A stretch of DNA of 64,000 nt from a virus. Taxonomy: Duplodnaviria > Heunggongvirae > Uroviricota > Caudoviricetes. The notes under the pieces were generated by a model. It did no database searches. It was not told the DNA's origin and saw nothing but the letters and a program-made list of their open reading frames with translations. Location: the IMG/VR virus record IMGVR_UViG_3300050026_000241; one strand, 5' to 3'. How positions within the stretch are numbered: position 1 is the first letter of the stretch; the number at the start of each line of letters is the position of its first letter. A program made the translations under genes and the position numbers. Positions 1 to 64,000 of this stretch are shown piece by piece.

Positions 1-39
1 TCGCTCTATGGGAAGCGTGAGATAACTCTTTCCAACGGT

Positions 40-528
40 TTGAAGGCAAAGGTCAGTCCAGAGGATTTTGACTATCTTAGCCGATGGAATTGGTCGGCCG
101 TTCCGCAAAACAATGCCATCTACCGAAACGGTGAGAGCGGCCAAAAATGGCGAGCAATGAGAAAGTTAAAAATTGCAGGACTTTCGATAACTCGCTATAT
201 GCACCAGGACGTTGTATTAAGAATGGGGTCGCCTTATGACCCTGCCGAAGTCGAAGTAGACCACAGAGACGGGGAACCGTTGAACAACGTGCGTGAAAAT
301 CTGCGAATAACTGAACACCCGATCAATCAGCACAATCGCGGCAAACAAGCCAATAATATGAGCGGTGTGAAAGGGGTTTGGGTCGATAATAAAGGCTTTC
401 ACCACCCTGAAATCTCGTATTACGGTGTAAAACACCGTGTCGGGAAGTACAAGACAATGGAAGAAGCCCGTGAAGTGAGAAACAGCGTAGGTCGAGAACT
501 TCTTGGAGCTAATTACCATGAAATCTGA
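40..528 (+). CDS. HNH homing endonuclease with AP2-type DNA-binding domain
   Basis: HNH motif VDHRDGEPLNNVRENLR; AP2-like segment SGVKGVWV...YYGVKHRVGKYKTMEEA; TTG start after in-frame stop at 25-27. Confidence 0.75.
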   Translation: MKAKVSPEDFDYLSRWNWSAVPQNNAIYRNGESGQKWRAMRKLKIAGLSITRYMHQDVVLRMGSPYDPAEVEVDHRDGEPLNNVRENLRITEHPINQHNRGKQANNMSGVKGVWVDNKGFHHPEISYYGVKHRVGKYKTMEEAREVRNSVGRELLGANYHEI

Positions 529-739
529 CCCTTCCCTTCCCAGACGAACACTTATCAAAGGCTTGTCCTTTGAAGCGATAAGCAACTTGGTTGGCCTTTG
601 GCTGGCCTACCTTTGGTTTGGCGACTTTAACTGTTGCCTCATTTTCACGTTGGTCTGTTTCGCTGTGAAGCTGGCCATATTCTATTTTCACGAACGTCTC
701 TGGCATCAGTTTGACTGGGGCCGAGAGAAAGGGAATTGA
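518..739 (+). CDS. small hydrophobic protein
   Basis: ATG inside track ORF 503..739; hydrophobic LVGLWLAYLWF...LIFTLVCFAV; overlaps end of upstream gene. Confidence 0.35.
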   Translation: MKSDPSLPRRTLIKGLSFEAISNLVGLWLAYLWFGDFNCCLIFTLVCFAVKLAIFYFHERLWHQFDWGREKGN

Positions 740-740
740 C

Positions 741-1025
741 ATGCAGAACACCACGAGTTACAACCAGCCTCAAGACGCATCGACGCCCGCCGTCCAGGCC
801 GAAGCACCCATCATGGGCGGCAAATGCGATGGCCCGGCAGGTATGGGCGGTGCGTTCGAGAGCGGTGGCAGTAGCAATCAGGCCGGCAGCGGCTTCGCTA
901 CCGGTGGCCTTGGCGGCAAGGCCGACAACTGCGTCGGTATGGCCGACAAGAAGACCCCGGCCCCGGAAGTGGCCCAGGGTGGCCCGCTACAGACTTACAG
1001 CGGTGACGCTGGCTGGAAGAACTAA
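741..1025 (+). CDS. Gly-rich small protein, MQNTTSY family copy 1
   Basis: tandem paralog of 1029..1280: shared MQNTTSY N-terminus and YSGDAGW[KQ]N motif. Confidence 0.5.
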   Translation: MQNTTSYNQPQDASTPAVQAEAPIMGGKCDGPAGMGGAFESGGSSNQAGSGFATGGLGGKADNCVGMADKKTPAPEVAQGGPLQTYSGDAGWKN

Positions 1026-1028
1026 GTC

Positions 1029-1280
1029 ATGCAGAACACGACCAGTTATCAGAAAGAAGCGCCGCCGCCCGATAAGGGCAGTGCTTGCCCCGAAGGCAAT
1101 CACGGCGGCGCGGCCCAGGTCTACAGCGGCGATGCCGGCTGGCAGAATGCCGGCACCGACCCGAGTTGGCGTGACGGCACGCCCGAATTTCAAGGTAGCA
1201 ACGTCGATACCGCCCCGATCAGCACGCCTGTCGGTGCAAGCGACAATTTTACTGGCGGCGGCCAGCTACAGGGTGACTGA
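1029..1280 (+). CDS. Gly-rich small protein, MQNTTSY family copy 2
   Basis: paralog of 741..1025. Confidence 0.5.
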   Translation: MQNTTSYQKEAPPPDKGSACPEGNHGGAAQVYSGDAGWQNAGTDPSWRDGTPEFQGSNVDTAPISTPVGASDNFTGGGQLQGD

Positions 1281-1370
1281 TGGAGAATGTCGCAACGGTG
1301 CCGGCAACGGTGCCGGCACCGTTGCGTGCGGCATCCGAAACGCCTTTAATCCTTCAACACGAGAGAAACC

Positions 1371-1853
1371 ATGAGCAGTAAAGCCAGGAAGCGATCAATC
1401 GAAGCCCACAAGCAAAAGGCGGCAAATACCGGAACGGCCTACCTTGGCAGGAACGCCCCCTGTCCTTGTGGCAGCGGGAGGAAAATTAAAGTCTGCTGCT
1501 TGCGGAAGATAAACGCAATCGCGGCGCTGCCGCCTGCCGTGCGCGATGCGATGATTGTCAACCGGATTCTTCACGGGCCAAATGCCGCCTTGCTGCCCGG
1601 AGCGACTGGCCCGGTTGCGATACCGCCCGCCGTGGCCGCGAGGTTCGCTGCCATACGGGCCGCACAGGCGGCAGCACAGGACAAGAATCCTGACGACTCG
1701 GCTGCGCAGGTCATTGCCGGCATCGCCGTCGCCGCTGGCGATCCAACTGATGCCCACCCGCAGCAAACCGGTGTCGAGATCAAGGGTGGCTATGTTGAGT
1801 TCGCCGGACAGCAGTTTGAAATTGAAAGAGCCATTATCGAGGTTGCCAAATGA
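1371..1853 (+). CDS. SEC-C motif-containing protein
   Basis: CPCGSGRKIKVCC matches the SecA C-terminal zinc-binding (SEC-C) motif. Confidence 0.6.
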   Translation: MSSKARKRSIEAHKQKAANTGTAYLGRNAPCPCGSGRKIKVCCLRKINAIAALPPAVRDAMIVNRILHGPNAALLPGATGPVAIPPAVAARFAAIRAAQAAAQDKNPDDSAAQVIAGIAVAAGDPTDAHPQQTGVEIKGGYVEFAGQQFEIERAIIEVAK

Positions 1854-2494
1854 GCATTGACAAAGAAAGATGGAGCACAGCCCAAGAGCGCGAAGCAGCA
1901 TACTGGGGCAACTGCAATAGCCACGTTGCATACGGTGAATTTCTCAAGCAGGAAGTGTACGGACGAGAAATGGGCGTGTTCGCCGAATACGGCACACCTG
2001 AGTTGGAGTTGGATATGCGCGGCAAGAGTGTCTTGGACATTGGCGGCGGCCCTGTGTCAATGACGCTTCGGGCCTTCAATGCCGGCCAACTGGTTGTCGT
2101 CGATCCGTGTAAGTGGCCTGATTGTGTGCTACGTCGCTACGACCGTCACGGCATCAATTTCCTGCGATGTTCCGGCGAGGAACTTGACGAAAAATTCCTC
2201 AGCGACGAGACAACATTCGACGAGGTTTGGATGTACAACGTGCTCCAACACGTTCATAACCCTGAGTTGATCGTCCACAACGCTGTGAAGCGAATCAATC
2301 CTGTTGGTGGTGTCCTGCGGGTTTATGAGTGGGTATGGATTCCTGCGGACGTTAACTGCCATCCACACACATTGACGCCGGAGGGGATGCTGAATTGGCT
2401 TCATGGTTGCCGAATTGTGAAGGTTGGACTGCCGCGAATCGTGGAGCACGGGTGCGATGCCACCGCCTTCACAGGTCTCTTTGAAAGGCCGTAA
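1850..2494 (+). CDS. class I SAM-dependent methyltransferase
   Basis: motif I VLDIGGGPV; ATGA overlap with upstream stop. Confidence 0.7.
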   Translation: MSIDKERWSTAQEREAAYWGNCNSHVAYGEFLKQEVYGREMGVFAEYGTPELELDMRGKSVLDIGGGPVSMTLRAFNAGQLVVVDPCKWPDCVLRRYDRHGINFLRCSGEELDEKFLSDETTFDEVWMYNVLQHVHNPELIVHNAVKRINPVGGVLRVYEWVWIPADVNCHPHTLTPEGMLNWLHGCRIVKVGLPRIVEHGCDATAFTGLFERP

Positions 2495-2495
2495 C

Positions 2496-3965
2496 ATGGC
2501 GGTTCGCAACTATCTGGAAATCGGAACGTGTGATTTTGATACACTGAACGACAAGTTCGCTGACCGCGAACATTGGTGTGGTGTGTCTATCGAGGCCGTG
2601 CCGGAGTATTTCAAACGACTTCGCAAGCTGGATAAGAATGAGTACATCAATGCAGTCTGCTTGGTGGAAAAGAATAAAGAGACGTGTGACTTTCATCATG
2701 TTCCCAGTGATGTTATCACCCGACACGGGCTGCCAGATTGGTTGCGTGGCTGCGGGGCTATTGACAAGGCTATCCAGCCGTCGTTGAGAGCCTACGGCAG
2801 ACACGTCATTACGACACGGCTTCCGGTCGTTTCGATTCGGGACGTTCTCAATCGGGACGTTTTCAAAGACCAGATCACCCGAACCATCCGTGTTGACTTG
2901 TTGAAGATTGACACAGAGGGGTACGACCTGGCGCTGCTTAATGCAGTCTTGGATATTACCTGTCCGACGAACATTGTCTTTGAGACGTGGGGCATAAGTC
3001 CGGCCATCTTCCCGATTCTGGAAAAGCGTCTACTCGACTTGGGTTATAGTTGCCGAGGCCGAAGCGGCGATAATGTGCAGTATTCGTTGCCGTCAGTGTT
3101 GATGATCGGTGAGGCAGCCTGGTCCACGGGGTCGATTGCCAAAGACCTGATCCATGCAAGCAGTTGGCATGGCCGATTGTTGAATTGGAACCGATACCCG
3201 AAGGATTTGCCAGCCAGTTTCCCTGAGTACGATGCGGTAGTGATTTTCGGACTACATTCGCCGACCACCTGGTCCGCACTGGCCCCGCACGGTGTCATTT
3301 GCTGCGGCCCGTGTGAATTGCTCACGACGAATACGTGGCGCAATAATACGGGCGGTGCTTTGTGGGGAGGCTGCTTTGGTGCTGTATCGCGGGAATGCTA
3401 CGACGGAGTGAAGGCCGTGGCTACAAAGGACGTGTTCTACACGCCGGCCAGCACCAGGCTATCGAGGTTCACCCGGCGTCCGGCACGAGAAGTCAAGACA
3501 TTGGGTTGGTGTGCTATCAAGGACAGTGCGAAGAATTTTGGCGGCATTGACTTGAAGCGGTTTTCGATGTTCGATGAGATTGCCAAAGCAGCCTGTCTCA
3601 ACTCTCGTGTGTCAGGTCGTGACTTTACATACGATACGATGCAGGACTTCTACGACTCGATTGATCTGCTGGTCTGCACTTCGGTGTCGGAGGGTGGCCC
3701 GTTGCCTGTGTTTGAAGCGATTGCGTGCGGTGTGCCAGTGATCTCGACACCAGTAGGTCTCGTCAAGGAAACAAGCACCATACCGACATTCTCGACGGTT
3801 CCCTACGCCGCGAGTCTTATAGACTCGATACGAAGCTGCCCTGACCAGTACGCTAACGCACAATACAAGGAACTTGAAGGAATGTCAACTGATCGACTTA
3901 TCCGGCATTGGGAAGATTTCTTCGCCGGCTGTGCGAAAGTCAACAAGACGAAAACCTTCCTATAA
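2496..3965 (+). CDS. FkbM-family methyltransferase fused to GT1 (GT-B) glycosyltransferase
   Basis: N-terminal FkbM signature RVDLLKIDTEGYDLALL; C-terminal GT-B motif SEGGPLPVFEAIACGVPVIST. Confidence 0.65.
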   Translation: MAVRNYLEIGTCDFDTLNDKFADREHWCGVSIEAVPEYFKRLRKLDKNEYINAVCLVEKNKETCDFHHVPSDVITRHGLPDWLRGCGAIDKAIQPSLRAYGRHVITTRLPVVSIRDVLNRDVFKDQITRTIRVDLLKIDTEGYDLALLNAVLDITCPTNIVFETWGISPAIFPILEKRLLDLGYSCRGRSGDNVQYSLPSVLMIGEAAWSTGSIAKDLIHASSWHGRLLNWNRYPKDLPASFPEYDAVVIFGLHSPTTWSALAPHGVICCGPCELLTTNTWRNNTGGALWGGCFGAVSRECYDGVKAVATKDVFYTPASTRLSRFTRRPAREVKTLGWCAIKDSAKNFGGIDLKRFSMFDEIAKAACLNSRVSGRDFTYDTMQDFYDSIDLLVCTSVSEGGPLPVFEAIACGVPVISTPVGLVKETSTIPTFSTVPYAASLIDSIRSCPDQYANAQYKELEGMSTDRLIRHWEDFFAGCAKVNKTKTFL

Positions 3966-3968
3966 GGA

Positions 3969-4382
3969 ATGATTGTGAGCAAGAAAAGAACACTCCGACG
4001 CCGGCTGCAAAATGCCTGCCGCTGGTTTCACGACTGCTGGTATTGGATCAAGTGCCGCCTACTTTGTCGTTACAATGTAGTGGTGTGCAGGCCGCTGCCG
4101 CCGACCTGGGTTGACCGTGATTACCTTTTGCTGTTTGCGTCCTTCCAGATTTTGGAAGACTTTGTGGACCGGGAGGAAGGTCACTTTTACGAGAACGTCT
4201 ACCCGCTCTACCTTGACTGCGGCAAGGAACGTGCCCGCGAGGAAGAGCGGGATTGGGACGCAATTCGCAACCTTTACGTTTGGTGGCAGAGTCGTAAGGC
4301 CGACAAGTACGCCGACGATTACGATGAAGACAGCGACATGCTTCACCGACTTATTGACCTGCGGAAATACCTCTGGACCTGA
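3969..4382 (+). CDS. hypothetical protein
   Basis: 137-aa ORF, Trp/Cys-rich N-terminus, acidic C-terminus; operon-coupled. Confidence 0.4.
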   Translation: MIVSKKRTLRRRLQNACRWFHDCWYWIKCRLLCRYNVVVCRPLPPTWVDRDYLLLFASFQILEDFVDREEGHFYENVYPLYLDCGKERAREEERDWDAIRNLYVWWQSRKADKYADDYDEDSDMLHRLIDLRKYLWT

Positions 4383-4391
4383 AAGAAAACA

Positions 4392-5393
4392 ATGAGAATC
4401 CCCAAATCGCTTTCCTATTCGTCGCTCTCGCTGTTTGAAAAAGATTGCGAAGAGTTTTACATGAAGTACCTTGCGGACAAGTCGCCCGAGCGGCTGCCGC
4501 AAGAACCGCCGATGGCCGTGGGCTCCGCGTTTGACGCCTACTGCAAGTCGTCGCTCCATGCCGCCCTGTTCGGGGCCGGAGCCGATCCGCAATTTGAGTT
4601 GGCGACCATCTTTGAGTCGCAAGTCGAACCGCAGTGCCGAGATTTTGCCTTTGAGGCCGGTAAGCATGTTTTTGAGTGCTATGTGTTGTGCGGGGCCTAC
4701 GACGAATTGCTGTCGCTCTTGAAGCAAAGCACCGAGCCACCGCGATTCGAGTTCACGGTAAAGGGAACCATCGGCGGCGCACCGTTCTTGGGTAAGCCTG
4801 ACTGTCGGTTCGTTCTCGATCTCGGTCAGGGACGCATTAGCGTGGTGTTCGACTTCAAAGTTCATGGCTACTGCTCCAAGTATGGGGCGTCCCCGACGAA
4901 GGGCTACCGGCTGTGCCGCGATGCCTATAAGACGGACAAGCCGAGCCGCTCACACATGACGGCGCACAAGAACTACCTGGGCATGGATTACCGGGGCATG
5001 GAGATCAACAGCGGCTATATGGAGTATTGCGGAAAAGAATACGCTGACCAGCTTTGCCTCTACGGCTGGCTGCTGGGCGAACCTGTCGGCGACGAGAATG
5101 TCATCATGGCCTTGGACGAGGTTGTGGCGAAGTATATGGGCGAAGGCAACAAGCCTCTGCTCCGCGTTGCCAACCATATCGGCCGCGTGAGCAAGGCTCA
5201 CCAGGACGCGCTCGTGAAACGGGTCGAGAAGTGTTGGGCCGCGATTCAGAGCGGCCATATCTTCCCCGAGATGTCGCTGGCCGACAGTCAGAACCGGCAG
5301 TCGATTCTCGATGAAATGTCCGGTGCCCTGTTGACGGACGGTTCGGTCAAGGACGATTTCTTCGTCGATTGCGTGCGGAGTCCCAAATGGTAA
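4392..5393 (+). CDS. putative PD-(D/E)xK nuclease-family protein
   Basis: N-terminus SYSSLSLFEKDCEEFYMKYL resembles Cas4/RecB-like nuclease N-termini; VFDFKVHGY supplies a (D/E)xK. Confidence 0.45.
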   Translation: MRIPKSLSYSSLSLFEKDCEEFYMKYLADKSPERLPQEPPMAVGSAFDAYCKSSLHAALFGAGADPQFELATIFESQVEPQCRDFAFEAGKHVFECYVLCGAYDELLSLLKQSTEPPRFEFTVKGTIGGAPFLGKPDCRFVLDLGQGRISVVFDFKVHGYCSKYGASPTKGYRLCRDAYKTDKPSRSHMTAHKNYLGMDYRGMEINSGYMEYCGKEYADQLCLYGWLLGEPVGDENVIMALDEVVAKYMGEGNKPLLRVANHIGRVSKAHQDALVKRVEKCWAAIQSGHIFPEMSLADSQNRQSILDEMSGALLTDGSVKDDFFVDCVRSPKW

Positions 5394-5410
5394 CTAACCC
5401 GAGAGCAACA

Positions 5411-5674
5411 ATGACCCCTTCACGAACCCTACCGCTGAATGACTCGAACTACAAGGTTCATGCCGACAACATCGCGCGAATCATCGCGGGTGCCGCCAAC
5501 ATCAATGACGCCGATATTAAGGTCGTCTATTACATGGCCCTAGTCACCTACACGGAGCCGGCGAAGTCGGAGCCGGCGAAGTCGGTAACTGTGCCGACGC
5601 ACGCCGAGAAGGCGGCCGCTGCGATTAACCCCGTCGCTCTTGACACGATCTTGGCGGGAGGGGGTGTCAGTTGA
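5411..5674 (+). CDS. hypothetical protein
   Basis: ATG inside track ORF 5369..5674; repeat EPAKSEPAKS. Confidence 0.4.
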   Translation: MTPSRTLPLNDSNYKVHADNIARIIAGAANINDADIKVVYYMALVTYTEPAKSEPAKSVTVPTHAEKAAAAINPVALDTILAGGGVS

Positions 5675-5682
5675 GCAAGTCC

Positions 5683-5901
5683 ATGAAAATCTCCCAGACG
5701 ATCCTTGATCGACTGAAAGATTCAAGGCTATCCCCGGAGCACTTTATCCAGGGCTTCGGGGCCTTGCTGGCAGCTACAAATCACACCGGGCTACTCGGTT
5801 TAGCTATTACCATCGACTATGCCGATGTGGACGAAACGGTTGGACCAGACGAACTAATACCCATCATCACTCTTTCATTTCGAGCAAGCAGTAATCAGTG
5901 A
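5683..5901 (+). CDS. hypothetical protein
   Basis: first ATG in track ORF 5671..5901. Confidence 0.3.
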   Translation: MKISQTILDRLKDSRLSPEHFIQGFGALLAATNHTGLLGLAITIDYADVDETVGPDELIPIITLSFRASSNQ

Positions 5902-6146
5902 CACCCTACGAATTAGTCACCGCCTCAGTGAGTGATTTCCACCGGGACTATCCCCGGCGTGCGGTACGGTCATTGGGTTGGTGCGAGGATGAAGTCACCG
6001 ATTTGCAGGCGGTGCGGGCCAAAAGAAAGACTGTCTGCCACTTGTCTTTTTACAACGGCGGCGGCTCGCTTATACTGATGGGCGGCCTTGACTTTATGAT
6101 GGAAGTTATTCGCACGGAGGATTACTGTTACACTTTACTCATGTGA
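5898..6146 (+). CDS. hypothetical protein
   Basis: GTG start overlapping upstream stop. Confidence 0.3.
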   Translation: MTPYELVTASVSDFHRDYPRRAVRSLGWCEDEVTDLQAVRAKRKTVCHLSFYNGGGSLILMGGLDFMMEVIRTEDYCYTLLM

Positions 6147-6154
6147 GGAATCTT

Positions 6155-6370
6155 ATGACTGCGGAATTGGGCATCGACGGAAACGCCGCCTACGCCCTTC
6201 TTGGTCCGAACCTCCACGAAGGCGAGGCCGAGTTTGTGCAGGTTGAACAAGGTGACGAGCTACTGTCTTCGGCCGAAATGCGCGCCGCCAAGCAGGCTCT
6301 CGCCAAGTTGCGAGCCCGCCTGGGGCAGCCTGAACTTTCCTACTACTTGGGGCCGGGATTGTCAGTATGA
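6155..6370 (+). CDS. hypothetical protein
   Basis: ATG inside track ORF 6143..6370. Confidence 0.4.
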   Translation: MTAELGIDGNAAYALLGPNLHEGEAEFVQVEQGDELLSSAEMRAAKQALAKLRARLGQPELSYYLGPGLSV

Positions 6371-6407
6371 TACACTGTCACAAGATTCGCTTGTTTTGGA
6401 GATTACA

Positions 6408-6584
6408 ATGGTTAGATTGATTGAGGGCGACTGCCTGGAAGAAATGAAGTCGATCCGAGACGGATCAATCGACATGATTCTCTGCGACCTGCCCTACGGA
6501 ACGACTTATTGCAAGTGGGATGTGCGGCTACCTTTCGAGCCGCTGTGGGCTCAGTACGAGCGTATCATCGTGATTGCATTCTGA
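6408..6584 (+). pseudogene. DNA amino-methyltransferase N-terminal fragment (truncated after 58 aa)
   Basis: MVRLIEGDCLEEMKSIRDGSIDMILCDLPYGTTY carries a (D/S)PPY-type motif IV then stops; full-length related methyltransferase at 7749..8516. Confidence 0.45.
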
Positions 6585-6623
6585 TTGAGAATGAACCGCA
6601 ATACTGTGCAATGGTGAGGGAAC

Positions 6624-6776
6624 GATGTTCGATACCAGGGTAGACGAACCTGAATGGCAACACGGCTTTGCCGTCTGTCCGCAATGCAATCACACATGGG
6701 TCTGTTCGGTGCAAGTTGGCGAGGCCCCGGAGTGTCCGGTGTGCCACGAGAAGGGCGAATTGAGAGGGTCATCGTG
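6624..6776 (+). CDS. small zinc-ribbon protein
   Basis: 50-aa ORF with CPQC...CPVC pairs; not in ORF track (<60 aa); coordinates approximate. Confidence 0.35.
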
Positions 6777-7019
6777 AAAGCACTTGTACTGCTTGCGGCG
6801 CTTGTTTGTGGTTTTGTCTACGACTACATCTGGGCGAAGTGCGTCGATGCTGTCCAACATAGGCGGGCTATCTACGCCGCCAACCTTGGCATCATCCTTT
6901 ACATTTGCACACTCATGGCAACTGTTATGGTGGTGGAGAAGTGCTTGTGGGCTGTAATCCTGTACGGCATCGGCAACTGGCTTGGCGTTTACCTGGCAGT
7001 GAAAGGGAAGAAACAATGA
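6774..7019 (+). CDS. small membrane protein (two TM helices)
   Basis: GTG start overlapping upstream stop; LVLLAALVCGFVY and ILYGIGNWLGVYLAV. Confidence 0.4.
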   Translation: MKALVLLAALVCGFVYDYIWAKCVDAVQHRRAIYAANLGIILYICTLMATVMVVEKCLWAVILYGIGNWLGVYLAVKGKKQ

Positions 7020-7333
7020 GCGGCTTACTCCTAATCGACCTGAATCCGAAGTGGTGGCACTTTGACGAAGGTGGCCCGCGTGTCGGGCTCACATTCCTTT
7101 GTCCCTGTTGCGTCGGCACCGAGCGTGAGACGCACCTGGGCATCGCATTTCACCACAAGGGCCACGAAGCCATCGAGGACCAATACATCCGGGCTCATGG
7201 GCACGGCAAGGAAGAACACATCTGGGAACTTGCGAGCGAGGAAGACTTTCATAGTCTGACTTTAACACCGTCCATTGACGCCAGCAAGAGTGGCCATTGG
7301 CACGGTTGGATTCAAAACGGAGAGATACGATGA
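7016..7333 (+). CDS. His/Cys-rich hypothetical protein
   Basis: ATG at 7016 inside track ORF; CPCC and multiple His. Confidence 0.45.
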   Translation: MSGLLLIDLNPKWWHFDEGGPRVGLTFLCPCCVGTERETHLGIAFHHKGHEAIEDQYIRAHGHGKEEHIWELASEEDFHSLTLTPSIDASKSGHWHGWIQNGEIR

Positions 7334-7749
7334 ACAGCATAGGGAATCGACCCTTTCGCGCGGCCATAGATTTTGACGGCACCGTAGTCACAAGCAGCCC
7401 TTGCGACAAGACCCTCATTGGTTCGCCAGTGCCCTTTGCCCTTTACTGGCTGCAAAAATGGCAAGATGCCAGAGCCGAATTGTATCTCTGGACCATGCGT
7501 GGCAGGCAGGGCACCGATGGAGATAGACTCTCCCCTGCTGTTCGTTACTTGCTCGACAACGGTATCAGACTGGCCGGTGTGAACCGTGGTGAGCGGCCGT
7601 GGACCGACAGCCCGAAGCTCTACGCCAATGTCTATGTTGACAATGCGGCGGCCGGAGCACCGCTGATCTATCCCGCAAACGGATTACCGTCGTACCTAGA
7701 CTGGACTGTTGTTGGTCCACTCGTTTACAATATGATTAGGGAGTGGTAA
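7330..7749 (+). CDS. HAD-like hydrolase family protein
   Basis: AIDFDGTVV = HAD motif I (DxDGT). Confidence 0.5.
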   Translation: MNSIGNRPFRAAIDFDGTVVTSSPCDKTLIGSPVPFALYWLQKWQDARAELYLWTMRGRQGTDGDRLSPAVRYLLDNGIRLAGVNRGERPWTDSPKLYANVYVDNAAAGAPLIYPANGLPSYLDWTVVGPLVYNMIREW

Positions 7750-8516
7750 TGGTGAAGTATCAACTGCTGAACATGGATTGCCTTGAGTGGCTGCCGAGCA
7801 TCGAGACCGAGATCGACACGCTTTTCGCGGACCCGCCCGATAATTTGAATCTGGCCTACGACAGCTACAAAGACAAGCTGACCAAGGACCAGTACGTCGG
7901 CATGTTGCAACAGTGGCTCTGCATGTTCGTCGCCAAAGCCCGGACGGTCTGGTTCTCGTACAACGCTAAGTGGTCGTTCGAGGTAGGCCGAATTGTCTGT
8001 GCCCTCCAAGAGTCCTACGGCAAGGGCATCGAATGCAAACCGTGCGTCCAAACCTTTACCTTCGGGCAACACTGCCACTTTGATCTTGGCAACAACCATC
8101 GGCCGTTGCTCCGCATTCAGAAGGCGGGCGCGCCGCTGTACCCGGACGCCATCCGTGTGCCGTCGTGGCGGCAAGAGCACGGCGACAAGCGGGCTGACCC
8201 TCGTGGCAGAGTCCCAGGTGATGTTTTTGATGTTCCTCGCGTGACAGGCAACAGTAAGCAACGCAGAAGTTGGCATCCAACTCAGTTGGGTGAGACGCTG
8301 GTCGAACGCTGCGTAAAGTTCACCACCCCTCCGGGTGGAATGGTTGTCGATCCATTCGCCGGCACCGGCACGACGCTCAGAGTGTGTAAACGTCTTGGCT
8401 TCAACTGTGTCACGACCGAGATCGACAAGACGTATTGTGAGAACATTGCCAAGGAAAACGATCTTGCCCGGTCGGAATACTGCCACCGAGCCGTGTGGGG
8501 GAGCGAGGTAATATGA
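7749..8516 (+). CDS. DNA N6-adenine/N4-cytosine methyltransferase (beta-class)
   Basis: motif IV FADPPDN precedes motif I VVDPFAGTGTT. Confidence 0.8.
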   Translation: MVKYQLLNMDCLEWLPSIETEIDTLFADPPDNLNLAYDSYKDKLTKDQYVGMLQQWLCMFVAKARTVWFSYNAKWSFEVGRIVCALQESYGKGIECKPCVQTFTFGQHCHFDLGNNHRPLLRIQKAGAPLYPDAIRVPSWRQEHGDKRADPRGRVPGDVFDVPRVTGNSKQRRSWHPTQLGETLVERCVKFTTPPGGMVVDPFAGTGTTLRVCKRLGFNCVTTEIDKTYCENIAKENDLARSEYCHRAVWGSEVI

Positions 8517-9262
8517 GATACTTACTCATCTTACTGATCTTTCTTGTCGGCTGCGAGGCCCCGGCCGAGACGCCCGCCCCGCTGCCGGTCGTGGTCGTAG
8601 AGCCTGCCTGGACGCACTACGCCCCTGTCCGAACGGTGCGAGACAGGGGACCAGTGTTGGACGACATTGACTCACATCTGCCCGCTGGCAACGTCTACAC
8701 ACGCGAATCTGACCCCGTTACGGCGTGCCACGAGGGTACTCACGGTGTCAACAGCGACTTGCGGCAAGCCTATCACAAGGCAGGGTTCTATGTCCTGAAC
8801 GACCGGGCCGTCTTGATCGACAACCCGGTCATTACGCTAACGGCCGTGGCCCGTGAGGTTCCGGCCAGCCTACGGGGTTTCAACTATCGGCTGTATTTCG
8901 TCCAACAACTTGCCGACTGGAATGAGCATCCGACATACCCCTTTGACGAGTGGTGTGCTTACACTAACGGAGCGGAAGCCCGGCTGCGGCGGAACATCCC
9001 CGACAGAGACGACACGGTTCAATTCGCCTTAGAATTCGTACCATATAGTATCTGTGTCGCCAAGGCGGCACATGACGCCGGGCTGCCGGATGACCCTCAA
9101 ATGAAAGCGTTCATTCAGTGGCAGGCCGAGCGGTGCATTCGGCTGGGAGGCGAAATTAAGCAACCTCTGCCGAACATGACGGCGGCCGATGCCGCCAGCT
9201 TCCGCGACTTTTGCCACCTTTACTTTGGTGCCCCTTGGACCCTCAAGAATCTAGGTTTCTAA
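8513..9262 (+). CDS. lipoprotein
   Basis: MRYLLILLIFLVGC signal peptide with lipobox. Confidence 0.55.
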   Translation: MRYLLILLIFLVGCEAPAETPAPLPVVVVEPAWTHYAPVRTVRDRGPVLDDIDSHLPAGNVYTRESDPVTACHEGTHGVNSDLRQAYHKAGFYVLNDRAVLIDNPVITLTAVAREVPASLRGFNYRLYFVQQLADWNEHPTYPFDEWCAYTNGAEARLRRNIPDRDDTVQFALEFVPYSICVAKAAHDAGLPDDPQMKAFIQWQAERCIRLGGEIKQPLPNMTAADAASFRDFCHLYFGAPWTLKNLGF

Positions 9263-9522
9263 TGCGATTTCAAACTTGTCCGAACGTCATTGTCGAAGAG
9301 AATCGAATCTGCCTGACACGTATCCGCTGGGAAAACGGCGTCGTCGGCAAGGGCGGCTATTCCGCCAAGTTGAGCCTGTCCCTGTGCTTTGATTGGAGAA
9401 GCCTGTGGGTAGGCTTATTCATCAAGCGGCGGCACCACGGCTTCTATGCTTGGCTTTGCCTACTGCCCTGCCTGCCCCTCCGTATCTCGTTTCAGCGGTC
9501 CTATGGCGGCATCTTCCCCTGA
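9262..9522 (+). CDS. hypothetical protein
   Basis: ATG overlapping upstream TAA. Confidence 0.4.
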   Translation: MRFQTCPNVIVEENRICLTRIRWENGVVGKGGYSAKLSLSLCFDWRSLWVGLFIKRRHHGFYAWLCLLPCLPLRISFQRSYGGIFP

Positions 9523-9530
9523 AAGACACA

Positions 9531-9854
9531 ATGGGCACAATGATTTGCACACGTTGCAACGGCACCGGCTTTCTCAACCTTGAGCAAGTCGATAAAAAGA
9601 CCCTAGCACGGTTTGAAGAAACCGGCGACCCCGGCATAATACTGGCCTGGATCGACGACCGAGACATAAAGGCGGCAGAGTGCGGCGGCTGTTACTGCGC
9701 TGCAACAAGAAGGCCGCCGTGTTCCTACTGTACTGACTTTGCCCACGACGTAAGCCCCTGCGATTGCTGCGGTAACGGAGAGCCCTGGGGCTGGTACTTT
9801 CTCCCTGGCTTACATAATTGGGACGACCCAAACGACCCGAAAGGATGCAGATAA
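9531..9854 (+). CDS. Cys-rich hypothetical protein
   Basis: CTRCNGTG, CGGCYC, CSYC, CDCCGNG clusters. Confidence 0.45.
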   Translation: MGTMICTRCNGTGFLNLEQVDKKTLARFEETGDPGIILAWIDDRDIKAAECGGCYCAATRRPPCSYCTDFAHDVSPCDCCGNGEPWGWYFLPGLHNWDDPNDPKGCR

Positions 9855-10045
9855 TGCTTCTTGATGAAGTCCTGTTAAACGACCGGCAAGTCCGGCCACG
9901 ACAAAAGTTCGACGGCTACGCCCACAACGAGACTGAGGCTGCCGTCGCCGCCCGTCTCGCTGTCTTGGAGGCCCGAGACCCTTCACAGAAGAGGCCGACG
10001 CCGAAGCGGAACGCCAACGCCAACGTCGATTGGATTGACCTATGA
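9845..10045 (+). CDS. hypothetical protein
   Basis: ATG inside track ORF 9818..10045. Confidence 0.35.
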   Translation: MQIMLLDEVLLNDRQVRPRQKFDGYAHNETEAAVAARLAVLEARDPSQKRPTPKRNANANVDWIDL

Positions 10046-10212
10046 GGTTACATGTGGAGAACCATTTGAAATACGTCACCAACTACAAAGCGGCCCTGGA
10101 TGAAGTGCTAGGAAGGCTGTCGCTTCCTTACGCCGATCTGGTGTCGGCTGCTGAACCGTCGTCTGTTTCACTTACCCCGTTCGAGTCCTTAGAAATTGGA
10201 GAGTTCGCATGA
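10042..10212 (+). CDS. hypothetical protein
   Basis: 56-aa ORF with ATGA overlaps at both ends; not in track; approximate. Confidence 0.25.
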   Translation: MRLHVENHLKYVTNYKAALDEVLGRLSLPYADLVSAAEPSSVSLTPFESLEIGEFA

Positions 10213-10433
10213 GTCAAGACTTTATTGGACGAGCCATCGCGGCCGGAAACACCATTGTCTATCCTGTCCGTCGTGGCAGCAAAATGTGGCTGAACAAGTT
10301 GGCCGTCACGCAAGTCGATGACGACCATATCACCGGGTTCAACAGCGACGGCCGCCGTATCACGGTGAAAAATCTCAAGAATTGCGTCGTGGTTGAACCG
10401 CTGCCCGTCGTGGACGGCGCTGCCGGCCTGTAA
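10209..10433 (+). CDS. hypothetical protein
   Basis: 74-aa ORF. Confidence 0.4.
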   Translation: MSQDFIGRAIAAGNTIVYPVRRGSKMWLNKLAVTQVDDDHITGFNSDGRRITVKNLKNCVVVEPLPVVDGAAGL

Positions 10434-10449
10434 ACACGGAGGTTTCATC

Positions 10450-10647
10450 TTGCCGAATTATGACTATCGCTGCGTGGGCTGCGGCCACGAGTGGGAAGTC
10501 TTTCACGCCATTGCCGACGAGGGGCCGAAGAAGTGCCCCAAGTGCAAGACGAAGAAGAGGCCCCGCAAAATGATTACGAGCCCGCCCGCATATCACAACC
10601 ATTATAGCCCGATGCACCCGCGAAAGAATCGCGGCCGGGGCTATTGA
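10450..10647 (+). CDS. FmdB-family zinc-ribbon protein
   Basis: YDYRCVGCGHEWEV...CPKC; TTG start. Confidence 0.5.
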   Translation: MPNYDYRCVGCGHEWEVFHAIADEGPKKCPKCKTKKRPRKMITSPPAYHNHYSPMHPRKNRGRGY

Positions 10648-10692
10648 TCGTAACGATTATACCTGCCGGAGCAATGCTCCGGCAGGCACAGC

Positions 10693-10720
10693 TTGACTTC
10701 TGGCCAAACTATGGTATATA
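10693..10720 (+). promoter_or_regulatory. sigma70-like promoter cassette
   Basis: TTGACT-N16-TGgTATATA; ATG 10728 ~7 nt after -10 (leaderless). Confidence 0.55.
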
Positions 10721-10727
10721 TTAAGAT

Positions 10728-11648
10728 ATGGAATTCATTCGCACGAAGAAGCGCGGTCAAAGTGCAAAAACATATCGCACTTGGCTCGCTGACGACGACT
10801 ACAGGATTGTATGGCGTAAGGAAGCGTTCGGCGTCGAAATGACGCCGGCCTACATGGCGTGTGTTAAGGTCATGGTTCCTAACGTCGGACAGGATTGGTA
10901 CACAACGCCCGAACTAGAGCGCGGCAAGCCGAAGTCCGCCGTCATGTGGGACTTCGTTGACCCGGCCCGCCACCTGCAAAAGAAGCTGAAAACCGCGCAA
11001 GAGACGTGCGAAAAGCACAAACGGCTCTGGACTAAAGCCTGTGACACCACGGGCATTCGCGGCATCATTGAACTTTTCGGTAAGGTGCCGTCTGCCGTGC
11101 CGCTGTGGGTGAAGAGCAAGCTACCCAAGAAAGTACTTGAAGTTCTCACCCGGCCGCCACACCTTTTTTACGAGGATGAAGAGGAATGTCAAGCACCTAC
11201 GCTGCCGGATGGCCCCGAAACAAGCCAGTCCGACCCTATCGCAATCTCTCCGACTTTGTTTCAAAATACCAATACCTCTCCAAGCGAGAGTGGCCCTGTC
11301 TCGCCTGCCGAGGCCGAGGATGGGACTACGACCCGGAAGACCCGGAAGACCCGGAAGACCCACCGTGCCCGGTCAAAGGGAACCGAGGTCGAAACACCAT
11401 CCCCTGCGCCGCCTGCGGAGGCACCGGCGAAGGCACCGGCGAAGGGAGCCGGCCAGCACCTGCTGGATTCTACTGCGCCGCCTGCGGAGGCACCGGCGAA
11501 GGGACGAAAGCCGCGTGTGTCAAAGCCTACCGGGAAGCCATCCAAAGGTTCAAAGCGGAAGCCGACGACTACAAAAGGCTCGCGCAAGTCCGCAAAGAAC
11601 TCCGCGAAGGGCTCTCGAAAGAGCAAATCCGCGCCATCAAAGAACTAG
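10728..11648 (+). CDS. hypothetical protein with basic K/A/P-rich low-complexity tail
   Basis: first gene led by the cassette promoter (ATG at TSS); frame ambiguous after ~11186. Confidence 0.45.
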   Translation: MEFIRTKKRGQSAKTYRTWLADDDYRIVWRKEAFGVEMTPAYMACVKVMVPNVGQDWYTTPELERGKPKSAVMWDFVDPARHLQKKLKTAQETCEKHKRLWTKACDTTGIRGIIELFGKVPSAVPLWVKSKLPKKVLEVLTRPPHLFYEDEEECQAPTLPDGPETSQSDPIAISPTLFQNTNTSPSESGPVSPAEAEDGTTTRKTRKTRKTHRARSKGTEVETPSPAPPAEAPAKAPAKGAGQHLLDSTAPPAEAPAKGRKPRVSKPTGKPSKGSKRKPTTTKGSRKSAKNSAKGSRKSKSAPSKN

Positions 11649-11656
11649 GAATTTAA
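11186..11656 (+). CDS. alternative overlapping ORF, Cys-rich (CxxCxGxG x3)
   Basis: GAGGA 5 nt upstream of ATG; CLACRGRGW, CAACGGTGEG twice; non-low-complexity C-terminus. Confidence 0.3.
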   Translation: MSSTYAAGWPRNKPVRPYRNLSDFVSKYQYLSKREWPCLACRGRGWDYDPEDPEDPEDPPCPVKGNRGRNTIPCAACGGTGEGTGEGSRPAPAGFYCAACGGTGEGTKAACVKAYREAIQRFKAEADDYKRLAQVRKELREGLSKEQIRAIKELGI

Positions 11657-11731
11657 CGTGAACGCCGAGTCGCTTATCCAGCGGCTTACAATCAGAACAA
11701 CCGATACAGAGTGAATTCCGAAAGATTCTAT

Positions 11732-11759
11732 TTGACTTCTCCGAATCAGATGGTATACT
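11732..11759 (+). promoter_or_regulatory. sigma70-like promoter cassette
   Basis: TTGACT-N16-TGgTATACT; ~65-nt leader to ATG 11824. Confidence 0.55.
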
Positions 11760-11823
11760 TGAATAGTCTTTGAGATAGTGCCATTACGGTATTAGTCCTG
11801 AGACAACACCTTTGGAGAGTACT

Positions 11824-12315
11824 ATGAAAACCGCCGACTATGAATCCTTAGCAGAGGCCGAGTTCTACATCTATGCCTACTTTGACGAGAAGGATGTGCC
11901 AATCTACATCAAAGCTGGCCGTGGCGACCAGGCTCATTCGCACATTCAAGGATGTCAGGCGGTATTCCGTGACAACAATTCGCCGGCTTTCTACCGGAAA
12001 CTCCGCGACATGCTTTATAAGAATTTGAAGCCGACTGTCCGCATCATTGCCGAGAATCTGACACAAGTTGAAGCGTTTGAAGTGTGGGAAGATTTCTTCA
12101 TCCAAGCCATCGGCCAACAAAGACTGGGCACCGGCCCGCTGCTGAACGAACACTTGAACGGCGACGGGGATGCTCAGGAACTTCACCCGCGCGTGGCACG
12201 GCCGCAACAACTCGCACACGCGCGCCCACATCGTACCCCGGCACGTTCCACCGTTCGACAGCAGCTTGAAATCGAATGGCAGACCGATTTGCAGACCGAA
12301 TTGCTGGCAACGTAA
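11824..12315 (+). CDS. GIY-YIG-like domain protein
   Basis: FYIYAYFDEKDVPIYIKAGRG resembles GIY...YIG; cassette promoter ~90 nt upstream; Arg-rich tail possibly over-extended. Confidence 0.4.
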   Translation: MKTADYESLAEAEFYIYAYFDEKDVPIYIKAGRGDQAHSHIQGCQAVFRDNNSPAFYRKLRDMLYKNLKPTVRIIAENLTQVEAFEVWEDFFIQAIGQQRLGTGPLLNEHLNGDGDAQELHPRVARPQQLAHARPHRTPARSTVRQQLEIEWQTDLQTELLAT

Positions 12316-12422
12316 TCATCCGGCAGTCCAAACGCGCCAAGGTTGGCGATGCTGCCGGGTGGCGAGCGCCTTCTTGCGAGACTCGTCACCACCCGGCAGC
12401 AATTCGACTGTGACCACACACA

Positions 12423-12617
12423 ATGCAAAAGACAGACCGTTTGAACCAACTGATCGCGGACATTCGCCGCGAGGCCCCGCACGTCGGCAAGAAGCCGTAC
12501 AGCCACAACATTATCCGAACCGCTTTGAGTATCATCGCCGACGAGTTTGGCGTCGAGGAAGCCAATAAGGTCGTCCGAAAACTCAGGCTGCATCGGAGAG
12601 GATTCAACGAAGAGTAA
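12423..12617 (+). CDS. hypothetical protein
   Basis: 64-aa ORF. Confidence 0.4.
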   Translation: MQKTDRLNQLIADIRREAPHVGKKPYSHNIIRTALSIIADEFGVEEANKVVRKLRLHRRGFNEE

Positions 12618-12621
12618 TTCA

Positions 12622-12924
12622 ATGACGAGTAAAGCCAAGGCAACAAAACTGTCGGACCCGACGCCGTTCAGAACAGTGGCGGACGAGCGAATCTCAAAAC
12701 GCACAAGCGAAAAGCAAACCCTACAAACCCTGCGTGAACAAGTACAAGCGGGTAAAAGTGACGCCAAGGTGAAGGCAGTGCTCGCCCAGATCAAGAGCAA
12801 GTTTGGGGACGCCGCCTTCGAGAAAGAACTTCGCGCCTACGCCGTGACCAAGGCCGGCGTCAAAGGTGCGCAAGACGTGAGGCTACCGCCCGGCGTCAGC
12901 CCGAATGTGGGAAGGAACAAGTAA
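12622..12924 (+). CDS. basic small protein, PARAKKLD/KFGD family copy 1
   Basis: array of 5 tandem paralogs; shared N-terminal K..ARAKKLD-like and QIxxKFGD[AE][EA][YF] motifs. Confidence 0.5.
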   Translation: MTSKAKATKLSDPTPFRTVADERISKRTSEKQTLQTLREQVQAGKSDAKVKAVLAQIKSKFGDAAFEKELRAYAVTKAGVKGAQDVRLPPGVSPNVGRNK

Positions 12925-13211
12925 TGGGCAAGGCACGCGCAACACGACTCAACCGGCAAGTGCCCTTGAAGCTGGCGACAGACAGCCAAGCAAAGAAGGC
13001 CGCCGAACAGGCGACAAACAAGGCCCGAATGAAGGCGATGGGCAAGCCGGCAACCAAGGAAGAAAAGCTGAAACTGGCTGTCGCCCAGATTCATGCCCGA
13101 GACTCGGAAGCCTTCAAGCAGCACGCCGAGACCAGGAACGACATGCCGGCTCGCGGCATCGACAAAGTTGGTTTCATACCCAACGACCCCTCAATGGCAA
13201 AGGTAAAGTAA
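12924..13211 (+). CDS. basic small protein, family copy 2 (divergent)
   Basis: MGKARATRLN..., LAVAQIHARDSEAFK. Confidence 0.45.
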   Translation: MGKARATRLNRQVPLKLATDSQAKKAAEQATNKARMKAMGKPATKEEKLKLAVAQIHARDSEAFKQHAETRNDMPARGIDKVGFIPNDPSMAKVK

Positions 13212-13498
13212 TGGGGAAGAAACCAACACCGGCGAGAGCCAAGAAGCTCGATACGAGCGTACCGATGCGGGGCAGAAGCGTCGGTATCGAACCGCCAAAG
13301 ACTGGCCGCCCGCTGCCAGCAACACCCAAGGCAGGGCCGGCGAAAGCCACTAGCAAGGATGCCGCGCTGCAAAAGATTCGTCAGAAGTACGGCGAAGACG
13401 AGTACCACAGGGCGCTGGACGAATACCAGAAAACCTTCCGTGGTGAGCAGCGAACCAACAGCGAGATTCGCAACAAGGATAACAGCCATGCGAAGTAA
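13211..13498 (+). CDS. basic small protein, family copy 3
   Basis: KKPTPARAKKLD; QKIRQKYGEDEY. Confidence 0.5.
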   Translation: MGKKPTPARAKKLDTSVPMRGRSVGIEPPKTGRPLPATPKAGPAKATSKDAALQKIRQKYGEDEYHRALDEYQKTFRGEQRTNSEIRNKDNSHAK

Positions 13499-13823
13499 AC
13501 CGCAACCAGCGCGAGCCAAGAAGCTCGATATGACACGACCGCTGCATACTGTGCCGGCCCAAGCCGACAGGTCTGTGCCCAAGGCAGACAAGCGGACAGT
13601 CCGCAACAAGACCGAACTCGCTGCCTTGCGTGAGCAAGTGAAGCAGGCGGCGGCCACAGAGGGCGGCCGTCAGAGTCAAGCCGCCAAGCTGGCTCTGGGC
13701 CAGATCGAGGCCAAGTTCGGTGACGCCGAGTACCGCAAAGCCATGCGTGAGAACAACTTGACGTACAAAGGGCATCAAGACATGCCCATCAACGTCCTGC
13801 CTGGAAAGGGGCCGGTCCAATGA
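13488..13823 (+). CDS. basic small protein, family copy 4
   Basis: KPQPARAKKLD; LAALREQV; QIEAKFGDAEY. Confidence 0.5.
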   Translation: MRSKPQPARAKKLDMTRPLHTVPAQADRSVPKADKRTVRNKTELAALREQVKQAAATEGGRQSQAAKLALGQIEAKFGDAEYRKAMRENNLTYKGHQDMPINVLPGKGPVQ

Positions 13824-14203
13824 GCAAGCCGTCGAGCAAGAAGCCACAACCCGCCAGAGCCAAGAGACTCGACAGAGAAATGCCGCTGCGGGCTACGCGA
13901 ATGGGCGTCGGCCAGCAAGAGTCGCGGCCGACTATTACCAAAGAGGTAAAGCCACCGGCCCAACTCACGGCGTTGCGTGAGAAAATCCGGGCTGAAAACA
14001 GCGGTAAGAATGACAACGCCCGTGCCCGAACAGCGAACGTCCAAAGCACCTTGGAGCAGATTCGAGTCAAGTTCGGTGACGAGGAATACCGCGCGGCCGT
14101 GCAGGATTTCAAGACAGACTTCCGCGAGTTTGACAAGATCAACTTGCTCAGAAATAAGGGGCCTGGGGTGCAACCCAAAGACCACTTGCAAACCCCTCCC
14201 TGA
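13820..14203 (+). CDS. basic small protein, family copy 5
   Basis: KKPQPARAKRLD; LTALREKI; QIRVKFGDEEY. Confidence 0.5.
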   Translation: MSKPSSKKPQPARAKRLDREMPLRATRMGVGQQESRPTITKEVKPPAQLTALREKIRAENSGKNDNARARTANVQSTLEQIRVKFGDEEYRAAVQDFKTDFREFDKINLLRNKGPGVQPKDHLQTPP

Positions 14204-14218
14204 CAACAAGGCCGACAA

Positions 14219-14626
14219 ATGGGCGACAAGATTGCCGACATGCTTGCATCTTTGCAGCAGTATACCGCCAGCATCAAGCTAGGATGCAACCATGCTGCCC
14301 GTATAATCATACTATCACACCGGTTTACAGTCCTGAACGACATCTTCAAGGAAATGAATAGCGCGTTGCTCGTCGAACACGAGTCCGTGAAAGAAATCCT
14401 TGACGCCGGCACCGACCCGCAGCCACCAGCATACGTGGCTTTCATGGCCCATTACGAGGAATTCAAGGTGATCCACAAGCTGATGCAGGATACGGCCAAG
14501 GAAATACAGGAAGAGAAGGGCTTCGTCGATTGGCACATGGACAATGGAATCATGCCGGATTACAACGAGGTCGTGAAGCACTTGAAAGATGTCATAGGGG
14601 AGCAAGGAAACACGAATGTTAATTGA
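14219..14626 (+). CDS. hypothetical protein, paralog pair member 1
   Basis: TDPQPPAYVAFMAHYEEFKVIHKLMQDTAKE aligns with 14616 paralog. Confidence 0.5.
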   Translation: MGDKIADMLASLQQYTASIKLGCNHAARIIILSHRFTVLNDIFKEMNSALLVEHESVKEILDAGTDPQPPAYVAFMAHYEEFKVIHKLMQDTAKEIQEEKGFVDWHMDNGIMPDYNEVVKHLKDVIGEQGNTNVN

Positions 14627-15242
14627 AATTATCACAGTCGAGCAATTCAAGGTGTTGCTGGACTACGACATTGCCGAGAAAATAGCCAATGACCGGCTAG
14701 CCCGCTTAGAGACGCTCAACAACAGAGTCAGCATGTTGGCCGTGTTATACACGGAGCTGTGCCGCAGGCTGTATGTCGAGTGTGAGGATGCCAGGGAGAT
14801 TGTCGAAGCGACAGAGAACCCGCAGGCAACAGCCTACGTTGAGTACGTGTCCCATTACGACGCTTCCAATGTGGTCTACGATCTGATGCAGGAAGCAACG
14901 AAAGAAGCCAATACGGAAGCAAGCTATCTCGCCTGGTTCAAAACAATGACGTTTGACCCCGCATACAAGGCGGCGATAGAATTGATTAAAGGTAAGAGGG
15001 ACGAAGGGACGAAGGGTGAAACAGTGCAAGATATAACGCTAAACGAAGATATAACGGACGCAGCCGAAGATATAACGGACGCAGCCGAAGAAGCCTTAAT
15101 TGAGGAAGTTAAAGGTCTTGACGCCGATGACTTGCTCGATGCTTGCGAGCATGTCCTTGGATTAAATCATCCAGCGACAAAGGCACTGCGTTTTGAAGTT
15201 GAGCGCATCAATGGTGAACATGAAACACCGGGGAGTCTCTAA
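14616..15242 (+). CDS. hypothetical protein, paralog pair member 2
   Basis: TENPQATAYVEYVSHYDASNVVYDLMQEATKE; internal repeat EDITDAAEx2. Confidence 0.5.
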   Translation: MLIEIITVEQFKVLLDYDIAEKIANDRLARLETLNNRVSMLAVLYTELCRRLYVECEDAREIVEATENPQATAYVEYVSHYDASNVVYDLMQEATKEANTEASYLAWFKTMTFDPAYKAAIELIKGKRDEGTKGETVQDITLNEDITDAAEDITDAAEEALIEEVKGLDADDLLDACEHVLGLNHPATKALRFEVERINGEHETPGSL

Positions 15243-16087
15243 TGTGGTTGAATCTATCAACAACCTTTCCCTCTGCTCCGGTGGTGGCGGGCTCGACATC
15301 GGACTTGAACTCGCTCTCGGAGCGGTTCGCACGGTCTGTTGGGTGGAGTGGGAAGCCTTTGCCATCGAGTACATTGCGAAAGCGATGGAAAACGGCGGCT
15401 TGGATAAAGCACCTATTTGGACTGACGTGCGCACTTTCGACGGACGACCCTGGTGTGGCGTCGTGGATAGCATCACTGCGGGCTACCCGTGTCAACCGTT
15501 CAGCTATGCGGGTGACAGACATGGACAGGATGATCCTCGTCACCTGTGGCCACACGTCGCTCGAATCGTTGGCGAAATTAAACCCACACTCGTCTTTCTC
15601 GAAAACGTGTCAGGACACCTTACCCTTGGGTACGATCAAGTCGCTGCCGATCTTGACAAACTGGATTACACAGTTGCGACAGGACTCTTCACAACGTCAG
15701 AAGTTGGCGGAAGCCAAAAACGAGAGCGGCTTTTCACTGTGGCCTGCGCCGGCCGCGACCATGACAACAGGCGAAGACAAGGATGCGAGCTGGGTTCCCG
15801 GTCAGAAGCCGACACGGTGGGGGAAAGTAGTACAAACAGCGTTGACCACCTGTGCCAAGATTTGGATGCGGGACTACCTCTCTTCCCTCCGCGACCGGAC
15901 GACTATGAAACCTGGACCGCCCTGCTCAAAGACACCCAAAACCAAAGGCTCGCCCCTGCGCTTGAACCCGACCTTCACTGGCTGGCTGATGGGATGGCCG
16001 AACTTCGGTTGCACGGCAACGGAGTGGTCCCGCTACAAGCAGCGTATGCGTTCTGCTCTCTGTGGTCTGTTTTGCGAAACGAAGTAG
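15220..16087 (+). pseudogene. DNA (cytosine-5)-methyltransferase split across two reading frames
   Basis: frame of 15220: motif I LSLCSGGGGLD, motif IV GYPCQPFSYAG, motif VI ENV, motif VIII QKRERLF; frame of 15242 downstream: TRD LWPAPAATMTTGEDKD and motif IX-like RLNPTFTGWLMGWPNFG; switch at T4 run ~15731-15734. Confidence 0.55.
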
Positions 16088-16091
16088 CCAC

Positions 16092-17018
16092 ATGAACATC
16101 TTCTACAAACATCCGAGAAGCGGTATGGTTGTTTGGCCCGCTGACTGGACCGACCGCCACTTCAACTGTAATGAACCCTGTGACGTGCTCATCGGTGCGT
16201 GCTCTTGTGGAGCATGGCACAATGAAAACGAAGAATGGGTGCGCCAGATTTTACTCGACCACAACGCAATCATCCTAGAAAGACCTGACATGCCTCTCTA
16301 TTGTCCGAATTGCCGCTCGCAACTCGACCCCACGAATGCCGTTAAGCAGCATATTAGCTGCGCCATGTGCTTCTGGATGGGTATGCTCAAGGACTGCCTC
16401 AAGGAGCTGCCGTCGCGCATCGGGATGCCGTATGTATCTATTGATTTAGAGACAACCGGCCTGAACCCTGATTATTGCCAGCTTCTTGAGATCGGTGCGG
16501 TATACGACGACGGCAGATTCATTGACGAATTACCGGTCTTCCATAAGTACGTCTACAGTCCTGACGGCCGCTATACTGGCGAACCATTCGCCCTGCAAAT
16601 GAATGCAAAAATCTTAAAGCGGCTGTCGAGCATTTCCGAGGCCGATAAACAGAACAAGGTGTGCGTGCGGCCGGATGAAGTGGCCGAGTGTTTCCGTCAA
16701 TGGTTAATTGAAGCCTGTGGGTGGGACGGTAAAACCTGTATCACCCCGGCCGGCAAGAACTTTGCCAGCTTCGACAAGCAGTTTCTCTACCGACTCCCCG
16801 GCTGGACCGAGAAAGTGAAGCTGAACCATAGGACGCTGGACCCGGCCATGCTCTGGTGGAACCCGTTGACGGACGACAGGCTGCCAGGCAGTCAAGAGTG
16901 CATGGACCGCGCCGGGCTCAAGGGCACCGTTGCCCACACCGCCGTCGAAGATGCGGAAGTTGTAGTCAGGCTTATCCGGTTGGCAGTCAGGCAGGGGCGA
17001 GTCAAGTGGAGCGATTAA
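16092..17018 (+). CDS. DEDDh 3'-5' exonuclease (DnaQ-like) with Cys-rich N-terminal domain
   Basis: Exo I VSIDLETTGL; Exo II GKNFASFD; Exo III HTAVEDA. Confidence 0.7.
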   Translation: MNIFYKHPRSGMVVWPADWTDRHFNCNEPCDVLIGACSCGAWHNENEEWVRQILLDHNAIILERPDMPLYCPNCRSQLDPTNAVKQHISCAMCFWMGMLKDCLKELPSRIGMPYVSIDLETTGLNPDYCQLLEIGAVYDDGRFIDELPVFHKYVYSPDGRYTGEPFALQMNAKILKRLSSISEADKQNKVCVRPDEVAECFRQWLIEACGWDGKTCITPAGKNFASFDKQFLYRLPGWTEKVKLNHRTLDPAMLWWNPLTDDRLPGSQECMDRAGLKGTVAHTAVEDAEVVVRLIRLAVRQGRVKWSD

Positions 17019-17653
17019 CCCTTTCACACCCTGCCACCTCGCAAGATGCCTGGGTCATTGAGACTCTTGGACGTAGGCGCGGTGGTTTCTTCGTAGAGAT
17101 CGGTGGCTACGACGGCGTTACGCACAGTAACACACTGGCTCTGGAACGCAGTTTTGATTGGGATGGCTTGCTGGTGGAAGCCAACCCGGACCACTACAAG
17201 AAGATGGTGGAGTACCGGCCAGCGTGCCAGCATGACAACCGGGCCGTGAGTGTCAGCACCGGCAGTGATGTCAGATTCACTAAAGCCGGTCAGTGGAGCG
17301 GTCTGACCGACTTTCTGCCCGAGGCTTGGCAGCAAGAGTACGACGACCGAAACGCGCCGACCTTCTGGGTGAAGACGGTCAAACTGCTTGACTTGTTCCG
17401 AGAGCACAACGTACCGAGAGTCATTGACTACTTCTCGCTCGACATTGAAGGCGGGGAATTACCTGTGTTGCGGGAGTTTTTCCGATTCGGCCACACCCTG
17501 TTTCGTTTTCGCTGCATGACCGTCGAATACCAGATGGACGGCGGCAACCTCATGCGCTTGGAACGCTTACTTGGACCCCACGGCTACACGCTTGAAAAGG
17601 TGCAAGCGTGGGACGCCTTCTTCGTCAACCGAGACCTTTTGGAGACCCAATGA
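17006..17653 (+). CDS. FkbM-family methyltransferase
   Basis: FVEIGGYDG; IDYFSLDIEGGELPVL; GTG start overlapping upstream gene. Confidence 0.6.
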   Translation: MERLTLSHPATSQDAWVIETLGRRRGGFFVEIGGYDGVTHSNTLALERSFDWDGLLVEANPDHYKKMVEYRPACQHDNRAVSVSTGSDVRFTKAGQWSGLTDFLPEAWQQEYDDRNAPTFWVKTVKLLDLFREHNVPRVIDYFSLDIEGGELPVLREFFRFGHTLFRFRCMTVEYQMDGGNLMRLERLLGPHGYTLEKVQAWDAFFVNRDLLETQ

Positions 17654-17913
17654 TAGTCGAATCCCTGCTTTTCCTTATTGTTGTGCTGCTGGGCCTGTTG
17701 CTCTACAAGGCCGGTATTGTGGAGGCCCCTTCCGAGGGGCGTGAGACACTAAACCGGCTGGACTACGACCGAGAGGCCGTGAAGCTGGCCGCCGAAGAGG
17801 CCGCTGCCAAAGAAGCCGAGCAGGCCCGTTTGAAGCACGACCTTGAGTGTGCTTCCCACGAATCGCCGGCCGCCAAGAAGGCCCGCACCGCGCGAAAACC
17901 GAAAAATTCGTAA
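17650..17913 (+). CDS. small membrane-anchored protein
   Basis: N-terminal TM LLFLIVVLLGLLLY, charged helical tail. Confidence 0.45.
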   Translation: MIVESLLFLIVVLLGLLLYKAGIVEAPSEGRETLNRLDYDREAVKLAAEEAAAKEAEQARLKHDLECASHESPAAKKARTARKPKNS

Positions 17914-17935
17914 GAGCGCGCACAACTCGCGCCCG

Positions 17936-17954
17936 TTTTACGACTCTCTATGTG
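17936..17954 (+). promoter_or_regulatory. T7-like single-subunit RNAP promoter candidate
   Basis: TTTTACGACTCTCTATGTG vs T7 TAATACGACTCACTATAGG; same element recurs at ~23029. Confidence 0.45.
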
Positions 17955-17997
17955 AACACCGTTTACATTCCATTCGTTTGAACCCGGAGAAAGTACC

Positions 17998-18255
17998 ATG
18001 TCCGAAAGCATCATGCAGAAGGTCAAAGACGCCGCCAAGTCGGGCTTGACCGCCGTTGAAACCGCCCTGGGCTTCGCCAAGGCCGAAGGCCAGAAGGTTG
18101 CCGCCGCCGCCACGACGGTCGTGACGACCGACGCCCCCGCCGTACAGGCCGCCATCAAGGCCGGTGAGACCGCTGCCGTCGCCGTCGCGCAGAGCGCCAC
18201 GGCCGCCGTTCAGCAAGTCGCCGCCACCGGTGCCCCGGCACCCGCCGCAAGCTGA
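17998..18255 (+). CDS. Ala-rich small protein
   Basis: 85 aa, ~35% Ala; follows T7-like promoter motif at ~17936. Confidence 0.5.
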   Translation: MSESIMQKVKDAAKSGLTAVETALGFAKAEGQKVAAAATTVVTTDAPAVQAAIKAGETAAVAVAQSATAAVQQVAATGAPAPAAS

Positions 18256-18282
18256 TCGTATCCCGAAGTCGGTTTTCCCGGC

Positions 18283-18310
18283 TTGACTTCTGCGGAATAG
18301 CCGGTATACT
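18283..18310 (+). promoter_or_regulatory. sigma70-like promoter cassette (orphan; drives hairpin transcript)
   Basis: TTGACT-N16-cGgTATACT; no ORF before next cassette at 18432. Confidence 0.45.
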
Positions 18311-18312
18311 TC

Positions 18313-18395
18313 AATACGGCTTCGTAGTTGAGACGAAGATGTCGGGGACAGACAAAAAGTGTGTCAACATAACACCGTCCTTTTTGTCTGTCCCT
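18313..18395 (+). ncRNA. candidate short structured transcript (orphan promoter + 15-bp stem-loop)
   Basis: stem GGGACAGACAAAAAG (~18345-18359) pairs with CTTTTTGTCTGTCCC (~18380-18394), 20-nt loop. Confidence 0.3.
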
Positions 18396-18431
18396 GTGGG
18401 GAACAACTAAGTGGGGGCCAAGGATTTTCAC

Positions 18432-18459
18432 TTGACTTCTACGAAAAAGGTGGTATGAT
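18432..18459 (+). promoter_or_regulatory. sigma70-like promoter cassette
   Basis: TTGACT-N16-TGgTATGAT; ATG 18466 leaderless. Confidence 0.6.
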
Positions 18460-18465
18460 TGAGAT

Positions 18466-18711
18466 ATGAAGACTGTCACCTTAACCGAAGCCGAAGCCAG
18501 ACGTGTTTACGAGCTTCTCGGCGGCTCGTGTCCGTTGGACCCGCTTGAGCAACGTATGGCCGACAAAATAGCCAGAGTGTTACTGTGCGTAACGCCGTAC
18601 CCAAAGCGGCCGGCAGCGCGTCGGGCATATCCAGGCGACCCGATACGTGGCGACCCGATACGTGGCAACCTCACCGACAAAGTAACGGAGTCATTACATG
18701 GCATCAACTGA
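18466..18711 (+). CDS. hypothetical protein, paralog pair member 1
   Basis: cassette promoter, leaderless; LTEAEARRVYELL...MADKIAR; GDPIRGDPIRG from 15-nt tandem repeat. Confidence 0.45.
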   Translation: MKTVTLTEAEARRVYELLGGSCPLDPLEQRMADKIARVLLCVTPYPKRPAARRAYPGDPIRGDPIRGNLTDKVTESLHGIN

Positions 18712-18874
18712 CATCGACGGCTCGACCATCGTGATACTGTCCGAGGCGGAAGCCGTGCGGGTGTACGAACACTTATGCAACATTTCCGCCAACTGGACGT
18801 TCGACAAACTGGACCACCAGATTGCCGACAAACTCTCCCGCGACCTTAACCTTCCACCACTTGGCCAGGATTGA
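18698..18874 (+). CDS. hypothetical protein, paralog pair member 2
   Basis: LSEAEAVRVYEHL...IADKLSR; 58 aa, not in track; approximate. Confidence 0.35.
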   Translation: MASTDIDGSTIVILSEAEAVRVYEHLCNISANWTFDKLDHQIADKLSRDLNLPPLGQD

Positions 18875-18877
18875 ATC

Positions 18878-19147
18878 ATGCAGATCGTAAGATTGTCCGA
18901 ACGCAACCTATTGTCCCTTCTTCACAAGATGGTCATGCCGGGCAGCGCCCGCGAGATCATCAAGTGGAGCGAAGATCAGCCGGGCGTGCCGTCCGAGCAA
19001 GTCGCCATCCGTGTCGCCACCGACGACGAAGTGTACGGCGCTCGCCGGCCCGGCGAAATGCACCCTGAGACGGAAAGTTTCATTGCCTACCTGCGTGTGC
19101 AAGTCGCCAGAATCACCGCCGAAATGTACCCGAGTGAGCAGCAATGA
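18878..19147 (+). CDS. hypothetical protein
   Basis: 89-aa ORF. Confidence 0.45.
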   Translation: MQIVRLSERNLLSLLHKMVMPGSAREIIKWSEDQPGVPSEQVAIRVATDDEVYGARRPGEMHPETESFIAYLRVQVARITAEMYPSEQQ

Positions 19148-19248
19148 GTTGGGACCAGTGGTTCAATCTTGGTTTCAGCATCTTCCTGATCGCCGTGTTC
19201 CTGTACGGCGATTACTTGAACCGGCGTTGGTATAAGAAGCATCCCTAA
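19144..19248 (+). CDS. very small TM protein
   Basis: 34 aa; ATGA overlap; approximate. Confidence 0.25.
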   Translation: MSWDQWFNLGFSIFLIAVFLYGDYLNRRWYKKHP

Positions 19249-19267
19249 CCCACAGGCAACAGTAATC

Positions 19268-19804
19268 ATGGATACGTATTTTCGTGCTTCCAGCGTTCAA
19301 CCCGAGCTTCTTCCTCTTGACAAAGAGTATGGCGACTTGTTGGAGGGTATTGACGACAATGCTGCAAGCACCGGCGTCGATGCAGACTACGCGAGGCATC
19401 CTTACAGACCTGATGGCACACAGTGGTCCGAAACCGTCGCAAAATACCTTGGTTTCACGATAATGGAATCATTGGCCACCTGTTTCGACGGCTCTGGCTG
19501 TGTCATTCTTAGTCGGTGTGAAAAGTCCATCTTCGTTCCTGAGACACACCCGGCAAGACGTTTCAAGTTCCTGTCGGTTCTATCTATCAGCTACGAGGAA
19601 GACATTATCGTAGCAATACGCGACGAGGCCGCTCTGCTTCAATACTATCGGCTGATAGAGTCGTTCCTTCGTCTCACGACGGACAATAGTTTCCAAGACA
19701 CCACCCGAGGTCCGAGCAAAGGTGGCTGGGACCAGGGCAGGAATTGGAAAGCTATTGCCGATAGCCGCAAAGCCTACTTTGACGCCCACCCAGATCAGAA
19801 GTAA
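19268..19804 (+). CDS. hypothetical protein
   Basis: 178-aa ORF. Confidence 0.5.
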   Translation: MDTYFRASSVQPELLPLDKEYGDLLEGIDDNAASTGVDADYARHPYRPDGTQWSETVAKYLGFTIMESLATCFDGSGCVILSRCEKSIFVPETHPARRFKFLSVLSISYEEDIIVAIRDEAALLQYYRLIESFLRLTTDNSFQDTTRGPSKGGWDQGRNWKAIADSRKAYFDAHPDQK

Positions 19805-19819
19805 CCAAAGGAAGTAACC

Positions 19820-20005
19820 ATGAGACCTTTCCTTGAGACTTTCGGCTACGGTGCCATAATCATCCTTCTGCTACTCGGTATGCAAGGTGGCGGGCAGACT
19901 GTGGGTCAATTCATCGTGTCGATGGGTTGCCTCTTCCTATTTGGGGCTGTAGCCCGGTTCCTGGTTGAACTCGGCAAGGACTTCTACCGTTTGTTGAAGG
20001 GGTAA
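19820..20005 (+). CDS. small membrane protein
   Basis: two hydrophobic segments. Confidence 0.4.
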   Translation: MRPFLETFGYGAIIILLLLGMQGGGQTVGQFIVSMGCLFLFGAVARFLVELGKDFYRLLKG

Positions 20006-20006
20006 C

Positions 20007-20144
20007 ATGCGTCGGTTTCAAGAGGTTTGTGTCTGGACGATGTTCACCATCGGCCTCGCACTGTTGTCAATTCGCCTTTGGCCGGTCGTCCTGGTAGGGC
20101 TTCTGGCCTACGGCATTGTTAGCTGCAAACTGTGGAGAAAGTGA
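20007..20144 (+). CDS. small membrane protein
   Basis: 45 aa, hydrophobic; approximate. Confidence 0.3.
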   Translation: MRRFQEVCVWTMFTIGLALLSIRLWPVVLVGLLAYGIVSCKLWRK

Positions 20145-20257
20145 TGGACGCCGCCTACTACATTCATCACTTTCTCGTCGGCTTCCTCTCCCTTGTCGTC
20201 GTAACCGAGAAGATTTGTTACGCCGTCGAAACCTACATTAAGGACAACTATCCATGA
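20145..20257 (+). CDS. small membrane protein
   Basis: 37 aa; ATGA overlaps both sides; approximate. Confidence 0.3.
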
Positions 20258-20703
20258 GTGACACTGTGAACGAACTCTTCAACATCGCGCCGATGGACTT
20301 TGAGCCGGGCCTAATGGAAATCACTGTACCGGGCCGCGAGCCTTTCATAAGGAAAATTCTTGGCGGTGGCGGTGACGGCGTGTTTCCCATGCGATACGCG
20401 CAGCACTTGATCGCCCTCGAATTCGGCGTCAAGGACGAGGAAGTGGGATTCAATCTGCCAGTATACGACAACGAGGAAGATGCCGCAATTTGCAGCTTTA
20501 TTCAAGACGTAGTGTACGGCGTCTGGCAGTTTGGCAACCCCGGCGACTGGTGCCGGGCCGACATCGACGACCCACCGGCCGACTACAATCTGATCGACAC
20601 GCCGCCCGTTTTGGTGTGGTCCACTGTGGAGGCCGCACAGGGCTTCATTGATGCCGCCGAAGCGTGGGCACCCCGCGAGATTCGTCCTTACACGAAGTCG
20701 TAA
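20254..20703 (+). CDS. hypothetical acidic protein
   Basis: 149-aa ORF. Confidence 0.5.
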   Translation: MSDTVNELFNIAPMDFEPGLMEITVPGREPFIRKILGGGGDGVFPMRYAQHLIALEFGVKDEEVGFNLPVYDNEEDAAICSFIQDVVYGVWQFGNPGDWCRADIDDPPADYNLIDTPPVLVWSTVEAAQGFIDAAEAWAPREIRPYTKS

Positions 20704-20758
20704 TCATGGGCTGGTGCGGTGGTGGAGAACTTGCCGCAAAACGCAAGAGGAAATAACT

Positions 20759-21376
20759 ATGATAAATGAAGTGCCTGACGCGCTGTTTCCAACAGATGGA
20801 AATGAGTGGGATATTCCTTCACTTTATCTGCCATTGCAGGCGGATTTTGTCGATTTGCCTGTGCGTGGCTGGGGTTCCATCAAACGGAAAACCACCATGC
20901 GCGGGACTTGGCACTTCTACGTGGACGATTATAAGTTCTCGGCCATTTGGAAAACACCTGATGTGATTATTAAGACAGCAGCCGTGTCAGTCGTGGAAGT
21001 CAACTTTACCACGGAAGACCTGATGCCAAGGGCGGTCGGCCTCTACCGCACGATGCAAAAGCGATGGCTGGCCCGGTACTGGCAGAGTCAAGGACTGCGT
21101 GTGTTCGTAGACCTTAACGTCGCCAAAAAGTTCGACGAAATCAACCTGTTGGGCGTGCCGAAGGGCTGGAAGTCATTTGCCACCAGCGGGGCTGACTACG
21201 CTATCGACCGACTGGAAACTCAGTGGGCGATAGCAAATAACGTCGCCAACGGTAATGGTCCGATCATTTTCCTCGTCTACGGCGGCGGCTTGAAAGTCGC
21301 CAAGATATGCGCCGAGCGCGGCTGGGTATTCATACCCGACGCTCGCAATGCAGCAAGGGAGGCACCTGATGCCTAA
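20759..21376 (+). CDS. hypothetical protein
   Basis: ATG inside track ORF 20648..21376. Confidence 0.5.
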   Translation: MINEVPDALFPTDGNEWDIPSLYLPLQADFVDLPVRGWGSIKRKTTMRGTWHFYVDDYKFSAIWKTPDVIIKTAAVSVVEVNFTTEDLMPRAVGLYRTMQKRWLARYWQSQGLRVFVDLNVAKKFDEINLLGVPKGWKSFATSGADYAIDRLETQWAIANNVANGNGPIIFLVYGGGLKVAKICAERGWVFIPDARNAAREAPDA

Positions 21377-21941
21377 AGAGGGCGGCGGTGGCCGTAGTTC
21401 GGGCGGCGGTGGCCGCAAGGGCCGTGACCGATTCAGTGGCGGTGGTGGCGGCCCAATGTCGCCACAGGATGCCGAGAAGCTGATGCAGCAGCTTGGCGTT
21501 CATGCGGTCAACCTTGCTATGATGAAAGCAGACGGTACGCTGGGTGAGGTTGGTGCGATGATGCCCCCTGGCACAAAGCTGCTGGGGCAAGGGGCCGAGG
21601 CCGTGGCCTTTCGTCTGCCGGACGGCACGGTTTTACGAGTGCAGAACATGGTGCCAGTGGCCAGGCCCAACATCGGCGTAATGACGCAGCCGATGTCAGT
21701 GACAAAGATCGGTAACACGACAGTCGAGCGTCTGCCATACGTACAACCGGCGAGCAGCATGTCAAATGCGATGCAGGCAGAGGGTAAGAGTTACCTTGAA
21801 TCACACATGCCTGCTAGCTACTACGGCGAGGATTTGCACGCCGGTAACTACGGTAAAACAAGCGGCGGACAGTGGCAAGCCTTCGATCCGGGTGCTATCC
21901 AGCCCAAGGTTCCTGGCTTTACTTATTGGCAAACACAATGA
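21369..21941 (+). CDS. hypothetical protein with Gly/Arg-rich N-terminus
   Basis: GGGGRSSGGGGRKGRDRFSGGGGG. Confidence 0.5.
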   Translation: MPKEGGGGRSSGGGGRKGRDRFSGGGGGPMSPQDAEKLMQQLGVHAVNLAMMKADGTLGEVGAMMPPGTKLLGQGAEAVAFRLPDGTVLRVQNMVPVARPNIGVMTQPMSVTKIGNTTVERLPYVQPASSMSNAMQAEGKSYLESHMPASYYGEDLHAGNYGKTSGGQWQAFDPGAIQPKVPGFTYWQTQ

Positions 21942-22096
21942 ATAACCGAGACGAGCAGCGCAAAGAACTTGAGAAGCTAGGTGTTAGTAATTTTCCGAGA
22001 GATCGTTCAAATCGGCGTCGAACTTCTCTGCCGTGAAGGTGCGCCGCCGCGCGAATATAGGAGAACAGTCACTAACATGCGCGACGGTAAACCCGC

Positions 22097-22501
22097 ATGA
22101 AACTATTTTTCATCAAGCGAACGGATACGGGTCAATATCTTGAGTGGCAACGCATCGTGCCGCGATGGACCACGCGCGAAAACGCCACCATCCATCGCAG
22201 TCACGCTTTTGCCGCCGACACGGCCGACACAATCTCGTCAAACGACAACATTCCTGTCAAGGTTGAAACCTACGACCTTGACGCCGGGCAGGAAGCCTTA
22301 CAGATTCTCGCAACTCTGGAGAACATTCAACACCTTGGCGATTACGTCTACGACATACGAGAGCGGGAGGGGCTAGGCTGGGACGGCCCGAAGGTCGCGG
22401 CCTGGGGTGGTGCGAGTGCGCGAGCCGAACAACTGGTAAGACCGTTGATAGCCAAGACGATGCTTGCGGAGGCAGACGATGAAACACTACTTGATTCGTG
22501 A
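22097..22501 (+). CDS. hypothetical protein
   Basis: 134-aa ORF. Confidence 0.5.
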   Translation: MKLFFIKRTDTGQYLEWQRIVPRWTTRENATIHRSHAFAADTADTISSNDNIPVKVETYDLDAGQEALQILATLENIQHLGDYVYDIREREGLGWDGPKVAAWGGASARAEQLVRPLIAKTMLAEADDETLLDS

Positions 22502-22736
22502 CAATTACGTCGGCCTGTGCCTACAGGTCAACGGCTGGGGCAAAGACGCCCTGATATTTTCCGACCACGGTGCCGCCGTCCAAGCGTTGGCCGACGCCCG
22601 AGATTCTGACTACTATCGTCGGCAACACGCCGACGCTATCCAACTTGTACCACTGCCGGAGAAAGAAAATGTGCGACAACGTACCTTCCACCCCCGAAAC
22701 ATCGGACTCCCCCGACGCCCCACCGGCCACACCTAA
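22479..22736 (+). CDS. hypothetical protein
   Basis: overlaps next gene by ~67 nt; end uncertain. Confidence 0.3.
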   Translation: MKHYLIRDNYVGLCLQVNGWGKDALIFSDHGAAVQALADARDSDYYRRQHADAIQLVPLPEKENVRQRTFHPRNIGLPRRPTGHT

Positions 22737-22998
22737 GCAGCCGGTCTTGCAAAAGCTGATCGCCTACGGCACCGGTGCGCTGGCCCTGGCCCTGGTCGCC
22801 GCCTCAACCGGGTCGGCAATCACTTACGCCATCATGCACGGTCAAGACACCTTATCTCAGCTTGGCATGTCCGTGCTGAATGGCATAGGAATTGCTGTTG
22901 GCGGCTGTTTGGGAAGTGCTTTGGTGCTTCGCTTCAAGGCGGCCCGGCGTTTCGTGAATGGCGTCGTCCGCGACGTTCACGACCACCATTTCAAATAA
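22669..22998 (+). CDS. membrane protein
   Basis: GGAGAAAGAAAATG RBS; TM stretches. Confidence 0.45.
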   Translation: MCDNVPSTPETSDSPDAPPATPKQPVLQKLIAYGTGALALALVAASTGSAITYAIMHGQDTLSQLGMSVLNGIGIAVGGCLGSALVLRFKAARRFVNGVVRDVHDHHFK

Positions 22999-23028
22999 TT
23001 TTCTGACCGCGCGCACAACCAACTTCCG

Positions 23029-23047
23029 TTTTACGACTCTCTATGTG
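23029..23047 (+). promoter_or_regulatory. T7-like single-subunit RNAP promoter candidate
   Basis: TTTTACGACTCTCTATGTGGAGG; ATG 23063 16 nt downstream; shares ~40-nt upstream context with 17936 copy. Confidence 0.45.
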
Positions 23048-23062
23048 GAGGAAAGTTGCGAA

Positions 23063-23329
23063 ATGAGAGAGACCGAACTACTGAATGCCCTGGCACTTAG
23101 CAAGCCCGGCATCGAGATTCGCATGTGCAAAGGGCACAAAGTCTCGGTGCGGATGCGCGGCGAGCCCTTAGTGTGCGGCATCGGCACGACGCTTATGGAA
23201 GCCGCCATTGACTGTGCCCACTGGGTTTTCGACGTGTGTGCTGACCGCCCCGAGTTGGAAGAAAAGATTCCCGAAGTCCTGGCCGCTTTGTGTGCCTATG
23301 ACGAACATTCACAGGGTTTACAACTATGA
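23063..23329 (+). CDS. hypothetical protein
   Basis: ATG 16 nt after T7-like promoter motif ending ~23047. Confidence 0.45.
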   Translation: MRETELLNALALSKPGIEIRMCKGHKVSVRMRGEPLVCGIGTTLMEAAIDCAHWVFDVCADRPELEEKIPEVLAALCAYDEHSQGLQL

Positions 23330-23430
23330 ACGCCACCGACCGGTTGTTGGCACTTTTGGCTTTTGGCGTGCTGATGGGCTTTGCGCTTTGCACGGCCACC
23401 GCCATGCTCATTGCACTGTTCACCCGATAA
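23326..23430 (+). CDS. very small TM protein
   Basis: 34 aa; approximate. Confidence 0.25.
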   Translation: MNATDRLLALLAFGVLMGFALCTATAMLIALFTR

Positions 23431-23447
23431 CCCATACGACACGAACT

Positions 23448-24194
23448 ATGAATGACAGCATTGGCGACCGATTCAAGAACAATTATGAGGCCCCCGCGCG
23501 TCACCTACTGACCCGCAGGACGCCCGTAATCGTGCGCATTGACGGTCGTGCCTTCCACACCTTCACCCGCGACTTCCTCAAGCCGTTCGACCGTGAGTTA
23601 ATCAACATGATGGTGTTGTCGGCCATGCACGTCTTTGGCGAAATGCAGGGCTGCAAGATAGCTTACGTCCAGTCGGACGAGGCCAGCTTCGTGTTGACCG
23701 ACTACGACACTTTCGACACGCAGCCTTGGTTCGGCTACGTCAAAAGCAAGGTGGAAAGTGTCGCGGCGTCCTGCATGACGGCTGCGTTCGCACGTTGCCA
23801 GCATCTTGCGGGTGGGCGGTACGCCGACTCACTGGCGACATTTGACGCCCGTGCCTTCAACATCCCCAGGAATGAGGTAGTAAACTACTTCGTGTGGCGG
23901 GCGAAGGACTGGGCGCGCAACAGCTTGTCGATGTACTGCCAGTCGATCTTCTCTCACCGCGAGTTGCAGGGCAGGAACTCCAAGGCCATGCACGAAATGC
24001 TGTTTGCGAAAGGCCGTAACTGGACACGCGACCTTTGCAACGCCGAGAAGAATGGGACGTTCTTGATTGCCCCGAAAGAGGCCGTGGCCGCGAATTCCGA
24101 CATCGAACCAAGATACGGCGACATTGATGCCGTATGGGAAGCCGTTCGACCAAAAGAGGCCGTCACTACCGCAATCGAAATCGTAAGCGAATAA
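23448..24194 (+). CDS. Thg1-like protein (tRNA-His guanylyltransferase family, 3'-5' nucleotidyltransferase)
   Basis: N-terminal VIVRIDGRAFHTFT matches Thg1/TLP signature. Confidence 0.65.
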   Translation: MNDSIGDRFKNNYEAPARHLLTRRTPVIVRIDGRAFHTFTRDFLKPFDRELINMMVLSAMHVFGEMQGCKIAYVQSDEASFVLTDYDTFDTQPWFGYVKSKVESVAASCMTAAFARCQHLAGGRYADSLATFDARAFNIPRNEVVNYFVWRAKDWARNSLSMYCQSIFSHRELQGRNSKAMHEMLFAKGRNWTRDLCNAEKNGTFLIAPKEAVAANSDIEPRYGDIDAVWEAVRPKEAVTTAIEIVSE

Positions 24195-24196
24195 CT

Positions 24197-24625
24197 ATGC
24201 CACCGCCCTCCAACATCTGCCCACCACCGCCGCCTGGGACCATACAGCAAGCGGTGGCAGGGCCGCCGCCGAAGCCGCTGCCGCTAGATACGTCTGTGCC
24301 GCCCCCGGCTGCCCCGTCAGATTCGGGGCTATCGCCGGAGTTGGCAGCAGCCCTGGCTGCGGCGTCAGAAGCGGCAGAAGTGTTGGCACCGCCACCACGG
24401 CCGCCTGTGTTGCCTCCGGCCATGCCTGTGCCGGCCACGACCGACATTGAGCCGCCGCCCGTCACGCTTGACGAAATAGTATTCGACTGGGTTGCGGTCA
24501 ACCGTAAACCGGAAGATGTTTTCAGCCGTGAGGCCCTTGTCGCCTGGGCACATGGTAGCGGCTTTTGCACCAAGGAAGAAGTAGTCAAGGCGATTGTGGA
24601 AAACCTTATACCAAAGAAGCTATGA
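24197..24625 (+). CDS. Pro-rich hypothetical protein
   Basis: PEDVFSREALVAWAHGSGF module shared with 24622 gene. Confidence 0.45.
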   Translation: MPPPSNICPPPPPGTIQQAVAGPPPKPLPLDTSVPPPAAPSDSGLSPELAAALAAASEAAEVLAPPPRPPVLPPAMPVPATTDIEPPPVTLDEIVFDWVAVNRKPEDVFSREALVAWAHGSGFCTKEEVVKAIVENLIPKKL

Positions 24626-24879
24626 GCACCAGACAACAACGCAACGATTTCATCAGTTACGTCATTGCCGACGACCTGTTGGATACCGCAATCGAGTGGA
24701 TTAGCCAAAACATGGCACCGGAGGAAATGTTCGACGAGAGCACCCTTACTTCCTGGGCGCACGAGAACGACATGCGCACACGAGACGAGACCGCCGGCCG
24801 GTTTGGGCCGGAAGACGTTTTCGAGCAGCACGTCCTGCGCGATTGGGCAGAGGCTAACGGCTACGTGGAGGAACAATGA
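24622..24879 (+). CDS. hypothetical protein with two PE[DE][VM]F..WA module repeats
   Basis: PEEMFDESTLTSWAHENDM and PEDVFEQHVLRDWAEANGY. Confidence 0.45.
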   Translation: MSTRQQRNDFISYVIADDLLDTAIEWISQNMAPEEMFDESTLTSWAHENDMRTRDETAGRFGPEDVFEQHVLRDWAEANGYVEEQ

Positions 24880-25391
24880 GCGACCCGACAAACGACACGC
24901 CCCAGATCATTGCCCCGGCCGCCCCTCAGATCGTGGTGCCTCAGATCGTAGTGCCTGAATTCGGCATCCGCGAGTTGATCGACCGCTTCATAGGTGAGAC
25001 GTTGCAACTCGGCGGTAAGCCGAACGCCACGGCCGCCAACACGCCCCGCAACCCGAAATTCGAGGCAGCCGCCAGGCTGTACTTGAAGGGCAAGAAGTGC
25101 ATGATTTGCGGCGGTACGTTGAAGTTAATGGCCCACCACAAATACCCCTTTCACCTATTTCCCGAGTTGGAAATGGACGAGACCCACTGGCGGCCGCTGT
25201 GCGAGGGCGACCACCGGTTGAATTGCCACTTGTTGGTTGGACACGGCGGTAATTTTGAAGGCTTCAATCCGCTTGTGGACGAGTTCGCGGGCCTGATTCA
25301 ATTCCTGCTGCGAACCAACAGCGTCTTGCTGTCGGCAATCCGCCAAGAGATCAAGGCCAACGTCGGGCCGCAACCGGCCGCCGCGACATGA
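24876..25391 (+). CDS. HNH endonuclease-family protein
   Basis: CMICGG...AHHKYP...NCH. Confidence 0.55.
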   Translation: MSDPTNDTPQIIAPAAPQIVVPQIVVPEFGIRELIDRFIGETLQLGGKPNATAANTPRNPKFEAAARLYLKGKKCMICGGTLKLMAHHKYPFHLFPELEMDETHWRPLCEGDHRLNCHLLVGHGGNFEGFNPLVDEFAGLIQFLLRTNSVLLSAIRQEIKANVGPQPAAAT

Positions 25392-25588
25392 AAGACCTAC
25401 AGACTGGACAGTCGGGCCGAATCAGTGACATACGCGGTAGGGCCGACTACGTTCATCGTTTAGAAGAGTTCGGACTGCAAGCGGGCACACGAATTGAAAT
25501 GTTCCAATCAGGGAACCCTTGTATCATTCGCACGGCCGGCTGCAAAATCTGTCTTCGTGCTGACGAGCTAATGATAACCGTGGAGTGA
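25388..25588 (+). CDS. FeoA-domain protein
   Basis: 66 aa; LQTGQSGRISDI...RLEEFGLQAGTRIEM...GNPCII pattern of FeoA/SH3-like fold. Confidence 0.5.
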   Translation: MKDLQTGQSGRISDIRGRADYVHRLEEFGLQAGTRIEMFQSGNPCIIRTAGCKICLRADELMITVE

Positions 25589-25590
25589 TT

Positions 25591-25821
25591 ATGGCCGGAG
25601 TAAGTGACGAACCTGATGCCCGAAACCGACACCGCAAGAAGGCGTCGAAACACAAGAAGTACGGCATACAGGAATGGTCAAAATGGTTCAAGAAGTGGGC
25701 CTTTAGTCACTGGTATGAGACAGAAAAGGCCCGAGACCAAGCATTCGTCGTCTTGGAGAAGGCGAATGAGCGTTTGAAAGCATACGACAAGGACAGTCCT
25801 ATTAGAAAGGTAGACAGGTGA
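25591..25821 (+). CDS. basic hypothetical protein
   Basis: ATG inside track ORF 25585..25821. Confidence 0.4.
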   Translation: MAGVSDEPDARNRHRKKASKHKKYGIQEWSKWFKKWAFSHWYETEKARDQAFVVLEKANERLKAYDKDSPIRKVDR

Positions 25822-26387
25822 AAAACCCCGGCGACCAAGTTATACCGAAGTCAATGATACGCACGTTCCAAAGCGACTTTCGCATTCTGGACGAGTGGAC
25901 CATTGAGTATGAGGAAGACGGCGAGGCGTTGGTCGGTCGGTTTTGCACCAACGGGCAGTGTTGCCATAATGTGTCCGATAAGTTAGCATCCATCTACCCT
26001 TGTCCGGCCGACGTACCGATACATAAGTACGTCCGGCACGAAATGATACACATTGCCCTGGCCGCGTTGTTCGGCCCGGACGAGCCTTACGGCGTCCGAC
26101 GCCGGTTGGAGGAAGAGTTCGTCCAAGACGTTTGCGCCTTGACCCAAAGCAATGGAGAAACCATGAGTCCCGAGCGATTCCCCGAAATGACCGCCACACT
26201 GGCCGAAGACCGGCCCGAATACCTCCCACTCCCCGTCTGCGTTTACGGTGAGCGGACAACAATTTCCTGTTGGCGTTTGAGTTTGTGGGAAAGGCTCAAG
26301 CTGCTGTTCACCGGCCGCTTGTGGCTGCTGGTCCTGAACTTCCGGCAGCCGTTACAGCACAACTTGAACGCAACAAACGCAACATAG
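25818..26387 (+). CDS. hypothetical protein with HExxH motif
   Basis: RHEMIHIALAALFG; GTG start (alt ATG 25854). Confidence 0.4.
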   Translation: MKNPGDQVIPKSMIRTFQSDFRILDEWTIEYEEDGEALVGRFCTNGQCCHNVSDKLASIYPCPADVPIHKYVRHEMIHIALAALFGPDEPYGVRRRLEEEFVQDVCALTQSNGETMSPERFPEMTATLAEDRPEYLPLPVCVYGERTTISCWRLSLWERLKLLFTGRLWLLVLNFRQPLQHNLNATNAT

Positions 26388-27779
26388 TCAAATGACCAAG
26401 CCAATACCTAGAACAACCCCGCAATCGGCTTTTGCCACTATCCAGGGCGACTTGTCGCCATATTGGAATGACAAGTGCCGCGCGTTGCAATCGCGCCTCT
26501 GGTGCCCAACCGAGAATGATTGCAAAGTGTTGTTCGATTCTTCGGAGTTCATTGAGCGTGTTGCCTCACCGTCTGCCGGAGATTTGTGCCCGTCGTTTGT
26601 ACTTCCCGCTCTATCTGGCGAGCGACCCAAGGAAAAGGAAGTTAGCCGTAAGATAAGGCTCTATCCGAAGAACTTGGAGAAGTGGGAGGAATGTTTGTGG
26701 GCGGCTCGTCGGGCCTACAACCTCGCTATTGAGGCTTTCAAGGAATGGAAGAAGGATGTGCCGAGCGAGGCAGATAACCAATCCGCCTTTCGCCGCTCAA
26801 TCCGTGAAAAGGTAGCGGCTGAATTTCCCGGTGTGCCGCGCGTAATGCTTGACGAAGCGGTCAACAGCGCTTACCTCACACGGCAAGCCATCATTAAGAA
26901 AAGATCGCAAGGTGAGCAATGCGACTTTTCCTTCCGTTGCCGGAAGGACACGAAGCAATCGTTTGTAGTTGAGAGGCTTGCGAACGGTGGGCCGTTTCCA
27001 ACCTTTCTGAAATGCCATCTTACCGAGGCGATTCCGAGCGAATCTGCCGGGAAAATGGCGGTTGTTGTGCGAGAGCATGGTAGATGGTTTCTGACGTGTA
27101 AGGTCAAGGTGCCGGTTGCTGCCGAGAGCCAAGGTAGGAAAACCGTCGCTTGCGACCCCGGCGTAAGAACTTTTCTCGCTACCTACTCTCTTAGTGATTG
27201 TGCGTTTATCGGCCACGGCTTTGCCGCCAAGATACGACCAATGCTCTTGCAGCTTGATAAGTTGCTTGGGCGGCGGAAGTGCTTGAGCAACATCAAGGAA
27301 TGGAAGCAATGTCACCGGGATAGGAACCGTAACTTGCAAAAGCGAATCGACTCGATCTTTTGCAAGGTGCAAGACTTGATGGACGATCTGCACCGGCGTG
27401 CGGCCGATTTTCTCACAAAGAACTTCGACGTGATTTTGCTTCCGACATTTGAGACTTCCGAAATGGTTTCCAAGAGCGCACGCAAAATTGGTAGCCGCTC
27501 CGTCCGGTCGATGCTATCCCTTGGTCACTATCGCTTCAAGCAATTCCTGATTTGGTCGGCCTACAAGCGTGGCAAGATCATAGTGGATTGCAGCGAAGCG
27601 TGGACCACATGCACCGACTCCCGAAGCGGTGTGATTATTGATGTTGGTTCAAGGGAATGGATCAACGGACTTCACAGGGATGTAAACGGCTCGCGGGGTA
27701 TTTTCCTCCGAGCGATGGCGGCTTGAGCCCGAAACATCCCCAGCAAACGCTACAAAATGTTGCGTTTGTTGCGTTTCAA
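26364..27779 (+). mobile_element. TnpB-only transposon-like unit bounded by inverted repeats
   Basis: left TTGAACGCAACAAACGCAACAT (~26364-26385) vs right ATGTTGCGTTTGTTGCGTTTCAA (~27757-27779), 22/23 match; tnpB fills the interval. Confidence 0.5.
26392..27726 (+). CDS. tnpB: TnpB-like RuvC-fold nuclease (IS200/IS605 OrfB family)
   Basis: RKIRLYPKNLEKWEECLWAARRAYN; RuvC-I KTVACDPGVRTF; RuvC-II LLPTFETSEM; RuvC-III HRDVNGSRGI; zinc finger degenerate. Confidence 0.75.
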   Translation: MTKPIPRTTPQSAFATIQGDLSPYWNDKCRALQSRLWCPTENDCKVLFDSSEFIERVASPSAGDLCPSFVLPALSGERPKEKEVSRKIRLYPKNLEKWEECLWAARRAYNLAIEAFKEWKKDVPSEADNQSAFRRSIREKVAAEFPGVPRVMLDEAVNSAYLTRQAIIKKRSQGEQCDFSFRCRKDTKQSFVVERLANGGPFPTFLKCHLTEAIPSESAGKMAVVVREHGRWFLTCKVKVPVAAESQGRKTVACDPGVRTFLATYSLSDCAFIGHGFAAKIRPMLLQLDKLLGRRKCLSNIKEWKQCHRDRNRNLQKRIDSIFCKVQDLMDDLHRRAADFLTKNFDVILLPTFETSEMVSKSARKIGSRSVRSMLSLGHYRFKQFLIWSAYKRGKIIVDCSEAWTTCTDSRSGVIIDVGSREWINGLHRDVNGSRGIFLRAMAA

Positions 27780-28015
27780 ATCAAGAGAGTATTCGCAACT
27801 TGGAGCCGGACAAGTGCGTCAAGTTGGAGTGGTTCAAGTGGGACAAGCTGCCCGAACCTTTGATGCCCGGCATCGTGCATCTGGTCGCCTGCGGGTACAA
27901 CCCATTCATACCTGACATTCGAGGTTGCCATGACTGACATACAAGCGGAGTCCGCCAAGCGTGTAATTCCGCTTGCGCCCGATACCGCATGAACCCCGAC
28001 AGCTATTGAGTTAAA

Positions 28016-28540
28016 ATGAGCAAAACCAAACAAAAGGACCGCAAAATGTTCCAAAATAGAATCCCCGGCAACAAGCCCCGCGCCTCATACGCTAATCGCA
28101 CCCGGCGAGAGAAAGTCATAGGTGCTTTGGTACTCGGCGGTGCGATCTTCATGGCTGGCTTCGTGGCTGGCTACGACTGTAAGAACACCCCGACAGCCCC
28201 GGCTACCCCAACCGACCCAGCAGGCCCGACCACGACACCGGCTACCCCGCCGTCTGCCATCGTGCCGGCCACAAGCCGCCCCGGCGTCCCGTCGATTCAG
28301 CTTGCCCCGATGCCCAAACTGGCTGCCGATCTGGCACCCCTCCCGAAAGTAGCAGTCGCACAGGCCCGGGACGACATGGCCCCGGCACCCAAGGTAGCCG
28401 CCCCGGCACCTAAGACGGTCGAGAAGACGGTCGAGAAGACGGTCGAGAAGACGGTCGAGAAGACGGTCGAGAAGACGCCTGCCAAGGCCGCCAAGCCCAA
28501 GAGCACGGCCGCCCCTGCCGCTTTGGGCGGAAAGAGTTGA
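28016..28540 (+). CDS. single-pass membrane protein with Pro/Ala/Thr-rich region and (KTVE)x5 repeat
   Basis: basic N-terminus, TM IGALVLGGAIFMAGFVAGY, 12-nt tandem repeat gtcgagaagacg x5. Confidence 0.5.
   Translation: MSKTKQKDRKMFQNRIPGNKPRASYANRTRREKVIGALVLGGAIFMAGFVAGYDCKNTPTAPATPTDPAGPTTTPATPPSAIVPATSRPGVPSIQLAPMPKLAADLAPLPKVAVAQARDDMAPAPKVAAPAPKTVEKTVEKTVEKTVEKTVEKTPAKAAKPKSTAAPAALGGKS
28415..28476 (+). repeat. 12-nt tandem repeat GTCGAGAAGACG x5 (coding, KTVE x5)
   Basis: seen directly. Confidence 0.8.
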
Positions 28541-28547
28541 TTTCCGC

Positions 28548-28575
28548 TCGACTTCTGCGAATTGCCGTGTATAAT
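28548..28575 (+). promoter_or_regulatory. sigma70-like promoter cassette (variant -35 TCGACT)
   Basis: TCGACT-N16-TGtTATAAT; leader to sigma factor gene ATG 28601. Confidence 0.5.
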
Positions 28576-28600
28576 TGAATAGGATTTAACCACAGGAAAC

Positions 28601-29185
28601 ATGATGCTTCAACTGCAAGATGAAGAACTCTTTTTGCTCTACAAGACGACTCGTAACAACGAATACTTCACCACCGTCTACAATCGCCAGGTGGGTCGGG
28701 TTCGTCACTACCTGATGCGTCTCATGCCGGCATCTGGCGGCTGCATCCATAGCAGTTACATCGACGACCTAATCCAGCTAGTCTTCACCGACCTGGTCGG
28801 ACACGACAGCTTCAAGAAGAGCACGCTGCTTAACTACCTTCTTGAGCGAGCCAAGTGGCATTGCCTGGACCTGCGCCGACACCTGACCGCCAAGAAGCGG
28901 GCCACATCTATGCCGGAAGTTGAAATCAGCGAGACCGACAGCATTACCACCATCACACCGTTAGACGACCTGTGCGAGAAAGAGTCGCGCGAGGTTCTCC
29001 GAGACATGGTCGAGCGTTTGCCCGAAATTGAGCGAAATATCATACAACTTCTGCTGAACGGCCACAGTAAGAGCAAAATCGCCAAGGTTTTGAGCATTAG
29101 CCCTCGTAAATTCCTCACCCGTTACAACTTCGCCCTTCGGTTGTTGAAAATCATGGCCCACAGCAGAGAGCTAACCGTCGCATGA
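28601..29185 (+). CDS. sigma-70 family (ECF-like) RNA polymerase sigma factor
   Basis: region 4 HTH LPEIERNIIQLLLNGHSKSKIAKVLSISPRKFLTRYNFALRLLK; region-2-like LIQLVFTDLVGHDSF. Confidence 0.6.
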   Translation: MMLQLQDEELFLLYKTTRNNEYFTTVYNRQVGRVRHYLMRLMPASGGCIHSSYIDDLIQLVFTDLVGHDSFKKSTLLNYLLERAKWHCLDLRRHLTAKKRATSMPEVEISETDSITTITPLDDLCEKESREVLRDMVERLPEIERNIIQLLLNGHSKSKIAKVLSISPRKFLTRYNFALRLLKIMAHSRELTVA

Positions 29186-29481
29186 AGTTCTTCGGCTGGA
29201 ATCCCGAATGGCTTGAAGGTCGAATTGTCAACCGCCGACTGACGGATGCCTATGACATTTCGATCTGCCGACCCTCAAAATGGGGTAATCCATTCGAGGT
29301 TGAAGTATACGGCCGAGAGCGGGCTATCGCCCTTTTTGCGATACATCTACGACGCCGCCCCGATCTTATCGCATCTTTGCCCGAGCTATCGGGCAAAATT
29401 CTAGGCTGCTGTTGTTATCCGCTACACTGCCACGGTGCTATTTTGCTCCAATTTCTATGGGAATACCACGGCTTGCTATGA
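29182..29481 (+). CDS. DUF4326-family protein
   Basis: RPSKWGNPF and GKILGCCCYPLHCHGAIL. Confidence 0.5.
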   Translation: MKFFGWNPEWLEGRIVNRRLTDAYDISICRPSKWGNPFEVEVYGRERAIALFAIHLRRRPDLIASLPELSGKILGCCCYPLHCHGAILLQFLWEYHGLL

Positions 29482-30515
29482 ATCTTAAATCAATCGGCTT
29501 CTACACGCTCAGCGACGAGCGCTGTCTTAACGTCAGTGCGTTGTCGCCTATGCAGCGGTGCGAAATGATCCTGACGGACAAATGCAACTTCAAGTGTCCG
29601 TACTGCCGGGGCCTGCGCAACGATTGCAAGGGCGACTTGCCGATTGAAGACGCGATGGCGACCCTCAAGCTGTGGTGCGACGACGGCTTGAAGAACGTGC
29701 GGTTCTCTGGCGGCGAACCCCTCACATACCCGCATCTGGACGCCTTGGTGAAGTACGCCAAGTTCCGTGGTGTCGAACACATAGCGATCTCTTCCAACGG
29801 CTCGTTCCCGTTCGGCCGCTACTACGAATTGATTACCGAGGGCGTCAACGACTTCTCAATCAGCCTGGACGCTTGCTGTAGTTCATACGGCGACAAGATG
29901 GCGGGCGTCAGCGGGCAGTTTGAACGGGTGACGTACAACATCGTCGAGTTGTCAAAGCTAGTTTACACGACGGTCGGCGTGGTACTCACAGCCGAGACCG
30001 TTTCCACGACTCGCAGAGTCGTGGAGTTTGCACACGGCCTGGGCGTGACCGACATACGAATCATCCCGTGCGCCCAAGAGGGGAACGGCAACGCTGAACT
30101 TGTTCGACAGGTTGGACTAATTTCGCAAAAAATCTTGGACGCCCACCCTATATTAAAATATCGGGTACAGAACATCCTTAATGGTGTGCTAATTCGCGGC
30201 TTACAAGCGTCCGATACGCACACCTGTTACCTGGCCCTGGACGACAGCGTAGTCAGCGGCGGGTATCACTATCCCTGTGTTATTTACCTGCGTGAGAAGG
30301 GCGAGCCAATCGGCAAAGTCGGCCCGAACATGAGAGGCCAGCGAGTAGCGTGGATGGCCCAGCACGACACCCACAAAGACCCGATCTGCTCTAAGCAATG
30401 TCTCGATGTCTGCTGCGCGCATAATAATCGTTGCGCCTTTTATCAAGAGAGGAAGCACTGGTTTGTCACGCAGACTGCATCTACCGATGCCGAAAATGTC
30501 AGCACGCGACATTGA
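29478..30515 (+). CDS. radical SAM protein with C-terminal Cys-rich region
   Basis: CNFKCPYC (CxxxCxxC); RFSGGEPL; C-terminal CSKQCLDVCCAHNNRC. Confidence 0.7.
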   Translation: MNLKSIGFYTLSDERCLNVSALSPMQRCEMILTDKCNFKCPYCRGLRNDCKGDLPIEDAMATLKLWCDDGLKNVRFSGGEPLTYPHLDALVKYAKFRGVEHIAISSNGSFPFGRYYELITEGVNDFSISLDACCSSYGDKMAGVSGQFERVTYNIVELSKLVYTTVGVVLTAETVSTTRRVVEFAHGLGVTDIRIIPCAQEGNGNAELVRQVGLISQKILDAHPILKYRVQNILNGVLIRGLQASDTHTCYLALDDSVVSGGYHYPCVIYLREKGEPIGKVGPNMRGQRVAWMAQHDTHKDPICSKQCLDVCCAHNNRCAFYQERKHWFVTQTASTDAENVSTRH

Positions 30516-30562
30516 TCGTTTCAAATCAAGAGCAAGAAGTCTATAGCCAACGGATAAACTCA

Positions 30563-31015
30563 ATGCCTAATATACTTAAAAGTTGGACCGAGAAGCTGGG
30601 CCTACGGCACCAGGGCGTGCTCATGTCGGTCATTCGCGGGTGCGACAACGTGCCCAAGGAAGACCCTTGCAAATCATTGGCCCGCTGCATCCGGTACGTG
30701 TTGCTTAACTCGTTCAGCGAGAAACCATCGTCCTTCATCGAGAACGTGGACGACCGAGAATTGGAGCGGCGCATGAGGGAAGTCCTACGCAGCCACGACC
30801 AGTACCCTGTCCATTACATCATGCACGTTTTGCACGCCACAGAAATCATCGGGTATAAGCACCCAGACGACCGAGTGGCCGACCGCTGGCGATGGTTCTA
30901 CTCGAATCTAGCCAGATGTTTCCACCTTAACCCCGAAACCGAAGAGCAACTGGACGCGCGGCTTGGCGCTTGCGAAGACCAGTTTGCTCGAAACGCGGAG
31001 ATTGTTGCATCGTGA
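30563..31015 (+). CDS. hypothetical protein
   Basis: ATG inside track ORF 30431..31015. Confidence 0.45.
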   Translation: MPNILKSWTEKLGLRHQGVLMSVIRGCDNVPKEDPCKSLARCIRYVLLNSFSEKPSSFIENVDDRELERRMREVLRSHDQYPVHYIMHVLHATEIIGYKHPDDRVADRWRWFYSNLARCFHLNPETEEQLDARLGACEDQFARNAEIVAS

Positions 31016-31584
31016 TTCAGAAGCAAAAGAAAGTCTTGACCTACCCCGAAACCCGCCAAGTGTATGACTATGATTGCGGCAGCAACTCTCTAATGAGTAT
31101 GCTCGTCTACTGTGGAGTGGAAGAGAGGGAGGAACGCATTGCCAAGCTGGCAGGCACCACCGAGGAGGAGGGCACCACCACGGAAGGCATACTCTTTGTA
31201 TTTGGCTACTTCGGCCTTGAAGTATCGGCCGGAGAGGGCATGACAACTGCTGACATTCGTGAGGCCATCGACCAGGGGCACCCGGTTTTGCTTACCTTGC
31301 AAGCCTACCGCGACCCTACCGATTTACGACCGTACTCAGAAATATGGGACTCCGGGCATTACGTCGTGGCTATTGGATACGAGGGGGACGGCACCGCTGT
31401 TGACGACCGAATTATTTTTGAAGACCCCGCCTCATTCCACCGAACCTATCTGACAGATGGCGAGTTGAACGAGCGGTGGCGGGATGACAACGGCGCGGCC
31501 AACCCGCCGAGGCTGAATCACTGGGGCTGTATCTTGCTTACCCAGAGTACCTACAACCATGATCTCATGGAACGCATGGAATGA
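31012..31584 (+). CDS. papain-like cysteine peptidase (C39-like)
   Basis: YDYDCGSNSLMSML (Cys) and GHYVVAIGYEGD (His); GTG start. Confidence 0.5.
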   Translation: MIQKQKKVLTYPETRQVYDYDCGSNSLMSMLVYCGVEEREERIAKLAGTTEEEGTTTEGILFVFGYFGLEVSAGEGMTTADIREAIDQGHPVLLTLQAYRDPTDLRPYSEIWDSGHYVVAIGYEGDGTAVDDRIIFEDPASFHRTYLTDGELNERWRDDNGAANPPRLNHWGCILLTQSTYNHDLMERME

Positions 31585-31613
31585 AACGGATTCCTTTTTA
31601 TGGATTTGTCCGC

Positions 31614-31641
31614 TTGACTTCTGCGGAAAGGGTGGTATAGT
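31614..31641 (+). promoter_or_regulatory. sigma70-like promoter cassette
   Basis: TTGACT-N16-TGgTATAGT; leaderless ATG 31648. Confidence 0.55.
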
Positions 31642-31647
31642 TGTAGT

Positions 31648-31821
31648 ATGATGACACTAACACTGATCGCCTACAGCCTGTTTGTTCAACTGCCACTGGT
31701 GGCCGCCTGCGGCCTGATGTGGTTGGCGATGATGTGGCGTGACTTGTGGTGCGATGCCTCCGAGGCCACCCAAGAGGCCGAGGCGATTACCCGCGATTTC
31801 ATCTTTGGGGAGAGACATTGA
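31648..31821 (+). CDS. small membrane protein
   Basis: cassette promoter, leaderless; 57 aa; approximate. Confidence 0.35.
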   Translation: MMTLTLIAYSLFVQLPLVAACGLMWLAMMWRDLWCDASEATQEAEAITRDFIFGERH

Positions 31822-31897
31822 TTACCGAAGGCACCCATTTTCGATACGAAATGGTCCCTGCTGGACGAGCAAATTCGCACACTGGAAAGGTCTGCCC

Positions 31898-32101
31898 GTG
31901 ACTGAACAGTCCGGTAAACCGGACTACGACAGAGATATGGCCCGCTTGGAGAACTTCATCGCTCTGGTGCGGCTGGTCCCTGTCCTGCATATCCCCACAC
32001 CGGGCAGGGTCGAAGAGCACGAAGTCAGAATGGCCGGCGTAAACATCGGCACGATCGGCGTCAAGTCGCTGGCGTGCTGGGATATTCCCGAGGGGCCATG
32101 A
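31898..32101 (+). CDS. hypothetical protein, paralog pair member 1
   Basis: LENFIALVRLVPVLHIPTPGRVEEHEVRMAGVNIGTIGVKSLACW; GTG start. Confidence 0.4.
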   Translation: MTEQSGKPDYDRDMARLENFIALVRLVPVLHIPTPGRVEEHEVRMAGVNIGTIGVKSLACWDIPEGP

Positions 32102-32409
32102 CGCTCACAACAACCTTCAATTACCGGGTCTACATCGAAGTCACCCGCAAGACGCCGGAGACTATTAACTTCAACATCGTGCCCACGGTCGAAGTAATAG
32201 GCGAGGCCCTACGCCGGCTGAAGGAAGATGTCTGCAAGCAAGAGATCGAGCGGCTGGACAACCTTGTCTCGCTCGTCAGGTTGGCCGGCACGCTCCGCAT
32301 TCCGACTGCCGGACAGAAAGAGATTCACGATGTAAAAGTGTCCGGCATCTACATCGGGAAGGTCGTTATCAAATCCATAATTGCCTGGACCACAGTAGGG
32401 ACACCATGA
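32098..32409 (+). CDS. hypothetical protein, paralog pair member 2
   Basis: LDNLVSLVRLAGTLRIPTAGQKEIHDVKVSGIYIGKVVIKSIIAW. Confidence 0.45.
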   Translation: MTLTTTFNYRVYIEVTRKTPETINFNIVPTVEVIGEALRRLKEDVCKQEIERLDNLVSLVRLAGTLRIPTAGQKEIHDVKVSGIYIGKVVIKSIIAWTTVGTP

Positions 32410-32969
32410 ATTTTTTATCGAGCATCTTTGGATTTTTCAAGTCCTTCCAGTTTTGGGTGGTTGTGGCTCCGTGGGAGTTGGGACTTCGGATACGTCTTGG
32501 CAAGACGGCTGTTGTCCTGCGTCCGGGTCCGCACATACGCATTCCGTTTCTCGACCGTATGTACGTTCAGCCCACCAGACTGCGTACAATCAGTGGCATC
32601 GCCCAAACAGTGACCACCAAAGATGTCAAGGCATTTACGGTCGGGACTGCCGTTATGTATCAGATCGCAGACATCCTAAAGCTGCACATGGCCGTGGCGA
32701 ACCCGGAAAGTTCGCTTCTCAATCTGATATACGGAGTAATCTCGAAAATCGTCACCGATCGTTTGTCTACTGAGCTAACCCTTGAAACATTGGAAACGCA
32801 AGTAATCAAGGAATTGCCCACGGCAGATTGGGGACTGTCAGATGTCAAGTTGATCGTGACGACATTCGCTTTTACGAGAGTGCTTCGACTTCTGAATACG
32901 GCCTCGTATGAGTACCAAAACACGAGTCAAACGAATAACCTTTCGGCCACCACTGATGTCCAAGGATAG
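32406..32969 (+). CDS. SPFH/band-7 domain protein, copy 1
   Basis: FQFWVVVAPWELGLRIRLGK...PGPHIRIPFLDRMYVQPTRLRT. Confidence 0.55.
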   Translation: MNFLSSIFGFFKSFQFWVVVAPWELGLRIRLGKTAVVLRPGPHIRIPFLDRMYVQPTRLRTISGIAQTVTTKDVKAFTVGTAVMYQIADILKLHMAVANPESSLLNLIYGVISKIVTDRLSTELTLETLETQVIKELPTADWGLSDVKLIVTTFAFTRVLRLLNTASYEYQNTSQTNNLSATTDVQG

Positions 32970-32973
32970 AGCA

Positions 32974-33495
32974 ATGTCCTACACCTTCTGCCTCTGCCAG
33001 CTTCACCCCAAGTGCCCCGACCTGACCGGCTGGATGCTCGCCATACGGCCTACCGATCCCGTTGGCCTTCTAATGGAGGTTCACCGGGGCGTTATTTCGC
33101 TCTACTATAACAAGTTCGGACTGGACCCGCATATCCAAGCTGACGAGTTTCGCCGGGGCCTTTACAATCCAATCAAGTTGGCGGCCGGCTGGCTTCAAAC
33201 CGCCGACAAATTCCTGATCGAAGGTGAGACAATCCTGGTAAACGTCAACGGCGGCATGATGTGTGCCAAGGAAGTCACCATCCTCGAAACCATCGAGAGA
33301 GATAAGATTGACTGGACCGTCCGCTACGAGGACGAGCGCATTACAATCTCCCGCTGGCCTGAGGGGGAGCATTACTATCTGTGCTCAAGCAAGAATCGTA
33401 TCTTCGTACCGGACAAGTATCACGATTACGCCGACGCACTCAAGGCGGCCCACCGCTACGTGCCGGTAGCCCGAATAATTTCCAAGGGCTGTTGA
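32974..33495 (+). CDS. hypothetical protein
   Basis: ATG inside track ORF 32908..33495. Confidence 0.5.
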   Translation: MSYTFCLCQLHPKCPDLTGWMLAIRPTDPVGLLMEVHRGVISLYYNKFGLDPHIQADEFRRGLYNPIKLAAGWLQTADKFLIEGETILVNVNGGMMCAKEVTILETIERDKIDWTVRYEDERITISRWPEGEHYYLCSSKNRIFVPDKYHDYADALKAAHRYVPVARIISKGC

Positions 33496-33511
33496 TTCGC
33501 TAGGGTTTCAC

Positions 33512-33539
33512 TTGACTTCTGTAAAAAGGATGGTATGAT
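33512..33539 (+). promoter_or_regulatory. sigma70-like promoter cassette
   Basis: TTGACT-N16-TGgTATGAT; leaderless ATG 33546. Confidence 0.6.
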
Positions 33540-33545
33540 TGTAGT

Positions 33546-33872
33546 ATGAGCGAACGAAACATGAACCCACTGCGTCTTGCCGGCCTTTTCCACAACGAAT
33601 ACGTCACTCTCGCGCCGGTGTACGGCCTTGAGCCGACACTGGAATTCCCGCCCGCCTTTCGGCCCACGTCGCCGCACGGACGGCTGCTGGTGCGTGTGTG
33701 CGAAAAGCTATTGAAGGACATTCTGGGCTGCCAAAAGTGCGGCGGCCATCGTTTTCATATCGTCAACACCTTGGGCAACGATCCCGACATTATCCTGGGC
33801 GACCTGGAAATCTGCCTCGATTGTGGCCAAGTCCAAGGCAAGTGGCCCTACCCGGAGAACCCAAATACCTGA
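33546..33872 (+). CDS. Cys-rich hypothetical protein
   Basis: cassette promoter, leaderless; CQKCGGHRF...CLDCG. Confidence 0.5.
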   Translation: MSERNMNPLRLAGLFHNEYVTLAPVYGLEPTLEFPPAFRPTSPHGRLLVRVCEKLLKDILGCQKCGGHRFHIVNTLGNDPDIILGDLEICLDCGQVQGKWPYPENPNT

Positions 33873-33900
33873 TCGACCCGAGGCCCGACCCGTGAGTGAA

Positions 33901-34401
33901 ATGACCGACCAAGACGTTATCCTGTTGGTAATCAACGCCATTCCTGGCAGCAAGACCGTGACTGTTGGCGGTAGAAAATTCGAGTTTGCTACCATCGCAA
34001 ACGGTGCTGTCGAAAAACGGTTCGCCAGATTCATCAAGAAGCTCCCGCACCCCATCGACTTCACCGTCCGCCGCTACCTGGACGATACCTACCTGGACGA
34101 AGCCGGCAAGATCAAGCAGTGGTCCGTTATCTACGGGTTGCAACTGGACGGCGAGAAGATTTTCCCGGTCTCCGGCGAGACCATGAAGCGCAGCCGCAAG
34201 AAGATGGAGGGTGTCGTATTCGAGACCCCGGACCTTCACGCCCTGCTGGCCCGGCTCATGGCAAACGCTGCTGGCGAGATCGGTGAGGCCGGGTCCGACG
34301 CCTACAAGGCCGCCATCAAGGCCGGTGGCGAGTGTGAGGATGCCTGTGAAGCCGCCATCAACGCCGCCGCCGAGGCCGCGATAAGGAAGATCAAACAATG
34401 A
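33901..34401 (+). CDS. hypothetical protein
   Basis: ATG 33901 (or GTG 33892) in track ORF. Confidence 0.5.
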   Translation: MTDQDVILLVINAIPGSKTVTVGGRKFEFATIANGAVEKRFARFIKKLPHPIDFTVRRYLDDTYLDEAGKIKQWSVIYGLQLDGEKIFPVSGETMKRSRKKMEGVVFETPDLHALLARLMANAAGEIGEAGSDAYKAAIKAGGECEDACEAAINAAAEAAIRKIKQ

Positions 34402-34841
34402 AGAAAATTCTCCCCTGGCTCCCCGTCACCCTAGCCCTGTTGTTCCTGGTATTCATGTTCGGCTTGGACGCCACCATCAAGCACACTCCCGAGGCCACTT
34501 GCCTTTTCCTGGTGGCCTGCGTAATGGCGGCGGCCGTCCTATTCAGCTTGATTATGGCGAATGTCACAGTGTCGGCGGCCGGCGAAATCATCCAAGAGGC
34601 CGAAGCTGTGGTACAAGCAGTGCCCGAGCGACCGAGAGAAGACCTTTCCGACGCCGAGGCCCTGGCCATCCTTGGCGATTATTTACTAGGCAAGAACGGC
34701 GAGATTCCAGACACGATCACCTTTGAGCGTGAAGCCATCGGATGGGCCTACGGCCGAATGCAGTACCGACACACCTGGGTCGTCTGCGGCCCGTGCGAGG
34801 ATTCAATGGAACGGCTGATGAAGAAGAGGGAGCAAGCATGA
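34398..34841 (+). CDS. membrane protein
   Basis: two N-terminal TM helices. Confidence 0.5.
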   Translation: MKKILPWLPVTLALLFLVFMFGLDATIKHTPEATCLFLVACVMAAAVLFSLIMANVTVSAAGEIIQEAEAVVQAVPERPREDLSDAEALAILGDYLLGKNGEIPDTITFEREAIGWAYGRMQYRHTWVVCGPCEDSMERLMKKREQA

Positions 34842-35044
34842 GAGGCTTTGGAACAGACGGTCTTGGCAGCGTCCAAGCCGACGTGTGGAAGTCACTTCAA
34901 GAACACGGCTATTGGTCCCGTGTCGGCTGCGGCTGGCTCTGGGACACGCCATCCAACACGGCCCGCATCATGGAGTCACTCGTCCGTCGTGGGCTGGCGA
35001 CAAAGACCGTTGACGGCCACCGAATCATCTACAAACCAACATAA
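34838..35044 (+). CDS. hypothetical protein
   Basis: ATG inside track ORF 34742..35044. Confidence 0.4.
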   Translation: MRGFGTDGLGSVQADVWKSLQEHGYWSRVGCGWLWDTPSNTARIMESLVRRGLATKTVDGHRIIYKPT

Positions 35045-35079
35045 GGTGGACTCGTGGCGTGGAACCCGCGAGTTGCAAT

Positions 35080-35328
35080 ATGAAGCGGCGACCCTACGGC
35101 GACCCTACGGGGAGGCTGGCGTATACCGCCGTCGCGCGATGTGCCGTATGGCGACGTTCGTTCGGTCCAATTCCGACCTTCACCACCTTTGAAACTATGA
35201 ACATCGCCATCAAGTACAATAGAAAAGGCCGTCCGATCTTCGGCACCCTTTGGCAGCGGCTCTGGTGGGGCCTTGGCTGCTGGTCCCACGAAGACACTAT
35301 CGTGTCTGTGTTTACTGGCGGATTGTGA
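35080..35328 (+). CDS. hypothetical protein
   Basis: weak; Trp-rich. Confidence 0.3.
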   Translation: MKRRPYGDPTGRLAYTAVARCAVWRRSFGPIPTFTTFETMNIAIKYNRKGRPIFGTLWQRLWWGLGCWSHEDTIVSVFTGGL

Positions 35329-35383
35329 ACGGCAACCTGGAATCGTTCAGCACGGCATACAATAAAGGCAACGGACAACTCGT

Positions 35384-35590
35384 ATGATTTTCAAAGCAAC
35401 CCATATCGGACAGCTTACCGGCGATGCCCGCACAGGCGGCCAAAAGCCGACCGTGCGACTGCGTGAGACCAAGACGTGCTGGATAGACAAGCACGGCATC
35501 AAGTATCGAAAGGCAACCGGCTGGCCCACGGGCGGCGATAGCTGGCCTCTCTGGACATTGGCCGTAGAGACAGTGAGGCCAATAGTATGA
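35384..35590 (+). CDS. hypothetical protein
   Basis: 68-aa ORF. Confidence 0.4.
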   Translation: MIFKATHIGQLTGDARTGGQKPTVRLRETKTCWIDKHGIKYRKATGWPTGGDSWPLWTLAVETVRPIV

Positions 35591-36138
35591 GTTGGCTTAC
35601 GAGTGTGTTTGGGTTCTTTCGTTCCTTCCAATTTTGGGTCACGGTAGCCCCGTGGGAATCTGGCCTGCGTGTTCGTTACGGTACAACGGCCACACTACTT
35701 AACCCAGGTCTACACTGGCGGGTTCCGTTTCTGGATCGTATCTTCATCCAGCCTGTCCGTCTTAGAACCATTGAGACGCCGACCATCACGTTCACCACGA
35801 AGGACGGCAAGACGCTTTCCGTGCGACTGGCAGTAATGTACCGGGTGGCCGATGTTAAGGCACTCCACATGACCGTGGCGAATCCCGAAAGCACGCTTCT
35901 GGCAACCGTACAAGGATTGATTGCGACATACGTTAGCGCTACGGCGGCTGACGATATTACTACGGAGGGTTTGACCGCGATCATTAAGCAAAACAAAGTC
36001 GGCATTGATTGGGGTTTGTGCGACGTGGACGTACTGGTTATGACCTTTGCGTTCTGCCGGACGCTTCGGCTTCTTATGCAAGACTGGCAGAATACCAGCA
36101 TGACCAACATGCTGCCATCGACAACCGATCCTCTGTAG
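35587..36138 (+). CDS. SPFH/band-7 domain protein, copy 2
   Basis: FQFWVTVAPWESGLRVRYGT...PGLHWRVPFLDRIFIQPVRLRT; paralog of 32406. Confidence 0.55.
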   Translation: MSWLTSVFGFFRSFQFWVTVAPWESGLRVRYGTTATLLNPGLHWRVPFLDRIFIQPVRLRTIETPTITFTTKDGKTLSVRLAVMYRVADVKALHMTVANPESTLLATVQGLIATYVSATAADDITTEGLTAIIKQNKVGIDWGLCDVDVLVMTFAFCRTLRLLMQDWQNTSMTNMLPSTTDPL

Positions 36139-36143
36139 TTGAC

Positions 36144-36171
36144 TTGACTTCTCTGAAAAGGATGCTATGAT
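36144..36171 (+). promoter_or_regulatory. sigma70-like promoter cassette (duplicate copy with doubled -35)
   Basis: GTTGACTTGACT...TGcTATGAT; followed by truncated copy of 36523 gene start. Confidence 0.45.
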
Positions 36172-36295
36172 TGAGTATGGACACAACCAAGAACCGACAG
36201 CGTGACGCCTACACCTTCGCCTACACCTTCGCCAACACCAACCTGTTGGGTCGGTCCACTTTTCCAAATGGCTCAACTAGACCTGGGAGATTGAT

Positions 36296-36493
36296 ATGCA
36301 CGAAGTTGAATTTGTAAGCGCCCGATACCTGGAAATGGCCGCCGCGCATCCGGGCCTGATTACCAGAAGCCGCCCGGTAATGATCGAACGGCGGATACTC
36401 GACAGGCGAACGACCGACCGGCGCGAAGTTGACCGCTGCGATTCAGTAGCACAACTGCTACGGGCCGCCTTTCCCGAATTCGGCCGCGCTTGA
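36296..36493 (+). CDS. hypothetical protein
   Basis: 65 aa; lies between the duplicated promoter/5'-end copies. Confidence 0.4.
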   Translation: MHEVEFVSARYLEMAAAHPGLITRSRPVMIERRILDRRTTDRREVDRCDSVAQLLRAAFPEFGRA

Positions 36494-36517
36494 CTTCTCC
36501 GAAAAGGATGCTATGAT
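36490..36517 (+). promoter_or_regulatory. sigma70-like promoter cassette
   Basis: leaderless ATG 36523. Confidence 0.6.
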
Positions 36518-36522
36518 TGAGT

Positions 36523-37368
36523 ATGGACACAACCAAGAACCGACAGCGTGACGCCTACACCTTCGCCAACATCAACCTGTTGGGCCGGTGCAACTGTGAT
36601 TGTTTCTTCTGCTTGGGTAAGGATATTCCCGAGCTATTACAGCAACATGACCAGCGGGCCGTCCACTTTTCCAAGTGGCTCAACTGGTGGGCCTTCCTTC
36701 GTCGCTGCTGTGACGAGGGTGTGTCCAAGCTGTACGTCACCGGGCAGAACACCGATTCATTACAGTACGTCCACTTGCAGGAATTGATCGACTTCCTGCA
36801 TCGCCAACGCTTCCAAGTCGGGCTGCGGACCAACGGCTATCTCGCATCAAAGCGGCTGGCCGTAATCAACAGCACTGACCTGAGCGTGGGCTACAGCATC
36901 CATTCGATCATCCCGGCCACGACCAGGGCCATTCTCGGTCGAAGCGACATTCCCGATTGGGACATGCTTCTCACCGAGACCGAACGGCCGCGCGTGCAGA
37001 TCGTCGTCAATCGCTACAACAAGACCGAATTCTGGCCGCTGCTTGAGCACATCGCCAGCTTCCCAAAGGTCCGCTACGTTCAGGTGCGGCGGGTTTGCTC
37101 CGACACGCGAGAGCCCGAGTTGACGCCGGACATTGAGGCACACGACCGGCTGCATGACGAAGTTCGGCAACTCTACCCGCTCAAGAAGATCATCTACGGA
37201 AGCGCGGAAGTCTACAACATTTACGGCAAGGAAGTAGTCTTCTGGCGCACGGTCAAGACAACGGCCAACTCGCTCAACTACTTCACGGACGGCACCGTGA
37301 GCGACCAGTATTTCATTGTGGAGGGCTACCAGAAATACTGCGGCCGGGAGTGCGCCAATGCCAACTGA
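36523..37368 (+). CDS. radical SAM protein
   Basis: cassette promoter, leaderless; CNCDCFFC (CxxxCxxC). Confidence 0.7.
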   Translation: MDTTKNRQRDAYTFANINLLGRCNCDCFFCLGKDIPELLQQHDQRAVHFSKWLNWWAFLRRCCDEGVSKLYVTGQNTDSLQYVHLQELIDFLHRQRFQVGLRTNGYLASKRLAVINSTDLSVGYSIHSIIPATTRAILGRSDIPDWDMLLTETERPRVQIVVNRYNKTEFWPLLEHIASFPKVRYVQVRRVCSDTREPELTPDIEAHDRLHDEVRQLYPLKKIIYGSAEVYNIYGKEVVFWRTVKTTANSLNYFTDGTVSDQYFIVEGYQKYCGRECANAN

Positions 37369-37594
37369 CCGTCCAACTGATCGACCGGAGCGCCAGACTG
37401 AGCTACTGAGCGCGCCAGGCGCTAATCAACCGGCGCGCCAGGGAAAACCAGAATTTGTTGGCGCGCTAGGCGAACTCGGTTCCGAGATCGACTGGTCGCG
37501 CGAGCCGGAGACACGAGTATTCGATTCGGTCTTGTGGACCCTTGCCGACGCCGAGCAAGTCACCTACGGCGGCCTAACCTTCTGGCATCCATAG
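37358..37594 (+). CDS. hypothetical protein
   Basis: repeat PTDRPTDRP; 3' half coincides with dispersed GGCGCGCC-containing repeat, coding status uncertain. Confidence 0.3.
   Translation: MPTDRPTDRPERQTELLSAPGANQPARQGKPEFVGALGELGSEIDWSREPETRVFDSVLWTLADAEQVTYGGLTFWHP
37378..37470 (+). repeat. dispersed element ACTGATCGACCGGAGCGC...GGAAAACCAGAATTTGTTGGCGCGCTAGGCG (copy 1)
   Basis: copies at ~43343-43380 (partial) and ~63584-63645. Confidence 0.5.
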
Positions 37595-38690
37595 TCACGA
37601 ACCGTGTAAACCGTGTAAACGTCTTGTGTAAACGTCGCCACCGCTACCGGCGACCGTCAGCGGCCCTGTTACTGAACGGATTCCCGTTCGGGAATAGGGC
37701 CGTTTTCATTGCGCAGTGAAATGCGCATTTGTGTAACGCCCGTTAGAAAAGTCAGCCGCGTTTTAGACTATAAGCATCAGTGATACTGGCAGGCTGCGGG
37801 TGGGTGAAGTTGCCGTCAGAGCGACTACAGGAACCGGACATAACCGGACATGCCAATGACATAAACCGGACACGCCAATGAGACAGTTATGGCACTTATG
37901 AGCCATGTTCACGAAACCGGCTTCGGGCATCGGGCGGGTAAAGGCCGGAGCTAAGGGCCAGGTCAGGCTCCGGTTAAATCGAAACCGAAAAGTCAAAACT
38001 TGGCCCTCGCGCGCCACGGTTACTAAGGGCGCGGGCCCTCCCCGGACAGCTTCCGGTGAAAACGGAAACCGATTTTTCAAACTTGGGGAGTTTTTTCTCA
38101 CGGTTAAAATGACCCGGGTGGCCTCCCTCTAACGGGGGTCAGCCACCACCCCTGTCTTGGCCGGTGCTACCGTCACGACCCTTCCGAGCACCCCCGGTCG
38201 CTACATCCCTCGCCCACGGCCCCGCACAGGCGCTCCAGACAGTCGCCTTGGAGTAACCGTCATAACCGGACTCTGGCTGCGCAGTCCCGGCCAGCGGTTT
38301 GCGGGGAGTTTCAAAGCGGCCATTGAAGCGGCCATTGAACCGGCCCTGGCCCCTGGCTTCGCGTAGGACAGGCGAAAACAGCGGGGATAGCCGGGAAGTC
38401 AACCAGCGGATGAAAGCGGCCAAAACAGCGGCCAAAGGCCCTATCAGGGGCTGGTGCGGGGCAGAGTTTGATTGCTTCAAAAACATGGACGCCGGGGAAA
38501 GGTTTTCTATGTCTTCCGGCCTGTTGCGTATCTTAATTATGACAGCCAATTCGCAGAAGTCAAGGATTATTCCAAAGAATCCGGTTGCCGGGCGCGAGTC
38601 GAAGTCAAGCGGGAATCTGAAAATAGTTTTCCGGCTGCGTTTTTGGCGCTTATATTGCGCGCTTTCGCGCGATGTCGAATTCGCCGGCCG
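37595..38690. other. ~1.1-kb repeat-rich noncoding block
   Basis: no credible + strand ORF; internal direct repeats (CGTGTAAAC x3, AACCGGACAT/GCCAATGA x2, GGCCATTGAA x2) and many GC hairpins. Confidence 0.5.
38060..38110 (+). repeat. dispersed noncoding element AAACCGAATTTTTCAAACTTGG...TTTTC..TCACGGTT (copy 1)
   Basis: related copies at ~43950-43995 and ~55930-55995; partial at ~37960-38000. Confidence 0.5.
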
Positions 38691-38694
38691 CGAC

Positions 38695-38722
38695 TTGACT
38701 TCTCCGAACCACATGGTATGAT
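38695..38722 (+). promoter_or_regulatory. sigma70-like promoter cassette
   Basis: leaderless ATG 38729. Confidence 0.6.
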
Positions 38723-38728
38723 TGCAGT

Positions 38729-39040
38729 ATGAGCGAACCAATTTACGCAATACCGGGCACCAGAATCATCGGTGCAAAATTGTCAGTCGGCACGACCCTC
38801 CGGGTCCACGGCTGGATCATGCTGAAAAACCTTGACGAAGGCGATTACGTCATTACGTCGGTCGGTTACTTCTACAACAATCCTTGCTACACCTTTCGCA
38901 AGGCGCGGGGCCGCAAGCGGGTTTGCTGCCACTTTGCCAATGACGTTGACCGTTGCGTCCGCCCGGCCGGCGACATCGACCTTAACAGGATTGAGATATT
39001 GGCCGTTGGCGAGCGGCGGCCGGTCGAAATCCCGGCTTGA
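38729..39040 (+). CDS. hypothetical protein
   Basis: cassette promoter, leaderless. Confidence 0.55.
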   Translation: MSEPIYAIPGTRIIGAKLSVGTTLRVHGWIMLKNLDEGDYVITSVGYFYNNPCYTFRKARGRKRVCCHFANDVDRCVRPAGDIDLNRIEILAVGERRPVEIPA

Positions 39041-39064
39041 CTTTTCTCCGGCACATGGTAGAAT
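39037..39064 (+). promoter_or_regulatory. sigma70-like promoter cassette
   Basis: TTGACT-N16-TGgTAGAAT; leader to 39095. Confidence 0.55.
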
Positions 39065-39094
39065 TGAACATCAATCAAGCAACAGGGAGCAGCA

Positions 39095-39550
39095 ATGTCA
39101 ACCACGAAACTACCGCACGAAACGAAGATTATTCAGTTCGAGCGGGCACACGCGACCGTCATTTTCAAAAACGAGTTGAGCGCCGCGACGGGCAAGCGTA
39201 TACCCCGGCTTTACGTCCAGTGTATCGACCAATATGGCTATCAGCGCGAATGGTCTTTGCAACGCACCCACAAGCCCGGCGATTCCAGCACAACCTACTG
39301 GGAGAGCCACATCTACCAGCACCCCGGCCGCCGTGAGATAACAGAAGTGAGCGATTCGATTGCCGCCCGGTGTATCGGCCGTTTCCTCTATTTGTGTGAG
39401 AATTACCCCACCCTCTTGTTCAACGAAACCGCGATACGGGCGCAGAACGCGCCGAACGGTACGCCGGACGTGCGGCCCCGTTCCGAGGGGTTTGTCCACT
39501 TTGCCGAAGCCCTGCACCGGGGCGCGCGGCCTACCGCGAAAATGCTCTAA
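39095..39550 (+). CDS. hypothetical protein
   Basis: cassette promoter + leader AACAGGGAGCAGCAATG. Confidence 0.55.
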   Translation: MSTTKLPHETKIIQFERAHATVIFKNELSAATGKRIPRLYVQCIDQYGYQREWSLQRTHKPGDSSTTYWESHIYQHPGRREITEVSDSIAARCIGRFLYLCENYPTLLFNETAIRAQNAPNGTPDVRPRSEGFVHFAEALHRGARPTAKML

Positions 39551-39557
39551 GAGCCGC

Positions 39558-39585
39558 TTGACTTTTCTCCGGCAGGATTGAAATA
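39558..39585 (+). promoter_or_regulatory. degenerate cassette copy
   Basis: TTGACT present, -10 region deleted/altered (ggcaggattgaaata); ATG 39587. Confidence 0.3.
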
Positions 39586-39586
39586 A

Positions 39587-39802
39587 ATGGACCCGAACGA
39601 AACCCTATCAAACATCGTCGAATCGCTAGACAATGGCGATTACAATGATGCCCGCGATGCGGCCGAGATTCTAAAATCCTGGCTTAGTCGCAACGGTTGC
39701 CCGCCTATCGGTTGCACGAAAGAGGAAACTTTAGCGTTTTGCGTCAAGGTTCTCCGAAACGCCGCCGCCGTCACCCTAGTTGAAACCTGCATTGGAGAGT
39801 AG
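39587..39802 (+). CDS. hypothetical protein
   Basis: degenerate cassette upstream. Confidence 0.45.
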   Translation: MDPNETLSNIVESLDNGDYNDARDAAEILKSWLSRNGCPPIGCTKEETLAFCVKVLRNAAAVTLVETCIGE

Positions 39803-39817
39803 AAAGAGACAAAACCG

Positions 39818-40375
39818 ATGATCGAATTCATGCCCGAACCAACTTTGATTTTGGAAAACAAAGACGACCTTGCCGCCCTTCTCGACACGAAGCCGGAAGC
39901 CGAAATTCGTTTGCACCGTCACCGTATCAAGAGCCGTTGGCTTATCGGCCTGATCGACGAAATCGCCGCTTCCGGCCGTTACCCCTACAACGCCACGGTG
40001 AACAAGTTGGCTTGCGAGCGCCTGGGCTACCCGCCGAAATCCGAAGCCGAGTATTCGCGTGAGGGCACTGCCCTATCCTGGCTTATTTACAACGCGCAGA
40101 ACTTCCGGCGTAGCGACCAGTTTATCGCGGCCGGCTACACCCCGTTTACGCCCGCCATGCTTGACGAAGCGTACACCATCGGGGCGAAGGTCGAAGTGGC
40201 GGCCGAAACGCTGCTAGGCGGTTCCGCCGTCATCGTCCTAACCCCGAAGGACATCGACGGCAAACTCTACGCCGTGCTGCCGCGCAAGCGGACCCAGCAC
40301 TTGCCGCCGATGGGTCAACCGGCGAAAATCATCAAGGCCGGCAAGCGGGTGAAAAAATCCGTTGCCGCCGCTTGA
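39818..40375 (+). CDS. hypothetical protein
   Basis: 185 aa; co-transcribed. Confidence 0.5.
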   Translation: MIEFMPEPTLILENKDDLAALLDTKPEAEIRLHRHRIKSRWLIGLIDEIAASGRYPYNATVNKLACERLGYPPKSEAEYSREGTALSWLIYNAQNFRRSDQFIAAGYTPFTPAMLDEAYTIGAKVEVAAETLLGGSAVIVLTPKDIDGKLYAVLPRKRTQHLPPMGQPAKIIKAGKRVKKSVAAA

Positions 40376-40399
40376 CTTCTCACCGGCACATGGTATGAT
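40372..40399 (+). promoter_or_regulatory. sigma70-like promoter cassette
   Basis: canonical; leader to 40434. Confidence 0.6.
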
Positions 40400-40433
40400 T
40401 GAGTAAGTTCAAACTACAACAGGGAACAACACA

Positions 40434-40868
40434 ATGATCGAACAGCTAGACCAGATTTTCACGACTGTCAACGTATCGCACGACATTCCTGAGCAGCGAG
40501 TACGCGATTTGCTTTGTTCCGCCTGGGAGGGCGGTAGCAATTACTGGTGCAACTACAAGAGCCGCACCATGTCTATCACCGGCCTGAGCGAAGTCAATCG
40601 GATTCGACGGGAACGGAAAGCGGCCGGAGAAGACTTCTATGTCCATGAGTACCCTTTCATCGACGGGGTTGCCCTGATACTCGAAGTCAATGACGAAGAT
40701 GACCCCCGGCCCCTGACCCTGGACCGCGCCGCGCTGATTCGCGGGTTGCAAGTCATGGCGGAAAAGTACCCCCGCCAATTCCACAATTTTCTGATTGAGA
40801 ATGATGACGCCGAAACCGGCGACACATTCCTGCAATGCTGTCTTTTCGGTGAAACCGTTTACGGCTAA
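40434..40868 (+). CDS. hypothetical protein
   Basis: cassette promoter + full conserved leader. Confidence 0.55.
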   Translation: MIEQLDQIFTTVNVSHDIPEQRVRDLLCSAWEGGSNYWCNYKSRTMSITGLSEVNRIRRERKAAGEDFYVHEYPFIDGVALILEVNDEDDPRPLTLDRAALIRGLQVMAEKYPRQFHNFLIENDDAETGDTFLQCCLFGETVYG

Positions 40869-40924
40869 CCGGCCACAACCCTCCGACCCCTCCAACTCTC
40901 ACAATAGGAACAACAGGAACAACC

Positions 40925-41194
40925 ATGAAAGAAGTAACCGCCAGTTTTAGCGATGCGTTCGATTGCACGAAAATCCGCAAGGTCCGCGTGACGATCGAAA
41001 CCCAGGGCGTTTGTATTCAACCGGAGGGCACCGGCGTTTACGACGGGGCCGATTGCGGCCCGATCCTGGTGGAATTCCAGAACGGCAAGCCGTTCCTTCA
41101 CGTTTGGGCCGACATTAACGAGGATAGCCCCACCCACACCATCGACCTTTCTGGGGCGCTGGAGGCGGCCCGCCGCGAGCCGTTGGAAGTCTAA
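40925..41194 (+). CDS. hypothetical protein
   Basis: AGGAACAACAGGAACAACCATG RBS. Confidence 0.5.
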   Translation: MKEVTASFSDAFDCTKIRKVRVTIETQGVCIQPEGTGVYDGADCGPILVEFQNGKPFLHVWADINEDSPTHTIDLSGALEAARREPLEV

Positions 41195-41208
41195 GCCGAG
41201 ATTCCGGC

Positions 41209-41236
41209 TTGACTTCTCCGATTCACATGCTATGAT
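41209..41236 (+). promoter_or_regulatory. sigma70-like promoter cassette
   Basis: TGcTATGAT; leader to 41271. Confidence 0.6.
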
Positions 41237-41270
41237 TGAGTAGACTTCAATCACAACAGGAAACCAGACA

Positions 41271-41684
41271 ATGAGCAACAAAATCATTACCGTGTCGAAC
41301 CTTGATGAATTCGCCCGCGCCTACGTCGAAGCGGCCTTATGGTCTACCACCGACGAATCGGACGAACAGGGCGGCGAACCAATGGACCAGAATTATGACG
41401 CCTGGGATGTTGACCCGGAAACGCTGAGAGGCATGGCCGCCGACTGTGCCGAGTTCCAAGCGGAAAACGCCGCCGACTTGGCGCTCTACAACGCCCCGCA
41501 ATGGACGGCGGCCGAATTGGGCGGCCACGATTTTTGGTTGACCCGCAACGGCCACGGTTGCGGCTTCTGGGACCGCAATGGTATCCTGCCGGAAGATGCC
41601 GGCGAGCGCCTGACCGCTGCCGCCAAAAAGTACGGGGAAGTATACCTCTATATTTCTGATAGTGGCATGGTTTGCAGTAACTAA
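41271..41684 (+). CDS. hypothetical protein (GHDFWLTRNGHGCGFWD motif)
   Basis: cassette promoter + leader. Confidence 0.55.
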   Translation: MSNKIITVSNLDEFARAYVEAALWSTTDESDEQGGEPMDQNYDAWDVDPETLRGMAADCAEFQAENAADLALYNAPQWTAAELGGHDFWLTRNGHGCGFWDRNGILPEDAGERLTAAAKKYGEVYLYISDSGMVCSN

Positions 41685-41690
41685 TCCGGC

Positions 41691-41718
41691 TTGACTTCTC
41701 CGAATCACATGCTATGAT
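41691..41718 (+). promoter_or_regulatory. sigma70-like promoter cassette
   Basis: leader with (CA)n to 41779. Confidence 0.6.
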
Positions 41719-41733
41719 TGAGTAGACTTCAAT

Positions 41734-41764
<31 letters not shown>

Positions 41765-41778
41765 CAGGGAGCAACACA

Positions 41779-42288
41779 ATGCAGACTTTCATTTACCGTT
41801 GGCAAGAGCGAGCCGGGGTCGAAGGCACCCGGCGGGGCGAAATCGACGGCCCTATTCACGAAATCCGGGGCGATGCCTACGCCCTTTGGACCGTCGCCAA
41901 GCAGCTTGAATTGCCGGTGCGCCCTTTCTGGTCCGAATTCACCGACCTTGACGGCAATGCCGCCGACATCTGGGGCGCCAGTATAGCCGCGAAAACCGAG
42001 CGGCTACGCCCGCCAACGGAGTTGCTTTGGATTCGCATTGGCGATGCCGGCGACTACGCTTCCTTTACCGACCTTGACGCCGCCATTGACGACCTGAACA
42101 TGATGGAAGTGGGCACCGTCGATTATTGGCTTGACGGCGGGGTAGGAATTGGATTCGCTACCTGGAATTACCACGGCCACGATTTTGTTTCATTCTTCTG
42201 GGGCGATGCCGAAGCCAATCTGATTCGCGCCTTGAACGCGGATGAAAAAGCCTACACCGAAAACAACCTAGAAGCGTACCTGAACTAG
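41779..42288 (+). CDS. hypothetical protein
   Basis: cassette promoter; leader contains (CA)~14. Confidence 0.55.
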   Translation: MQTFIYRWQERAGVEGTRRGEIDGPIHEIRGDAYALWTVAKQLELPVRPFWSEFTDLDGNAADIWGASIAAKTERLRPPTELLWIRIGDAGDYASFTDLDAAIDDLNMMEVGTVDYWLDGGVGIGFATWNYHGHDFVSFFWGDAEANLIRALNADEKAYTENNLEAYLN

Positions 42289-42294
42289 ACGCCA

Positions 42295-42519
42295 ATGGAA
42301 ACGACCATCATTCGCGTGCAATCGCACCCCGCCGATGTTTACCACGGTAAGGTATGGTATGGCCCGCGTGACAAGAAGGCCGCCAAGTCCCCCGGCTTTT
42401 CAACCTGGGAAGCGGCCCGCCGTTGGATTTTCAGCCAGCCGAAAACCGGCCGGTTCAAGGCAACACGCCAGTCAACCATCCTGAAAAACGGCACGCTCTT
42501 TACCACATGCTCTGATTGA
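42295..42519 (+). CDS. hypothetical protein
   Basis: 3' end encodes -10/leader-like sequence for next gene. Confidence 0.45.
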   Translation: METTIIRVQSHPADVYHGKVWYGPRDKKAAKSPGFSTWEAARRWIFSQPKTGRFKATRQSTILKNGTLFTTCSD

Positions 42520-42583
42520 GTAGTAACTTAACAACACAACGCAACCGAAGCCCAAACCGGAGGAAAAGAAAGTGGAAACCCCC

Positions 42584-42775
42584 ATGAAGAGCGTCCGCGA
42601 CAAAATCGCCGAGTTGACCCAGGGCGCGAAGTCGGTTTGCGACTTCGACCGCATCGTTTCCAAGGCCGGCGGCCTTGGGGCATTGTGGAAGCAAATCGGC
42701 GGCGACCGCGACGAATTCGCCTACGAATGGGACATGGTGAAAAACTCCATTAAGAAAATGACTAGGTACGATTGA
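42584..42775 (+). CDS. hypothetical protein
   Basis: ATG (alt GTG 42572). Confidence 0.45.
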   Translation: MKSVRDKIAELTQGAKSVCDFDRIVSKAGGLGALWKQIGGDRDEFAYEWDMVKNSIKKMTRYD

Positions 42776-42805
42776 GTAACTTAACAACACAACAGGAACA
42801 CCAGA

Positions 42806-43342
42806 ATGAGCCAGACTGAAAACTATCGTGATCTTGCCGAATCGGACGCCAAGAGCACCGTTAGCAACTTCCGCGATGAAATCGTTGAAATGCTGCTTGA
42901 CGACGGCAAGGCCAGCGATGACCTACTGAACGATTACCCGGGCGGCGACAGTTACCACCACGAAACGCACACTGACAAGTGGTACAACTTGCAGGAAGCG
43001 GCGGCCGTTCTCGACCAGCTTGACAATTTTGAGGAAACCGACAGCGGGCTATGGCAAGGACAAGACATGAAAACCGCCCTGGCGACCTGCGCGGCCTACA
43101 CCTATGCCAATGCGGTCTACTCCGAATGGCATGACCTTATCGGCACAATCAACGACCGGGCCGAAGATATTCTCTCCGATTTTATCACGGAAGAAACCGA
43201 CCTGGAAACCGAGCGTGACGAGCCTCGGACAATGACCGAAGCCGCCCGCACCTGTGCGGCCGAGAAGCAAGCCTTGCTCGATTCGCTGGACATACGCAAG
43301 GCGGACGCCTTGCGAGAAATGGTTGACGAAATCGCAAGCTAG
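42806..43342 (+). CDS. acidic hypothetical protein
   Basis: leader AACAGGAACACCAGAATG. Confidence 0.5.
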   Translation: MSQTENYRDLAESDAKSTVSNFRDEIVEMLLDDGKASDDLLNDYPGGDSYHHETHTDKWYNLQEAAAVLDQLDNFEETDSGLWQGQDMKTALATCAAYTYANAVYSEWHDLIGTINDRAEDILSDFITEETDLETERDEPRTMTEAARTCAAEKQALLDSLDIRKADALREMVDEIAS

Positions 43343-43468
43343 GCCGGCGCGCTAGGGACTGATCGACCGGCGCGCTAGACAAAACAAGAGTGACCCTGTT
43401 GTGTGGCCGGGGCCTGCAAGCATCTACTCACTTGCGGCCCCGGCCCTCTGAATTACCCTGTTGCGATT

Positions 43469-43506
43469 GGCCGGGCAGATCGTTTCCGCCCGGCCTATTT
43501 TTATTT
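43469..43506 (+). terminator. intrinsic terminator candidate
   Basis: GGCCGGGC...GCCCGGCC stem + TATTTTTATTT. Confidence 0.5.
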
Positions 43507-43532
43507 GACTTCTTGCAATCACATGCTATGAT
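43505..43532 (+). promoter_or_regulatory. sigma70-like promoter cassette
   Basis: leaderless ATG 43539. Confidence 0.6.
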
Positions 43533-43538
43533 TTAGGT

Positions 43539-43724
43539 ATGAGTACAATTCAAGCAAAGGATTTAGTCGAGGGTCAAACGGTCGAAACTCGCAAGGGTGT
43601 CAAGACAGTAAAGACCAGCGGCTACCTTAACGAGAAACTTTGGCGGCTGGAATTCACCGACTGGGAAATCTGCCTTTGCCGGCATGACCACCCATTTCCC
43701 ACTACATCGGAGCGACCAGCATGA
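43539..43724 (+). CDS. hypothetical protein
   Basis: cassette promoter, leaderless. Confidence 0.5.
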   Translation: MSTIQAKDLVEGQTVETRKGVKTVKTSGYLNEKLWRLEFTDWEICLCRHDHPFPTTSERPA

Positions 43725-43945
43725 GAGCAAGGTTCTACGGAATCAAAGGGCGATGCGGCTTCGTTCACGCCTGTTGTTTTGACGCCTTTGTAGAGGCCAA
43801 TGCCGTAAGGGATGTGCAAGGCCGCATTGTTCGCCGGCCGCTTGCCGACGCCATTGTCTACACGCTAGGACACGCCGGCAACGGCCCTTGCCTGCATTGC
43901 AAGGAAGTGCTATCGGCCGCCCCAAACACGGCCCGGAGAAATTGA
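43721..43945 (+). CDS. Cys-rich hypothetical protein
   Basis: CGFVHACCF...CLHC. Confidence 0.45.
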   Translation: MRARFYGIKGRCGFVHACCFDAFVEANAVRDVQGRIVRRPLADAIVYTLGHAGNGPCLHCKEVLSAAPNTARRN

Positions 43946-43949
43946 TTCC

Positions 43950-43995
43950 CGATTGAGTAAATTTGGGGAAAATTTTCACACGGTTGCGCGCACCC
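43950..43995 (+). repeat. dispersed noncoding element (copy 2)
   Basis: GTAAATTTGGGGAAAATTTTCACACGGTTGCGCGCACCC. Confidence 0.5.
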
Positions 43996-44083
43996 GCCCC
44001 CGCCTACCCGCCCGCACCCAGGTAATCCGATCAACCCTTAACCTTAGAAAGCCCGCTATGACCCCGAAACCGCAAAATCCGGC

Positions 44084-44111
44084 TTGACTTCTGCCGTTTA
44101 CGTGATATGAT
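44084..44111 (+). promoter_or_regulatory. sigma70-like promoter cassette
   Basis: leader to 44150. Confidence 0.55.
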
Positions 44112-44149
44112 TGAGTAGGTTCACAACGCAACACAACAGGACTACCGCA

Positions 44150-45028
44150 ATGAATGATAATCGAGCCAAGTATCAGGCCCTCCGCAACGCCGGCAAACTG
44201 ACCGGCACAATCGAAGCCGCCGTGAGACTGCGCGACAAGAGAGCCGCCGCGAAGCCCCAAAAAGTTTCTGGCAAGTGGAAGCAAAATCTTCGTGCCAAGT
44301 GGGTCCGTTCAATCCCCCTGGGCAGTAACGACCGCGCCGCCGCCTATGCAATCGGCCGAGAATTGCGCTCGCATATTCGCAACTTTCACGATGTTTCGGC
44401 GAGTATCGAGACGAACAACGGCCGGGGTTGCACGGTCATCGACCGTGACGCCGGCCGGTATGGCGGCCCTTGCACATACCGCAAGATTGAGCATACTATC
44501 TTTGTCACGTCCTACGGCCGCACCGACGGGCGCGTGCTAACCTATCGGTTGTTTACGACCGATAAGACCATCAAGGCCCCCTTCGGCTACCGATGGGGTT
44601 ATGATTCCAACGGTATCAAACTCTACGCCATTGCCCGCCCGGCCGACGATTTTCACCCGGACACTGCCGACTTGGCGGCCGGTAGCAAGCATTGCGTGGA
44701 AAAGCTGAAGCGCAACGCCGAAACCCGGTGCAAGTGCGTAGGTGAAACGAAGCATCAAATTGCATTGATTCGCAAGGCCGAGCGGGAGGGATTGTCTGTC
44801 TGCCTTGCGGACAGCTTGAAAGCCGGCAACTGCCGGGCCGGCACAATCGCATGGGCCAATCGACACGGCTTTTCAAACGGACAGCACTACAAGCCGAGCC
44901 AACTGCTTGCGGACGCCAACGGCGATACGCCGCGCGTGGCCCTGGTGGTAGCGGTAGCGCTACGACGCCACCGCCGCGAAATGGAGCAAGGGTACGCCGT
45001 GCTTGCCGAGCATCTTGACCCCGGCTAA
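44150..45028 (+). CDS. hypothetical protein
   Basis: cassette promoter + long leader (track M... upstream residues are leader). Confidence 0.55.
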   Translation: MNDNRAKYQALRNAGKLTGTIEAAVRLRDKRAAAKPQKVSGKWKQNLRAKWVRSIPLGSNDRAAAYAIGRELRSHIRNFHDVSASIETNNGRGCTVIDRDAGRYGGPCTYRKIEHTIFVTSYGRTDGRVLTYRLFTTDKTIKAPFGYRWGYDSNGIKLYAIARPADDFHPDTADLAAGSKHCVEKLKRNAETRCKCVGETKHQIALIRKAEREGLSVCLADSLKAGNCRAGTIAWANRHGFSNGQHYKPSQLLADANGDTPRVALVVAVALRRHRREMEQGYAVLAEHLDPG

Positions 45029-45043
45029 ATCCGGGCGGCCGGC

Positions 45044-45071
45044 TTGACTTCTGCCGGGCACATGCTATGAT
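45044..45071 (+). promoter_or_regulatory. sigma70-like promoter cassette
   Basis: leader to 45116. Confidence 0.6.
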
Positions 45072-45115
45072 TGAGTAGGTTCACAACGCAACACAACACA
45101 ACGCAACAGGAAACC

Positions 45116-45616
45116 ATGACCATGACAGCCGCCACTATCACGCCCGAAACCGCCGTAACGATCAACGAAGAGCAGCAGCTTTACGTCATTCCCTCTTACC
45201 GCAATGGCAAGGTCGGCGGCTACTCATGCCTGGGCTTCGACTACCTTTTGCAACGGGCCAACGCCGTTGCCGATTGGCTTATCAGCGAAAGTCAGCACGC
45301 CACCCGGATACCGGCCGAAGACCGGGGCACGCCCCGCGCCTACGGTGCTTACCTGGCCCTCATGTCCCAGGGGAGCGCCTACAATCAGCGCACCGGCAAG
45401 CGATGCAACGGCGAACTAGAGCCGCAACTGATTGGCCTTGAAAACAAGCGGGTAGAAGTCACCTATGACGACGGCCGCACCGGGCGCTTCTGGGTGGGCA
45501 AGTCAACCGGGTGGATGCCTTGCCACTTGGAAATCAAACGCCGTGACAGCACAGGCGGGGGCGCGGTTTGCGGCCCTTACAAGCGCGTTCGCGTAGTCAG
45601 CAGCAACCGCCGCTAG
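45116..45616 (+). CDS. hypothetical protein
   Basis: near-identical promoter/leader to 44150 gene. Confidence 0.55.
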   Translation: MTMTAATITPETAVTINEEQQLYVIPSYRNGKVGGYSCLGFDYLLQRANAVADWLISESQHATRIPAEDRGTPRAYGAYLALMSQGSAYNQRTGKRCNGELEPQLIGLENKRVEVTYDDGRTGRFWVGKSTGWMPCHLEIKRRDSTGGGAVCGPYKRVRVVSSNRR

Positions 45617-45627
45617 AACCGCTACAG

Positions 45628-45696
45628 CCCGCAGGAATCAGTAATCCGGTACAATCAGTCCACCCTACCTGATTACCGATTACTGTTTCCTGCGGG
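45628..45696 (+). terminator. long imperfect hairpin (19-bp stem) abutting next promoter
   Basis: CCCGCAGGAATCAGTAATC / GATTACTGTTTCCTGCGGG. Confidence 0.35.
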
Positions 45697-45726
45697 TTGA
45701 CTTCTTGACGGTAGTATGCTATACTC
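45697..45726 (+). promoter_or_regulatory. sigma70-like promoter cassette (variant)
   Basis: TTGACT then TTGACG; -10 TATACT at 18-nt spacing; leaderless ATG 45732. Confidence 0.45.
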
Positions 45727-45731
45727 TAAGT

Positions 45732-46520
45732 ATGAAACCACCTTTCACCTATCAGGGGAACAAGACCCACTATGCGAAAGAGATTCTTTCGCATATCGAC
45801 CCGGCCCGTAACGAATCGTTTTACGATTTGTGTTGCGGTTCCGGGGCAATCTCGATTGAGCTAATCAATCAGGGGTTTCGGCCTAAGTCAATCACGATGC
45901 TTGACAAAGGCCCCTGGGGTCTATTCTGGGCGGAAGTGGGCAAGGGCACTTTTGACCTTGACAGATTCGCGCAGTATTGCCGTGAATTGCCCGAACCGGC
46001 CGACGTGAAACGACACTTGGAAATGCTTGCCGAGCGACCGGCAAGCCTTGACACTGTTTGCGTTTTTCTATTGCTGCAATCGGGCACTTTCGGCGGGGTT
46101 GCCGTTTGGATTGAAAACGGACGATGGGCAAAACAAACAGGGTTCCGGCCCTATTGGACCCCTACCGCCACGTCGAAATGCCGCTACCCTACGCGCACCG
46201 TGCCGAATGACCTGCCGAAAAAGGTAAGGGCAATCTGTGAGAGTATGAGGGGAATTAAGGGAATCTGTACTGATATAGGCGACTTCCGGCCCGGCCCTGG
46301 CAACGTCTACATCGACCCGCCTTATCAGGGAACGGGCGGATATGGGCACAATTTTGACGTGCTAGGGTGTGCCCGGCGAATCGGCCGTTGTTTCGTTTCC
46401 GAAGGCCGCCCGCTATCGGCAACAGCTTGGCAGCTAGGCGAGCGAAAGAAGGCAAGCGCCGTCTACAACGGCCGGGGAGTTGCCCCTAATCAGGAATGGC
46501 TTTCGCTAATTTTGCCTTGA
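45732..46520 (+). CDS. DNA adenine methyltransferase (Dam-like, D12 class)
   Basis: PFTYQGNKT N-terminus; motif I CCGSGAISIE; VYIDPPYQGTGGY. Confidence 0.75.
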   Translation: MKPPFTYQGNKTHYAKEILSHIDPARNESFYDLCCGSGAISIELINQGFRPKSITMLDKGPWGLFWAEVGKGTFDLDRFAQYCRELPEPADVKRHLEMLAERPASLDTVCVFLLLQSGTFGGVAVWIENGRWAKQTGFRPYWTPTATSKCRYPTRTVPNDLPKKVRAICESMRGIKGICTDIGDFRPGPGNVYIDPPYQGTGGYGHNFDVLGCARRIGRCFVSEGRPLSATAWQLGERKKASAVYNGRGVAPNQEWLSLILP

Positions 46521-46544
46521 CTTCTGCCGGGCACATGGTAAGAT
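46517..46544 (+). promoter_or_regulatory. sigma70-like promoter cassette
   Basis: TGgTAAGAT; leaderless ATG 46551. Confidence 0.55.
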
Positions 46545-46550
46545 TCAAGT

Positions 46551-47111
46551 ATGAGCAACGGGACAGCGACCATTGAAGCGACCATTGAACGGATTGCGGC
46601 CGAATTCCAGACAAGGAAACCGGCTAATTATCAGTTTGACGCCTTTCAAAAGTACAAAAAGGCGACAGCCTTGCGGGAGGGGAAAGTTGCCCCGGCCGCA
46701 CCCGCCGCTTTCGACCCGGCAACAGTCAAGGATACTCGCAAGCAAACCTTTACAACGCAACGCGACGGGCAAGCCGAGTTTCGCAAGCAACTGATTGCGG
46801 CATACGGCGGCAAGTGTGCCGTCACTAGCAATAGGGTTGAGGCTATTTTAGAAGCCGCGCATATCACCCCTTACAAGGGTGAGGATTCAAACCACGTTAG
46901 CAACGGCTTGCTTCTATCTGCCGAGTTGCACATCCTTTTCGACCGGGGCCTGATTGCCATTGACCTATCGGGTTGCCTTCTGGTTTCCTCTAAGCTAACG
47001 GGAAGCATTTACGAAAGCTACAAGGGCAAGCGAGTCGCAATGCCGGTTGACCCGGCGAATCGACCGAGCCGCAAGGCACTTGACCGACACCGAGAAACTT
47101 TCATACCCTGA
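46551..47111 (+). CDS. HNH endonuclease (HNH_2-type)
   Basis: GGKCAVTSNRVEAILEAAHITPY...NGLLLSAELHILFDRG. Confidence 0.6.
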   Translation: MSNGTATIEATIERIAAEFQTRKPANYQFDAFQKYKKATALREGKVAPAAPAAFDPATVKDTRKQTFTTQRDGQAEFRKQLIAAYGGKCAVTSNRVEAILEAAHITPYKGEDSNHVSNGLLLSAELHILFDRGLIAIDLSGCLLVSSKLTGSIYESYKGKRVAMPVDPANRPSRKALDRHRETFIP

Positions 47112-47120
47112 GCAATCACT

Positions 47121-47555
47121 ATGAAATGCCTTATCTGCCAGAAGCCTATCGGGCGGCGAACCACCCGGACCTATGTAACGGTCAAGGCCGCCGCCACAAG
47201 CCGCCCCCGCAAGGTCTACGCTTGCGAGCATTGCCAAGCCGAGTTTGACAAGTGGATTGACAGCCGAGCCGTTGACACTGACGGTACGCTATTCGACTTT
47301 CAAGTGGCCGTGCGAACCTACAAGACCTATGCCGCCGCCGTCAAAGACATGCCCACTTGTTGCGCGGTCGATGATGTGTCAGGAATCGAGGCGCAAGCCG
47401 AGCGGGATTGTGAGAGTCCGATAGCCCTTTTGCGGGACATGGTACGCACCGAACTTGACTTGATTGACGAAGGCGAAGAGGCGGCCGGGGATTACAACGC
47501 CCGCCAGCGTAGAAGCCTCTACAACTATTGGCTACAACTGTGCGGATCGGCATAA
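47121..47555 (+). CDS. zinc-ribbon hypothetical protein
   Basis: CLICQ...CEHCQ. Confidence 0.5.
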   Translation: MKCLICQKPIGRRTTRTYVTVKAAATSRPRKVYACEHCQAEFDKWIDSRAVDTDGTLFDFQVAVRTYKTYAAAVKDMPTCCAVDDVSGIEAQAERDCESPIALLRDMVRTELDLIDEGEEAAGDYNARQRRSLYNYWLQLCGSA

Positions 47556-47602
47556 CCGATACCGAACATAAGCAGCATTATCGGACGAAGAGACCTTACA
47601 AT

Positions 47603-47770
47603 ATGCACAACCCCGACAACTACATCCGTTACCTTGAAGTCTTGTCGTTGTCGCTTCTCCATGAGCGGAAGCAAAACGGCGGCGACGAGCTAGACGATAT
47701 TCGAGCCGTTGAAAACGACTTTCCGCCGACAAGAGGTTCTGATTTTTGCCCGAAAAATGCAAGGGGCTAA
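47603..47770 (+). CDS. hypothetical protein
   Basis: weak; internal ATG of track ORF 47528..47770. Confidence 0.25.
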   Translation: MHNPDNYIRYLEVLSLSLLHERKQNGGDELDDIRAVENDFPPTRGSDFCPKNARG

Positions 47771-47969
47771 TCGAAAACAACATTGCAATCCGCGACAAGG
47801 GCGGCGAAGGCTCCGCCCTGGCTTGGCGCAATCCCCACAACCCTGCCGCTTGGAGCGACCATTGATACTCGCACTTCTACTAGTCGTCATCGGGGCGGTA
47901 TGGTTCTGTGCGCCTAGCAGTAGCAGGGCCGACCGAAAAACTCATTTGGTGAGGGAGGATGGTGGTAAT

Positions 47970-48197
47970 ATGGGAACCTGCCTTGGAACCTACTTGCTAC
48001 GCGAAATCGAAACATCGACCGACGAACCGACAGGCATCATCCTCTCGTTCAAAAGCGAGGGCCGCCGTATCGAGTTTGCCGCTACGCATGAGGCAAGAGC
48101 GGGTTGCCACTTTGAAACCGGGTATCAGGACGAAAACGGCAAGCCGCAAAATTTAGATTCATTTGACTTCTGCCATACACATGGTAGAGTTGTTTAG
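47970..48197 (+). CDS. hypothetical protein
   Basis: AGGGAGGATGGTGGTAATATG RBS; may extend upstream to include TM LILALLLVVIGAVWF; 3' end encodes next cassette promoter. Confidence 0.4.
   Translation: MGTCLGTYLLREIETSTDEPTGIILSFKSEGRRIEFAATHEARAGCHFETGYQDENGKPQNLDSFDFCHTHGRVV
48163..48190 (+). promoter_or_regulatory. sigma70-like promoter cassette inside 3' end of upstream CDS
   Basis: TGgTAGAGT; leader to 48226. Confidence 0.55.
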
Positions 48198-48225
48198 AGT
48201 TCAACAACACAACAGGGTGCAAACC

Positions 48226-48690
48226 ATGACAAAGTTTATTATCGCTTTCACCTGGGTTACAACGATCTTCGGCATTGCCTACTGGCTTACGTCGAACAAA
48301 CCGGCCCCGACCCTGGCAACGTCACCGCAACCGCAACCGGCAAGTTCTATCCCGCCGATGGTCAATCCGTCACAACCATTAGAATTGCAAAAAGCGATAG
48401 AAGAGGCGGATGCCTCTTGTGTCAGCGTAATTCAACGGTACAGATGTGTGGAAGCTAACATGCCCGCAAATACTATCCTGCTAGACCAAAGCGGGCAACG
48501 TATTGAGGCTTGGAAGTTTTTGGATGATACCGCATTTTGTGCCAAACGGGCACAAGATTTTTTAGACCGGAGGATTGCCCCGGCAGCGTTTGTAAACACA
48601 GTACACACTTGGCAACGCAAGTATTCCGATCTTAAAATATACGACCCTGAAAACGGCGTCTACGTAACCGTCGTCCCGCACTTTCAATAA
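48226..48690 (+). CDS. membrane-anchored or secreted protein
   Basis: N-terminal hydrophobic FIIAFTWVTTIFGIAYWL. Confidence 0.55.
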   Translation: MTKFIIAFTWVTTIFGIAYWLTSNKPAPTLATSPQPQPASSIPPMVNPSQPLELQKAIEEADASCVSVIQRYRCVEANMPANTILLDQSGQRIEAWKFLDDTAFCAKRAQDFLDRRIAPAAFVNTVHTWQRKYSDLKIYDPENGVYVTVVPHFQ

Positions 48691-48706
48691 CCCGCCCGAA
48701 AACCAC

Positions 48707-48734
48707 TTGACTTCTGCAAACCACATGGTATAGT
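48707..48734 (+). promoter_or_regulatory. sigma70-like promoter cassette
   Basis: TGgTATAGT; leaderless ATG 48741. Confidence 0.55.
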
Positions 48735-48740
48735 TTCATT

Positions 48741-48920
48741 ATGAGCAACCGTACCGCGCAAGAGATACTAATGGGCCTTGCCCGCCGATGGGCCGCCGAC
48801 GATTGTACCGATCTAGTATTAGATATGCTTGAAAAGGTACTCGACTTGACGCATGAGGATACCTTGCGCGACAACTTCCAAGCCGACATTGAAGAAGAGG
48901 AATCAAAGGAACCGGAATAA
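48741..48920 (+). CDS. acidic small protein
   Basis: cassette promoter, leaderless; 59 aa; approximate. Confidence 0.4.
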   Translation: MSNRTAQEILMGLARRWAADDCTDLVLDMLEKVLDLTHEDTLRDNFQADIEEEESKEPE

Positions 48921-49321
48921 TGAGCAACCCAACACTCAAAGAACTAGCCCGCAAAGTCGATCTTACCTTTACGCACGGTGCGACCCTCACCGTTGCCGAG
49001 CGGGACGAACAAAGCGATTGGCAGTGTAACGCCAACAGCTATCGTTGCACGTTGAACTATCAGGGGCGGCGGTACAGTTTCAACTACTGGCAGGGAATAG
49101 GTATCAAGGATGGTCCGACTGCCGAAGGTTGCCTCGATTCGCTCTTGTCCGACGCCGACGCCGCCGGTGAGACTTTCGGGGAGTTTTGCGGAAATATGGG
49201 CTATGACGAAGACAGCCGGACGGCAGAGCGGATTTACACGGCTTGCCGCAAAGAGGGTGTAAGCCTCAAACGCCTGTTAGGCGGCGATTACGAAACTTTC
49301 CGCGATGCCGAGCGTGATTAG
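48920..49321 (+). CDS. hypothetical protein
   Basis: ATGA overlap. Confidence 0.5.
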   Translation: MSNPTLKELARKVDLTFTHGATLTVAERDEQSDWQCNANSYRCTLNYQGRRYSFNYWQGIGIKDGPTAEGCLDSLLSDADAAGETFGEFCGNMGYDEDSRTAERIYTACRKEGVSLKRLLGGDYETFRDAERD

Positions 49322-49323
49322 AC

Positions 49324-49351
49324 TTGACTTCTCACAACCACATGGTATAGT
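49324..49351 (+). promoter_or_regulatory. sigma70-like promoter cassette
   Basis: identical -10/start context to 48707 copy; leaderless 49358. Confidence 0.55.
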
Positions 49352-49357
49352 TTCATT

Positions 49358-49723
49358 ATGAGCAAGCGAAAACCGAAAACCGAACCGGCTTACGAGCCGC
49401 CCGCGCCCGAGCCGATGAATACGATTGCCGGGGTTCAAGCCGAGTACAATCGTCAATATGAGCGATACGCGGCCGCGCGCAAGGCATGGTATGACGCGAA
49501 CCCCTACGTTCGCGGCGAGAATCGGGTTTATCCTGGCCTCACCATCGACTATGACGGCATGGGCGGGTTGCTTGTCAAGGCGATTCAAGCCGAGTACGGC
49601 TTCTCCGAAGCCCGCGCCGGCGCAGTCTACGGCCTTGCGTATGAGAAAGGCCACTCGTCCTTCAGTGACGTGTTTTGCTACGCTTACGAGTTTGCCGATT
49701 TTGTCAAGGGGTTGCCGGCATAG
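49358..49723 (+). CDS. hypothetical protein
   Basis: cassette promoter, leaderless. Confidence 0.55.
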   Translation: MSKRKPKTEPAYEPPAPEPMNTIAGVQAEYNRQYERYAAARKAWYDANPYVRGENRVYPGLTIDYDGMGGLLVKAIQAEYGFSEARAGAVYGLAYEKGHSSFSDVFCYAYEFADFVKGLPA

Positions 49724-49726
49724 CAA

Positions 49727-49762
49727 CCAGCATGACAACCAGCATGACAACCAGCATGACAG
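49727..49762 (+). repeat. 12-nt tandem repeat CAACCAGCATGA x3 spanning a start codon
   Basis: seen directly. Confidence 0.75.
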
Positions 49763-49971
49763 ACCCGGCCCACACAATCGTTATGGTTGCCAAGACCCAC
49801 AAGGGCTATCTGCCGGGCTACTTGAACCACTACGGGCGGAAGCTAGGGCGGCAACTGTATCGGCAAACCCGGTACGGGGCCGCCACCTATCTCCGTTCCT
49901 TGACCCACGAAGGCCGCCGACTCGTCTACTTTCGGCATGACAACCTTGTGAACCCCGCGCCCGGCCAATGA
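49732..49971 (+). CDS. hypothetical protein with MTTS N-terminal repeats
   Basis: start lies in 12-nt repeat caaccagcatga x3. Confidence 0.4.
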   Translation: MTTSMTTSMTDPAHTIVMVAKTHKGYLPGYLNHYGRKLGRQLYRQTRYGAATYLRSLTHEGRRLVYFRHDNLVNPAPGQ

Positions 49972-50159
49972 ACAACGAAGCCAACAGTTACCTACCCCTT
50001 GACCCGCGACTAGCCGATTGTATGAAACGGACGATACAATTCTGCCGAGCCGCCACCGAAGACCCTACACCGTTCAAGTTGAACACCGCCCGCATGTGGC
50101 TTACCAACTTGGAAGGGTGGCTACCCGAACAACCCTTAACACCCGGAGAATCAGTATGA
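49968..50159 (+). CDS. hypothetical protein
   Basis: 63-aa ORF. Confidence 0.45.
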   Translation: MNNEANSYLPLDPRLADCMKRTIQFCRAATEDPTPFKLNTARMWLTNLEGWLPEQPLTPGESV

Positions 50160-50386
50160 TTATCAAAATCAATAGCGAAGCCGTGGCCGAATTGTTTTTC
50201 GCCGCCCGGCGACTTCTCTACAACACGCCTTACACAACCGCCCTGGCCCCCAGCCTTGACCAGCTTCGCAATGCCTTGGCCGCCTTTGCCCTGGCCCCGC
50301 CCGTCAAGGCCCTGGCCCTGCGCAAGAAGGCCGCCAAGAAGGCCGCCAAGAAGGCCCCGCGCAAGAAATCGAAATCCTGTGCTTGA
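50156..50386 (+). CDS. hypothetical protein with basic KKAAKKAAKKAPRKK tail
   Basis: ATG inside track ORF 50018..50386. Confidence 0.45.
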   Translation: MIIKINSEAVAELFFAARRLLYNTPYTTALAPSLDQLRNALAAFALAPPVKALALRKKAAKKAAKKAPRKKSKSCA

Positions 50387-50410
50387 CTTTCGCGCGGCAC
50401 ATGATAGAGT
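50383..50410 (+). promoter_or_regulatory. sigma70-like promoter cassette
   Basis: TGaTAGAGT; leaderless 50417. Confidence 0.5.
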
Positions 50411-50416
50411 TGTCTT

Positions 50417-50698
50417 ATGAACAAATCAACAGTCGAAGGCAATTACATCGAAAACGGAATCCTCTATAACCGCCTGGGCAGGGTGGTTGACCCCGGTATC
50501 TGCCGACAATACGGATGGGATTGTCCGGTCGGGCAAGCCGCCGCCTATGACAAGTATTGTGAGCGGGTTGCCGCCGAATACCATGCCGCCTGGCGTAATG
50601 CCCCGGTATCACATGAGGAAGCGGCCGAAATGCGGGCCGCCTTCGGCCCCGGGGCGGAGGTTGTCAACGTGTTCACCGGCCGCCGTCATCGCACCTAA
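50417..50698 (+). CDS. hypothetical protein
   Basis: cassette promoter, leaderless. Confidence 0.5.
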   Translation: MNKSTVEGNYIENGILYNRLGRVVDPGICRQYGWDCPVGQAAAYDKYCERVAAEYHAAWRNAPVSHEEAAEMRAAFGPGAEVVNVFTGRRHRT

Positions 50699-50716
50699 AC
50701 GGCCAAAAGTTTCGAC

Positions 50717-50744
50717 TTGACTTCTTGCAATCACATGCTATGAT
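50717..50744 (+). promoter_or_regulatory. sigma70-like promoter cassette
   Basis: leaderless 50751. Confidence 0.6.
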
Positions 50745-50750
50745 TTAGAT

Positions 50751-50969
50751 ATGAGCGACGAACTTGCTATCCTTGACGCCCTGTGGACAACGCTCCGTAT
50801 CCGGTTGCACGGTCCTTTCATCGGCGTAGGATATTTCATTGTGAAAGACCTGGGGGCCTGTGCCGAGAGGATTTGGACCGGGGAAGATTGGGGCCGTGCC
50901 CCGAAATACTACCCCACCTTGCAAGCCGCCTTTGACGACTTGCCTAACATCTGCCGGTTTCTGACTTGA
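50751..50969 (+). CDS. hypothetical protein
   Basis: cassette promoter, leaderless. Confidence 0.5.
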   Translation: MSDELAILDALWTTLRIRLHGPFIGVGYFIVKDLGACAERIWTGEDWGRAPKYYPTLQAAFDDLPNICRFLT

Positions 50970-51001
50970 CTTTCGACTTGACTTTCGACTTGACTTTCGA
51001 C
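50962..51001 (+). repeat. 12-nt tandem iterons TTGACTTTCGAC x3 merging into true -35
   Basis: seen directly. Confidence 0.8.
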
Positions 51002-51029
51002 TTGACTTCTCTCCGGCACATGCTATGAT
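51002..51029 (+). promoter_or_regulatory. sigma70-like promoter cassette preceded by three extra -35 iterons
   Basis: leader to 51065. Confidence 0.6.
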
Positions 51030-51064
51030 TAAGTAGGTTCACAACACAACAGGGAGCAACCGCA

Positions 51065-51493
51065 ATGATTACCGCAATGATTACCGCAAAAGGCCGCCTG
51101 GGCAACCACGACATTGAAGCCGAATGTATCAATCCTGGCGATTGGTTTGGCAAGGTTTGGCTCTTGGAAATCGGTTGCGGTTATAGTTCCGGCTTCTTTG
51201 CCGTCGAAGCCGACTCCGTTACCGATGCCATTGACGAATTTTCAGGCAGCAAGTACGGCCACCTTATCCTGATCGACGAAGCCGATTTTGCCGATTACGT
51301 GGAAGATGGCGAGTTCAACGGTTACACCAACGATGGTGGGCAGCCCTGTGATTTGGACAACGTAATGGTTCACGGCGAAGAGCGCCCCGGCCGTGGCGAG
51401 TATACCCCCTGGAATTGCCGATATTTTGCCGACGATCTTCCGGCCGAAGGCATGACGCCGATTGCCTACTATCGACGAAATGACGAAGAGTAA
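51065..51493 (+). CDS. acidic hypothetical protein
   Basis: MITAMITA from 12-nt duplication. Confidence 0.55.
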   Translation: MITAMITAKGRLGNHDIEAECINPGDWFGKVWLLEIGCGYSSGFFAVEADSVTDAIDEFSGSKYGHLILIDEADFADYVEDGEFNGYTNDGGQPCDLDNVMVHGEERPGRGEYTPWNCRYFADDLPAEGMTPIAYYRRNDEE

Positions 51494-51500
51494 AAATCAC

Positions 51501-51529
51501 TTGACTTCTTGCGGCCACATGCTATTCTT
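51501..51529 (+). promoter_or_regulatory. sigma70-like promoter cassette (variant -10 TATTCT)
   Basis: 17-nt spacer; leader to 51550. Confidence 0.45.
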
Positions 51530-51549
51530 AAACAGAAGGAAACATTGTT

Positions 51550-52041
51550 ATGATAACTAAGGGCAGAATCGTCAACAGCGGTGTGGGCGGGTTTCTCAAC
51601 CCGCCTGGGCACCCGGAGCATACTCATTCGGTCGAAACGGACCTTCGCCGCAAGCCGGAAAACCGGGGTTCAATGTCCCTGAGTTACGCCGTCAAGTCAC
51701 AATGGCTTGACAGCGGCACGTTTGCCGAAGCTATGACCTTGCTATTAGCCTGGGCAGTGAATAAATTGCCCTTGACCGCCCCGGCCGTCAAGGATTGGAT
51801 TCTGCAATGCCTGGGTTACTTCCGGGGTTGCTACAACTTTCGTTTCGGCGGCACGCCGGCAGACAACGAAGCCGGATGGGAGGCGGGCAACCTTACCATC
51901 GACCAGGGTCTTGACCCGATGAAAAACGCCGATTTTCACGCCGGGGTTCACCATATCCGCGAATTCTACCCGGACTACACGCCCCGCGCCGTTGACTTCC
52001 AACGGGCCTACTGGGGTAAACAGCGTCAATCCGCTTTCTAA
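51550..52041 (+). CDS. hypothetical protein
   Basis: cassette promoter + GAAGGAAACATTGTTATG leader. Confidence 0.55.
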   Translation: MITKGRIVNSGVGGFLNPPGHPEHTHSVETDLRRKPENRGSMSLSYAVKSQWLDSGTFAEAMTLLLAWAVNKLPLTAPAVKDWILQCLGYFRGCYNFRFGGTPADNEAGWEAGNLTIDQGLDPMKNADFHAGVHHIREFYPDYTPRAVDFQRAYWGKQRQSAF

Positions 52042-52042
52042 C

Positions 52043-52070
52043 TTGACTTCGCCCCGGCACATGATATGAT
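52043..52070 (+). promoter_or_regulatory. sigma70-like promoter cassette
   Basis: leader to 52103. Confidence 0.6.
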
Positions 52071-52102
52071 TGATTAGTCAACTAACAACGCAAGAGGAAA
52101 CC

Positions 52103-52495
52103 ATGACGACCCGCGACAAGTGCAAGCAACTCCGAATCGAACTCGATACCGCCCTCAAGGCCATTGGCGAAAAGCTGGGCATGACGATTCAAGTAGGCCG
52201 GTCAATGAGTTTCACTGACTCGGCGATCAACATCAAACTCGTTGCGAGCCTCCCGAACGCCACGACCGGCGTAATCGAACCCGTCGAAGCCAAGGACTTC
52301 AAAGCGAACACCTGGAAGTGGGGTCTGGAAGCCAGCGACCTGGGCCGCACCTTCACCCATGCCGGCGACACTTTCGAGATTACCGGAGCAAAGCCGAAAG
52401 CCAGCAAATTCCCTATCCTCGCCAAGCGCGGCGACGGCAAGGGCTACAAGTTTCCGGCCGACTTGATTCGCTTGAAACTTCACCCGGCCGCCTGA
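52103..52495 (+). CDS. hypothetical protein
   Basis: cassette promoter + leader. Confidence 0.55.
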   Translation: MTTRDKCKQLRIELDTALKAIGEKLGMTIQVGRSMSFTDSAINIKLVASLPNATTGVIEPVEAKDFKANTWKWGLEASDLGRTFTHAGDTFEITGAKPKASKFPILAKRGDGKGYKFPADLIRLKLHPAA

Positions 52496-52503
52496 AATCT
52501 GAC

Positions 52504-52531
52504 TTGACTTCTTCAAACCACATGGTATGCT
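52504..52531 (+). promoter_or_regulatory. sigma70-like promoter cassette
   Basis: TGgTATGCT; leaderless 52537. Confidence 0.55.
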
Positions 52532-52536
52532 TGAGC

Positions 52537-52740
52537 ATGTTCAAGAGCTTCTATACGAAAGATCAACTGACAATGCTTCTACTCGATTGGAGGCAACCCC
52601 TCGTCATTCCGAAGGGTAATCAGTCAATCGTTTTGGAGTTCCCGCCTGACCGACAATTCAGCCGATGCCGCTACAATCGGGCCGCGCAGAAATCGACCTA
52701 CGGCAAGCCACTTTACGAAGTCACCCTCTACAACCCCTAG
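52537..52740 (+). CDS. hypothetical protein
   Basis: cassette promoter, leaderless. Confidence 0.45.
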   Translation: MFKSFYTKDQLTMLLLDWRQPLVIPKGNQSIVLEFPPDRQFSRCRYNRAAQKSTYGKPLYEVTLYNP

Positions 52741-52750
52741 AACCCGCACA

Positions 52751-53152
52751 ATGCAAACAGCAAAAATCAGAATGGCACTCACGAAGGGCGAACGAGCCGC
52801 CCGCGATCATGCCGAGAAAAACAGCCGCCTGGGCTTGCCGGCAACGCCGGCGGACGCCCGGCACTTGGCGAACTATCGGCGTAAGATGCACCTATGGCAG
52901 TACGGAAAAGCCGCAATAGGTGCGGCGGCGATAGGCGTCACTGCTATTCTAGCAGCTTTCGCAATGGCAAAATTCGCCGACGAACAGTACAATGCGGCGG
53001 GTCAGAAAGCCCGCGCAGATTTTGAAAAGACACGCAGCGACCAACTCGCTATGGAAGACGCAGCCAGAGCCGAGAAGATAGCGGCCGAAGCCGCTGCCGA
53101 TGACATTGAGTTTAAGTTCCGCCGTTGCCTAGGCTACCGGCCCTTGCCCTGA
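52751..53152 (+). CDS. membrane-associated coiled-coil protein
   Basis: TM AIGAAAIGVTAILAAFAMA. Confidence 0.5.
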   Translation: MQTAKIRMALTKGERAARDHAEKNSRLGLPATPADARHLANYRRKMHLWQYGKAAIGAAAIGVTAILAAFAMAKFADEQYNAAGQKARADFEKTRSDQLAMEDAARAEKIAAEAAADDIEFKFRRCLGYRPLP

Positions 53153-53161
53153 AATTCCAGC

Positions 53162-53189
53162 TTGACTTCTCACCGTCACATGGTATGAT
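53162..53189 (+). promoter_or_regulatory. sigma70-like promoter cassette
   Basis: leader with 21-nt duplication to 53244. Confidence 0.6.
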
Positions 53190-53243
53190 TGATTATCAGT
53201 CAACCAACAGGAAGCAGCAGTCAACCAACAGGAAGCAGCAGTT

Positions 53244-53693
53244 ATGTTTTTCGACGCCACCGAATTGCAAGAAGTCCTGGGCACCGTCACCTGCCCGCAC
53301 ATGAAACGGGCCTTTCGCAACCGAAGCCCTATCACGGTTTCCCTCTGGAATCGGGCCGCTTTCAAGTTGACCGGCGACCACTATAACGGCGGCGCGATCT
53401 ATGCCGCTTGTAGCCGGTATTGCAGCAAAATGGGAGTTTTCGACGGCGGCAAAATGACACCCGGCAACTGGCAAGAGATTGCCGGCAAACTGCCTGGGTT
53501 TATTGCGGACCCGCCCGAATTGGCCCTGAGCCGCTACAGGTACGAAGTGCGCCACGGCCTGACGGACAGCCGGCAAGACAGCGATTACCCGGCCGGGAAA
53601 TTCCGGCTTGACTTTTCCCCGGCACATGTATATAGCTTGATTAAGTTAAATCTGTTCCCCGGCAGGGAACAAACCGACAAGAGGATATTATGA
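53244..53693 (+). CDS. hypothetical protein
   Basis: leader has 21-nt duplication; 3' end encodes next promoter (true stop may be earlier only if sequence differs). Confidence 0.5.
   Translation: MFFDATELQEVLGTVTCPHMKRAFRNRSPITVSLWNRAAFKLTGDHYNGGAIYAACSRYCSKMGVFDGGKMTPGNWQEIAGKLPGFIADPPELALSRYRYEVRHGLTDSRQDSDYPAGKFRLDFSPAHVYSLIKLNLFPGREQTDKRIL
53609..53636 (+). promoter_or_regulatory. sigma70-like promoter cassette inside upstream CDS
   Basis: TGtATATAG; leader with small hairpin to 53690. Confidence 0.5.
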
Positions 53694-54151
53694 GACTTAA
53701 CGCATCGTCCGCCGAAATCGTAAAAGTTCTACGGCGTTACGGCTATGACGTTTCCTTCCCCGTCGAAATCGACTTGCAAGAGTATCAGGCGAAGGTCACC
53801 CTGACCGGCAACCGGCGCGCCCTTGTATCGAAGAACGATCAAGGCGGATGGGTAATGGAATACGCGAAAATTTACCCGGACAAGTTGACCTATCACGATC
53901 ATCTTTGCATCTACAACGCCCTCACCCGCGAGGGCGTGCGCCTTATGGCCCTCTGGTATGACAGCCTATGCGAGCCGGCTCTACGCGATAAGGCCGCCGA
54001 GTATTCGGCAGACTTGAACCAGAATAATTATCTCAAGTGCAAGGTGGAACGGCTATTGAAAGCCGAGCGCAACCGGCAACTTGCCGCCGAGCGAGCCGAG
54101 CAAGCCGCCGCCCTGAAATCTGACTTGACTTCTTCAAACCACATGGTATGA
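53690..54151 (+). CDS. hypothetical protein
   Basis: internal cassette promoter; 3' end encodes the next cassette promoter. Confidence 0.5.
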   Translation: MRLNASSAEIVKVLRRYGYDVSFPVEIDLQEYQAKVTLTGNRRALVSKNDQGGWVMEYAKIYPDKLTYHDHLCIYNALTREGVRLMALWYDSLCEPALRDKAAEYSADLNQNNYLKCKVERLLKAERNRQLAAERAEQAAALKSDLTSSNHMV

Positions 54152-54152
54152 T
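54125..54152 (+). promoter_or_regulatory. sigma70-like promoter cassette
   Basis: near-identical to 52504 copy; ATG 54161. Confidence 0.6.
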
Positions 54153-54160
54153 TGAGAACT

Positions 54161-54508
54161 ATGAAACTCTTTCGCCCTTACACCAGCGTCAAGCCCACCC
54201 TCGCAACGGGCGGGGCCTGTTACAAACTGACCGAAGCCGAGTTACGCCGGCTCGTGCCGAAGGCCGCCGCCGATGACATCATGGCCGCCGCCAACAGCCG
54301 CGAGCCGGGCCAATGGAGCAAGGAAACCGTTTCCTACCCCTTGAACCGCCCCGGCACCGTTACCGTGCAAAACGTCGAATTCTACGGCGGAGAAAACTTT
54401 GGGCAAGCCTACGCTTTCCCGGCCGAAATCCGGCACAATACGACGCAATCGGCTTTTGCCGCCTGTGTCAACCGCCTGCGCATACCCCTCCGTCCCCTCA
54501 ACTACTAG
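54161..54508 (+). CDS. hypothetical protein
   Basis: cassette promoter, short leader. Confidence 0.5.
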   Translation: MKLFRPYTSVKPTLATGGACYKLTEAELRRLVPKAAADDIMAAANSREPGQWSKETVSYPLNRPGTVTVQNVEFYGGENFGQAYAFPAEIRHNTTQSAFAACVNRLRIPLRPLNY

Positions 54509-54526
54509 CCCTGACTCGACGCCGCC

Positions 54527-55090
54527 ATGCAAAACAAAACCATCGCCAAGAAGGTAGACGAAATCGAACGACAGATTAACACCGGCCGTTCTGCCCTGCA
54601 CGCGCCAACGGGCAAGAAGGCCGATTCCGCAATGTTTGACGCCCAGCGTTACGCTATCGGCTTTTCGTACCGGGCAAGAGAAGGCCACCTTACACCGAAG
54701 GGCTTGATTATCAACGCGAACCGTCTAGCCCGCCTGATTGCCGCCGCCCGCCCCACCGTTCCCGCTATCGACGGTATCGCCCTTAACGCCCTTACCCGCG
54801 CCCAAATGGCCGCCAACGCCCTTGCCGCCGCCTTGCTACCGGCCCCGGCCCCGGCAGTAAGCGGGCCGGCGAAACAAGCGACAAAACGACCGACTATGAA
54901 TCAAAACGAATTCATTGTCAAGGCCGATGCCGCGAAAGATCAAGCCCAGGTTTACTTTCGCAACCGGCGTTTGACCCTCCGGCAGTACGGTTGCATACTC
55001 CGTAACATCGGAGCAACCGTCAAGAAGCACGAAACCGAATCGGCCCCGGCAGAAAGCCGCCTTGCCGAGATTTTGCAAAAGTTGACTTGA
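54527..55090 (+). CDS. hypothetical protein
   Basis: 187-aa ORF. Confidence 0.5.
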   Translation: MQNKTIAKKVDEIERQINTGRSALHAPTGKKADSAMFDAQRYAIGFSYRAREGHLTPKGLIINANRLARLIAAARPTVPAIDGIALNALTRAQMAANALAAALLPAPAPAVSGPAKQATKRPTMNQNEFIVKADAAKDQAQVYFRNRRLTLRQYGCILRNIGATVKKHETESAPAESRLAEILQKLT

Positions 55091-55114
55091 CTTCTCCCCG
55101 GCACATGGTATGAT
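55087..55114 (+). promoter_or_regulatory. sigma70-like promoter cassette (doubled -35)
   Basis: GTTGACTTGACT; leader to 55151. Confidence 0.6.
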
Positions 55115-55150
55115 TGAATATCTAACAGAATATCTAACAGGGAGCAACAC

Positions 55151-55528
55151 ATGACCGCCGACGAATACAAAGCATACGAAGCCGCCGTCGCCAAGTTCTT
55201 TTTCCTTGAGGGAGTCACGAATCTCTCAACCGGGCATTACCGTTGCCCGAATTGCAGCACCCCGGAACGGGATGTCGAATTCGACGACAACGGTATCTGC
55301 CCAGAATGTGGCGCTGATCGGGAAATCCTGAACGAGTCGAGTTTCTCATGGCGACGTTGCGATTGTTGCAACCGGCCCCTGGGCGGGGACCGGGAATTTG
55401 CAACCGGCTACAACCCCACAACGCGCGAGATTCAGGAATATCACATCTGCACCGATTGTGTCTACTTTGCCGAGTACGGCCGCCTTGACGATATGACCAT
55501 GATGAAAGTGGAGGAAAGCAAGCAATGA
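55151..55528 (+). CDS. zinc-finger-rich hypothetical protein
   Basis: CPNC, CPECG, CDCCN, CTDC. Confidence 0.55.
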   Translation: MTADEYKAYEAAVAKFFFLEGVTNLSTGHYRCPNCSTPERDVEFDDNGICPECGADREILNESSFSWRRCDCCNRPLGGDREFATGYNPTTREIQEYHICTDCVYFAEYGRLDDMTMMKVEESKQ

Positions 55529-55719
55529 GCAAATGGCAATTATTCAGCCTGTTAGCCGATGCCGACGCCCGGCCCCGGCACTTTACCGATAACAACGGGG
55601 TTCAATACTTTGGACTTCTGCAATCGGTAGCAAGGGAGAGCGGTAACGGTTCTTCCTTTAATGTCACCGTTGCAAATCAATCGGGTTGTGCCACATTCCA
55701 TTTAAGAACGGTTGACTAA
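55525..55719 (+). CDS. hypothetical protein
   Basis: 64-aa ORF. Confidence 0.45.
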   Translation: MSKWQLFSLLADADARPRHFTDNNGVQYFGLLQSVARESGNGSSFNVTVANQSGCATFHLRTVD

Positions 55720-55934
55720 TGAATTGCATCTATTGCAACGCCGTAGTTGCCGATGGCAACCTTGAACGGCACGCGGAACAAAGCGCCCTGTGCGCCCGTA
55801 TGGCCCTGGCTTTCATCCGTTCGATTCCTACCGGGCACGCCGACATCGACGGTTCTTTCAGCCGCGAGGATAAGGCTGGGGCAATCCGGCGAAGCCGGGC
55901 ACGTCTAGCGAAAGCATTGGCGGCCCCGGCGTAA
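55719..55934 (+). CDS. hypothetical protein
   Basis: CIYC N-terminus. Confidence 0.45.
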   Translation: MNCIYCNAVVADGNLERHAEQSALCARMALAFIRSIPTGHADIDGSFSREDKAGAIRRSRARLAKALAAPA

Positions 55935-55995
55935 CTCCGGTAAAATCGAAAACCGAATTTTCAAACTTTGGCCCTTTTCCTTCACGGTTGCGCAC
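55930..55995 (+). repeat. dispersed noncoding element (copy 3)
   Basis: CGAAAACCGAATTTTCAAACTTTGGCCCTTTTCCTTCACGGTTGCGCACACCC. Confidence 0.5.
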
Positions 55996-56016
55996 ACCCA
56001 CCCACCCAGGCTAATT

Positions 56017-56262
56017 ATGAGCAGCAAGAAGAATCGACCGAAACCCGCCGCCAAAACCCTGCGCGACAAGAAGAAAGCGAAAGACACCCGCTGCGCGAAA
56101 CGGAAAGAGCGGGCCTGGGCCGCGAAATTGACCGCCCCGGCCCTGCCGACTTGGAAGCGACCGCCCGGCCCCTTGCCGCCACCCGGCCCCTTGCCGCCAC
56201 CTGCGGCCGGCGAAAATAGCCACTTGGATTCTGGCTTGACTTCTCCCCGGCACATGGTATGA
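56017..56262 (+). CDS. basic hypothetical protein with PGPLPP x2
   Basis: 3' end encodes next cassette promoter. Confidence 0.45.
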   Translation: MSSKKNRPKPAAKTLRDKKKAKDTRCAKRKERAWAAKLTAPALPTWKRPPGPLPPPGPLPPPAAGENSHLDSGLTSPRHMV

Positions 56263-56263
56263 T
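56236..56263 (+). promoter_or_regulatory. sigma70-like promoter cassette
   Basis: leader to 56293. Confidence 0.6.
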
Positions 56264-56292
56264 TGATCTAACAACGCAACAGGGAGCAAGCA

Positions 56293-56724
56293 ATGAACAA
56301 TTACATTCTCTACGCCTACCCGCATACGGCCGGCGCGAAGAACAAGGGAATCATCGGCACCAGCGGGCCGAACCCCCGCGCCACAATCCACAATTCCAGC
56401 GGCCTACGGCCGGAGCGGTTTTACTTCCGGGCCGCCGACAATGCCGCCGCCTACCGCTACGTTTGCGAGAATTACCGGCCGGAAGATACCCGGCCGCTAT
56501 CGGGCAAGAGTTACATCAAGCCCCGCAAGTTGGCGGAAGGGGATAGGGTCTATCTCATTGAGCCTTACCGCCTGGGGTGGAACGATAACGGCGATAAGGT
56601 TTACGCCGATTGTGGCGTCATTTCCGAAGTACTCGAAACATTCATCAGTATCGACTTTAACGGTGTTCACGATCAGCACTATCACACGCGGTTTGTCGAT
56701 TTTTCCTTGAGTGAGATTCTCTAA
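56293..56724 (+). CDS. hypothetical protein
   Basis: cassette promoter + leader. Confidence 0.55.
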   Translation: MNNYILYAYPHTAGAKNKGIIGTSGPNPRATIHNSSGLRPERFYFRAADNAAAYRYVCENYRPEDTRPLSGKSYIKPRKLAEGDRVYLIEPYRLGWNDNGDKVYADCGVISEVLETFISIDFNGVHDQHYHTRFVDFSLSEIL

Positions 56725-56738
56725 CAGAAGGTAGCATC

Positions 56739-56966
56739 ATGGCAATCAATATGGGAACGGGTGGCAAGCGACGGGGGAAAAACCTATGGCTCGACCTTGT
56801 TACCTCTCAGCAGCAATGGGTTGCGGAGCATGGCGGGGACTTGGCGGGCTACATCGACCGCTACACCGGCCGATACGGGCGAACCGTGGAAAACGCGACA
56901 GCGATCTATCAGGCGGATATTGACGCCCTGAAACGATACGAAGCCCACCTTGCCAATTATCGGTAA
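56739..56966 (+). CDS. hypothetical protein
   Basis: GAAGGTAGCATCATG RBS. Confidence 0.5.
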   Translation: MAINMGTGGKRRGKNLWLDLVTSQQQWVAEHGGDLAGYIDRYTGRYGRTVENATAIYQADIDALKRYEAHLANYR

Positions 56967-56983
56967 TCCCGTTGAAATTCGAC

Positions 56984-57011
56984 TTGACTTCTTCCCGGCA
57001 CATGCTATGAT
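56984..57011 (+). promoter_or_regulatory. sigma70-like promoter cassette
   Basis: leader to 57055. Confidence 0.6.
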
Positions 57012-57054
57012 TGTATAGATTCACAACGCAACGCAAGCAACAGGGAGCAAAACA

Positions 57055-57426
57055 ATGGGAATACAAGTTCCGCGATTGGCGAAGGGTAAGGGCTATAAAG
57101 GGCCGGAGTTTTACGGTTGTTTCAATACCGGCATGGCCCCGGCAATCTTTCATTCGCGCACCGGCAAGTATGTGGTGGGGCCGGAAATCCCCTGCCGTGA
57201 CGCAATGCGGGCCTGTGCTTGCCTTGATAACAAGCGCACCTGGGGCACCGACCCGCGCCGCAAGGTTTACATTTTCAAAGGCCGGGCCGCCGCCGTTTCA
57301 AAGTTCCTGGCATTGTGCGGGGCGGCAATTCTACAGAACCACCAGATACGGCAAGAGCATATCGAAACCGCCCGCAAGGCAAAGGCCGGGGACATTGGGG
57401 CCGCCCTTGCCCTGGGAGATTACTAA
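57055..57426 (+). CDS. hypothetical protein
   Basis: cassette promoter + leader. Confidence 0.55.
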   Translation: MGIQVPRLAKGKGYKGPEFYGCFNTGMAPAIFHSRTGKYVVGPEIPCRDAMRACACLDNKRTWGTDPRRKVYIFKGRAAAVSKFLALCGAAILQNHQIRQEHIETARKAKAGDIGAALALGDY

Positions 57427-57624
57427 ATGGCAAAGCGACCGCCGAAACCTATCGACCCGGCCGATGCCCGCGAAACCGTCTATGCGGTCCTGAACGTAAT
57501 GCAGGGAGTGACGGCCGGCATGTTGCAAATGGCGACACAACTGCCAGCGGCCTACTGTCACGAAGTTGCCGCCCTCCACCGGCGGCTACTTGCCCGATAT
57601 GGGGATGATTGGGAAAATTCCTAG
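57427..57624 (+). CDS. hypothetical protein
   Basis: 65-aa ORF. Confidence 0.45.
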   Translation: MAKRPPKPIDPADARETVYAVLNVMQGVTAGMLQMATQLPAAYCHEVAALHRRLLARYGDDWENS

Positions 57625-57632
57625 ACCGCCGC

Positions 57633-57660
57633 TTGACTTCGCCCCGGCACATGGTATGAT
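57633..57660 (+). promoter_or_regulatory. sigma70-like promoter cassette
   Basis: leader to 57694. Confidence 0.6.
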
Positions 57661-57693
57661 TAAGTAGGTTCACAACACAACAGGGAGCAAACC

Positions 57694-58254
57694 ATGAGCG
57701 TGCATATCGTAGATCGAATTGAAGCTGTCCGCTTTCCCGCCCTCGCTATCGGCCACTATGAGGATGTCTTTCTCGTCATGGAATTGGGCGGCGACAATAA
57801 TTGCACAAACGCCCGCACCGGCCGCCGCGCGAAATCGTGGTCCGCTACTTGCATCGGGCCGGACTGGGTTGTAGTTGGCGATTGCTGCCGTTTCGCGGCC
57901 GATTGTGCGGGCGGTTCTACGAAGTTGAAAAGCCGCCGCACAACGCCCGAAGCCTACATCCGGGCCTATCGCAAGGCCCTGGCAAACGCTACCACCTTGC
58001 AAGACGCACTTGTTTCGCGCGGCCTGCATATCCGGGGGCGCATTCGATTCAACCCCGCCGATAAGAGCGGGGCCTACGCCCTGGAAAGGGCAATCGCGGG
58101 TGGCAAGGCCCCGGTTGAAATCGACTACTTCGGTACGAAGATGCTTTCCGTCGAATTCAATCTTGACGACACTGCCGACCTTTCCCTTTGGAACGATTGT
58201 CGGCACGGTACGGGCTGGAACAACTGTGACGTTCACGGCCCCGGCTGCCATTAA
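57694..58254 (+). CDS. Cys-rich hypothetical protein
   Basis: cassette promoter + leader. Confidence 0.55.
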   Translation: MSVHIVDRIEAVRFPALAIGHYEDVFLVMELGGDNNCTNARTGRRAKSWSATCIGPDWVVVGDCCRFAADCAGGSTKLKSRRTTPEAYIRAYRKALANATTLQDALVSRGLHIRGRIRFNPADKSGAYALERAIAGGKAPVEIDYFGTKMLSVEFNLDDTADLSLWNDCRHGTGWNNCDVHGPGCH

Positions 58255-58269
58255 ATTCTTACGGCCGGC

Positions 58270-58297
58270 TTGACTTCTCCCCGGCACATGCTATGAT
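58270..58297 (+). promoter_or_regulatory. sigma70-like promoter cassette
   Basis: leader to 58351. Confidence 0.6.
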
Positions 58298-58350
58298 TGA
58301 GTAAGTTCAGACCGTGTAAACGCAACAGGGAGCAACAGGGAGCAAACAGT

Positions 58351-58662
58351 ATGACCGACACCGAAACCACCGTTGACGAAGTTATCTTTCGCGTTTGGAA
58401 CAAAGTCCGACATGGTGGGTGTGACGACGTTTTCGCGCTCTTCCCCTACATCCCGGCGACCGACCGCTACGTCACCAGTTATCAGTATATCGGCCAGCAT
58501 TGCGCCGCCGATTACGACTGGTGTATCGCGCATAGCCGCCCGGCCACCCCTGCCGAGTATGCAGACCTTTTAGCCGAATTGCGCGGCCTGGGATACTGCC
58601 CCCGGGCGGTTACGCGAGTCAACCGCCACCGTATGCTTGACGCCTTCGCGGCGATTCTGTGA
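58351..58662 (+). CDS. hypothetical protein
   Basis: leader has CAACAGGGAGCAA x2. Confidence 0.55.
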   Translation: MTDTETTVDEVIFRVWNKVRHGGCDDVFALFPYIPATDRYVTSYQYIGQHCAADYDWCIAHSRPATPAEYADLLAELRGLGYCPRAVTRVNRHRMLDAFAAIL

Positions 58663-58669
58663 ACACCGC

Positions 58670-58697
58670 TTGACTTTTACCCGGCACATGGTAGAGT
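58670..58697 (+). promoter_or_regulatory. sigma70-like promoter cassette
   Basis: TGgTAGAGT; leader to 58728. Confidence 0.55.
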
Positions 58698-58727
58698 TCA
58701 TTATCTAACAAGCAACAGGGAGAAACC

Positions 58728-59132
58728 ATGTTCAACACCGAGCGAGCCGAAGCCACCGTGAGACTTGATACCGCTATCCGATTCCGACAAATGGGCGGGG
58801 GTTACTGGTATCCCGATACGACCACCGACCGCAACGCTATCAAGTTGGCAGGGGTCAAGACTTTCAAGCCGACGAAGACCGAGGATGAAATCCTGACGCA
58901 ACTTTCCGGGGTTGCCTTTTGCGAATTTCTGACGCCGCCCCTGGGCCGCAACAGCGAGAAGGCCGCCCTCGTTACCGCCTTTCAAGCGCGGCAAACCGCC
59001 TACGCCGCCCAGCCCCTAAGCGACCGTGACGCAAAGCGGCTTGCAATCGTCGAAACCGCGCTTGAGCAACTGGAATACCCCACGGCCGAAGCTATCGACG
59101 CCGCCGCGCATATTCTGGAAATGCTGGCTTGA
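58728..59132 (+). CDS. hypothetical protein
   Basis: cassette promoter + leader. Confidence 0.55.
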   Translation: MFNTERAEATVRLDTAIRFRQMGGGYWYPDTTTDRNAIKLAGVKTFKPTKTEDEILTQLSGVAFCEFLTPPLGRNSEKAALVTAFQARQTAYAAQPLSDRDAKRLAIVETALEQLEYPTAEAIDAAAHILEMLA

Positions 59133-59156
59133 CTTCTCTCCGGCACATGGTATGAT
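59129..59156 (+). promoter_or_regulatory. sigma70-like promoter cassette
   Basis: leader to 59206. Confidence 0.6.
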
Positions 59157-59205
59157 TGAGTAAGTTCAAACTACAACGCAACCGCAAGCAACAGGAACAA
59201 AGACC

Positions 59206-59658
59206 ATGATCGACCACGAAACCGACCCTTACACTCTGCCTATCGACGCCCACGTTATCAGCCTGAACGAAACGGACCACTATCAGATCGACGAAGCCGA
59301 CGCCCCTTTCATCGCGGAAATCCGCGGCGCGTACTTTTACGACAGTAATGTCGTTACGTGTTGCTGCGAATTGACCGGAAGTTATTTCCTCATGCACATT
59401 GGCGACTCCGTTATCCTGACGCCGGCCGGGGAGGAATTGGACGATGACGCGAAGGACGAGATTTACCAGAAGTACGAATTTAACGGCGGGGACGATATTT
59501 ACATGCACGCGCACACCATCGACCGCCTTGCCGCCAATGCCGAATACCGCTTCGAGTATCACCACTATGGCGAGACTGGCGTTTCTTACGACGAATCGGA
59601 CTATGAATCCCAAATTGAGGGATTGCGGGAACACTTCTGCGGAAACGCATACGTCTAA
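59206..59658 (+). CDS. acidic hypothetical protein
   Basis: followed by intrinsic terminator. Confidence 0.55.
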   Translation: MIDHETDPYTLPIDAHVISLNETDHYQIDEADAPFIAEIRGAYFYDSNVVTCCCELTGSYFLMHIGDSVILTPAGEELDDDAKDEIYQKYEFNGGDDIYMHAHTIDRLAANAEYRFEYHHYGETGVSYDESDYESQIEGLREHFCGNAYV

Positions 59659-59684
59659 TCGACGCCACAACTTATCCCGTTGCC

Positions 59685-59729
59685 CCGGCCGGCTTGCCCT
59701 CCCCTTGCAAGCCGGCCGGTTGTTTTTCT
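59685..59729 (+). terminator. rho-independent terminator
   Basis: CCGGCCGGCTTGC...GCAAGCCGGCCGG stem followed by TTGTTTTTCT. Confidence 0.7.
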
Positions 59730-59739
59730 GGGATGAAAC

Positions 59740-59767
59740 TTGACTTCTCCCCGGCACATGGTATGAT
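59740..59767 (+). promoter_or_regulatory. sigma70-like promoter cassette
   Basis: leader to 59799. Confidence 0.6.
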
Positions 59768-59798
59768 TGATTAACAGTCAACAACAGGGAGCAACAAA

Positions 59799-60044
59799 AT
59801 GAGCAAGCCAGTACGATTTTTCGAGCAAGCCGACAGAACCGGCAGTGTTATTACCTACTCTTGGATCATCGACGCCCCGAAGCGGGCCGCCCGGCACTTG
59901 CCCGGATGGAAGTGGGTTGTCGGCCGCCCCGGCAGCTTCGTCACTAACGACCGGCAAACCGCCGCCGAAACGGCCGCCCGCCTGGGCCTTACCCCGCAAT
60001 CGAACGGCACGCACCACGTTCACAACGCCCCCTTCTGCCTCTAA
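59799..60044 (+). CDS. hypothetical protein
   Basis: cassette promoter + leader. Confidence 0.5.
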   Translation: MSKPVRFFEQADRTGSVITYSWIIDAPKRAARHLPGWKWVVGRPGSFVTNDRQTAAETAARLGLTPQSNGTHHVHNAPFCL

Positions 60045-60055
60045 CAACGCGAATC

Positions 60056-60274
60056 ATGTGCAACCATAGCGACCATCCTCTTGACGCCCGGTTTATCGTG
60101 CAACTGACTCAAATGAGTACCGGCAGCACGCACCTATCGGACCCTACCGACCGCCGCCAACTTGCCCGTAGCATTCGGGCCGCCCGCCGCGAAACGCAAC
60201 ACTATCAAGCGCAACGCGATTACACCGGCCCCTACCGCATCTTCGACCACTGGACACCCCGCCGCCCGGGTTGA
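60056..60274 (+). CDS. hypothetical protein
   Basis: 72-aa ORF. Confidence 0.4.
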   Translation: MCNHSDHPLDARFIVQLTQMSTGSTHLSDPTDRRQLARSIRAARRETQHYQAQRDYTGPYRIFDHWTPRRPG

Positions 60275-60336
60275 CCCTATCGACGTTTACCGAATTGTCC
60301 CCCGGCCGGACCCCTCCGAAAATCTTGACGGCCCAT

Positions 60337-60364
60337 TTGACATTGCCCCGGCACATGGTATGAT
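60337..60364 (+). promoter_or_regulatory. sigma70-like promoter cassette (-35 TTGACA)
   Basis: leader to ~60407. Confidence 0.5.
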
Positions 60365-60406
60365 TGATTATCAGTCAACGCAATCACGCCGCAACAGGGA
60401 GCAACA

Positions 60407-60574
60407 ATGTACGCCACGACCCAGAAAACCAGCAAGCCAATGATTATCAGCGGCCGGGACATCCTGGCCGGGACTCGACAACTTTACAAGTTGCCGTTTC
60501 GTTGCGAAACGCATGGAAAGAAGGGGCGAAAAACGCGAGGGGAAATCAGCCGCCGCGCTATCAGGGAATTCTAA
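60407..60574 (+). CDS. small basic protein
   Basis: 55 aa after cassette promoter + leader; not in track; approximate. Confidence 0.4.
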   Translation: MYATTQKTSKPMIISGRDILAGTRQLYKLPFRCETHGKKGRKTRGEISRRAIREF

Positions 60575-60583
60575 TTGCCCGGC

Positions 60584-60611
60584 TTGACTTCTTAGAGGCA
60601 CATGGTAGAGT
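60584..60611 (+). promoter_or_regulatory. sigma70-like promoter cassette
   Basis: TGgTAGAGT; leader to 60654. Confidence 0.55.
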
Positions 60612-60653
60612 TAAATATCTAACAACGCAACAGGGAGCAACAGGGAGCAAACA

Positions 60654-60836
60654 ATGGACTTTCAAGTAGGTCAGCATTTGATACATACCGACCGCCGCCA
60701 ATGTCAAACAATTTGCGAGTTTCGCGGTTTCCATAACCACGCCGAAACCGGGCAGCGCGTAGCCCGCGTGATCTTCCGCCCGGTTGCCGGGCCGCCGTTT
60801 GAAACCTCCGTTGACCCCGCCGAATTGAGAGCCTGA
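60654..60836 (+). CDS. hypothetical protein
   Basis: cassette promoter + leader. Confidence 0.5.
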   Translation: MDFQVGQHLIHTDRRQCQTICEFRGFHNHAETGQRVARVIFRPVAGPPFETSVDPAELRA

Positions 60837-60852
60837 CACCGGAGCAAGAGCA

Positions 60853-61044
60853 ATGCACAACATTCGCCTATCATTGACGCCGGCCGGCTGGGTTGCCCGG
60901 TACACTGACCCGGAGATTTACCGGCTATTCAAGACCGTCACCTTATTGACCACTTTCACGGCCAACGCCGCGCCTATGGCCGTTCTAGCGGAAATTAGAC
61001 GACTTAACCCGGCCGCCGATGTTCAACTAGACCTGGGAGATTGA
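60853..61044 (+). CDS. hypothetical protein
   Basis: 3' end shares CAACTAGACCTGGGAGATTGA with ~36268. Confidence 0.45.
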   Translation: MHNIRLSLTPAGWVARYTDPEIYRLFKTVTLLTTFTANAAPMAVLAEIRRLNPAADVQLDLGD

Positions 61045-61062
61045 CTTGACTTCGCCCCGGCG
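61035..61062 (+). promoter_or_regulatory. sigma70-like promoter cassette (doubled -35)
   Basis: TGgTAGTAT; leader with (CAACG)n to 61128. Confidence 0.55.
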
Positions 61063-61069
61063 CATGGTA

Positions 61070-61105
61070 GTATTAAGTAACAACGCAACGCAACGCAACG
61101 CAACG
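61070..61105 (+). repeat. (CAACG)n pentanucleotide repeat in 5' leader
   Basis: 5-6 units; exact count uncertain. Confidence 0.7.
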
Positions 61106-61127
61106 CAACGCAACAGAAAGTAGAACA

Positions 61128-61388
61128 ATGAGCAACACAACCGCGACCGCAACCGAAATCTATCCGAAAGAACTTTTCGACCTTGCCGACGCAATCAAAC
61201 GGCAGCCGCCCGACATTCGGGCCGCCCTTGCCGCCCCGTTGAAAACGGCCCTTGACGCCGCCGCCCGCCTCCGGCTCGTCCTGACGCTAGTACAGGACAC
61301 CTTGCAACAGATACGGCTTGACATCAAGTTTCTGACCTTCGACCTTGAGGCAACGCGCCGCGAGCGCGATGCCGCGAAAGGATTGTAA
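61128..61388 (+). CDS. hypothetical protein
   Basis: leader has (CAACG)n. Confidence 0.5.
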   Translation: MSNTTATATEIYPKELFDLADAIKRQPPDIRAALAAPLKTALDAAARLRLVLTLVQDTLQQIRLDIKFLTFDLEATRRERDAAKGL

Positions 61389-61390
61389 CA

Positions 61391-61612
61391 ATGGCAGCGA
61401 TTGCAACATTCAACGGCCGCAATATGAAAACCATACGCCGGGCCGATGCCACGTCTTTCGGACCCTCTTCCGGGGGTCAAGACGGCCGCAACGAAACACA
61501 TGCAAAGCGGGAAGTAGCGGAAGAAGTTGCCGCCCGACTTACACAACTCGATTACCTTTTCCCTACCCAAAAACGACCCCAGAAACGACCCCAGAAACGG
61601 AGCAGCAAATGA
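61391..61612 (+). CDS. hypothetical protein
   Basis: KRPQKRPQK from 12-nt duplication. Confidence 0.45.
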   Translation: MAAIATFNGRNMKTIRRADATSFGPSSGGQDGRNETHAKREVAEEVAARLTQLDYLFPTQKRPQKRPQKRSSK

Positions 61613-61767
61613 AACCCATGCGAACGTACAAGGACAAAAATAACCTGACCGGCACGGCCGCCGAACTCGCTACAATCGAAAAGGTCCGCACGGAGTTTCA
61701 AGCGGAATGGCTTTTGCAGAAGGCCCGCCTGACGCGCAAGACGGCCGCCGCCAAGAAGCGGGCTTAA
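61609..61767 (+). CDS. small basic protein
   Basis: 52 aa; ATGA overlap; approximate. Confidence 0.35.
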   Translation: MKPMRTYKDKNNLTGTAAELATIEKVRTEFQAEWLLQKARLTRKTAAAKKRA

Positions 61768-61799
61768 CTTTCAACTTAACTTTCGACTTAACTTTCGAC
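61768..61799 (+). repeat. 12-nt tandem iterons CTTAACTTTCGA(~x3) upstream of -35
   Basis: seen directly. Confidence 0.75.
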
Positions 61800-61827
61800 T
61801 TGACTTCGCCCCGGCACATGGTATTAT
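61800..61827 (+). promoter_or_regulatory. sigma70-like promoter cassette preceded by 12-nt iterons
   Basis: TGgTATTAT; leader to 61852. Confidence 0.55.
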
Positions 61828-61851
61828 TGAGTAACCTAACAGGGAGAAATC

Positions 61852-62124
61852 ATGGCAAAAAACAACGGCAAATGCAGCGAGTGTAACAAGAGCCTGCGCA
61901 TCAGCGTAGAGCAGTTTATCGGCCCCGCCAAGAGTAAGCCGATTGCCCCCGGCACTACAATGCCGGGTGGCACTACAACCTGCATAAAGCAACTAAGCGG
62001 AACAAGCTGGTGCGCGGATTTTCGCGTAGGAAACTGGGCAATCATCGACGGCCGCAAAATCTGCACGACCTGCGCAGAAGCTAAACTCGACCCGAACAAT
62101 CACCCGGCACTTGAGCCGACTTGA
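61852..62124 (+). CDS. Cys-rich hypothetical protein
   Basis: CSECN...CTTC. Confidence 0.5.
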   Translation: MAKNNGKCSECNKSLRISVEQFIGPAKSKPIAPGTTMPGGTTTCIKQLSGTSWCADFRVGNWAIIDGRKICTTCAEAKLDPNNHPALEPT

Positions 62125-62168
62125 GAATCGACTTGAGAATCGACTTGAGAATCGACTTGAGAATCGAC
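62117..62168 (+). repeat. 12-nt tandem iterons CGACTTGAGAAT x4 upstream of -35
   Basis: seen directly. Confidence 0.8.
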
Positions 62169-62196
62169 TTGACTTCTCCCCGGCACATGGTAAGAT
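62169..62196 (+). promoter_or_regulatory. sigma70-like promoter cassette preceded by 12-nt iterons
   Basis: TGgTAAGAT; leader to 62258. Confidence 0.55.
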
Positions 62197-62257
62197 TGAG
62201 CATACAAACAACGCAACAGGAACAACACAACAGGAACACCGCAACAGGAACACCGCT

Positions 62258-62563
62258 ATGAAAATCACCGGAAGCAAGTTTGCAACAATGGCCGCCGCCG
62301 TCAAGGCCGTTGTCGAATACGCTGGGGGACCGCGAGCCATTATGGCCGCCTATGACCGATACACCGAGAAACGCCTGATATGGGACTTGTGGCACGCCGC
62401 AAGCCACAATATCCTCTATGATGACGCGCACCCTCAATTTGCCCTGGGATACTGCACCCGCGTCTATCCGCACGTTCCGAACTTCGATATTTACAGTGAC
62501 GGGGTTTACGATTCGCATATCGAAACGGCACTTTTTAAGATTTGGCGTGAAATTGCCGCTTGA
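62258..62563 (+). CDS. hypothetical protein
   Basis: leader has CAACAGGAACA x3. Confidence 0.55.
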   Translation: MKITGSKFATMAAAVKAVVEYAGGPRAIMAAYDRYTEKRLIWDLWHAASHNILYDDAHPQFALGYCTRVYPHVPNFDIYSDGVYDSHIETALFKIWREIAA

Positions 62564-62587
62564 CTTCTCCCCGGCACATGGTAAGAT
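62560..62587 (+). promoter_or_regulatory. sigma70-like promoter cassette
   Basis: TGgTAAGAT; leader to 62623. Confidence 0.55.
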
Positions 62588-62622
62588 TGATTAACAGTCA
62601 AACAACAACAGGAACAACAGAA

Positions 62623-62808
62623 ATGCACACCAAGCTAAAACAAGCCGTCATCCAATTCATCTTTGACAACCTGAATGAGTTTCAGTTAGTCAACGCCACC
62701 GTCGCACACTTCCGACCCTACATATACGACAGCAAAGGCGAATACCTAATCGGCGGAAAAGAAGTCGCCGGCTTCATCGTCAACGCCGCCAGACTTATCG
62801 CGTCCTAA
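62623..62808 (+). CDS. hypothetical protein
   Basis: cassette promoter + leader. Confidence 0.5.
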   Translation: MHTKLKQAVIQFIFDNLNEFQLVNATVAHFRPYIYDSKGEYLIGGKEVAGFIVNAARLIAS

Positions 62809-62828
62809 CCGAAACGGGGAGAACCGAA

Positions 62829-63104
62829 ATGGTACGCAAAACCGACTTGAATATGTTCACGGAAATGGCGGGCGAACCCGTCGAAGCTGAAAAAATCAAG
62901 GGCGTGATCTTCGTCTTTGGCAGCGAACTCGCCACGCTACGTATTTTCGCCAAGTATCAGGCGAACGGCAGCATACACAACCCGAAGGCCCGCGTAGGTC
63001 ATAGCGTCAACCTGGGCAAGTTTTACTTTGCCCTGGACACGACCGCCTATCACACCACCGAACGGTCCACCGAACCCGGCCACTTGAACCTCACCCTCGT
63101 TTAA
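62829..63104 (+). CDS. hypothetical protein
   Basis: GGGGAGAACCGAAATG RBS. Confidence 0.5.
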   Translation: MVRKTDLNMFTEMAGEPVEAEKIKGVIFVFGSELATLRIFAKYQANGSIHNPKARVGHSVNLGKFYFALDTTAYHTTERSTEPGHLNLTLV

Positions 63105-63127
63105 CCCGCCCGAACCGGAGAATCAGT

Positions 63128-63274
63128 ATGCGTAAAATCGTTCAACTCGTTTTACTTGTTGCCGCAACTTGTTGCCTTGTTGCCGGCTTCGGACTCGCGA
63201 AAGGCTGGGGTATCGTCCTCTTGTACCTAACAGCCCAAACTTTCGTTGCCCGGTTGCATGAGGGGGACGATTGA
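63128..63274 (+). CDS. small membrane protein
   Basis: 48 aa hydrophobic; approximate. Confidence 0.3.
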   Translation: MRKIVQLVLLVAATCCLVAGFGLAKGWGIVLLYLTAQTFVARLHEGDD

Positions 63275-63380
63275 ACAAGCCGCCGCCAACTATCCGCAAG
63301 GCTTGTCAATCAGACACGAAAACGACACGCCGACAGCGTATTGATTACTGATTACTGATTACTGATGCCAGAAGGTAGAC

Positions 63381-63554
63381 CATGCCGAACCATTTGAAAT
63401 TCTGCGGTTGCAAGGCTTGCCGGAGGGGCAAGCATACCCCGGCCGGCAGCGCCACGGTACGCGCAGCGATACGAAAGGACCGCAAGGCAGTCAAGGCCGC
63501 GCTAAAGAAAGGCGAAGAGCCGCCGCGCAAGGCCGGAGTGACGTACACGGATTA
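63381..63554 (+). CDS. small basic protein
   Basis: 57 aa; CGCKACRRG; approximate. Confidence 0.3.
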
Positions 63555-63583
63555 ACCCCGGCGACCGGCGCAACCGGGCCACT

Positions 63584-63645
63584 GATCGACCGGAGCGCTA
63601 GGCGCTAGGAAAACCGGAATTTGTTGGCGCGCCAGGCGGAATCGA
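63584..63645 (+). repeat. dispersed element (copy 3)
   Basis: ACTGATCGACCGGAGCGCTAGGCGCTAGGAAAACCGGAATTTGTTGGCGCGCCAGGCGG. Confidence 0.5.
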
Positions 63646-63825
63646 AAACCCCGGCAAATCCGGCACAATACCACCAGCGCGTTTACACGCTCTTTCTTCA
63701 CGCCGCCCGAAGTTTCCGTCGATGCCCGGGACTTGACGCCCGGCCGACGCCCGCCGGCACCCATGCCCGGCAGATCGAAACCGAGCGCCCGGACTCTGCG
63801 AAAAATGGAACACGGTTGATAAGGC

Positions 63826-64000
<175 letters not shown>

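Follow-up and report, generated by a model that had tools for sequence, protein, structure and literature searches.

A bacterial-type Thg1-like protein of an uncultured, probable large phage as a putative enzyme of tRNA 5′-end repair

What would a phage gain from an enzyme that builds RNA in the 3′-5′ direction, and is the reading frame at positions 23448–24194 of the DNA analysed here really a gene for such an enzyme? The DNA concerned, called the window below, is a stretch of 64 kb with a GC content of about 56% and about 100 short ORFs, nearly all of them on the + strand and mostly ORFans. Interpreted from its letters alone, the reading frame had been taken for a phage-encoded Thg1-like protein (TLP) that repairs or matures tRNA 5′ ends.

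That the frame is a real gene is confirmed by gene calls, profile matches and the starts of its homologues. It extends on the + strand from an ATG at 23448 to a stop codon at 24192–24194 and encodes 248 amino acids; the peptide quoted in the sequence-only reading, RTPVIVRIDGRAFHTFTRDF, corresponds to residues 24–43. The longest version of the same frame starts with a TTG at 23208. We regard the ATG at 23448, not this TTG, as the correct start, because independent metagenome gene calls delimit the same 248-aa product on eight contigs from several samples and because the equivalent methionine is the start of TLP homologues, including the protein from Bacillus thuringiensis sv. israelensis (BtTLP; MDSIGDRMK...). 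The features of the gene are as follows.

23448..24194, + strand: complete TLP coding sequence, 248 aa plus stop (gene calls, PF04446, PHROG 4717, 4kgk_A).
23481..23867, + strand: N-terminal catalytic palm domain, residues 12–140 (PF04446, profile positions 6–130 of 130; AlphaFold model; fold matches 4KGM, 3WC1 and 3OTB).
23541..23543, + strand: GAC codon of D32, the first metal-binding carboxylate, equivalent to D30 of BtTLP and D29 of human THG1 (alignment; roles from PMC3701042).
23673..23681, + strand: codons of S76-D77-E78, the SDE motif, equivalent to S74/D75/E76 of BtTLP and S75/D76/E77 of the human protein (alignment; 48 of 48 homologues).
23868..24089, + strand: C-terminal helical half, residues 141–214, including R151 and the bacterial-type M162 (BtTLP alignment to residue 217; PHROG 4717).
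24090..24191, + strand: clade-specific C-terminal tail, residues 215–248, with conserved P221, I226 and W230 (two homologue alignments).

The C-terminal half is modelled by AlphaFold with a pLDDT of 92–98. In the tail, where P221, I226 and W230 form nearly invariant columns of both homologue alignments, the model has a helix at residues 223–233, and the final ~10 residues are of low confidence. None of the antisense ORFs that overlap the gene reaches 100 aa, and none has support. The GC content of the gene (56.6%) is near that of the window (55.6%), so it does not have the look of a recent foreign insert. A promoter and terminator scan around the gene returned fewer sites than were found in shuffled sequence, and the transcription unit therefore could not be defined.

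The identity of the product as a Thg1-like 3′-5′ nucleotidyltransferase, proposed in the sequence-only reading, is borne out by profiles, nearest structure, fold and active site alike. The Pfam profile PF04446 (Thg1) matches residues 12–140 with a score of 96.2 bits (cutoff 29.2; E=1.9e-27), and the phage family PHROG 4717, labelled “tRNA-His guanylyltransferase”, matches residues 1–213 with E=1e-75. The best solved structure by sequence is BtTLP (4kgk_A), aligned to residues 3–217 with E=3.2e-46 and 46% identity (95 of 208 positions), and human THG1 is matched with E=6e-10; a scan against NCBIfam returned no matching model. The second Pfam profile pertinent to the family, PF14413 (Thg1 C-terminal domain), gave nothing at E≤1 with the window TLP. 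We consider this a property of the profile and hence uninformative, since the BtTLP clade as a whole lacks the match: BtTLP itself scores 20.3 bits, below the cutoff of 26.3, and five other phage and metagenome TLPs yielded nothing. The C-terminal half of the window TLP aligns with BtTLP both in sequence (to residue 217) and in three dimensions.

The AlphaFold model (built on 45 sequences; pLDDT 88.4, pTM 0.86) displays the polymerase-like palm fold of the solved Thg1/TLP structures. At E≤1e-3 the PDB yields 32 fold matches, each of them a Thg1/TLP chain with E between 9e-21 and 3e-10, and the first match beyond these has E=0.07; 4KGM is the top match (TM 0.80/0.87), and 4KGK is also among the best. 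The family to which the protein belongs is a large one: at E≤1e-3 it accounts for 5,159 of 1.84 billion cluster representatives.

Functional roles of 14 BtTLP residues were assigned by Hyde et al. 2013 (PMC3701042), and our BtTLP alignment reproduces the numbering of those authors exactly. All 14 residues (catalytic, nucleotide-binding or otherwise examined) are present in the window TLP: E14, R18, R30, D32, H37, T40 and K45 correspond to E12, R16, R28, D30, H35, T38 and K43 of BtTLP, and S76, D77, E78, K101, R135, R151 and M162 to S74, D75, E76, K99, R131, R147 and M158. Among 48 homologues with 41–83% identity, ten of the 14 positions are invariant, which points to purifying selection. The carboxylates D32, D77 and E78, which align with the known Asp/Asp/Glu, are conserved in 47, 48 and 48 of the homologues, respectively, and the S76-D77-E78 motif and M162 in all 48; T40 is kept in 47, position 45 is K or R in 47, and position 18 is R or K in 41. 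With a significant profile match and the catalytic carboxylates in place, the family assignment stands.

Comparison with the characterized branches of the family further narrows down the kind of enzyme. BtTLP (4KGK/4KGM; Rao 2011, PMC3061083; Hyde 2013) is the nearest characterized relative, of similar length (245 versus 248 aa) and sharing the methionine at position 158 (162 in the window TLP), whereas it comes from a Bacillus element and the window TLP from an uncultured genome of 56% GC; the two differ also in PF14413, for which BtTLP has a sub-threshold signal and the window TLP none. Eukaryotic Thg1 proteins (human 3OTB, Candida albicans 3WBZ, yeast 5XOX) share with the window TLP the fold (TM about 0.72–0.74), the three carboxylates and, as we predict, the chemistry of 3′-5′ addition, but are far more distant in sequence (22–28% identity, E=6e-10 as against 3e-46 for BtTLP). 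According to work cited in PMC8131947, they add G-1 to tRNA-His and recognize its anticodon. The window TLP has M162 where the yeast and human enzymes have the asparagine of the activation step, and its ARNSLS stretch aligns with HINNLY of human THG1; for these reasons it sides with the bacterial repair-type TLPs, not with the eukaryotic tRNA-His enzyme. The archaeal TLP of Methanosarcina acetivorans (MaTLP; 5AXK–5AXN, PMC4820378), whose template-dependent 3′-5′ addition to 5′-truncated tRNA is predicted for the window TLP as well, is alike in fold (TM 0.68–0.71) but represents a different branch of the family (E=1e-7, 21–24% identity). The gene thus apparently encodes an active TLP of the bacterial type.

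Among the 103 + strand ORFs of the window, a scan with Pfam and PHROG recognized several DNA methyltransferases and HNH endonucleases, a DUF4417 nuclease, a radical SAM enzyme, an RNase T-type exonuclease, and Band 7, FeoA-like, peptidase C39 and TnpB-like proteins, with 34 PHROG families matched altogether. Genes for a polynucleotide kinase, an RNA ligase, a CCA-adding enzyme or a Macro-domain protein are absent from these 103 ORFs, and neither Pnkp nor Hen1 was found in the window. Nor does any of the ten ORFs neighbouring the TLP gene code for a polynucleotide kinase, an RNA ligase or a Macro-domain protein, the immediate neighbours being ORFans; the locus differs in this respect from the TLP-centred RNA-repair cluster of Anantharaman et al. 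2010. Two genes, coding for proteins of 85 and 171 aa, are found beside the TLP gene in relatives, too, and have no match in Pfam, PHROG or PDB. Their co-occurrence with the TLP gene is explained by the overall synteny of the related genomes, and we therefore claim no functional link.

More can be learned from the sequence preceding the window. A Logan contig of 47 kb, which matches the window with 100% identity along 12.5 and 15.0 kb, extends the genome upstream, so that the sequence examined comprises the 64-kb window plus 17.7 kb, i.e. 81.7 kb. The upstream part encodes a metallophosphatase, a ParB-like protein, DNA polymerase A (832 aa), an ATP-dependent DNA ligase, ribosomal protein bS21, more methyltransferases, a full-length tmRNA (Rfam, 120.4 bits, E=1.5e-46) and an Rnl5-like RNA ligase (PF09414, 7.5e-21; PHROG 968, 5e-39; Naegleria ligase, 2.5e-7). 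The ligase gene is adjoined by a gene for a P-loop kinase-like protein that matches a ‘thymidylate kinase’ PHROG and is not a proven polynucleotide kinase. The RNA ligase, the kinase-like gene and the tmRNA lie 24–27 kb upstream of the TLP gene, outside the window, with bS21 further upstream. With about 27 kb between the two genes and the ligase gene lying outside the window, ligase and TLP are linked only at the level of the genome. ARAGORN and Rfam, applied to the window and the 17.7 kb upstream and including a permissive scan of 14–30 kb, detected no tRNA gene; Rfam recognized no family in the window and only the tmRNA upstream. The tRNA genes that the sequence-only reading would have looked for elsewhere in the genome were thus not found in these 81.7 kb.

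How the enzyme may work is suggested by its homology to BtTLP and the archaeal protein (PMC3061083, PMC3701042, PMC4820378, PMC8131947). Its substrate would be an RNA with a 5′ strand that falls short of the paired 3′ strand; the 5′-monophosphate of this RNA would be activated with ATP or GTP to App- or Gpp-RNA. The 3′-OH of an incoming NTP, picked by Watson–Crick pairing with the opposite strand, would then attack this intermediate, pyrophosphate would be removed, and repetition of the cycle would refill a 5′-truncated tRNA acceptor stem in the 3′-5′ direction. In the infected cell, the phage could in this way restore tRNAs short of 5′ nucleotides, or its own tmRNA at the tRNA-like end, and keep translation running during infection, the TLP perhaps working beside the RNA ligase, tmRNA and bS21 of the same genome. 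Such a role would suit the kinetics of the characterized enzymes: templated addition and a preference for 5′-truncated tRNAs are known for BtTLP and MaTLP, and in the case of BtTLP the preference is 5–160-fold and not restricted to tRNA-His (PMC3061083). We infer activity, substrate and any counter-defence function of the window TLP from such comparisons, and we hold it to be reasonably probable that the protein is a catalytically competent bacterial-type TLP of a large, probably huge, uncultured phage that rebuilds 5′-truncated tRNA acceptor stems. The tRNA repair or maturation suggested in the sequence-only reading is accordingly plausible as a pair of alternatives and agrees with published predictions (PMC2904730, PMC7824862).

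To choose between repair and maturation, it is useful to look at the company that the gene keeps in other phages. PHROG 4717, whose profile the window TLP matches with E=1e-75, includes TLPs of phages such as Pound, Weasels2, Bc431v3 and XacN1, which are likewise carried by large genomes. The neighbourhoods of the gene in six cultured phages are the following.

Mycobacterium phage Pound (gp114): polynucleotide kinase 0.6 kb downstream of the TLP gene.
Rhodococcus phage Weasels2 (gp231): tRNA-Met 0.55 kb upstream, 2′-5′ RNA ligase 0.4 kb downstream, RtcB 9 kb upstream.
Xanthomonas phage XacN1 (ORF126): RNA ligase 4.2 kb downstream.
Shewanella phage 1/4: tRNAs 5 kb downstream.
Bacillus phage Bc431v3 (gp143): no RNA-repair or tRNA neighbour.
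Bacillus phage G: no RNA-repair or tRNA neighbour.

The TLP gene of the window, surrounded by ORFans, differs from those of Pound, Weasels2 and XacN1, which have a kinase, RNA ligase or tRNA gene within 0.4–4 kb. Two of the six phages sampled also lack an RNA-repair or tRNA neighbour. The pattern as a whole favours an RNA-repair or tRNA-related role without separating repair from maturation.

An enzyme for the maturation of tRNA-like transcripts made by the phage itself, and not for the mending of damaged ones, would indeed fit several of these observations. It might add G-1 to a phage tRNA-His or edit mismatched or shortened 5′ ends of phage tRNAs, a process known from amoebozoan mitochondria; completion of the 5′ end of the tmRNA, which this genome does encode, is another conceivable task. 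Phages with a TLP are usually rich in tRNA genes (56 in XacN1, 20 in Bc431v3 (PMC3601020) and 17 in pBtic235), the tRNA genes of Weasels2 and Shewanella phage 1/4 are close to the TLP gene, and two relatives of the window (L008 and L009), with TLPs 65–66% identical to the one studied here, carry a tRNA 5.7–9 kb upstream of it; the authors of the Bc431v3 (PMC3601020) and XacN1 genome papers, moreover, read the gene as one of tRNA modification or maturation. However, the tRNA of L009 has a fully paired acceptor stem and needs no editing, BtTLP strongly prefers truncated tRNAs over -1 addition (PMC3061083), and the window TLP has the bacterial-type M162 and lacks a motif of the eukaryotic HINNLY type. 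Considering also that no tRNA gene is present in the 81.7 kb, that the enzyme is of the BtTLP type and that the genome encodes an RNA ligase, we favour repair in this genome and deem maturation unlikely, although the distance to the ligase gene and the ORFan neighbours speak against a tight claim.

A different question is whether the replicon is a phage at all. Phage-style gene organization, the 34 PHROG families, bS21, tmRNA, DNA polymerase A and synteny of the TLP region with two contigs (136 and 222 kb) that encode TLPs of 65–66% identity all speak for the “phage-encoded” part of the sequence-only reading; against it stands that no capsid, terminase, portal or tail gene was seen in the 81.7 kb, a part of a genome likely to exceed 130 kb. 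A large plasmid or another mobile element, in which case the gene would be an ordinary bacterial or plasmid TLP, would account for this result and for the ParB-like gene, about 50% identical to the chromosomal ParB of Planctomycetota, and TLP homologues do occur on 30 of 72,556 plasmid records. Genes for tmRNA, bS21 and tRNA ligation are known from huge phages, and similar translation-related sets are present on some large putative plasmids (PMC7162821), for which reason we rate the phage nature as probable rather than proven. The array of about 100 short ORFs, nearly all on one strand and mostly ORFans, argues against a plasmid, as do the replicon's own polymerase and DNA ligase, its several HNH endonucleases and its many DNA methyltransferases. 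TLP genes are, in addition, about eight times commoner per record in phages (164 of 50,697 records) than in plasmids, and 13 of the 30 plasmid matches are from Bacillus; the listed ones among these 13 are plasmids of 235 kb from B. thuringiensis that belong to the pBtic235 prophage type. We regard the carrier as most likely a very large phage and a plasmid or other element as distinctly improbable.

Whatever its exact nature, the replicon had no close counterpart in the GenBank phage, IMG/VR and GTDB collections scanned. The 12 kb around the TLP gene gave no megablast match to the 50,697 phage records, a protein scan of IMG/VR with the window TLP found no relative, and the 185,579 species-representative genomes of GTDB contain no close relative of the TLP (a further point against an ordinary bacterial gene), only two distant matches in MAGs with 48% and 53% identity. 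A metagenome scan for the contig recovered only relatives with at most 90% identity, and a 97-kb JGI contig, associated with samples 3300037094 and SRR35914902, carries identical proteins. The DNA polymerase A has only weak partial matches in phages, and the genome therefore has no close cultured relative; the nearest TLPs from cultured phages, those of actinophages, are 51–52% identical. Among the matches listed, TLP-bearing phages have genomes of at least 88 kb throughout, many of them above 300 kb, and include Bacillus phage G, Lak phages, XacN1 and jumbo phages of Brevundimonas, Erwinia and Yersinia.

The TLP might also act on RNAs other than tRNA, either extending or repairing 5′ ends of structured RNAs of another kind or altering RNA stability through 5′-adenylylated or triphosphorylated ends. 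All that the chemistry requires is a 5′ end that is recessed and paired with a template; the reaction passes through App-RNA and ppp-N-RNA ends (PMC8131947), and the gene sits among ORFans with no adjacent tRNA or repair gene. The characterized members of the family described in PMC3061083, PMC3701042 and PMC8131947 nevertheless all act on tRNA, the residues that BtTLP uses for handling nucleotides and tRNA are conserved, and the nearest phage homologues (Pound, Weasels2) reside in tRNA or RNA-repair neighbourhoods, all of which makes a non-tRNA substrate very improbable. That the gene is an inactive remnant or functionless passenger, as the missing adjacent partner and the lack of a recognizable Shine-Dalgarno sequence upstream of it might suggest, is scarcely credible given the intact full-length frame, the complete set of catalytic and nucleotide-binding residues, conserved in 48 homologues down to 41% identity, the identical protein on eight contigs from several samples and the generally weak use of Shine-Dalgarno sequences in this genome (present in 13 of 30 genes).

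Repair of 5′-truncated tRNAs being the role we prefer, one may ask where such tRNAs would come from. Restoration of damaged tRNAs by phage or bacterial enzymes is known from T4 Pnkp and Rnl1 and from bacterial Pnkp/Hen1 (PMC7824862, PMC5852040), but the analogy is functional only: these enzymes are not homologous to TLPs, and they heal and seal breaks in the anticodon loop, whereas a TLP would refill 5′ nucleotides of the acceptor stem. The anti-phage tRNA nucleases found in our literature search cut anticodon loops or 3′ tails; no nuclease removing 5′ nucleotides of tRNA as an anti-phage agent, and no experimental study of any TLP during phage infection, turned up in it. We may speculate that the TLP is the 5′-end arm of a dispersed translation-rescue kit directed against an undescribed host nuclease that trims tRNA 5′ ends, though the idea is a long shot. 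A huge phage in which no tRNA genes of its own are seen, equipped with tmRNA, bS21, an Rnl5-type RNA ligase and a P-loop kinase-like protein, would then rebuild the acceptor stems of host tRNAs, or the tRNA-like domain of its tmRNA, after nuclease attack. Were this so, phage TLPs would be markers of a new class of tRNA-targeting immunity, and the long-sought natural source of the 5′-truncated tRNAs preferred by bacterial-type TLPs would have been found.

The presence of such a gene in a phage is in itself nothing unusual. The statement of the sequence-only reading that these enzymes are rarely annotated in phages is not tenable, since most of the homologues in the 164 phage records are annotated as tRNA-His guanylyltransferase or tRNA nucleotidyltransferase and a dedicated PHROG exists; the identification is correct, and it is ordinary: the enzyme family already has its place in the catalogues, and its annotation in large phages is routine. 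Anantharaman, Iyer and Aravind reported Thg1 in phage 201phi2-1 in 2010, proposed that it serves either to mature tRNA-His or to repair RNA in the face of host defences, and described the association of bacterial TLPs with genes for polynucleotide kinase, Macro-domain proteins and RNA ligase (PMC2904730). Iyer et al. 2021 listed Thg1 among the RNA-repair enzymes of jumbo phages and again raised the idea of repair against defence (PMC7824862). The window TLP adds one more instance of this gene family, from an uncultured, probably huge phage lineage, and its co-occurrence with RNA ligase, tmRNA and bS21 in one genome is consistent with large phages carrying tool-kits for the maintenance of translation.

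A side result concerns BtTLP, the only phage-borne TLP for which our literature search found biochemical data. A gene of the 235,424-bp plasmid 3-235K of B. thuringiensis israelensis encodes a product identical to BtTLP over residues 2–211. This plasmid is pBtic235, an inducible, plaque-forming plasmid-prophage (PMC6199540, PMC9700832). Because the BtTLP sequence is that of a pBtic235 jumbo-prophage gene, the best-studied repair-type TLP is already a phage-borne one, and the observation that the textbook “bacterial” enzyme is encoded on a jumbo prophage may be of use to the field.

The closest characterised relative of the Thg1-like protein (TLP) encoded at window 23448-24194 is the Bacillus thuringiensis TLP (BtTLP; PDB 4KGK/4KGM), which has been characterised both structurally and biochemically and is called 'bacterial'. 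We found that residues 2-211 of BtTLP are identical to the product of a gene (L025 11998-12735) on the B. thuringiensis israelensis plasmid pAM65-52-3-235K (that is, pBtic235), and the reference repair-type TLP is therefore itself a jumbo-prophage gene. The plasmid in question is an inducible 235-kb plasmid-prophage with 17 tRNAs.

Genes related to RNA and translation also lie in the part of the genome upstream of window position 1, which is covered by two stretches, L014 (on a contig 100% identical to window 1-12494) and L022:
L014 7242-7598: tmRNA, ~0.55-0.9 kb before the start of the window, detected by Rfam (RF00023) and ARAGORN
L014 3193-3765 and 4017-5126: Rnl5-like RNA ligase and P-loop AAA_28 kinase-like protein, ~3-5 kb upstream
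L022 1-9000: genes for bS21, DNA polymerase A and other proteins, ~8.8-17.7 kb upstream

The tmRNA is full-length according to Rfam (120.4 bits, where the gathering score is 47; E=1.5e-46), and ARAGORN predicts the tag peptide ATNQMAMAA*; its 3' CCA is not encoded, since the gene ends in ...CCACUU. The ligase, which contains an N-terminal OB domain, is matched by PF09414 (7.5e-21), PF21189 (6e-11), PHROG 968 (5e-39) and the Naegleria gruberi ligase (2.5e-7). Upstream of it, with one small gene in between, is the kinase-like gene, whose product is matched by the PHROG 'thymidylate kinase' (1e-14). The two may constitute a kinase-ligase RNA-repair pair, and the TLP gene follows ~27 kb further downstream. 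The more distant segment encodes DNA polymerase A, of 832 aa, and the 56-aa ribosomal protein bS21, along with an ATP-dependent DNA ligase, a metallophosphatase, a 5'-nucleotidase-like protein and a ParB-like protein. The last exhibits ~50% identity to chromosomal ParB from Planctomycetota MAGs (Thermoguttaceae), a similarity hinting that the host is a planctomycete.

Two relatives with a syntenic TLP region and TLPs 65-66% identical to that of the window carry homologous 72-nt tRNAs 5.7-9 kb upstream of their respective TLP genes, with no counterpart in the window:
L009 4217-4288: tRNA
L008 1018-1089: tRNA

These tRNAs occupy the same syntenic position and differ in their anticodons, which are UUU (Lys) in one and UCA in the other, the latter tRNA being opal-suppressor-like and labelled 'SeC' by ARAGORN. 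In both, the usual U preceding the anticodon is replaced by C.

Directly 3' of the TLP stop codon is a proline-rich segment (window 24134-24625, plus strand, compared with positions 1089-1517 of L004), for which gene calls vary among contigs with an identical TLP: in L001-L003 the called gene has 67 aa, and in L004 it has 142 aa. Two conserved genes (85 and 171 aa) come next; the 171-aa protein has no database match, and its Cys/His pattern was judged by eye to be HNH-like. A further gene follows the TLP gene at a distance of 2.2 kb:
Window 26392-27726, plus strand: TnpB-like protein, 444 aa (PHROG 506 transposase, 5.7e-23)

Its match to the Cas12f1-like TNB domain is sub-threshold, and the gene appears to be missing from L009.

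The genome is unusually dense in DNA methyltransferase genes, of the N4/N6, D12, C5 and MT-A70 types, and these, together with two other genes, suggest extensive DNA modification:
Window 7743-8516, 15242-16087 and others; L014 396-1241, 1842-2444 and 5661-6506: DNA methyltransferases
Window 2424-3965: fused FkbM-methyltransferase/glycosyltransferase
Window 29412-30515: radical SAM protein

The window has two compositional peculiarities. The CCGCCCCGCC-type repeats followed by a 114-C run at its very end (63825-64000) look like a sequencing or assembly artefact where a contig ends, not like a biological feature. In window 12622-14203, a strong A-over-T skew (0.37) is due to the following genes:
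Window 12622-14203, plus strand: five tandem paralogous genes for small Lys/Ala-rich proteins (95-127 aa)

These paralogues, which are 23-38% identical in pairwise comparisons and have the motifs ARAKKLD and FGDxEY in common, showed no match to any family.

Follow-up and report, generated by a model that had tools for sequence, protein, structure and literature searches.

A probable tnpA-deleted IS607-family insertion sequence with a zinc-finger-less tnpB in a phage-like genome

The DNA analysed here (the window) is a 64,000-nt stretch of a Caudoviricetes virus record (IMGVR_UViG_3300050026_000241). An ORF of 444 codons, present exactly as listed in the initial annotation, lies between an upstream phage gene and a NUDIX hydrolase gene, both incomplete, and is bracketed by inverted repeats (Table 1). 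Comparison with related copies placed the ends of the element carrying this ORF at about 26358 and 27787, outside the 26364-27779 interval first proposed.

Table 1. Features of the element and its flanks (positions in the window).
Feature	Position	Strand	Description
Upstream phage gene, truncated at 3' end	25818-26357	+	homologues longer
Left junction C-AG	26355-26357	+	AG, proposed flank-side crossover dinucleotide
Left end (LE)	26358-26391	+	tip CACAACTTG (26358-26366), two 9-mers, short leader to ATG
Left arm as first reported	26364-26385		22 nt, TTGAACGCAACAAACGCAACAT; ends 6 nt before tnpB ATG
Left-end 9-mers	26367-26375, 26376-26384		AACGCAACA
tnpB	26392-27726	+	444 aa, ATG start; RNA-guided-nuclease homologue, IS607/Fanzor2-like zinc-finger-less clade
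Tentative upstream hairpin	27689-27713	+	inside ORF 3' end; GCUCGCGGGG-UAUUUU-CCUCCGAGC; from predicted fold
Small hairpin	27717-27729	+	GGC-GG-CUUGA-GCC; spans stop codon
Right end (RE)	27727-27787	+	finishes ...AAAUCAAG-AG; TCAAG 27781-27785; terminal AG 27786-27787
Inner scaffold domain	27731-27777	+	helix GAAAC (27731-27735) / GUUUC (27773-27777)
Right arm as first reported	27757-27779		23 nt, ATGTTGCGTTTGTTGCGTTTCAA; starts 30 nt after tnpB stop
Right-end 9-mers	27758-27766, 27767-27775	-	
Candidate guide of omega/reRNA	27788-27807	+	AGUAUUCGCAACUUGGAGCC, first 20 nt of right flank
NUDIX hydrolase gene remnant	27788-27937	+	homology begins exactly at 27788

The frame of the upstream gene runs through the left end of the element to a TAG stop (26385-26387), 4 nt before the tnpB ATG, and its homologues (P0121, P0123, P0126 and the gene of the related locus L011) extend 15-46 codons beyond ...PLQ. 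The NUDIX remnant keeps the C-terminal ~48 codons only; the N-terminal ~94 codons, including the Nudix box, are gone, and four NUDIX proteins (P0122, P0124, P0125 and P0127; PF00293, 139-144 aa) match the remnant stretch only, with 74-88% identity. The element is thus associated with a deletion in which the upstream gene lost its 3' end and the NUDIX gene its first two thirds. Both genes should carry a 'disrupted' label in annotation. In relatives, they are adjacent or 1-2 genes apart. The splitting of a single gene by the insertion, with in-frame fused flanks, was rejected because the flanks belong to two different genes; a search of viral contigs with the hypothetical fused-flank protein yielded a distant upstream-gene relative and nothing else.

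A comparison with genomes lacking the insertion had been suggested in the initial annotation. GenBank phages gave no megablast match to the 14 kb surrounding the element, so that a near relative for a direct empty-site comparison is lacking. Locus L011 carries an empty, intact NUDIX site (TGG-CAG-AGTATC; junction TGG-CAG/AGTATCCGC...). The left flank of the related copy L005 reads TGGCAG; its interpretation as a NUDIX remnant was unsupported by tblastn, and a target or TAM motif is the better interpretation of the CAG common to this flank and the L011 site.

Profile and structure searches agreed with the TnpB identity proposed for the ORF. It matched NCBIfam guided_TnpB (NF040570) over nearly its full length (E=1.3e-18; 67.5 bits, cut-off 100), PHROG 506 'transposase' (E=5.7e-23) and, below threshold, Pfam Cas12f1-like_TNB (E=1e-4); the Pfam scores were 22.7 for PF07282 (cut-off 26.3) and 15.1 for PF01385 (cut-off 30.5). 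None of the curated Pfam/NCBIfam TnpB cut-offs was reached, though the matches were significant by E-value. A profile of the protein family retrieved mimivirus Fanzor2 L79 from the PDB (9b0l, E=1.1e-33). Foldseek comparison of an AlphaFold2 model (pLDDT 76, pTM 0.72) ranked Fanzor2 first (1.8e-19), followed by ISDra2 TnpB, the IS607 ISFba1 TnpB and Cas12f (range to 1e-12). The closest solved relative of the protein is therefore mimivirus Fanzor2.

The RuvC segments are of the TnpB type, as first described, but the catalytic Glu probably does not lie in the RuvC-II segment LLPTFETSEM, where the canonical Glu position is taken by a Pro (Pro351) that is invariant across the family. Catalysis probably depends on D255 (in DPG), E402 and D430 (in RDVNG); all three are invariant in the family, as is DPGVRTF, and the Glu was assigned from the alignment, not from geometry. 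E402 occupies the Fanzor-type alternative position, six-seven residues ahead of where the first Cys would stand (ExxxxxxC, here ExxxxxxD). Such an alternative catalytic Glu position has been described in Fanzor-type proteins (PMC10711439).

The stretch CTDSRSG, noted before as a degenerate zinc finger, is present, but it is not a peculiarity of this copy: both CxxC pairs are absent in 103 of the 104 family loci, which have a conserved EAYTSKT-DSR-G instead. The C4 finger that TnpBs carry between RuvC-II and RuvC-III is thus missing from the clade in general, which does not reflect decay, and zinc-finger loss in whole TnpB branches has been reported (PMC10691335). Membership of the RIIIr-4 clade (zinc-finger-less, RuvC-III Asp replaced by His) was rejected, since the family keeps DRDxN. 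Fanzor2 and pro-Fanzor proteins (mimivirus L79; cyanobacterial IS607 TnpBs, Yoon et al. 2023) give the best sequence and structure match and share the DPG in RuvC-I, a residue other than Glu at the canonical RuvC-II position (the invariant Pro here, Gly in L79), the Glu at the alternative (Ealt) position and the association with an IS607-type serine recombinase. They differ from the window family in the CxxC...CxxC zinc finger, which is part of the published search pattern, and in their hosts. Fanzors and pro-Fanzors come from cyanobacteria or from eukaryotes and giant viruses, whereas the window family occurs in phages and across many bacterial phyla, with Paracoccaceae, Thiomargarita, Chloroflexota, Planctomycetota and cyanobacteria among the hosts. 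The clade joins a Fanzor-type active-site signature with full zinc-finger loss and is widespread outside cyanobacteria; pattern searches that require CxxC would miss it. Residues 1-85 form an N-terminal extension, which in autonomous relatives overlaps tnpA in another frame. TnpB is intact and under purifying selection; among the copies without tnpA, its core had a dN/dS of 0.09-0.19 and its N-terminal part one of 0.11-0.29.

The repeats were found at the places first reported, with the single 1-nt indel. Their perfect core is 19 nt long (26367-26385 vs. 27757-27775), and they reach 22/23 nt with the indel in the outer TTG/TTGA extension. The 19-mer occurs at the two arms only in 64 kb (0.01 expected). 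Each arm consists of two tandem direct 9-mers, which are subterminal, lying 12-14 nt (left) and 12 nt (right) inside the tips. The full order is flank-C-[WG], 12-14 nt, two 9-mers, body, two 9-mers, ~5-6 nt, TCAAG-[WG], flank. Recurrence in other copies had been named as a test of the repeats, and both ends of every relative inspected (L004-L007, L012-L015 and L021) carry them, while many further copies have diverged versions.

In over 20 loci with unrelated flanks, copy-to-copy similarity stops exactly at the right end. At the left end, L012 and L013 carry identical elements in differing flanks, and identity starts at CAG; on the basis of these two and 19 further loci, a left boundary at CTTG (26363/26364) was dropped in favour of CAG. 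Left-flank nucleotide similarity to L011 and L009 reaches ~26364, with a 1-nt gap. The left tip of the window copy (CACAAC, compared to CCTAAC and CTTAAC in the closest relatives) looks like the upstream gene's displaced 3' end, so that this tip may be recombinant and no longer competent.

The left-flank dinucleotide equalled the right-end terminal dinucleotide in 19 of 19 loci (7 AG, 12 TG), Paracoccaceae chromosomal copies included, and in all of these well-placed loci C plus the right end's own dinucleotide stood at one constant offset, -14, relative to the first repeat motif. These matching dinucleotides fit the expectation for a serine-recombinase crossover. GG termini were found in more distant members of the protein family (L041, L060-type, L002). 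No target-site duplication beyond the shared 2 nt was seen in the copies compared. The TTAC to which the initial annotation drew attention is present (26352-26355, 8 nt before the left repeat) but other copies do not keep it in their left flanks. What is conserved there is C-[A/T]G, the C of which is a candidate TAM determinant. IS607-family ends have no true terminal inverted repeat, showing instead imperfect inverted repeats set unequally far from the tips, short directly repeated motifs (of 9 bp in IS1535) that were shown to be TnpA binding sites, a dinucleotide common to terminus and target, and no target-site duplication (PMC6188088). By analogy with IS1535 and IS607, the 9-mers are predicted sites for the MerR-type DNA-binding domain of TnpA.

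The initial annotation had leaned towards a TnpB-only element with terminal inverted repeats. Such an element would belong to a new class, with genuine terminal repeats and moved by an unrelated (e.g. DDE) transposase encoded elsewhere. TnpB/Fanzor genes in transposons with terminal inverted repeats are known (PMC10691335; PMC10711439), and the perfect 19-nt repeats do bracket a lone tnpB with no transposase nearby. However, the similarity among independent copies runs 12-14 nt past the repeats on both sides, the arms are tandem 9-mer pairs like IS607 ends, the flank and end dinucleotides covary, target-site duplication is lacking, and in relatives it is a serine recombinase gene that these repeats enclose. 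This reading is largely refuted, and we give it almost no credence.

A tblastn search with the TnpA of L007 found no tnpA in the 64-kb window, nor any hit inside the element even at E<=10, which bears out the earlier statement that no TnpA adjoins the ORF. A MerR-HTH + Resolvase gene lies directly upstream of tnpB and overlaps it in L007, L014, L015, L004 and most of 80 metagenomic loci. The relatives with tnpA between the same repeats are 57-71% identical to the window copy (L007, 71%). The L007 TnpA gave a Pfam Resolvase match and a faint MerR match, and the L007 left repeat lies upstream of tnpA; the repeats therefore bracket the whole two-gene element. The arrangement is not that of IS200/IS605, as already recognised: the transposase of the relatives is a serine recombinase, not Y1 (HUH), and the IS200/IS605 traits (Y1 TnpA, subterminal DNA hairpins, insertion 3' of a TTAC-like motif) do not describe this element. 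In autonomous copies the tnpB frame overlaps ~500 nt of tnpA, unlike described IS607 elements, in which tnpA/tnpB overlaps are short.

L005 and L006 retain a decayed 3' tnpA remnant with stop codons in the alternative frame. The window copy, L005, L006, L012 and L013 share one deletion junction in five different contexts. As tnpA is absent here and present in relatives, the window copy is a deletion derivative and not an autonomous member. Copies without tnpA are 77-88% identical to one another in nucleotide sequence and were seen in phage-like contigs only. The 1444-nt elements of L012 and L013 are 99.9% identical in unrelated flanks, indicating that the element still moves, and the same pattern was found at the right end in L022/L023/L025 and L036/L037. 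The view of the locus as a small mobile element in a phage-like genome is thereby upheld. Taken together, we consider it very probable that the feature is a ~1.43-kb non-autonomous IS607-family insertion sequence, deleted for tnpA and retaining tnpB, a guide-RNA scaffold and both ends. Accordingly, loss of the transposase need not stop tnpB, the scaffold and both predicted TnpA-binding ends from persisting and spreading in phages, and this persistence bears on the debate about the contribution of TnpB to element survival.

The initial annotation proposed predicting an omega-RNA from the 3' end of the ORF plus the downstream region, and a conserved scaffold with a pseudoknot was found there computationally. 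Stop codon and right end are only 61 nt apart, where ISFba1 has ~184 nt of reRNA downstream; the scaffold must therefore extend into the ORF. In alignment pair counts, the stem of the small stop-codon hairpin was 98% paired, with GGC/GCC changing to GGU/ACC. Its loop CUUGA (27722-27726) pairs with UCAAG (27781-27785), and this loop helix was 100% paired; it was spotted by eye and then tested by the pair counts. The loop/partner types among 51 distinct loci were CUUGA/UCAAG, CUUGG/UCAAG, CUUGG/CCAAG, CUUAG/CUAAG, CUUAG/CUGAG, CUUAC/GUAAG (also the type of the Vibrio phage F88 copy), CUUGC/GUAAG and CUUGU/GCAAG. They comprise six or more compensated pair types, and the compensatory and G-U changes are compatible with the sense strand only. 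A pseudoknot that joins an apical loop to the 5 nt beside the guide has been described for ISDra2 and IS607 reRNAs, and the loop/3'-end helix has the same geometry (PMC10711439).

In the long hairpin of the inner domain (27741-27771), the right-end 9-mers pair with an upstream imperfect inverted copy (CAGCAAACGCUACA). The nested fold was predicted independently for the window, L004, L006, L007, L012 and L036 despite their differing sequences, and the window fold had z = -2.8 to -3.0. The tentative hairpin inside the ORF showed compensatory third-codon changes in closer relatives only (64% of cells paired overall). The covariation derives from related sequences from which the structure itself was partly read, and the central part of the RNA alignment is poorly aligned. 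From a 20-sequence alignment, RNAalifold recovered no more than an alternative helix of 5 bp (GCAAC/GUUGC). No Rfam family matched the right end above noise, and this search covered RAGATH-18, the known scaffold of one IS607 TnpB group. The right end is predicted to fold into a guide-RNA scaffold supported by covariation, and its 9-mers appear to double as transposase sites in DNA and as a guide-RNA helix.

Under the TnpB/IS607 rule, the guide is the sequence just beyond the right end (PMC11061315; PMC10711439), which here would be the first 20 nt of the right flank. This candidate guide is unique in the window and matches only the adjacent NUDIX remnant. The intact NUDIX site of L011 reads CAG + AGTATCCGCAACTTGGAGCC, with one mismatch to it. 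ISFba1 TnpB (Ren et al. 2024, PDB 8iaz) is comparable in fold, in its IS607 association and in having the guide directly 3' of a conserved scaffold, and its TAM (AGGAG or GAGGG) ends in a crossover-type dinucleotide (PMC11061315). The window element differs in lacking a RAGATH-18 match and in its proposed TAM, C-[A/T]G.

The conserved RNA fold around the right repeat speaks for a domesticated TnpB, the second suggestion of the initial annotation. Such a TnpB would serve the phage itself, as a TldR-like RNA-guided regulator or an anti-competitor nuclease, and would be immobile, with repeats that act as RNA structure only. The lineage without tnpA, found only in phage-like contigs, is old by its nucleotide divergence yet under purifying selection, and the repeat 9-mer also occurs in 8 phage mRNA leaders. 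TldRs, however, have lost RuvC residues and carry a guide to a promoter, whereas the residues at the three catalytic positions are invariant here, so that the protein does not look nuclease-dead, and the candidate guide matches no promoter or leader in the window. Both DNA ends are conserved, including left repeats that the RNA scaffold does not need, and near-identical copies stand in unrelated flanks. Domestication is therefore unlikely, and a derivative of IS607 that has lost tnpA and is still moving describes the locus better.

Loss of tnpA, the deletion that killed two neighbouring genes, the possibly recombinant left tip and the missed HMM cut-offs could together point to an inert, decaying IS607 relic, its ORF open by chance and its protein, RNA and ends functionless. 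We regard this as highly improbable given that all 444 codons remain open and every invariant family residue is kept, that dN/dS against sister copies is 0.09-0.29, that the arms are still identical at 19 of 19 positions and that the scaffold helices are intact.

For the preferred tnpA-deleted IS607 derivative, the following course of events is likely. A two-gene ancestor (tnpA serine recombinase + tnpB) very probably lost the 5' part of tnpA, so that the two ends, a complete tnpB and the guide-RNA scaffold remained. Transposition would then need TnpA supplied in trans by an autonomous relative with matching end motifs, and excision and integration would proceed via a 2-bp crossover (AG here, TG in sister lineages) with no target duplication; IS607-family transposition uses a circular double-stranded intermediate. 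An RNA running through the 3' end of tnpB and the right end would join TnpB to form, most likely, an RNA-guided nuclease. The enzyme would cut guide-matching sites beside C-[A/T]G, that is, copies of the locus without the element; in co-infecting related phages, the cut genome would either gain a copy of the element or be excluded. A promoter scan found no promoter-like site for tnpB or the RNA in the element or just upstream of it. As a separate observation, a phage promoter repeated 13-fold is followed by leaders that also contain the end 9-mer. This could reflect real cross-talk of the element with phage expression, via the protein or complementary right-end RNA, although we see this as a weaker possibility.

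The autonomous relatives resemble IS607, IS1535, ISC1926 and ISXfa1 in having a MerR-HTH/serine-recombinase TnpA upstream of tnpB. The element shares with the IS607 family the subterminal inverted repeats of short direct motifs and, as predicted here, a guide RNA through the right end with a pseudoknot beside the guide. Its dinucleotide matches between left flank and right terminus, and no longer duplication was seen at the target, but the dinucleotide is AG/TG in its lineage where GG is typical of IS607. It differs in the loss of tnpA and in a TnpB without a zinc finger. The element is a tidy but ordinary example of the known IS607 framework and, as it fits the IS607/TnpB framework, leaves current knowledge unchanged. 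Stand-alone tnpB elements of the IS1341 type likewise consist of a lone tnpB with both ends and multiply without a transposase of their own. They derive from IS200/IS605, with hairpin ends and Y1 partners, whereas the window element derives from IS607 and has serine-recombinase ends.

It is conceivable, though we hold it doubtful, that the lineage without tnpA is a phage-adapted zinc-finger-less TnpB with the Fanzor-type active site (DPG and relocated Glu), which has lasted long without a transposase of its own because RNA-guided cutting of element-free relatives benefits it, or its phage, when phages co-infect. If so, it would be an RNA-guided analogue of free-standing phage homing endonucleases. 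The setting is similar to that of SegF and Mob, selfish nuclease genes among phage genes with damaged or converted neighbours, and so is the expected outcome, the cutting of element-free relatives during co-infection. The differences are the predicted RNA-guided recognition, the transposon ends and the reach to unrelated sites. Homologues in Vibrio phages adjoin HNH endonuclease and thyA genes or sit between tail genes.

The window harbours a real, well-preserved non-autonomous element of the IS607 family, with a zinc-finger-less, Fanzor2-like TnpB and a guide-RNA scaffold. The initial annotation had described a TnpB-like gene bracketed by 22-nt inverted repeats (26364-27779), and our coordinates for the 444-codon ORF and for both repeat arms are the same. 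That observation was confirmed, while its interpretation, as a TnpB-only element with terminal inverted repeats or a domesticated TnpB, was only partly right.

Homology searches supported the identity of the protein as TnpB. NCBIfam guided_TnpB matched residues 87-435 over nearly the whole profile (E=1.3e-18, 67.5 of 100 bits), and there were further matches to PHROG 506 'transposase' (5.7e-23) and Pfam Cas12f1-like_TNB (1e-4); the scores of the curated models (NCBIfam, Pfam) were significant by E-value, yet under their own cut-offs. Among 5.8 billion proteins searched, 1607 were relatives, and a profile built from 21 of these produced one strong structure match, the mimivirus Fanzor2 L79 (PDB 9b0l, E=1.1e-33). 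The AlphaFold2 model of the window TnpB (pLDDT 76, pTM 0.72) was also most similar to Fanzor2 (1.8e-19), followed by ISDra2 TnpB, IS607 ISFba1 TnpB and Cas12f. In the family alignment, RuvC-I is an invariant DPG, and the position of the canonical RuvC-II Glu is an invariant Pro; its counterparts are the E of AVEDLN in 9yyg and a G in L79. E402, in contrast to that position, is an invariant glutamate, located six residues ahead of the site expected for the first zinc-finger Cys. Judged from the alignment, this placement of DPG and E402 is the 'DPG plus Ealt' signature of Fanzors and pro-Fanzors according to Yoon et al. (PMC10711439), who made the zinc finger a requirement of their search pattern. 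The zinc finger, noted as degenerate in the initial annotation, is absent, and this is not peculiar to the window copy: both CxxC pairs are missing in 103 of 104 related loci, and the whole family alignment conserves the motif EAYTSKT-DSRTG...INGLDRDVNGARGI without either pair.

Loci with their flanks were recovered for L004-L007, and then for 80 metagenomic and 80 genomic loci. Identity was 57% in L004 (an IMG/VR viral contig), 78% in L005, 82% in L006 and 71% in L007, and all close copies harboured the same repeats at both ends. In the window, the perfect complementary core of the repeats is 19 nt long (26367-26385 vs 27757-27775), this 19-mer is present nowhere else in the 64 kb (0.01 expected), and each arm consists of two tandem copies of the 9-mer AACGCAACA. 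In L007, a 194-205-aa MerR-HTH/Resolvase gene sits between the left repeat and tnpB, and in most loci this gene is directly upstream of tnpB and overlaps it. This gene arrangement is that of the IS607 family. IS607 termini are mutually unrelated, with an inverted repeat that is often imperfect and at unequal distances from the two ends, and with short direct motifs (9 bp in IS1535) that nucleate TnpA binding; termini and target share a dinucleotide, and there is no target duplication (PMC6188088). The ends of the element fit this published description point by point. The family is also widespread among bacterial genomes and multi-copy there, none of those copies being more than 42% identical to the window copy. 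In cultured Vibrio phages, homologues 29-35% identical stand alone as 'transposase' genes, located between tail genes or adjoining HNH endonuclease and thyA genes. The copy in Vibrio phage F88 has GAACGCAAA-type end repeats and a partial tnpA remnant.

The true ends of the element were defined by comparing copies. L012 and L013, two tnpA-less loci, share a 1444-nt element at 99.9% identity in unrelated flanks, the identity spanning from CAGCCTAACTTG... through ...AAATCAAGAG. At the right end, the last positions at which many copies are still similar are (T)CAAG-AG or (T)CAAG-TG; in the window, this exact limit is 27787. At the left end, C plus the terminal dinucleotide of the right end is found at a fixed 14 nt ahead of the first repeat motif in all 19 of the well-placed loci (7 AG and 12 TG, Paracoccaceae chromosomal copies included). 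This covariation between left and right dinucleotides, at junctions with no other relation to each other, matches the prediction for a 2-bp serine-recombinase crossover, and AG/TG would be the counterpart of GG in classical IS607. The TTAC noted in the initial annotation upstream of the left repeat was not conserved in the flanks of other copies.

We looked for tnpA across the 64-kb window and none was detectable. The window copy, L005, L006, L012 and L013 are all without tnpA and have one common junction, in which ATG-(A/G)C(A/C)-AA(A/G)-CCAA, the start of the tnpB frame, comes 0-15 nt after the left repeats. L005 and L006 retain remains of the 3' part of tnpA in the alternative frame, decayed and interrupted by stop codons. 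The window copy derives from a two-gene element by deletion, and the tnpA-less lineage is old, with copies 77-88% identical at the nucleotide level. In the autonomous relatives, the tnpB frame is open for 516-518 codons (L004 3760-5380; L007 2425-4084) and shares approximately 500 nt with tnpA in a different frame. Residues 1-85 of the window TnpB match part of this dual-coding stretch, and, like the core (dN/dS 0.09-0.19), they are still under purifying selection after tnpA loss (0.11-0.29).

The right flank of the element is a NUDIX remnant, 74-88% identical to NUDIX proteins of 139-144 aa. At the left flank there is another gene, cut off after ...PLQ. In the closest relative, L011, the intact site reads ...CCTTGG-CAG and continues across the insertion point with AGTATCCGCAACTTGGAGCC. 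The upstream and NUDIX genes are adjacent in L011 and have 1-2 genes between them in L009 and L010, other contigs with relatives of the flanking phage genes; the synteny of L010 with the window extends as far as the Thg1-like gene. This arrangement indicates that the 3' end of the upstream gene and NUDIX codons 1-94 were deleted beside the element, and two phage genes are disrupted by the element and the associated deletion. The left tip of the window copy, CAG-CACAACTTG, is similar to CA(A/G)CC(A/G)CAACTG, the sequence of the displaced gene in L009 and L011, suggesting that the adjacent deletion may have been microhomology-mediated or TnpA-mediated. The upstream gene now stops 4 nt ahead of the tnpB ATG, so tnpB translation could be coupled to it. 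L009 (593-3418, 6491-7861) has the closest intact arrangement of both genes, together with DUF1501 and PSCyt1 genes and a phage integrase. DUF1501 and PSCyt1 genes are typical of Planctomycetota, and the gene content of L009 may point to a prophage and to the phylum of the hosts of the phage group.

Only 61 nt separate the tnpB stop codon from the right end, where Rfam, RAGATH-18 included, gave no match. In an alignment of 20 right ends (A2), the stop codon lies in a conserved hairpin, GGY-A(A/G)-CUUGA-RCC, with a 5-nt loop complementary to the UCAAG just ahead of the terminal dinucleotide. The loop helix had standard pairs in all of its 100 cells in this alignment, with compensatory and G-U changes, and the 3-bp stem changed from GGC/GCC to GGU/ACC. 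When the partner was shifted by 1-3 columns, pairing of both helices together fell from 94% to 13-45%. Among 51 distinct loci, the loop/partner pairs were CUUGA/UCAAG, CUUGG/UCAAG, CUUGG/CCAAG, CUUAG/CUAAG, CUUAG/CUGAG, CUUAC/GUAAG (also the pairing in Vibrio phage F88), CUUGC/GUAAG and CUUGU/GCAAG. The G-U pairs in the loop helix fit only the sense strand. In the ISDra2 and IS607 reRNA pseudoknot, the five nucleotides flanking the guide pair with the apical loop (PMC10711439), and the loop/UCAAG helix appears to have the same geometry. Inside the domain, independent folds of diverged copies gave the same two further helices, one of them a long hairpin formed by the two right-end 9-mers and an inverted copy upstream of them; the window scaffold has a z of approximately -2.8 to -3.0. 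As these 9-mers pair within the RNA fold, the right repeat arm presumably has a dual role, as a TnpA site in DNA and as a helix in RNA. By the family rule, the candidate guide would be AGUAUUCGCAACUUGGAGCC (27788-27807), which is unique in the window. C-[A/T]G at the left flank is a candidate TAM; the right end has G-[A/T]G instead, which would allow TnpB to spare occupied sites in a simple manner. In 19 of 20 loci, the base 5' of the CUUGA loop (A or G) varies together with the first position of the terminal dinucleotide (T or A, respectively), although copies of the AG and TG types are intermixed by protein identity. A-U at these positions would extend the helix, while G with A is nonstandard.

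Coordinates of the element, its neighbours and related features (window positions unless another record is named)
Feature	Position	Strand	Remarks
tRNA-His guanylyltransferase (Thg1)-like protein	23208-24194		PHROG 4717, 2.5e-75
Upstream gene, disrupted	25818-26387	+	element-encoded tail ...HNLNATNAT; stop 4 nt before tnpB ATG
tnpB	26392-27726	+	444-codon ORF
Tracking bases	27721 and 27786		A2 column 105 vs 182
NUDIX hydrolase remnant	27788-27937	+	last ~48 residues only
Sigma-factor-like protein	28601-29185		neighbouring gene
Radical-SAM protein	29412-30515		neighbouring gene
Promoter sites	40370-62591	+	13 sites, e.g. 40370-40403, 59127-59160
Leader 9-mers	44125, 45085, 45100, 56273, 58319, 60624, 61107, 62210	+	
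Vibrio phage F88 copy (OZ196284.1, L001)	2768-4483		same element kind, labelled 'transposase' or 'hypothetical protein' only
Vibrio phage F100 copy (L002)			same element kind, terminus ...ATCGG

The window is phage-like: nearly all of its ORFs are on one strand, and among their products are a Thg1-like enzyme, a sigma factor, DNA methyltransferases and an exonuclease. A 34-nt sigma70-like promoter, GCTTGACTTCTnnCCGGCACATGGTATGATTGAG, is present in at least 13 copies (up to 3 mismatches; 0 expected), each with an A/C-rich leader behind it. This promoter was also found in the flanks of L012 and L005, tying these contigs to related phages; related element copies were in one IMG/VR contig and in contigs with this promoter. 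The exact 9-mer of the end repeats is present 13 times in the window, vs 0.86 expected, and 8 phage mRNA leaders contain it, as judged from seven sequence contexts. The IS-family motif predates the phage group, since Paracoccaceae copies have CGCAACGAACGCAACAT, and the leader 9-mers may be a coincidence or cross-talk with the element. Several leader 9-mers are immediately ahead of a GGGAG ribosome-binding site. A short tandem run of AACGC (approximately 6 repeats, 61080-61115) is located in a leader just upstream of an ATG at about 61128.

Follow-up and report, generated by a model that had tools for sequence, protein, structure and literature searches.

A small gene between two copies of its neighbour's promoter and gene start in an uncultivated phage: probable relocation by short-homology recombination

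The locus analysed here raises the question of why the promoter and the beginning of a radical SAM (rSAM) gene occur twice in a phage genome, with a small gene of 65 aa (S) placed between the two copies. The window is the whole stretch of DNA analysed, 64,000 nt of the IMG/VR record IMGVR_UViG_3300050026_000241 (Caudoviricetes); related contigs are referred to by L numbers, and the coordinates of the features are presented in Table 1. Based on the junctions and on the gene orders of the relatives, we consider it highly probable that recombination at short homologies copied S, together with the tail of its former upstream neighbour (gene X), into the rSAM locus and in doing so duplicated the promoter and the gene start.

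The repeated promoter and gene start

The upstream copy (copy A, 36143–36225) and the downstream copy (copy B, 36489–36571) match over 83 nt with 98% identity and one base different (repeat finder); in the near-identical contig L001 the two copies agree at this base as well. In a self-BLAST the pair is the longest repeat of the whole window (E = 5e-36) and the only one that enters a coding sequence. Two further pieces of copy A are collinear with the rSAM gene according to the repeat finder: 36218–36258 matches 36552–36592 (93%) and 36249–36278 matches 36656–36685 (90%). The start-to-start offsets of the three pieces are 346, 334 and 407, which indicates a duplication of 12 nt and a deletion of 73 nt in copy A. 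The initial annotation had described a decayed upstream copy of the promoter and rSAM 5′ end, carrying an extra unit and a piece matching the sequence near 36660, with a 65-aa gene between the copies; all of these features were recovered. The similarity is not limited to the promoter: it continues for about 163 nt within the rSAM gene, whose coding sequence makes up about 60% of copy A.

The extra unit is TACACCTTCGCC at 36210–36221, repeated at 36222–36233 (TRF row 36206–36239). Tandem duplications with a period of 12 are remarkably frequent in this genome (11 TRF rows), which favours independent slippage as the source of this one. The 73 nt missing from copy A correspond to 36590–36662 of the rSAM gene and include the CxxxCxxC codons; the deletion shifts the reading frame and removes the Fe-S cluster motif. 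Its endpoints are the imperfect repeats GGGCCGGT (36582–36589) and GGGCCGT (36656–36662). Short repeats are found at the ends of both the deletion and the 12-nt duplication, and these two changes may be part of the same complex event or of later decay. Since the deletion takes out the Fe-S motif and shifts the frame, copy A is, as read from its sequence, a dead 5′ fragment that originally comprised the promoter and the first 163 nt of the rSAM gene. The copies differ by three substitutions, and comparison with L009, L010 and L007 shows two of the three to be derived in copy A, which fits a decaying, non-functional fragment. The remnant ORF of 46 codons that begins at its ATG is probably a by-product.

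Copy A could also have been kept as a functional element, encoding a 46-aa leaderless peptide or serving as a regulatory leader for S. Its promoter and first 49 coding nt are only 0–1 mismatches from copy B, with 3 substitutions and the indels in the remaining ~62 nt, and the remnant ORF overlaps the S start codon. This difference in substitution density, however, is not significant (about p = 0.08, simple partition), the fragment is frameshifted and without the catalytic motif, and the carriers of the arrangement, all >99.8% identical, are too alike to gauge conservation, so that we regard retention for a function as quite improbable. The copy-A leader RNA has an ordinary fold, no better than that of shuffled sequence (z = +0.6), and a structured regulatory leader for S was dropped on this ground.

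Concerning the promoter itself, the 31–63 kb region contains about 40 near-identical predicted sigma70-type promoters, one before almost every small gene, in which CTTGACTTC is followed by a TG-extended TATGAT; in many cases the promoter runs straight into a leaderless ATG. CTTGACTTC occurs 38 times (0.5 expected), and promoter-like sites in 44–63.8 kb number 46 (10.5 expected). Copies A and B each have a TTGACT −35 box, a 16-nt spacer, a TG-extended TATGAT −10 box and an ATG 5 nt further on; an ATG 5–6 nt after the −10 hexamer is seen in 13–15 promoter–gene pairs, both rSAM copies included. One promoter string of 33 nt is confined to copies A and B (two occurrences in the window, 0 expected), and the promoter consensus was absent from the GTDB genomes searched. 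Promoter activity, leaderless initiation and expression of S are all predicted here. A simple scan, in which weak or unusual hairpins could be missed, found no terminator-like hairpin beside promoters A and B, and the region as a whole has 30 terminator-like sites (29.5 expected).

With a promoter repeated about 40 times, the similarity might reflect nothing but two members of the promoter family, or else an assembly chimera; in the short contig L006, promoter B is followed at the contig end by copy-A-like sequence, a typical sign that the assembly tangled at an 83-nt repeat. Against this, three collinear segments of coding sequence match, in the one repeat of the window that enters a gene, and the arrangement of copy A, S and copy B recurs in four contigs, each assembled independently from a different sample; two of the four span both copies. 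The arrangement is therefore not an assembly artefact, and we give this explanation next to no credence. The carriers have two different upstream contexts: L006 has Band_7 upstream, like the window, and in L001 and L005 an unrelated segment of ~600 nt (with a 120-aa gene) replaces 34395–36142 of the window. Homology between the window and L001 (99.9% identical) resumes exactly at the first base of promoter A, 36143. This is one of four breakpoints between the two, the others (31906, 34394 and 43689/44051) not being at a promoter edge, which indicates that promoters are not the sole recombination sites. A DNA search of window 34–40 kb against INPHARED phages gave no match.

Table 1. Coordinates of the features of the rSAM locus and of the 61-kb locus in the window
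Feature	Position	Strand	Description
Promoter copy A	36143..36176	+	Predicted; −35 TTGACT 36144–36149; TG-extended −10 TATGAT 36166–36171; precedes relocated S
rSAM 5′ fragment, piece 1	36177..36255	+	Corresponds to 36523–36589; 12-nt tandem duplication; begins with leaderless ATG; tblastn match to rSAM residues 1–23
rSAM 5′ fragment, piece 2	36255..36278	+	Corresponds to 36662–36685; joined to piece 1 by the 73-nt frameshifting deletion
Gene X tail	36273..36294	+	22 nt identical to 61023–61044; GGGAG Shine–Dalgarno (SD) sequence 36287–36291; X stop TGA 36292–36294
Gene S, 65 aa	36296..36493	+	Stop TGA 36491–36493 inside the −35 box of promoter B
Leaderless remnant ORF, 46 codons	36177..36317	+	rSAM N-terminus, then out of frame; ends 20 nt past the S start codon
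Promoter copy B	36489..36522	+	Predicted; −35 36490–36495; −10 36512–36517; before intact rSAM
Intact radical SAM gene, 281 aa	36523..37368	+	C23-x3-C27-x2-C30; leaderless; ATG 5 nt after −10 hexamer
Gene Y, 60 aa	60654..60836	+	First gene of the ancestral Y–X–S operon
Gene X, 63 aa	60853..61044	+	Last 22 nt are the putative source of 36273–36294; empty donor site after stop
Promoter and (CAACG)n leader of the 86-aa gene at 61128	61045..61127	+	CTTGACTTCGCCCCGGCGCATGG...; abuts X where relatives have S

The recipient gene, gene S and the 61-kb locus

The intact rSAM protein has a weak match to Radical_SAM (PF04055; Pfam score 15.8, below the cut-off of 29.5), and many of its hundreds of 55–63% identical homologues have a precomputed PF04055 hit. 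No NCBIfam equivalog was reached, the best being viperin-like (23.9 bits, cut-off 180). In the rSAM relatives L007 and L008 (80% nt identity) and L010 (79%), a single copy of the same promoter is fused to the leaderless start and S is absent. L009 (84%) shares the upstream module of the window as far as the Band_7 stop codon at 36139; its order is Band_7, a 91-aa gene, tRNA-Pro, promoter, nucleotidyltransferase and rSAM, again without S. Here the rSAM gene starts within the nucleotidyltransferase stop (ATGA overlap) and has no promoter immediately in front of it. These arrangements indicate that the promoter–rSAM unit predates the duplication and that the insertion of S is specific to the lineage of the window.

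S is a real conserved coding gene. Its homologues are few (69–83% amino-acid identity), and it is under purifying selection (dN/dS 0.14–0.42 against five homologues). It is single-copy in the window and has no match in Pfam, NCBIfam or PHROG; the AlphaFold2 model is poor (pLDDT 57, two short helices). Homologues of S are found in eight related contigs (seven distinct loci), within a block that matches 59–63 kb of the window, directly after X or after Y, the upstream neighbour of X. L017 has Y, X and S contiguously, with the S ATG 3 nt after the X stop and an X homologue 80% identical, and L011, L012, L013, L015, L016 and L018 have Y and then S. In L011, L013, L017 and L018 the left flank of S corresponds to window 60.3–61.03 kb, S itself to 36296–36524 and the right flank to 61097+, 61263+ or 61796+. 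The S stop lies inside a CTTGACTTCGCCCCGGCACATGG promoter in L011, L012 and L018, and this is the same subtype as the promoter at 61045 that abuts X in the window; L013 and L017 have another small gene after S and not a stop-overlapping promoter. In L021, S has its own promoter and an AAGGAG leader. At least four contexts of S are found in the family (Y–S, Y–X–S, own promoter and S, rSAM fragment and S). The gene orders of the relatives, together with the single copy of S and the empty site after X, establish the ancestral order as Y–X–S–promoter.

The sequence directly before S links the rSAM locus to the 61-kb locus. CAACTAGACCTGGGAGATTGA occurs exactly twice in the window, at 36274 and 61024 (0.01 expected), and by direct reading the identity around this 21-mer extends over 22 nt (36273–36294 and 61023–61044). 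At 61 kb the 22-mer ends ORF X (...DVQLDLGD, then stop), which follows Y. The initial annotation had reported a junction at about 36268 identical to the 3′ end of an unrelated gene near 61024; the identity stands, but X is not unrelated, being the ancestral upstream neighbour of S. The tail carries GGGAG six bases before the S ATG and then the X TGA stop, and in both L017 and the window it reads as the ribosome-binding site of S. Retention of the X tail makes functional sense because it supplies this site. In all likelihood S and the last 16–22 nt of X were relocated from about 61044 to 36279–36488, a net translocation of 24.7 kb.

Six contigs carry exactly X, and the intact X–S haplotype was not found among them: in all four of the places listed, X is directly followed by the promoter and the 86-aa gene, that is, by the empty donor site. 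A near-identical genome with X–S intact was not found either, the closest Y–X–S relative (L017) having 72–81% DNA identity and a different X tail, and the donor arrangement is for this reason assigned to the direct ancestor by parsimony. IMG/VR searched with S, the X-tail/S junction and the promoter consensus gave no match. Loss of S from the donor site requires a second event, and no microhomology is found there.

The same structure would result if S had been acquired horizontally from a co-infecting close relative and not from the 61-kb locus of the phage itself; the lack of S at 61044 would then be an independent and possibly older difference. S has been shuffled among the contexts listed above, its loss from the donor site is a separate event in any case, and copy A has the variant CCAAATGG in common with L009 and not with copy B. 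However, the X tail linked to S is identical to the resident X at 22 of 22 positions, and the one other X tail known, that of L017, has many differences; any donor would therefore have been of essentially the same lineage. We consider a co-infecting donor unlikely and retain the 61-kb locus of the direct ancestor as the probable source.

Junctions and proposed course of events

TCAACT, the first 6 nt of the X tail, is also present in the rSAM gene at 36680–36685, exactly where the match of copy A to rSAM stops, and the left junction has the form of a classical microhomology junction. The right junction is at the −35 box CTTGACTTC. The donor and recipient sites and the sequences at both junctions are thus directly readable; the molecular mechanism and the order of events we infer.

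In the proposed course, S would originally have been the last gene of a Y–X–S operon at about 61 kb; its SD sequence would have been part of the final codons of X, and its stop would have overlapped the −35 box of the next promoter. Recombination with two short-homology junctions would then have copied the X tail and S into the rSAM locus. At the first junction, rSAM coding nucleotide 163 (TGGCTCAACT/GG) would have been joined to the X tail (GTTCAACT/AGACC) via the 6 nt of microhomology; at the second, the −35 box after S would have been joined to that of the rSAM promoter (CTTGACTTC, at least 9 nt). This second part of the model assumes that the donor S was followed by a stop-overlapping promoter, as seen in L011, L012 and L018 but not in L013 and L017. 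The recipient would have been re-entered 197 nt upstream of the point at which it was left, so that this stretch, the rSAM promoter plus 163 nt of the gene start, would have been duplicated. The outcome would be promoter A, the dead rSAM fragment as a leader of 119 nt, the SD sequence of the X tail, S, promoter B and the intact rSAM gene. The fragment may have decayed later or may already have been scrambled in the same event, through the 73-nt deletion between GGGCCG(G)T repeats, the 12-nt duplication and the three substitutions, and S would then have been lost from the old 61-kb site. In functional terms S, formerly the last gene of an operon, would have gained a private strong promoter, and rSAM would have kept its own.

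Replicative template switching (similar to FoSTeS/MMBIR), break-and-join with one short homologous anchor and Campbell-type integration of a small circle already carrying both junctions would each give this outcome. We rejected the possibility that the rSAM promoter had replaced an older S promoter by gene conversion: conversion is unable to bring in 163 nt of non-homologous rSAM coding sequence, and the X tail shows an operon-internal origin of S.

A course with no illegitimate junction at all, namely homologous recombination between promoters through excision and reintegration of mini-circles, as for the promoter-early stem-loop (PeSL) cassettes of T4-type phages, also has to be weighed. Many near-identical promoters are available here, the L001 breakpoint is at the promoter edge (36143), homology with L011 and L018 resumes at the promoter at 61796–61799, and PeSL-mediated shuffling is documented in T4-type phages (PMC2839356, PMC4122927). 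Exchange from promoter to promoter, however, would shift whole cassettes and leave no gene fragments, whereas here the left junction joins nucleotide 163 of the rSAM coding sequence to X at a point 22 nt short of its end, and TCAACT is all that the two share. Pure mini-circle exchange was rejected for this junction, which is inside two coding sequences, and could fit the right junction only; as an account of the whole structure we find it very hard to accept. The anatomy of the junctions and the relatives support the proposal of the initial annotation that illegitimate or homology-facilitated recombination inserted the small gene and duplicated the promoter. Its further claim, that the locus shows how the cassette spreads, applies only in the sense of a promoterless gene gaining a copy of its neighbour's promoter.

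Comparison with known systems

The locus documents one gene-shuffling event in a phage with unusual completeness: the sequence gives the donor, the recipient, both junctions, the ribosome-binding site that was carried along and the duplication of the promoter, and relatives serve as a check on each. It provides a concrete case of how an operon-internal gene can become an independently transcribed cassette, shows repeated promoters multiplying in a hyperplastic phage region outside the T4 group, and points to the unusual promoter architecture of this uncultivated large phage.

In the lambdoid phage literature, a moron is a gene added between two others that brings its own promoter and terminator and differs in composition. 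Likewise, S is small, accessory and preceded by its own promoter, and the resident gene downstream of it occurs without S in relatives. Unlike in a moron, promoter A is a duplicate of the recipient's promoter and was not brought in with S, there is no terminator, and S comes from elsewhere in the same genome lineage and is operon-internal in relatives.

Replicative template switching (FoSTeS/MMBIR) is a model built for cellular genomes (Hastings et al. 2009, PMC2621351). The locus resembles its products in having a templated insertion flanked by a duplication, plus a small deletion and a small tandem duplication, with 3–9 nt of microhomology at each junction; the four junctions may stem from a single event. 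Homology-facilitated illegitimate recombination, as defined in PMC3240628, is matched in that one end lies in a shared −35 box/promoter and the other at the TCAACT microhomology. The anchor here is only 9–13 nt, against hundreds of bp in transformation and conjugation experiments, and the setting is phage replication and recombination and not uptake of linear DNA.

PeSLs are mobile regulatory cassettes of T4-type phages (Arbiol et al. 2010, PMC2839356; Comeau et al. 2014, PMC4122927). Here too, small and mostly ORFan genes of a plastic region lie between predicted strong sigma70-like promoters, which are near-identical and number in the dozens, and genes relocate within the genome. Breakpoints between close relatives lie at promoters in some cases (36143 against L001, 61796–61799 against L011 and L018) and elsewhere in others (the three other L001 breakpoints). 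The differences are that no stem-loop terminator is coupled to these promoters (site numbers are as expected, and none is at the locus), that many promoters are fused to leaderless start codons, that the phage is not recognisably T4-like, and that the promoter was used at one end only, the other end being an illegitimate junction inside coding sequence. Tentatively, and with rather little confidence, the conserved promoter might be seen as a self-propagating regulatory cassette, a terminator-less and partly leaderless counterpart of the T4 PeSL, in which template switching at the −35 box routinely relocates genes and gives operon-internal genes private promoters, and the rSAM fragment and mini-ORF tune the translation of S.

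Taken against these systems, the event belongs to a known kind, illegitimate or template-switch recombination, here within a phage region crowded with repeated promoters; it is neither a new mechanism nor a new kind of element but a well-resolved instance of known processes.

Promoter family and predicted leaderless starts

A predicted promoter that hardly varies is repeated about 40 times on the + strand of the 31600-62600 region (consensus in the table), and almost every small gene there is preceded by a copy. For the sequence CTTGACTTC, 38 occurrences were counted where 0.5 would be expected. Terminators in the same region show no enrichment matching that of the promoters.

For 13-15 promoter-gene pairs, the -10 hexamer and the ATG downstream of it are separated by 5-6 nt and there is no Shine-Dalgarno sequence, an arrangement which implies that their predicted mRNAs are leaderless. 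The remaining promoters have A/C-rich leaders with CAGGGAG at the end. Two leaders contain microsatellites and are potentially length-variable. In L007, a more distant relative, the leaderless ATG of the radical SAM (rSAM) gene reads ATC and the gene caller's start is a TTG 60 nt downstream (L007:9940-10001); judged from this sequence, L007 may no longer have a leaderless start.

Location of the described features. Positions are those of the window unless a contig is named.
Feature	Location	Strand	Details
Promoter consensus	31600-62600	+	CTTGACTT[CT], 16-nt spacer, TG-extended TATGAT
Leaderless-type pairs	10728, 18466, 31648, 33546, 36523, 38729, 46551, 48741, 49358, 50417, 50751, 52537, 54161		ATG 5-6 nt after -10
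Microsatellite (CA)14.5	41734-41762		inside 5' leader
Microsatellite (CAACG)6.8	61081-61114		inside 5' leader
-35-like 12-nt arrays	50958-51008, 61763-61806, 62117-62172		each abuts a promoter
Period-12 tandem duplications	36206, 38314, 46565, 49724, 50323, 51059, 55116, 61566		TRF
1.75-kb module	34395-36142		147-aa gene through Band_7
600-nt replacement segment	L001:4925-5525		contains 120-aa gene
Thg1-like tRNA-His guanylyltransferase	23208-24194		PHROG E = 2.5e-75
Gene matching PHROG transposase family	26392-27726		phrog_506
Second radical SAM gene	29412-30515		unrelated to first
tRNA-Pro(TGG)	L009:2479-2553		between 91-aa gene and nucleotidyltransferase promoter

Repeats with a 12-nt period

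Three promoters are directly preceded by a 12-nt unit that is similar to the -35 box (e.g. CGACTTGACTTT) and is repeated 3.7-4.7 times. These arrays may be operators or UP-like elements, or else products of slippage. Period-12 tandem duplications are unusually frequent in the window (11 of the 31 TRF rows), and this frequency suggests a characteristic slippage signature. Another is located within the CxxxCxxC region of the rSAM homologue of L007 (L007:10015-10040).

Differences between related contigs

In L001, a contig of the window's own lineage and 99.9% identical to it, an unrelated 600-nt segment replaces the 1.75-kb module; on the right, the breakpoint coincides exactly with the first base of promoter A. 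Comparison with L009, a more distant relative having the rSAM gene, shows that the window carries the older arrangement. Also, 361 nt with a 74-aa gene (43690-44050) are missing in L001; the ends of this deletion share the microhomology ATGACC.

In the short contig L006 (Ga0495410_166115), promoter B leads into copy-A-type sequence with both its deletion junction and its 12-nt duplication (L006:876-911), and not into the intact rSAM gene. Either the assembly became tangled at the 83-nt repeat, or this is a genuine variant with a tandem array of promoter, fragment and S, the relocated 65-aa gene.

Other genes and character of the region

Two SPFH/Band_7 paralogues (32406-32969 and 35587-36138) are 53% identical and 2.6 kb apart. 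The next gene downstream of the Thg1-like, phrog_506 and second radical SAM genes aligns with the TnpB-like (Cas12f1-like_TNB) gene of L001. The window itself contains no tRNA genes; in L009, the nucleotidyltransferase gene downstream of tRNA-Pro(TGG) precedes rSAM. At its end the window has, just after CCGCCCCGCC-like repeats, a 114-nt C run (63887-64000), which may be an artefact of sequencing or of the contig end.

Concerning known phages, no DNA match was found in INPHARED with 34-40 kb of the window as query; the 31600-62600 region looks like an early region, hyperplastic in character, of a large uncultivated phage.
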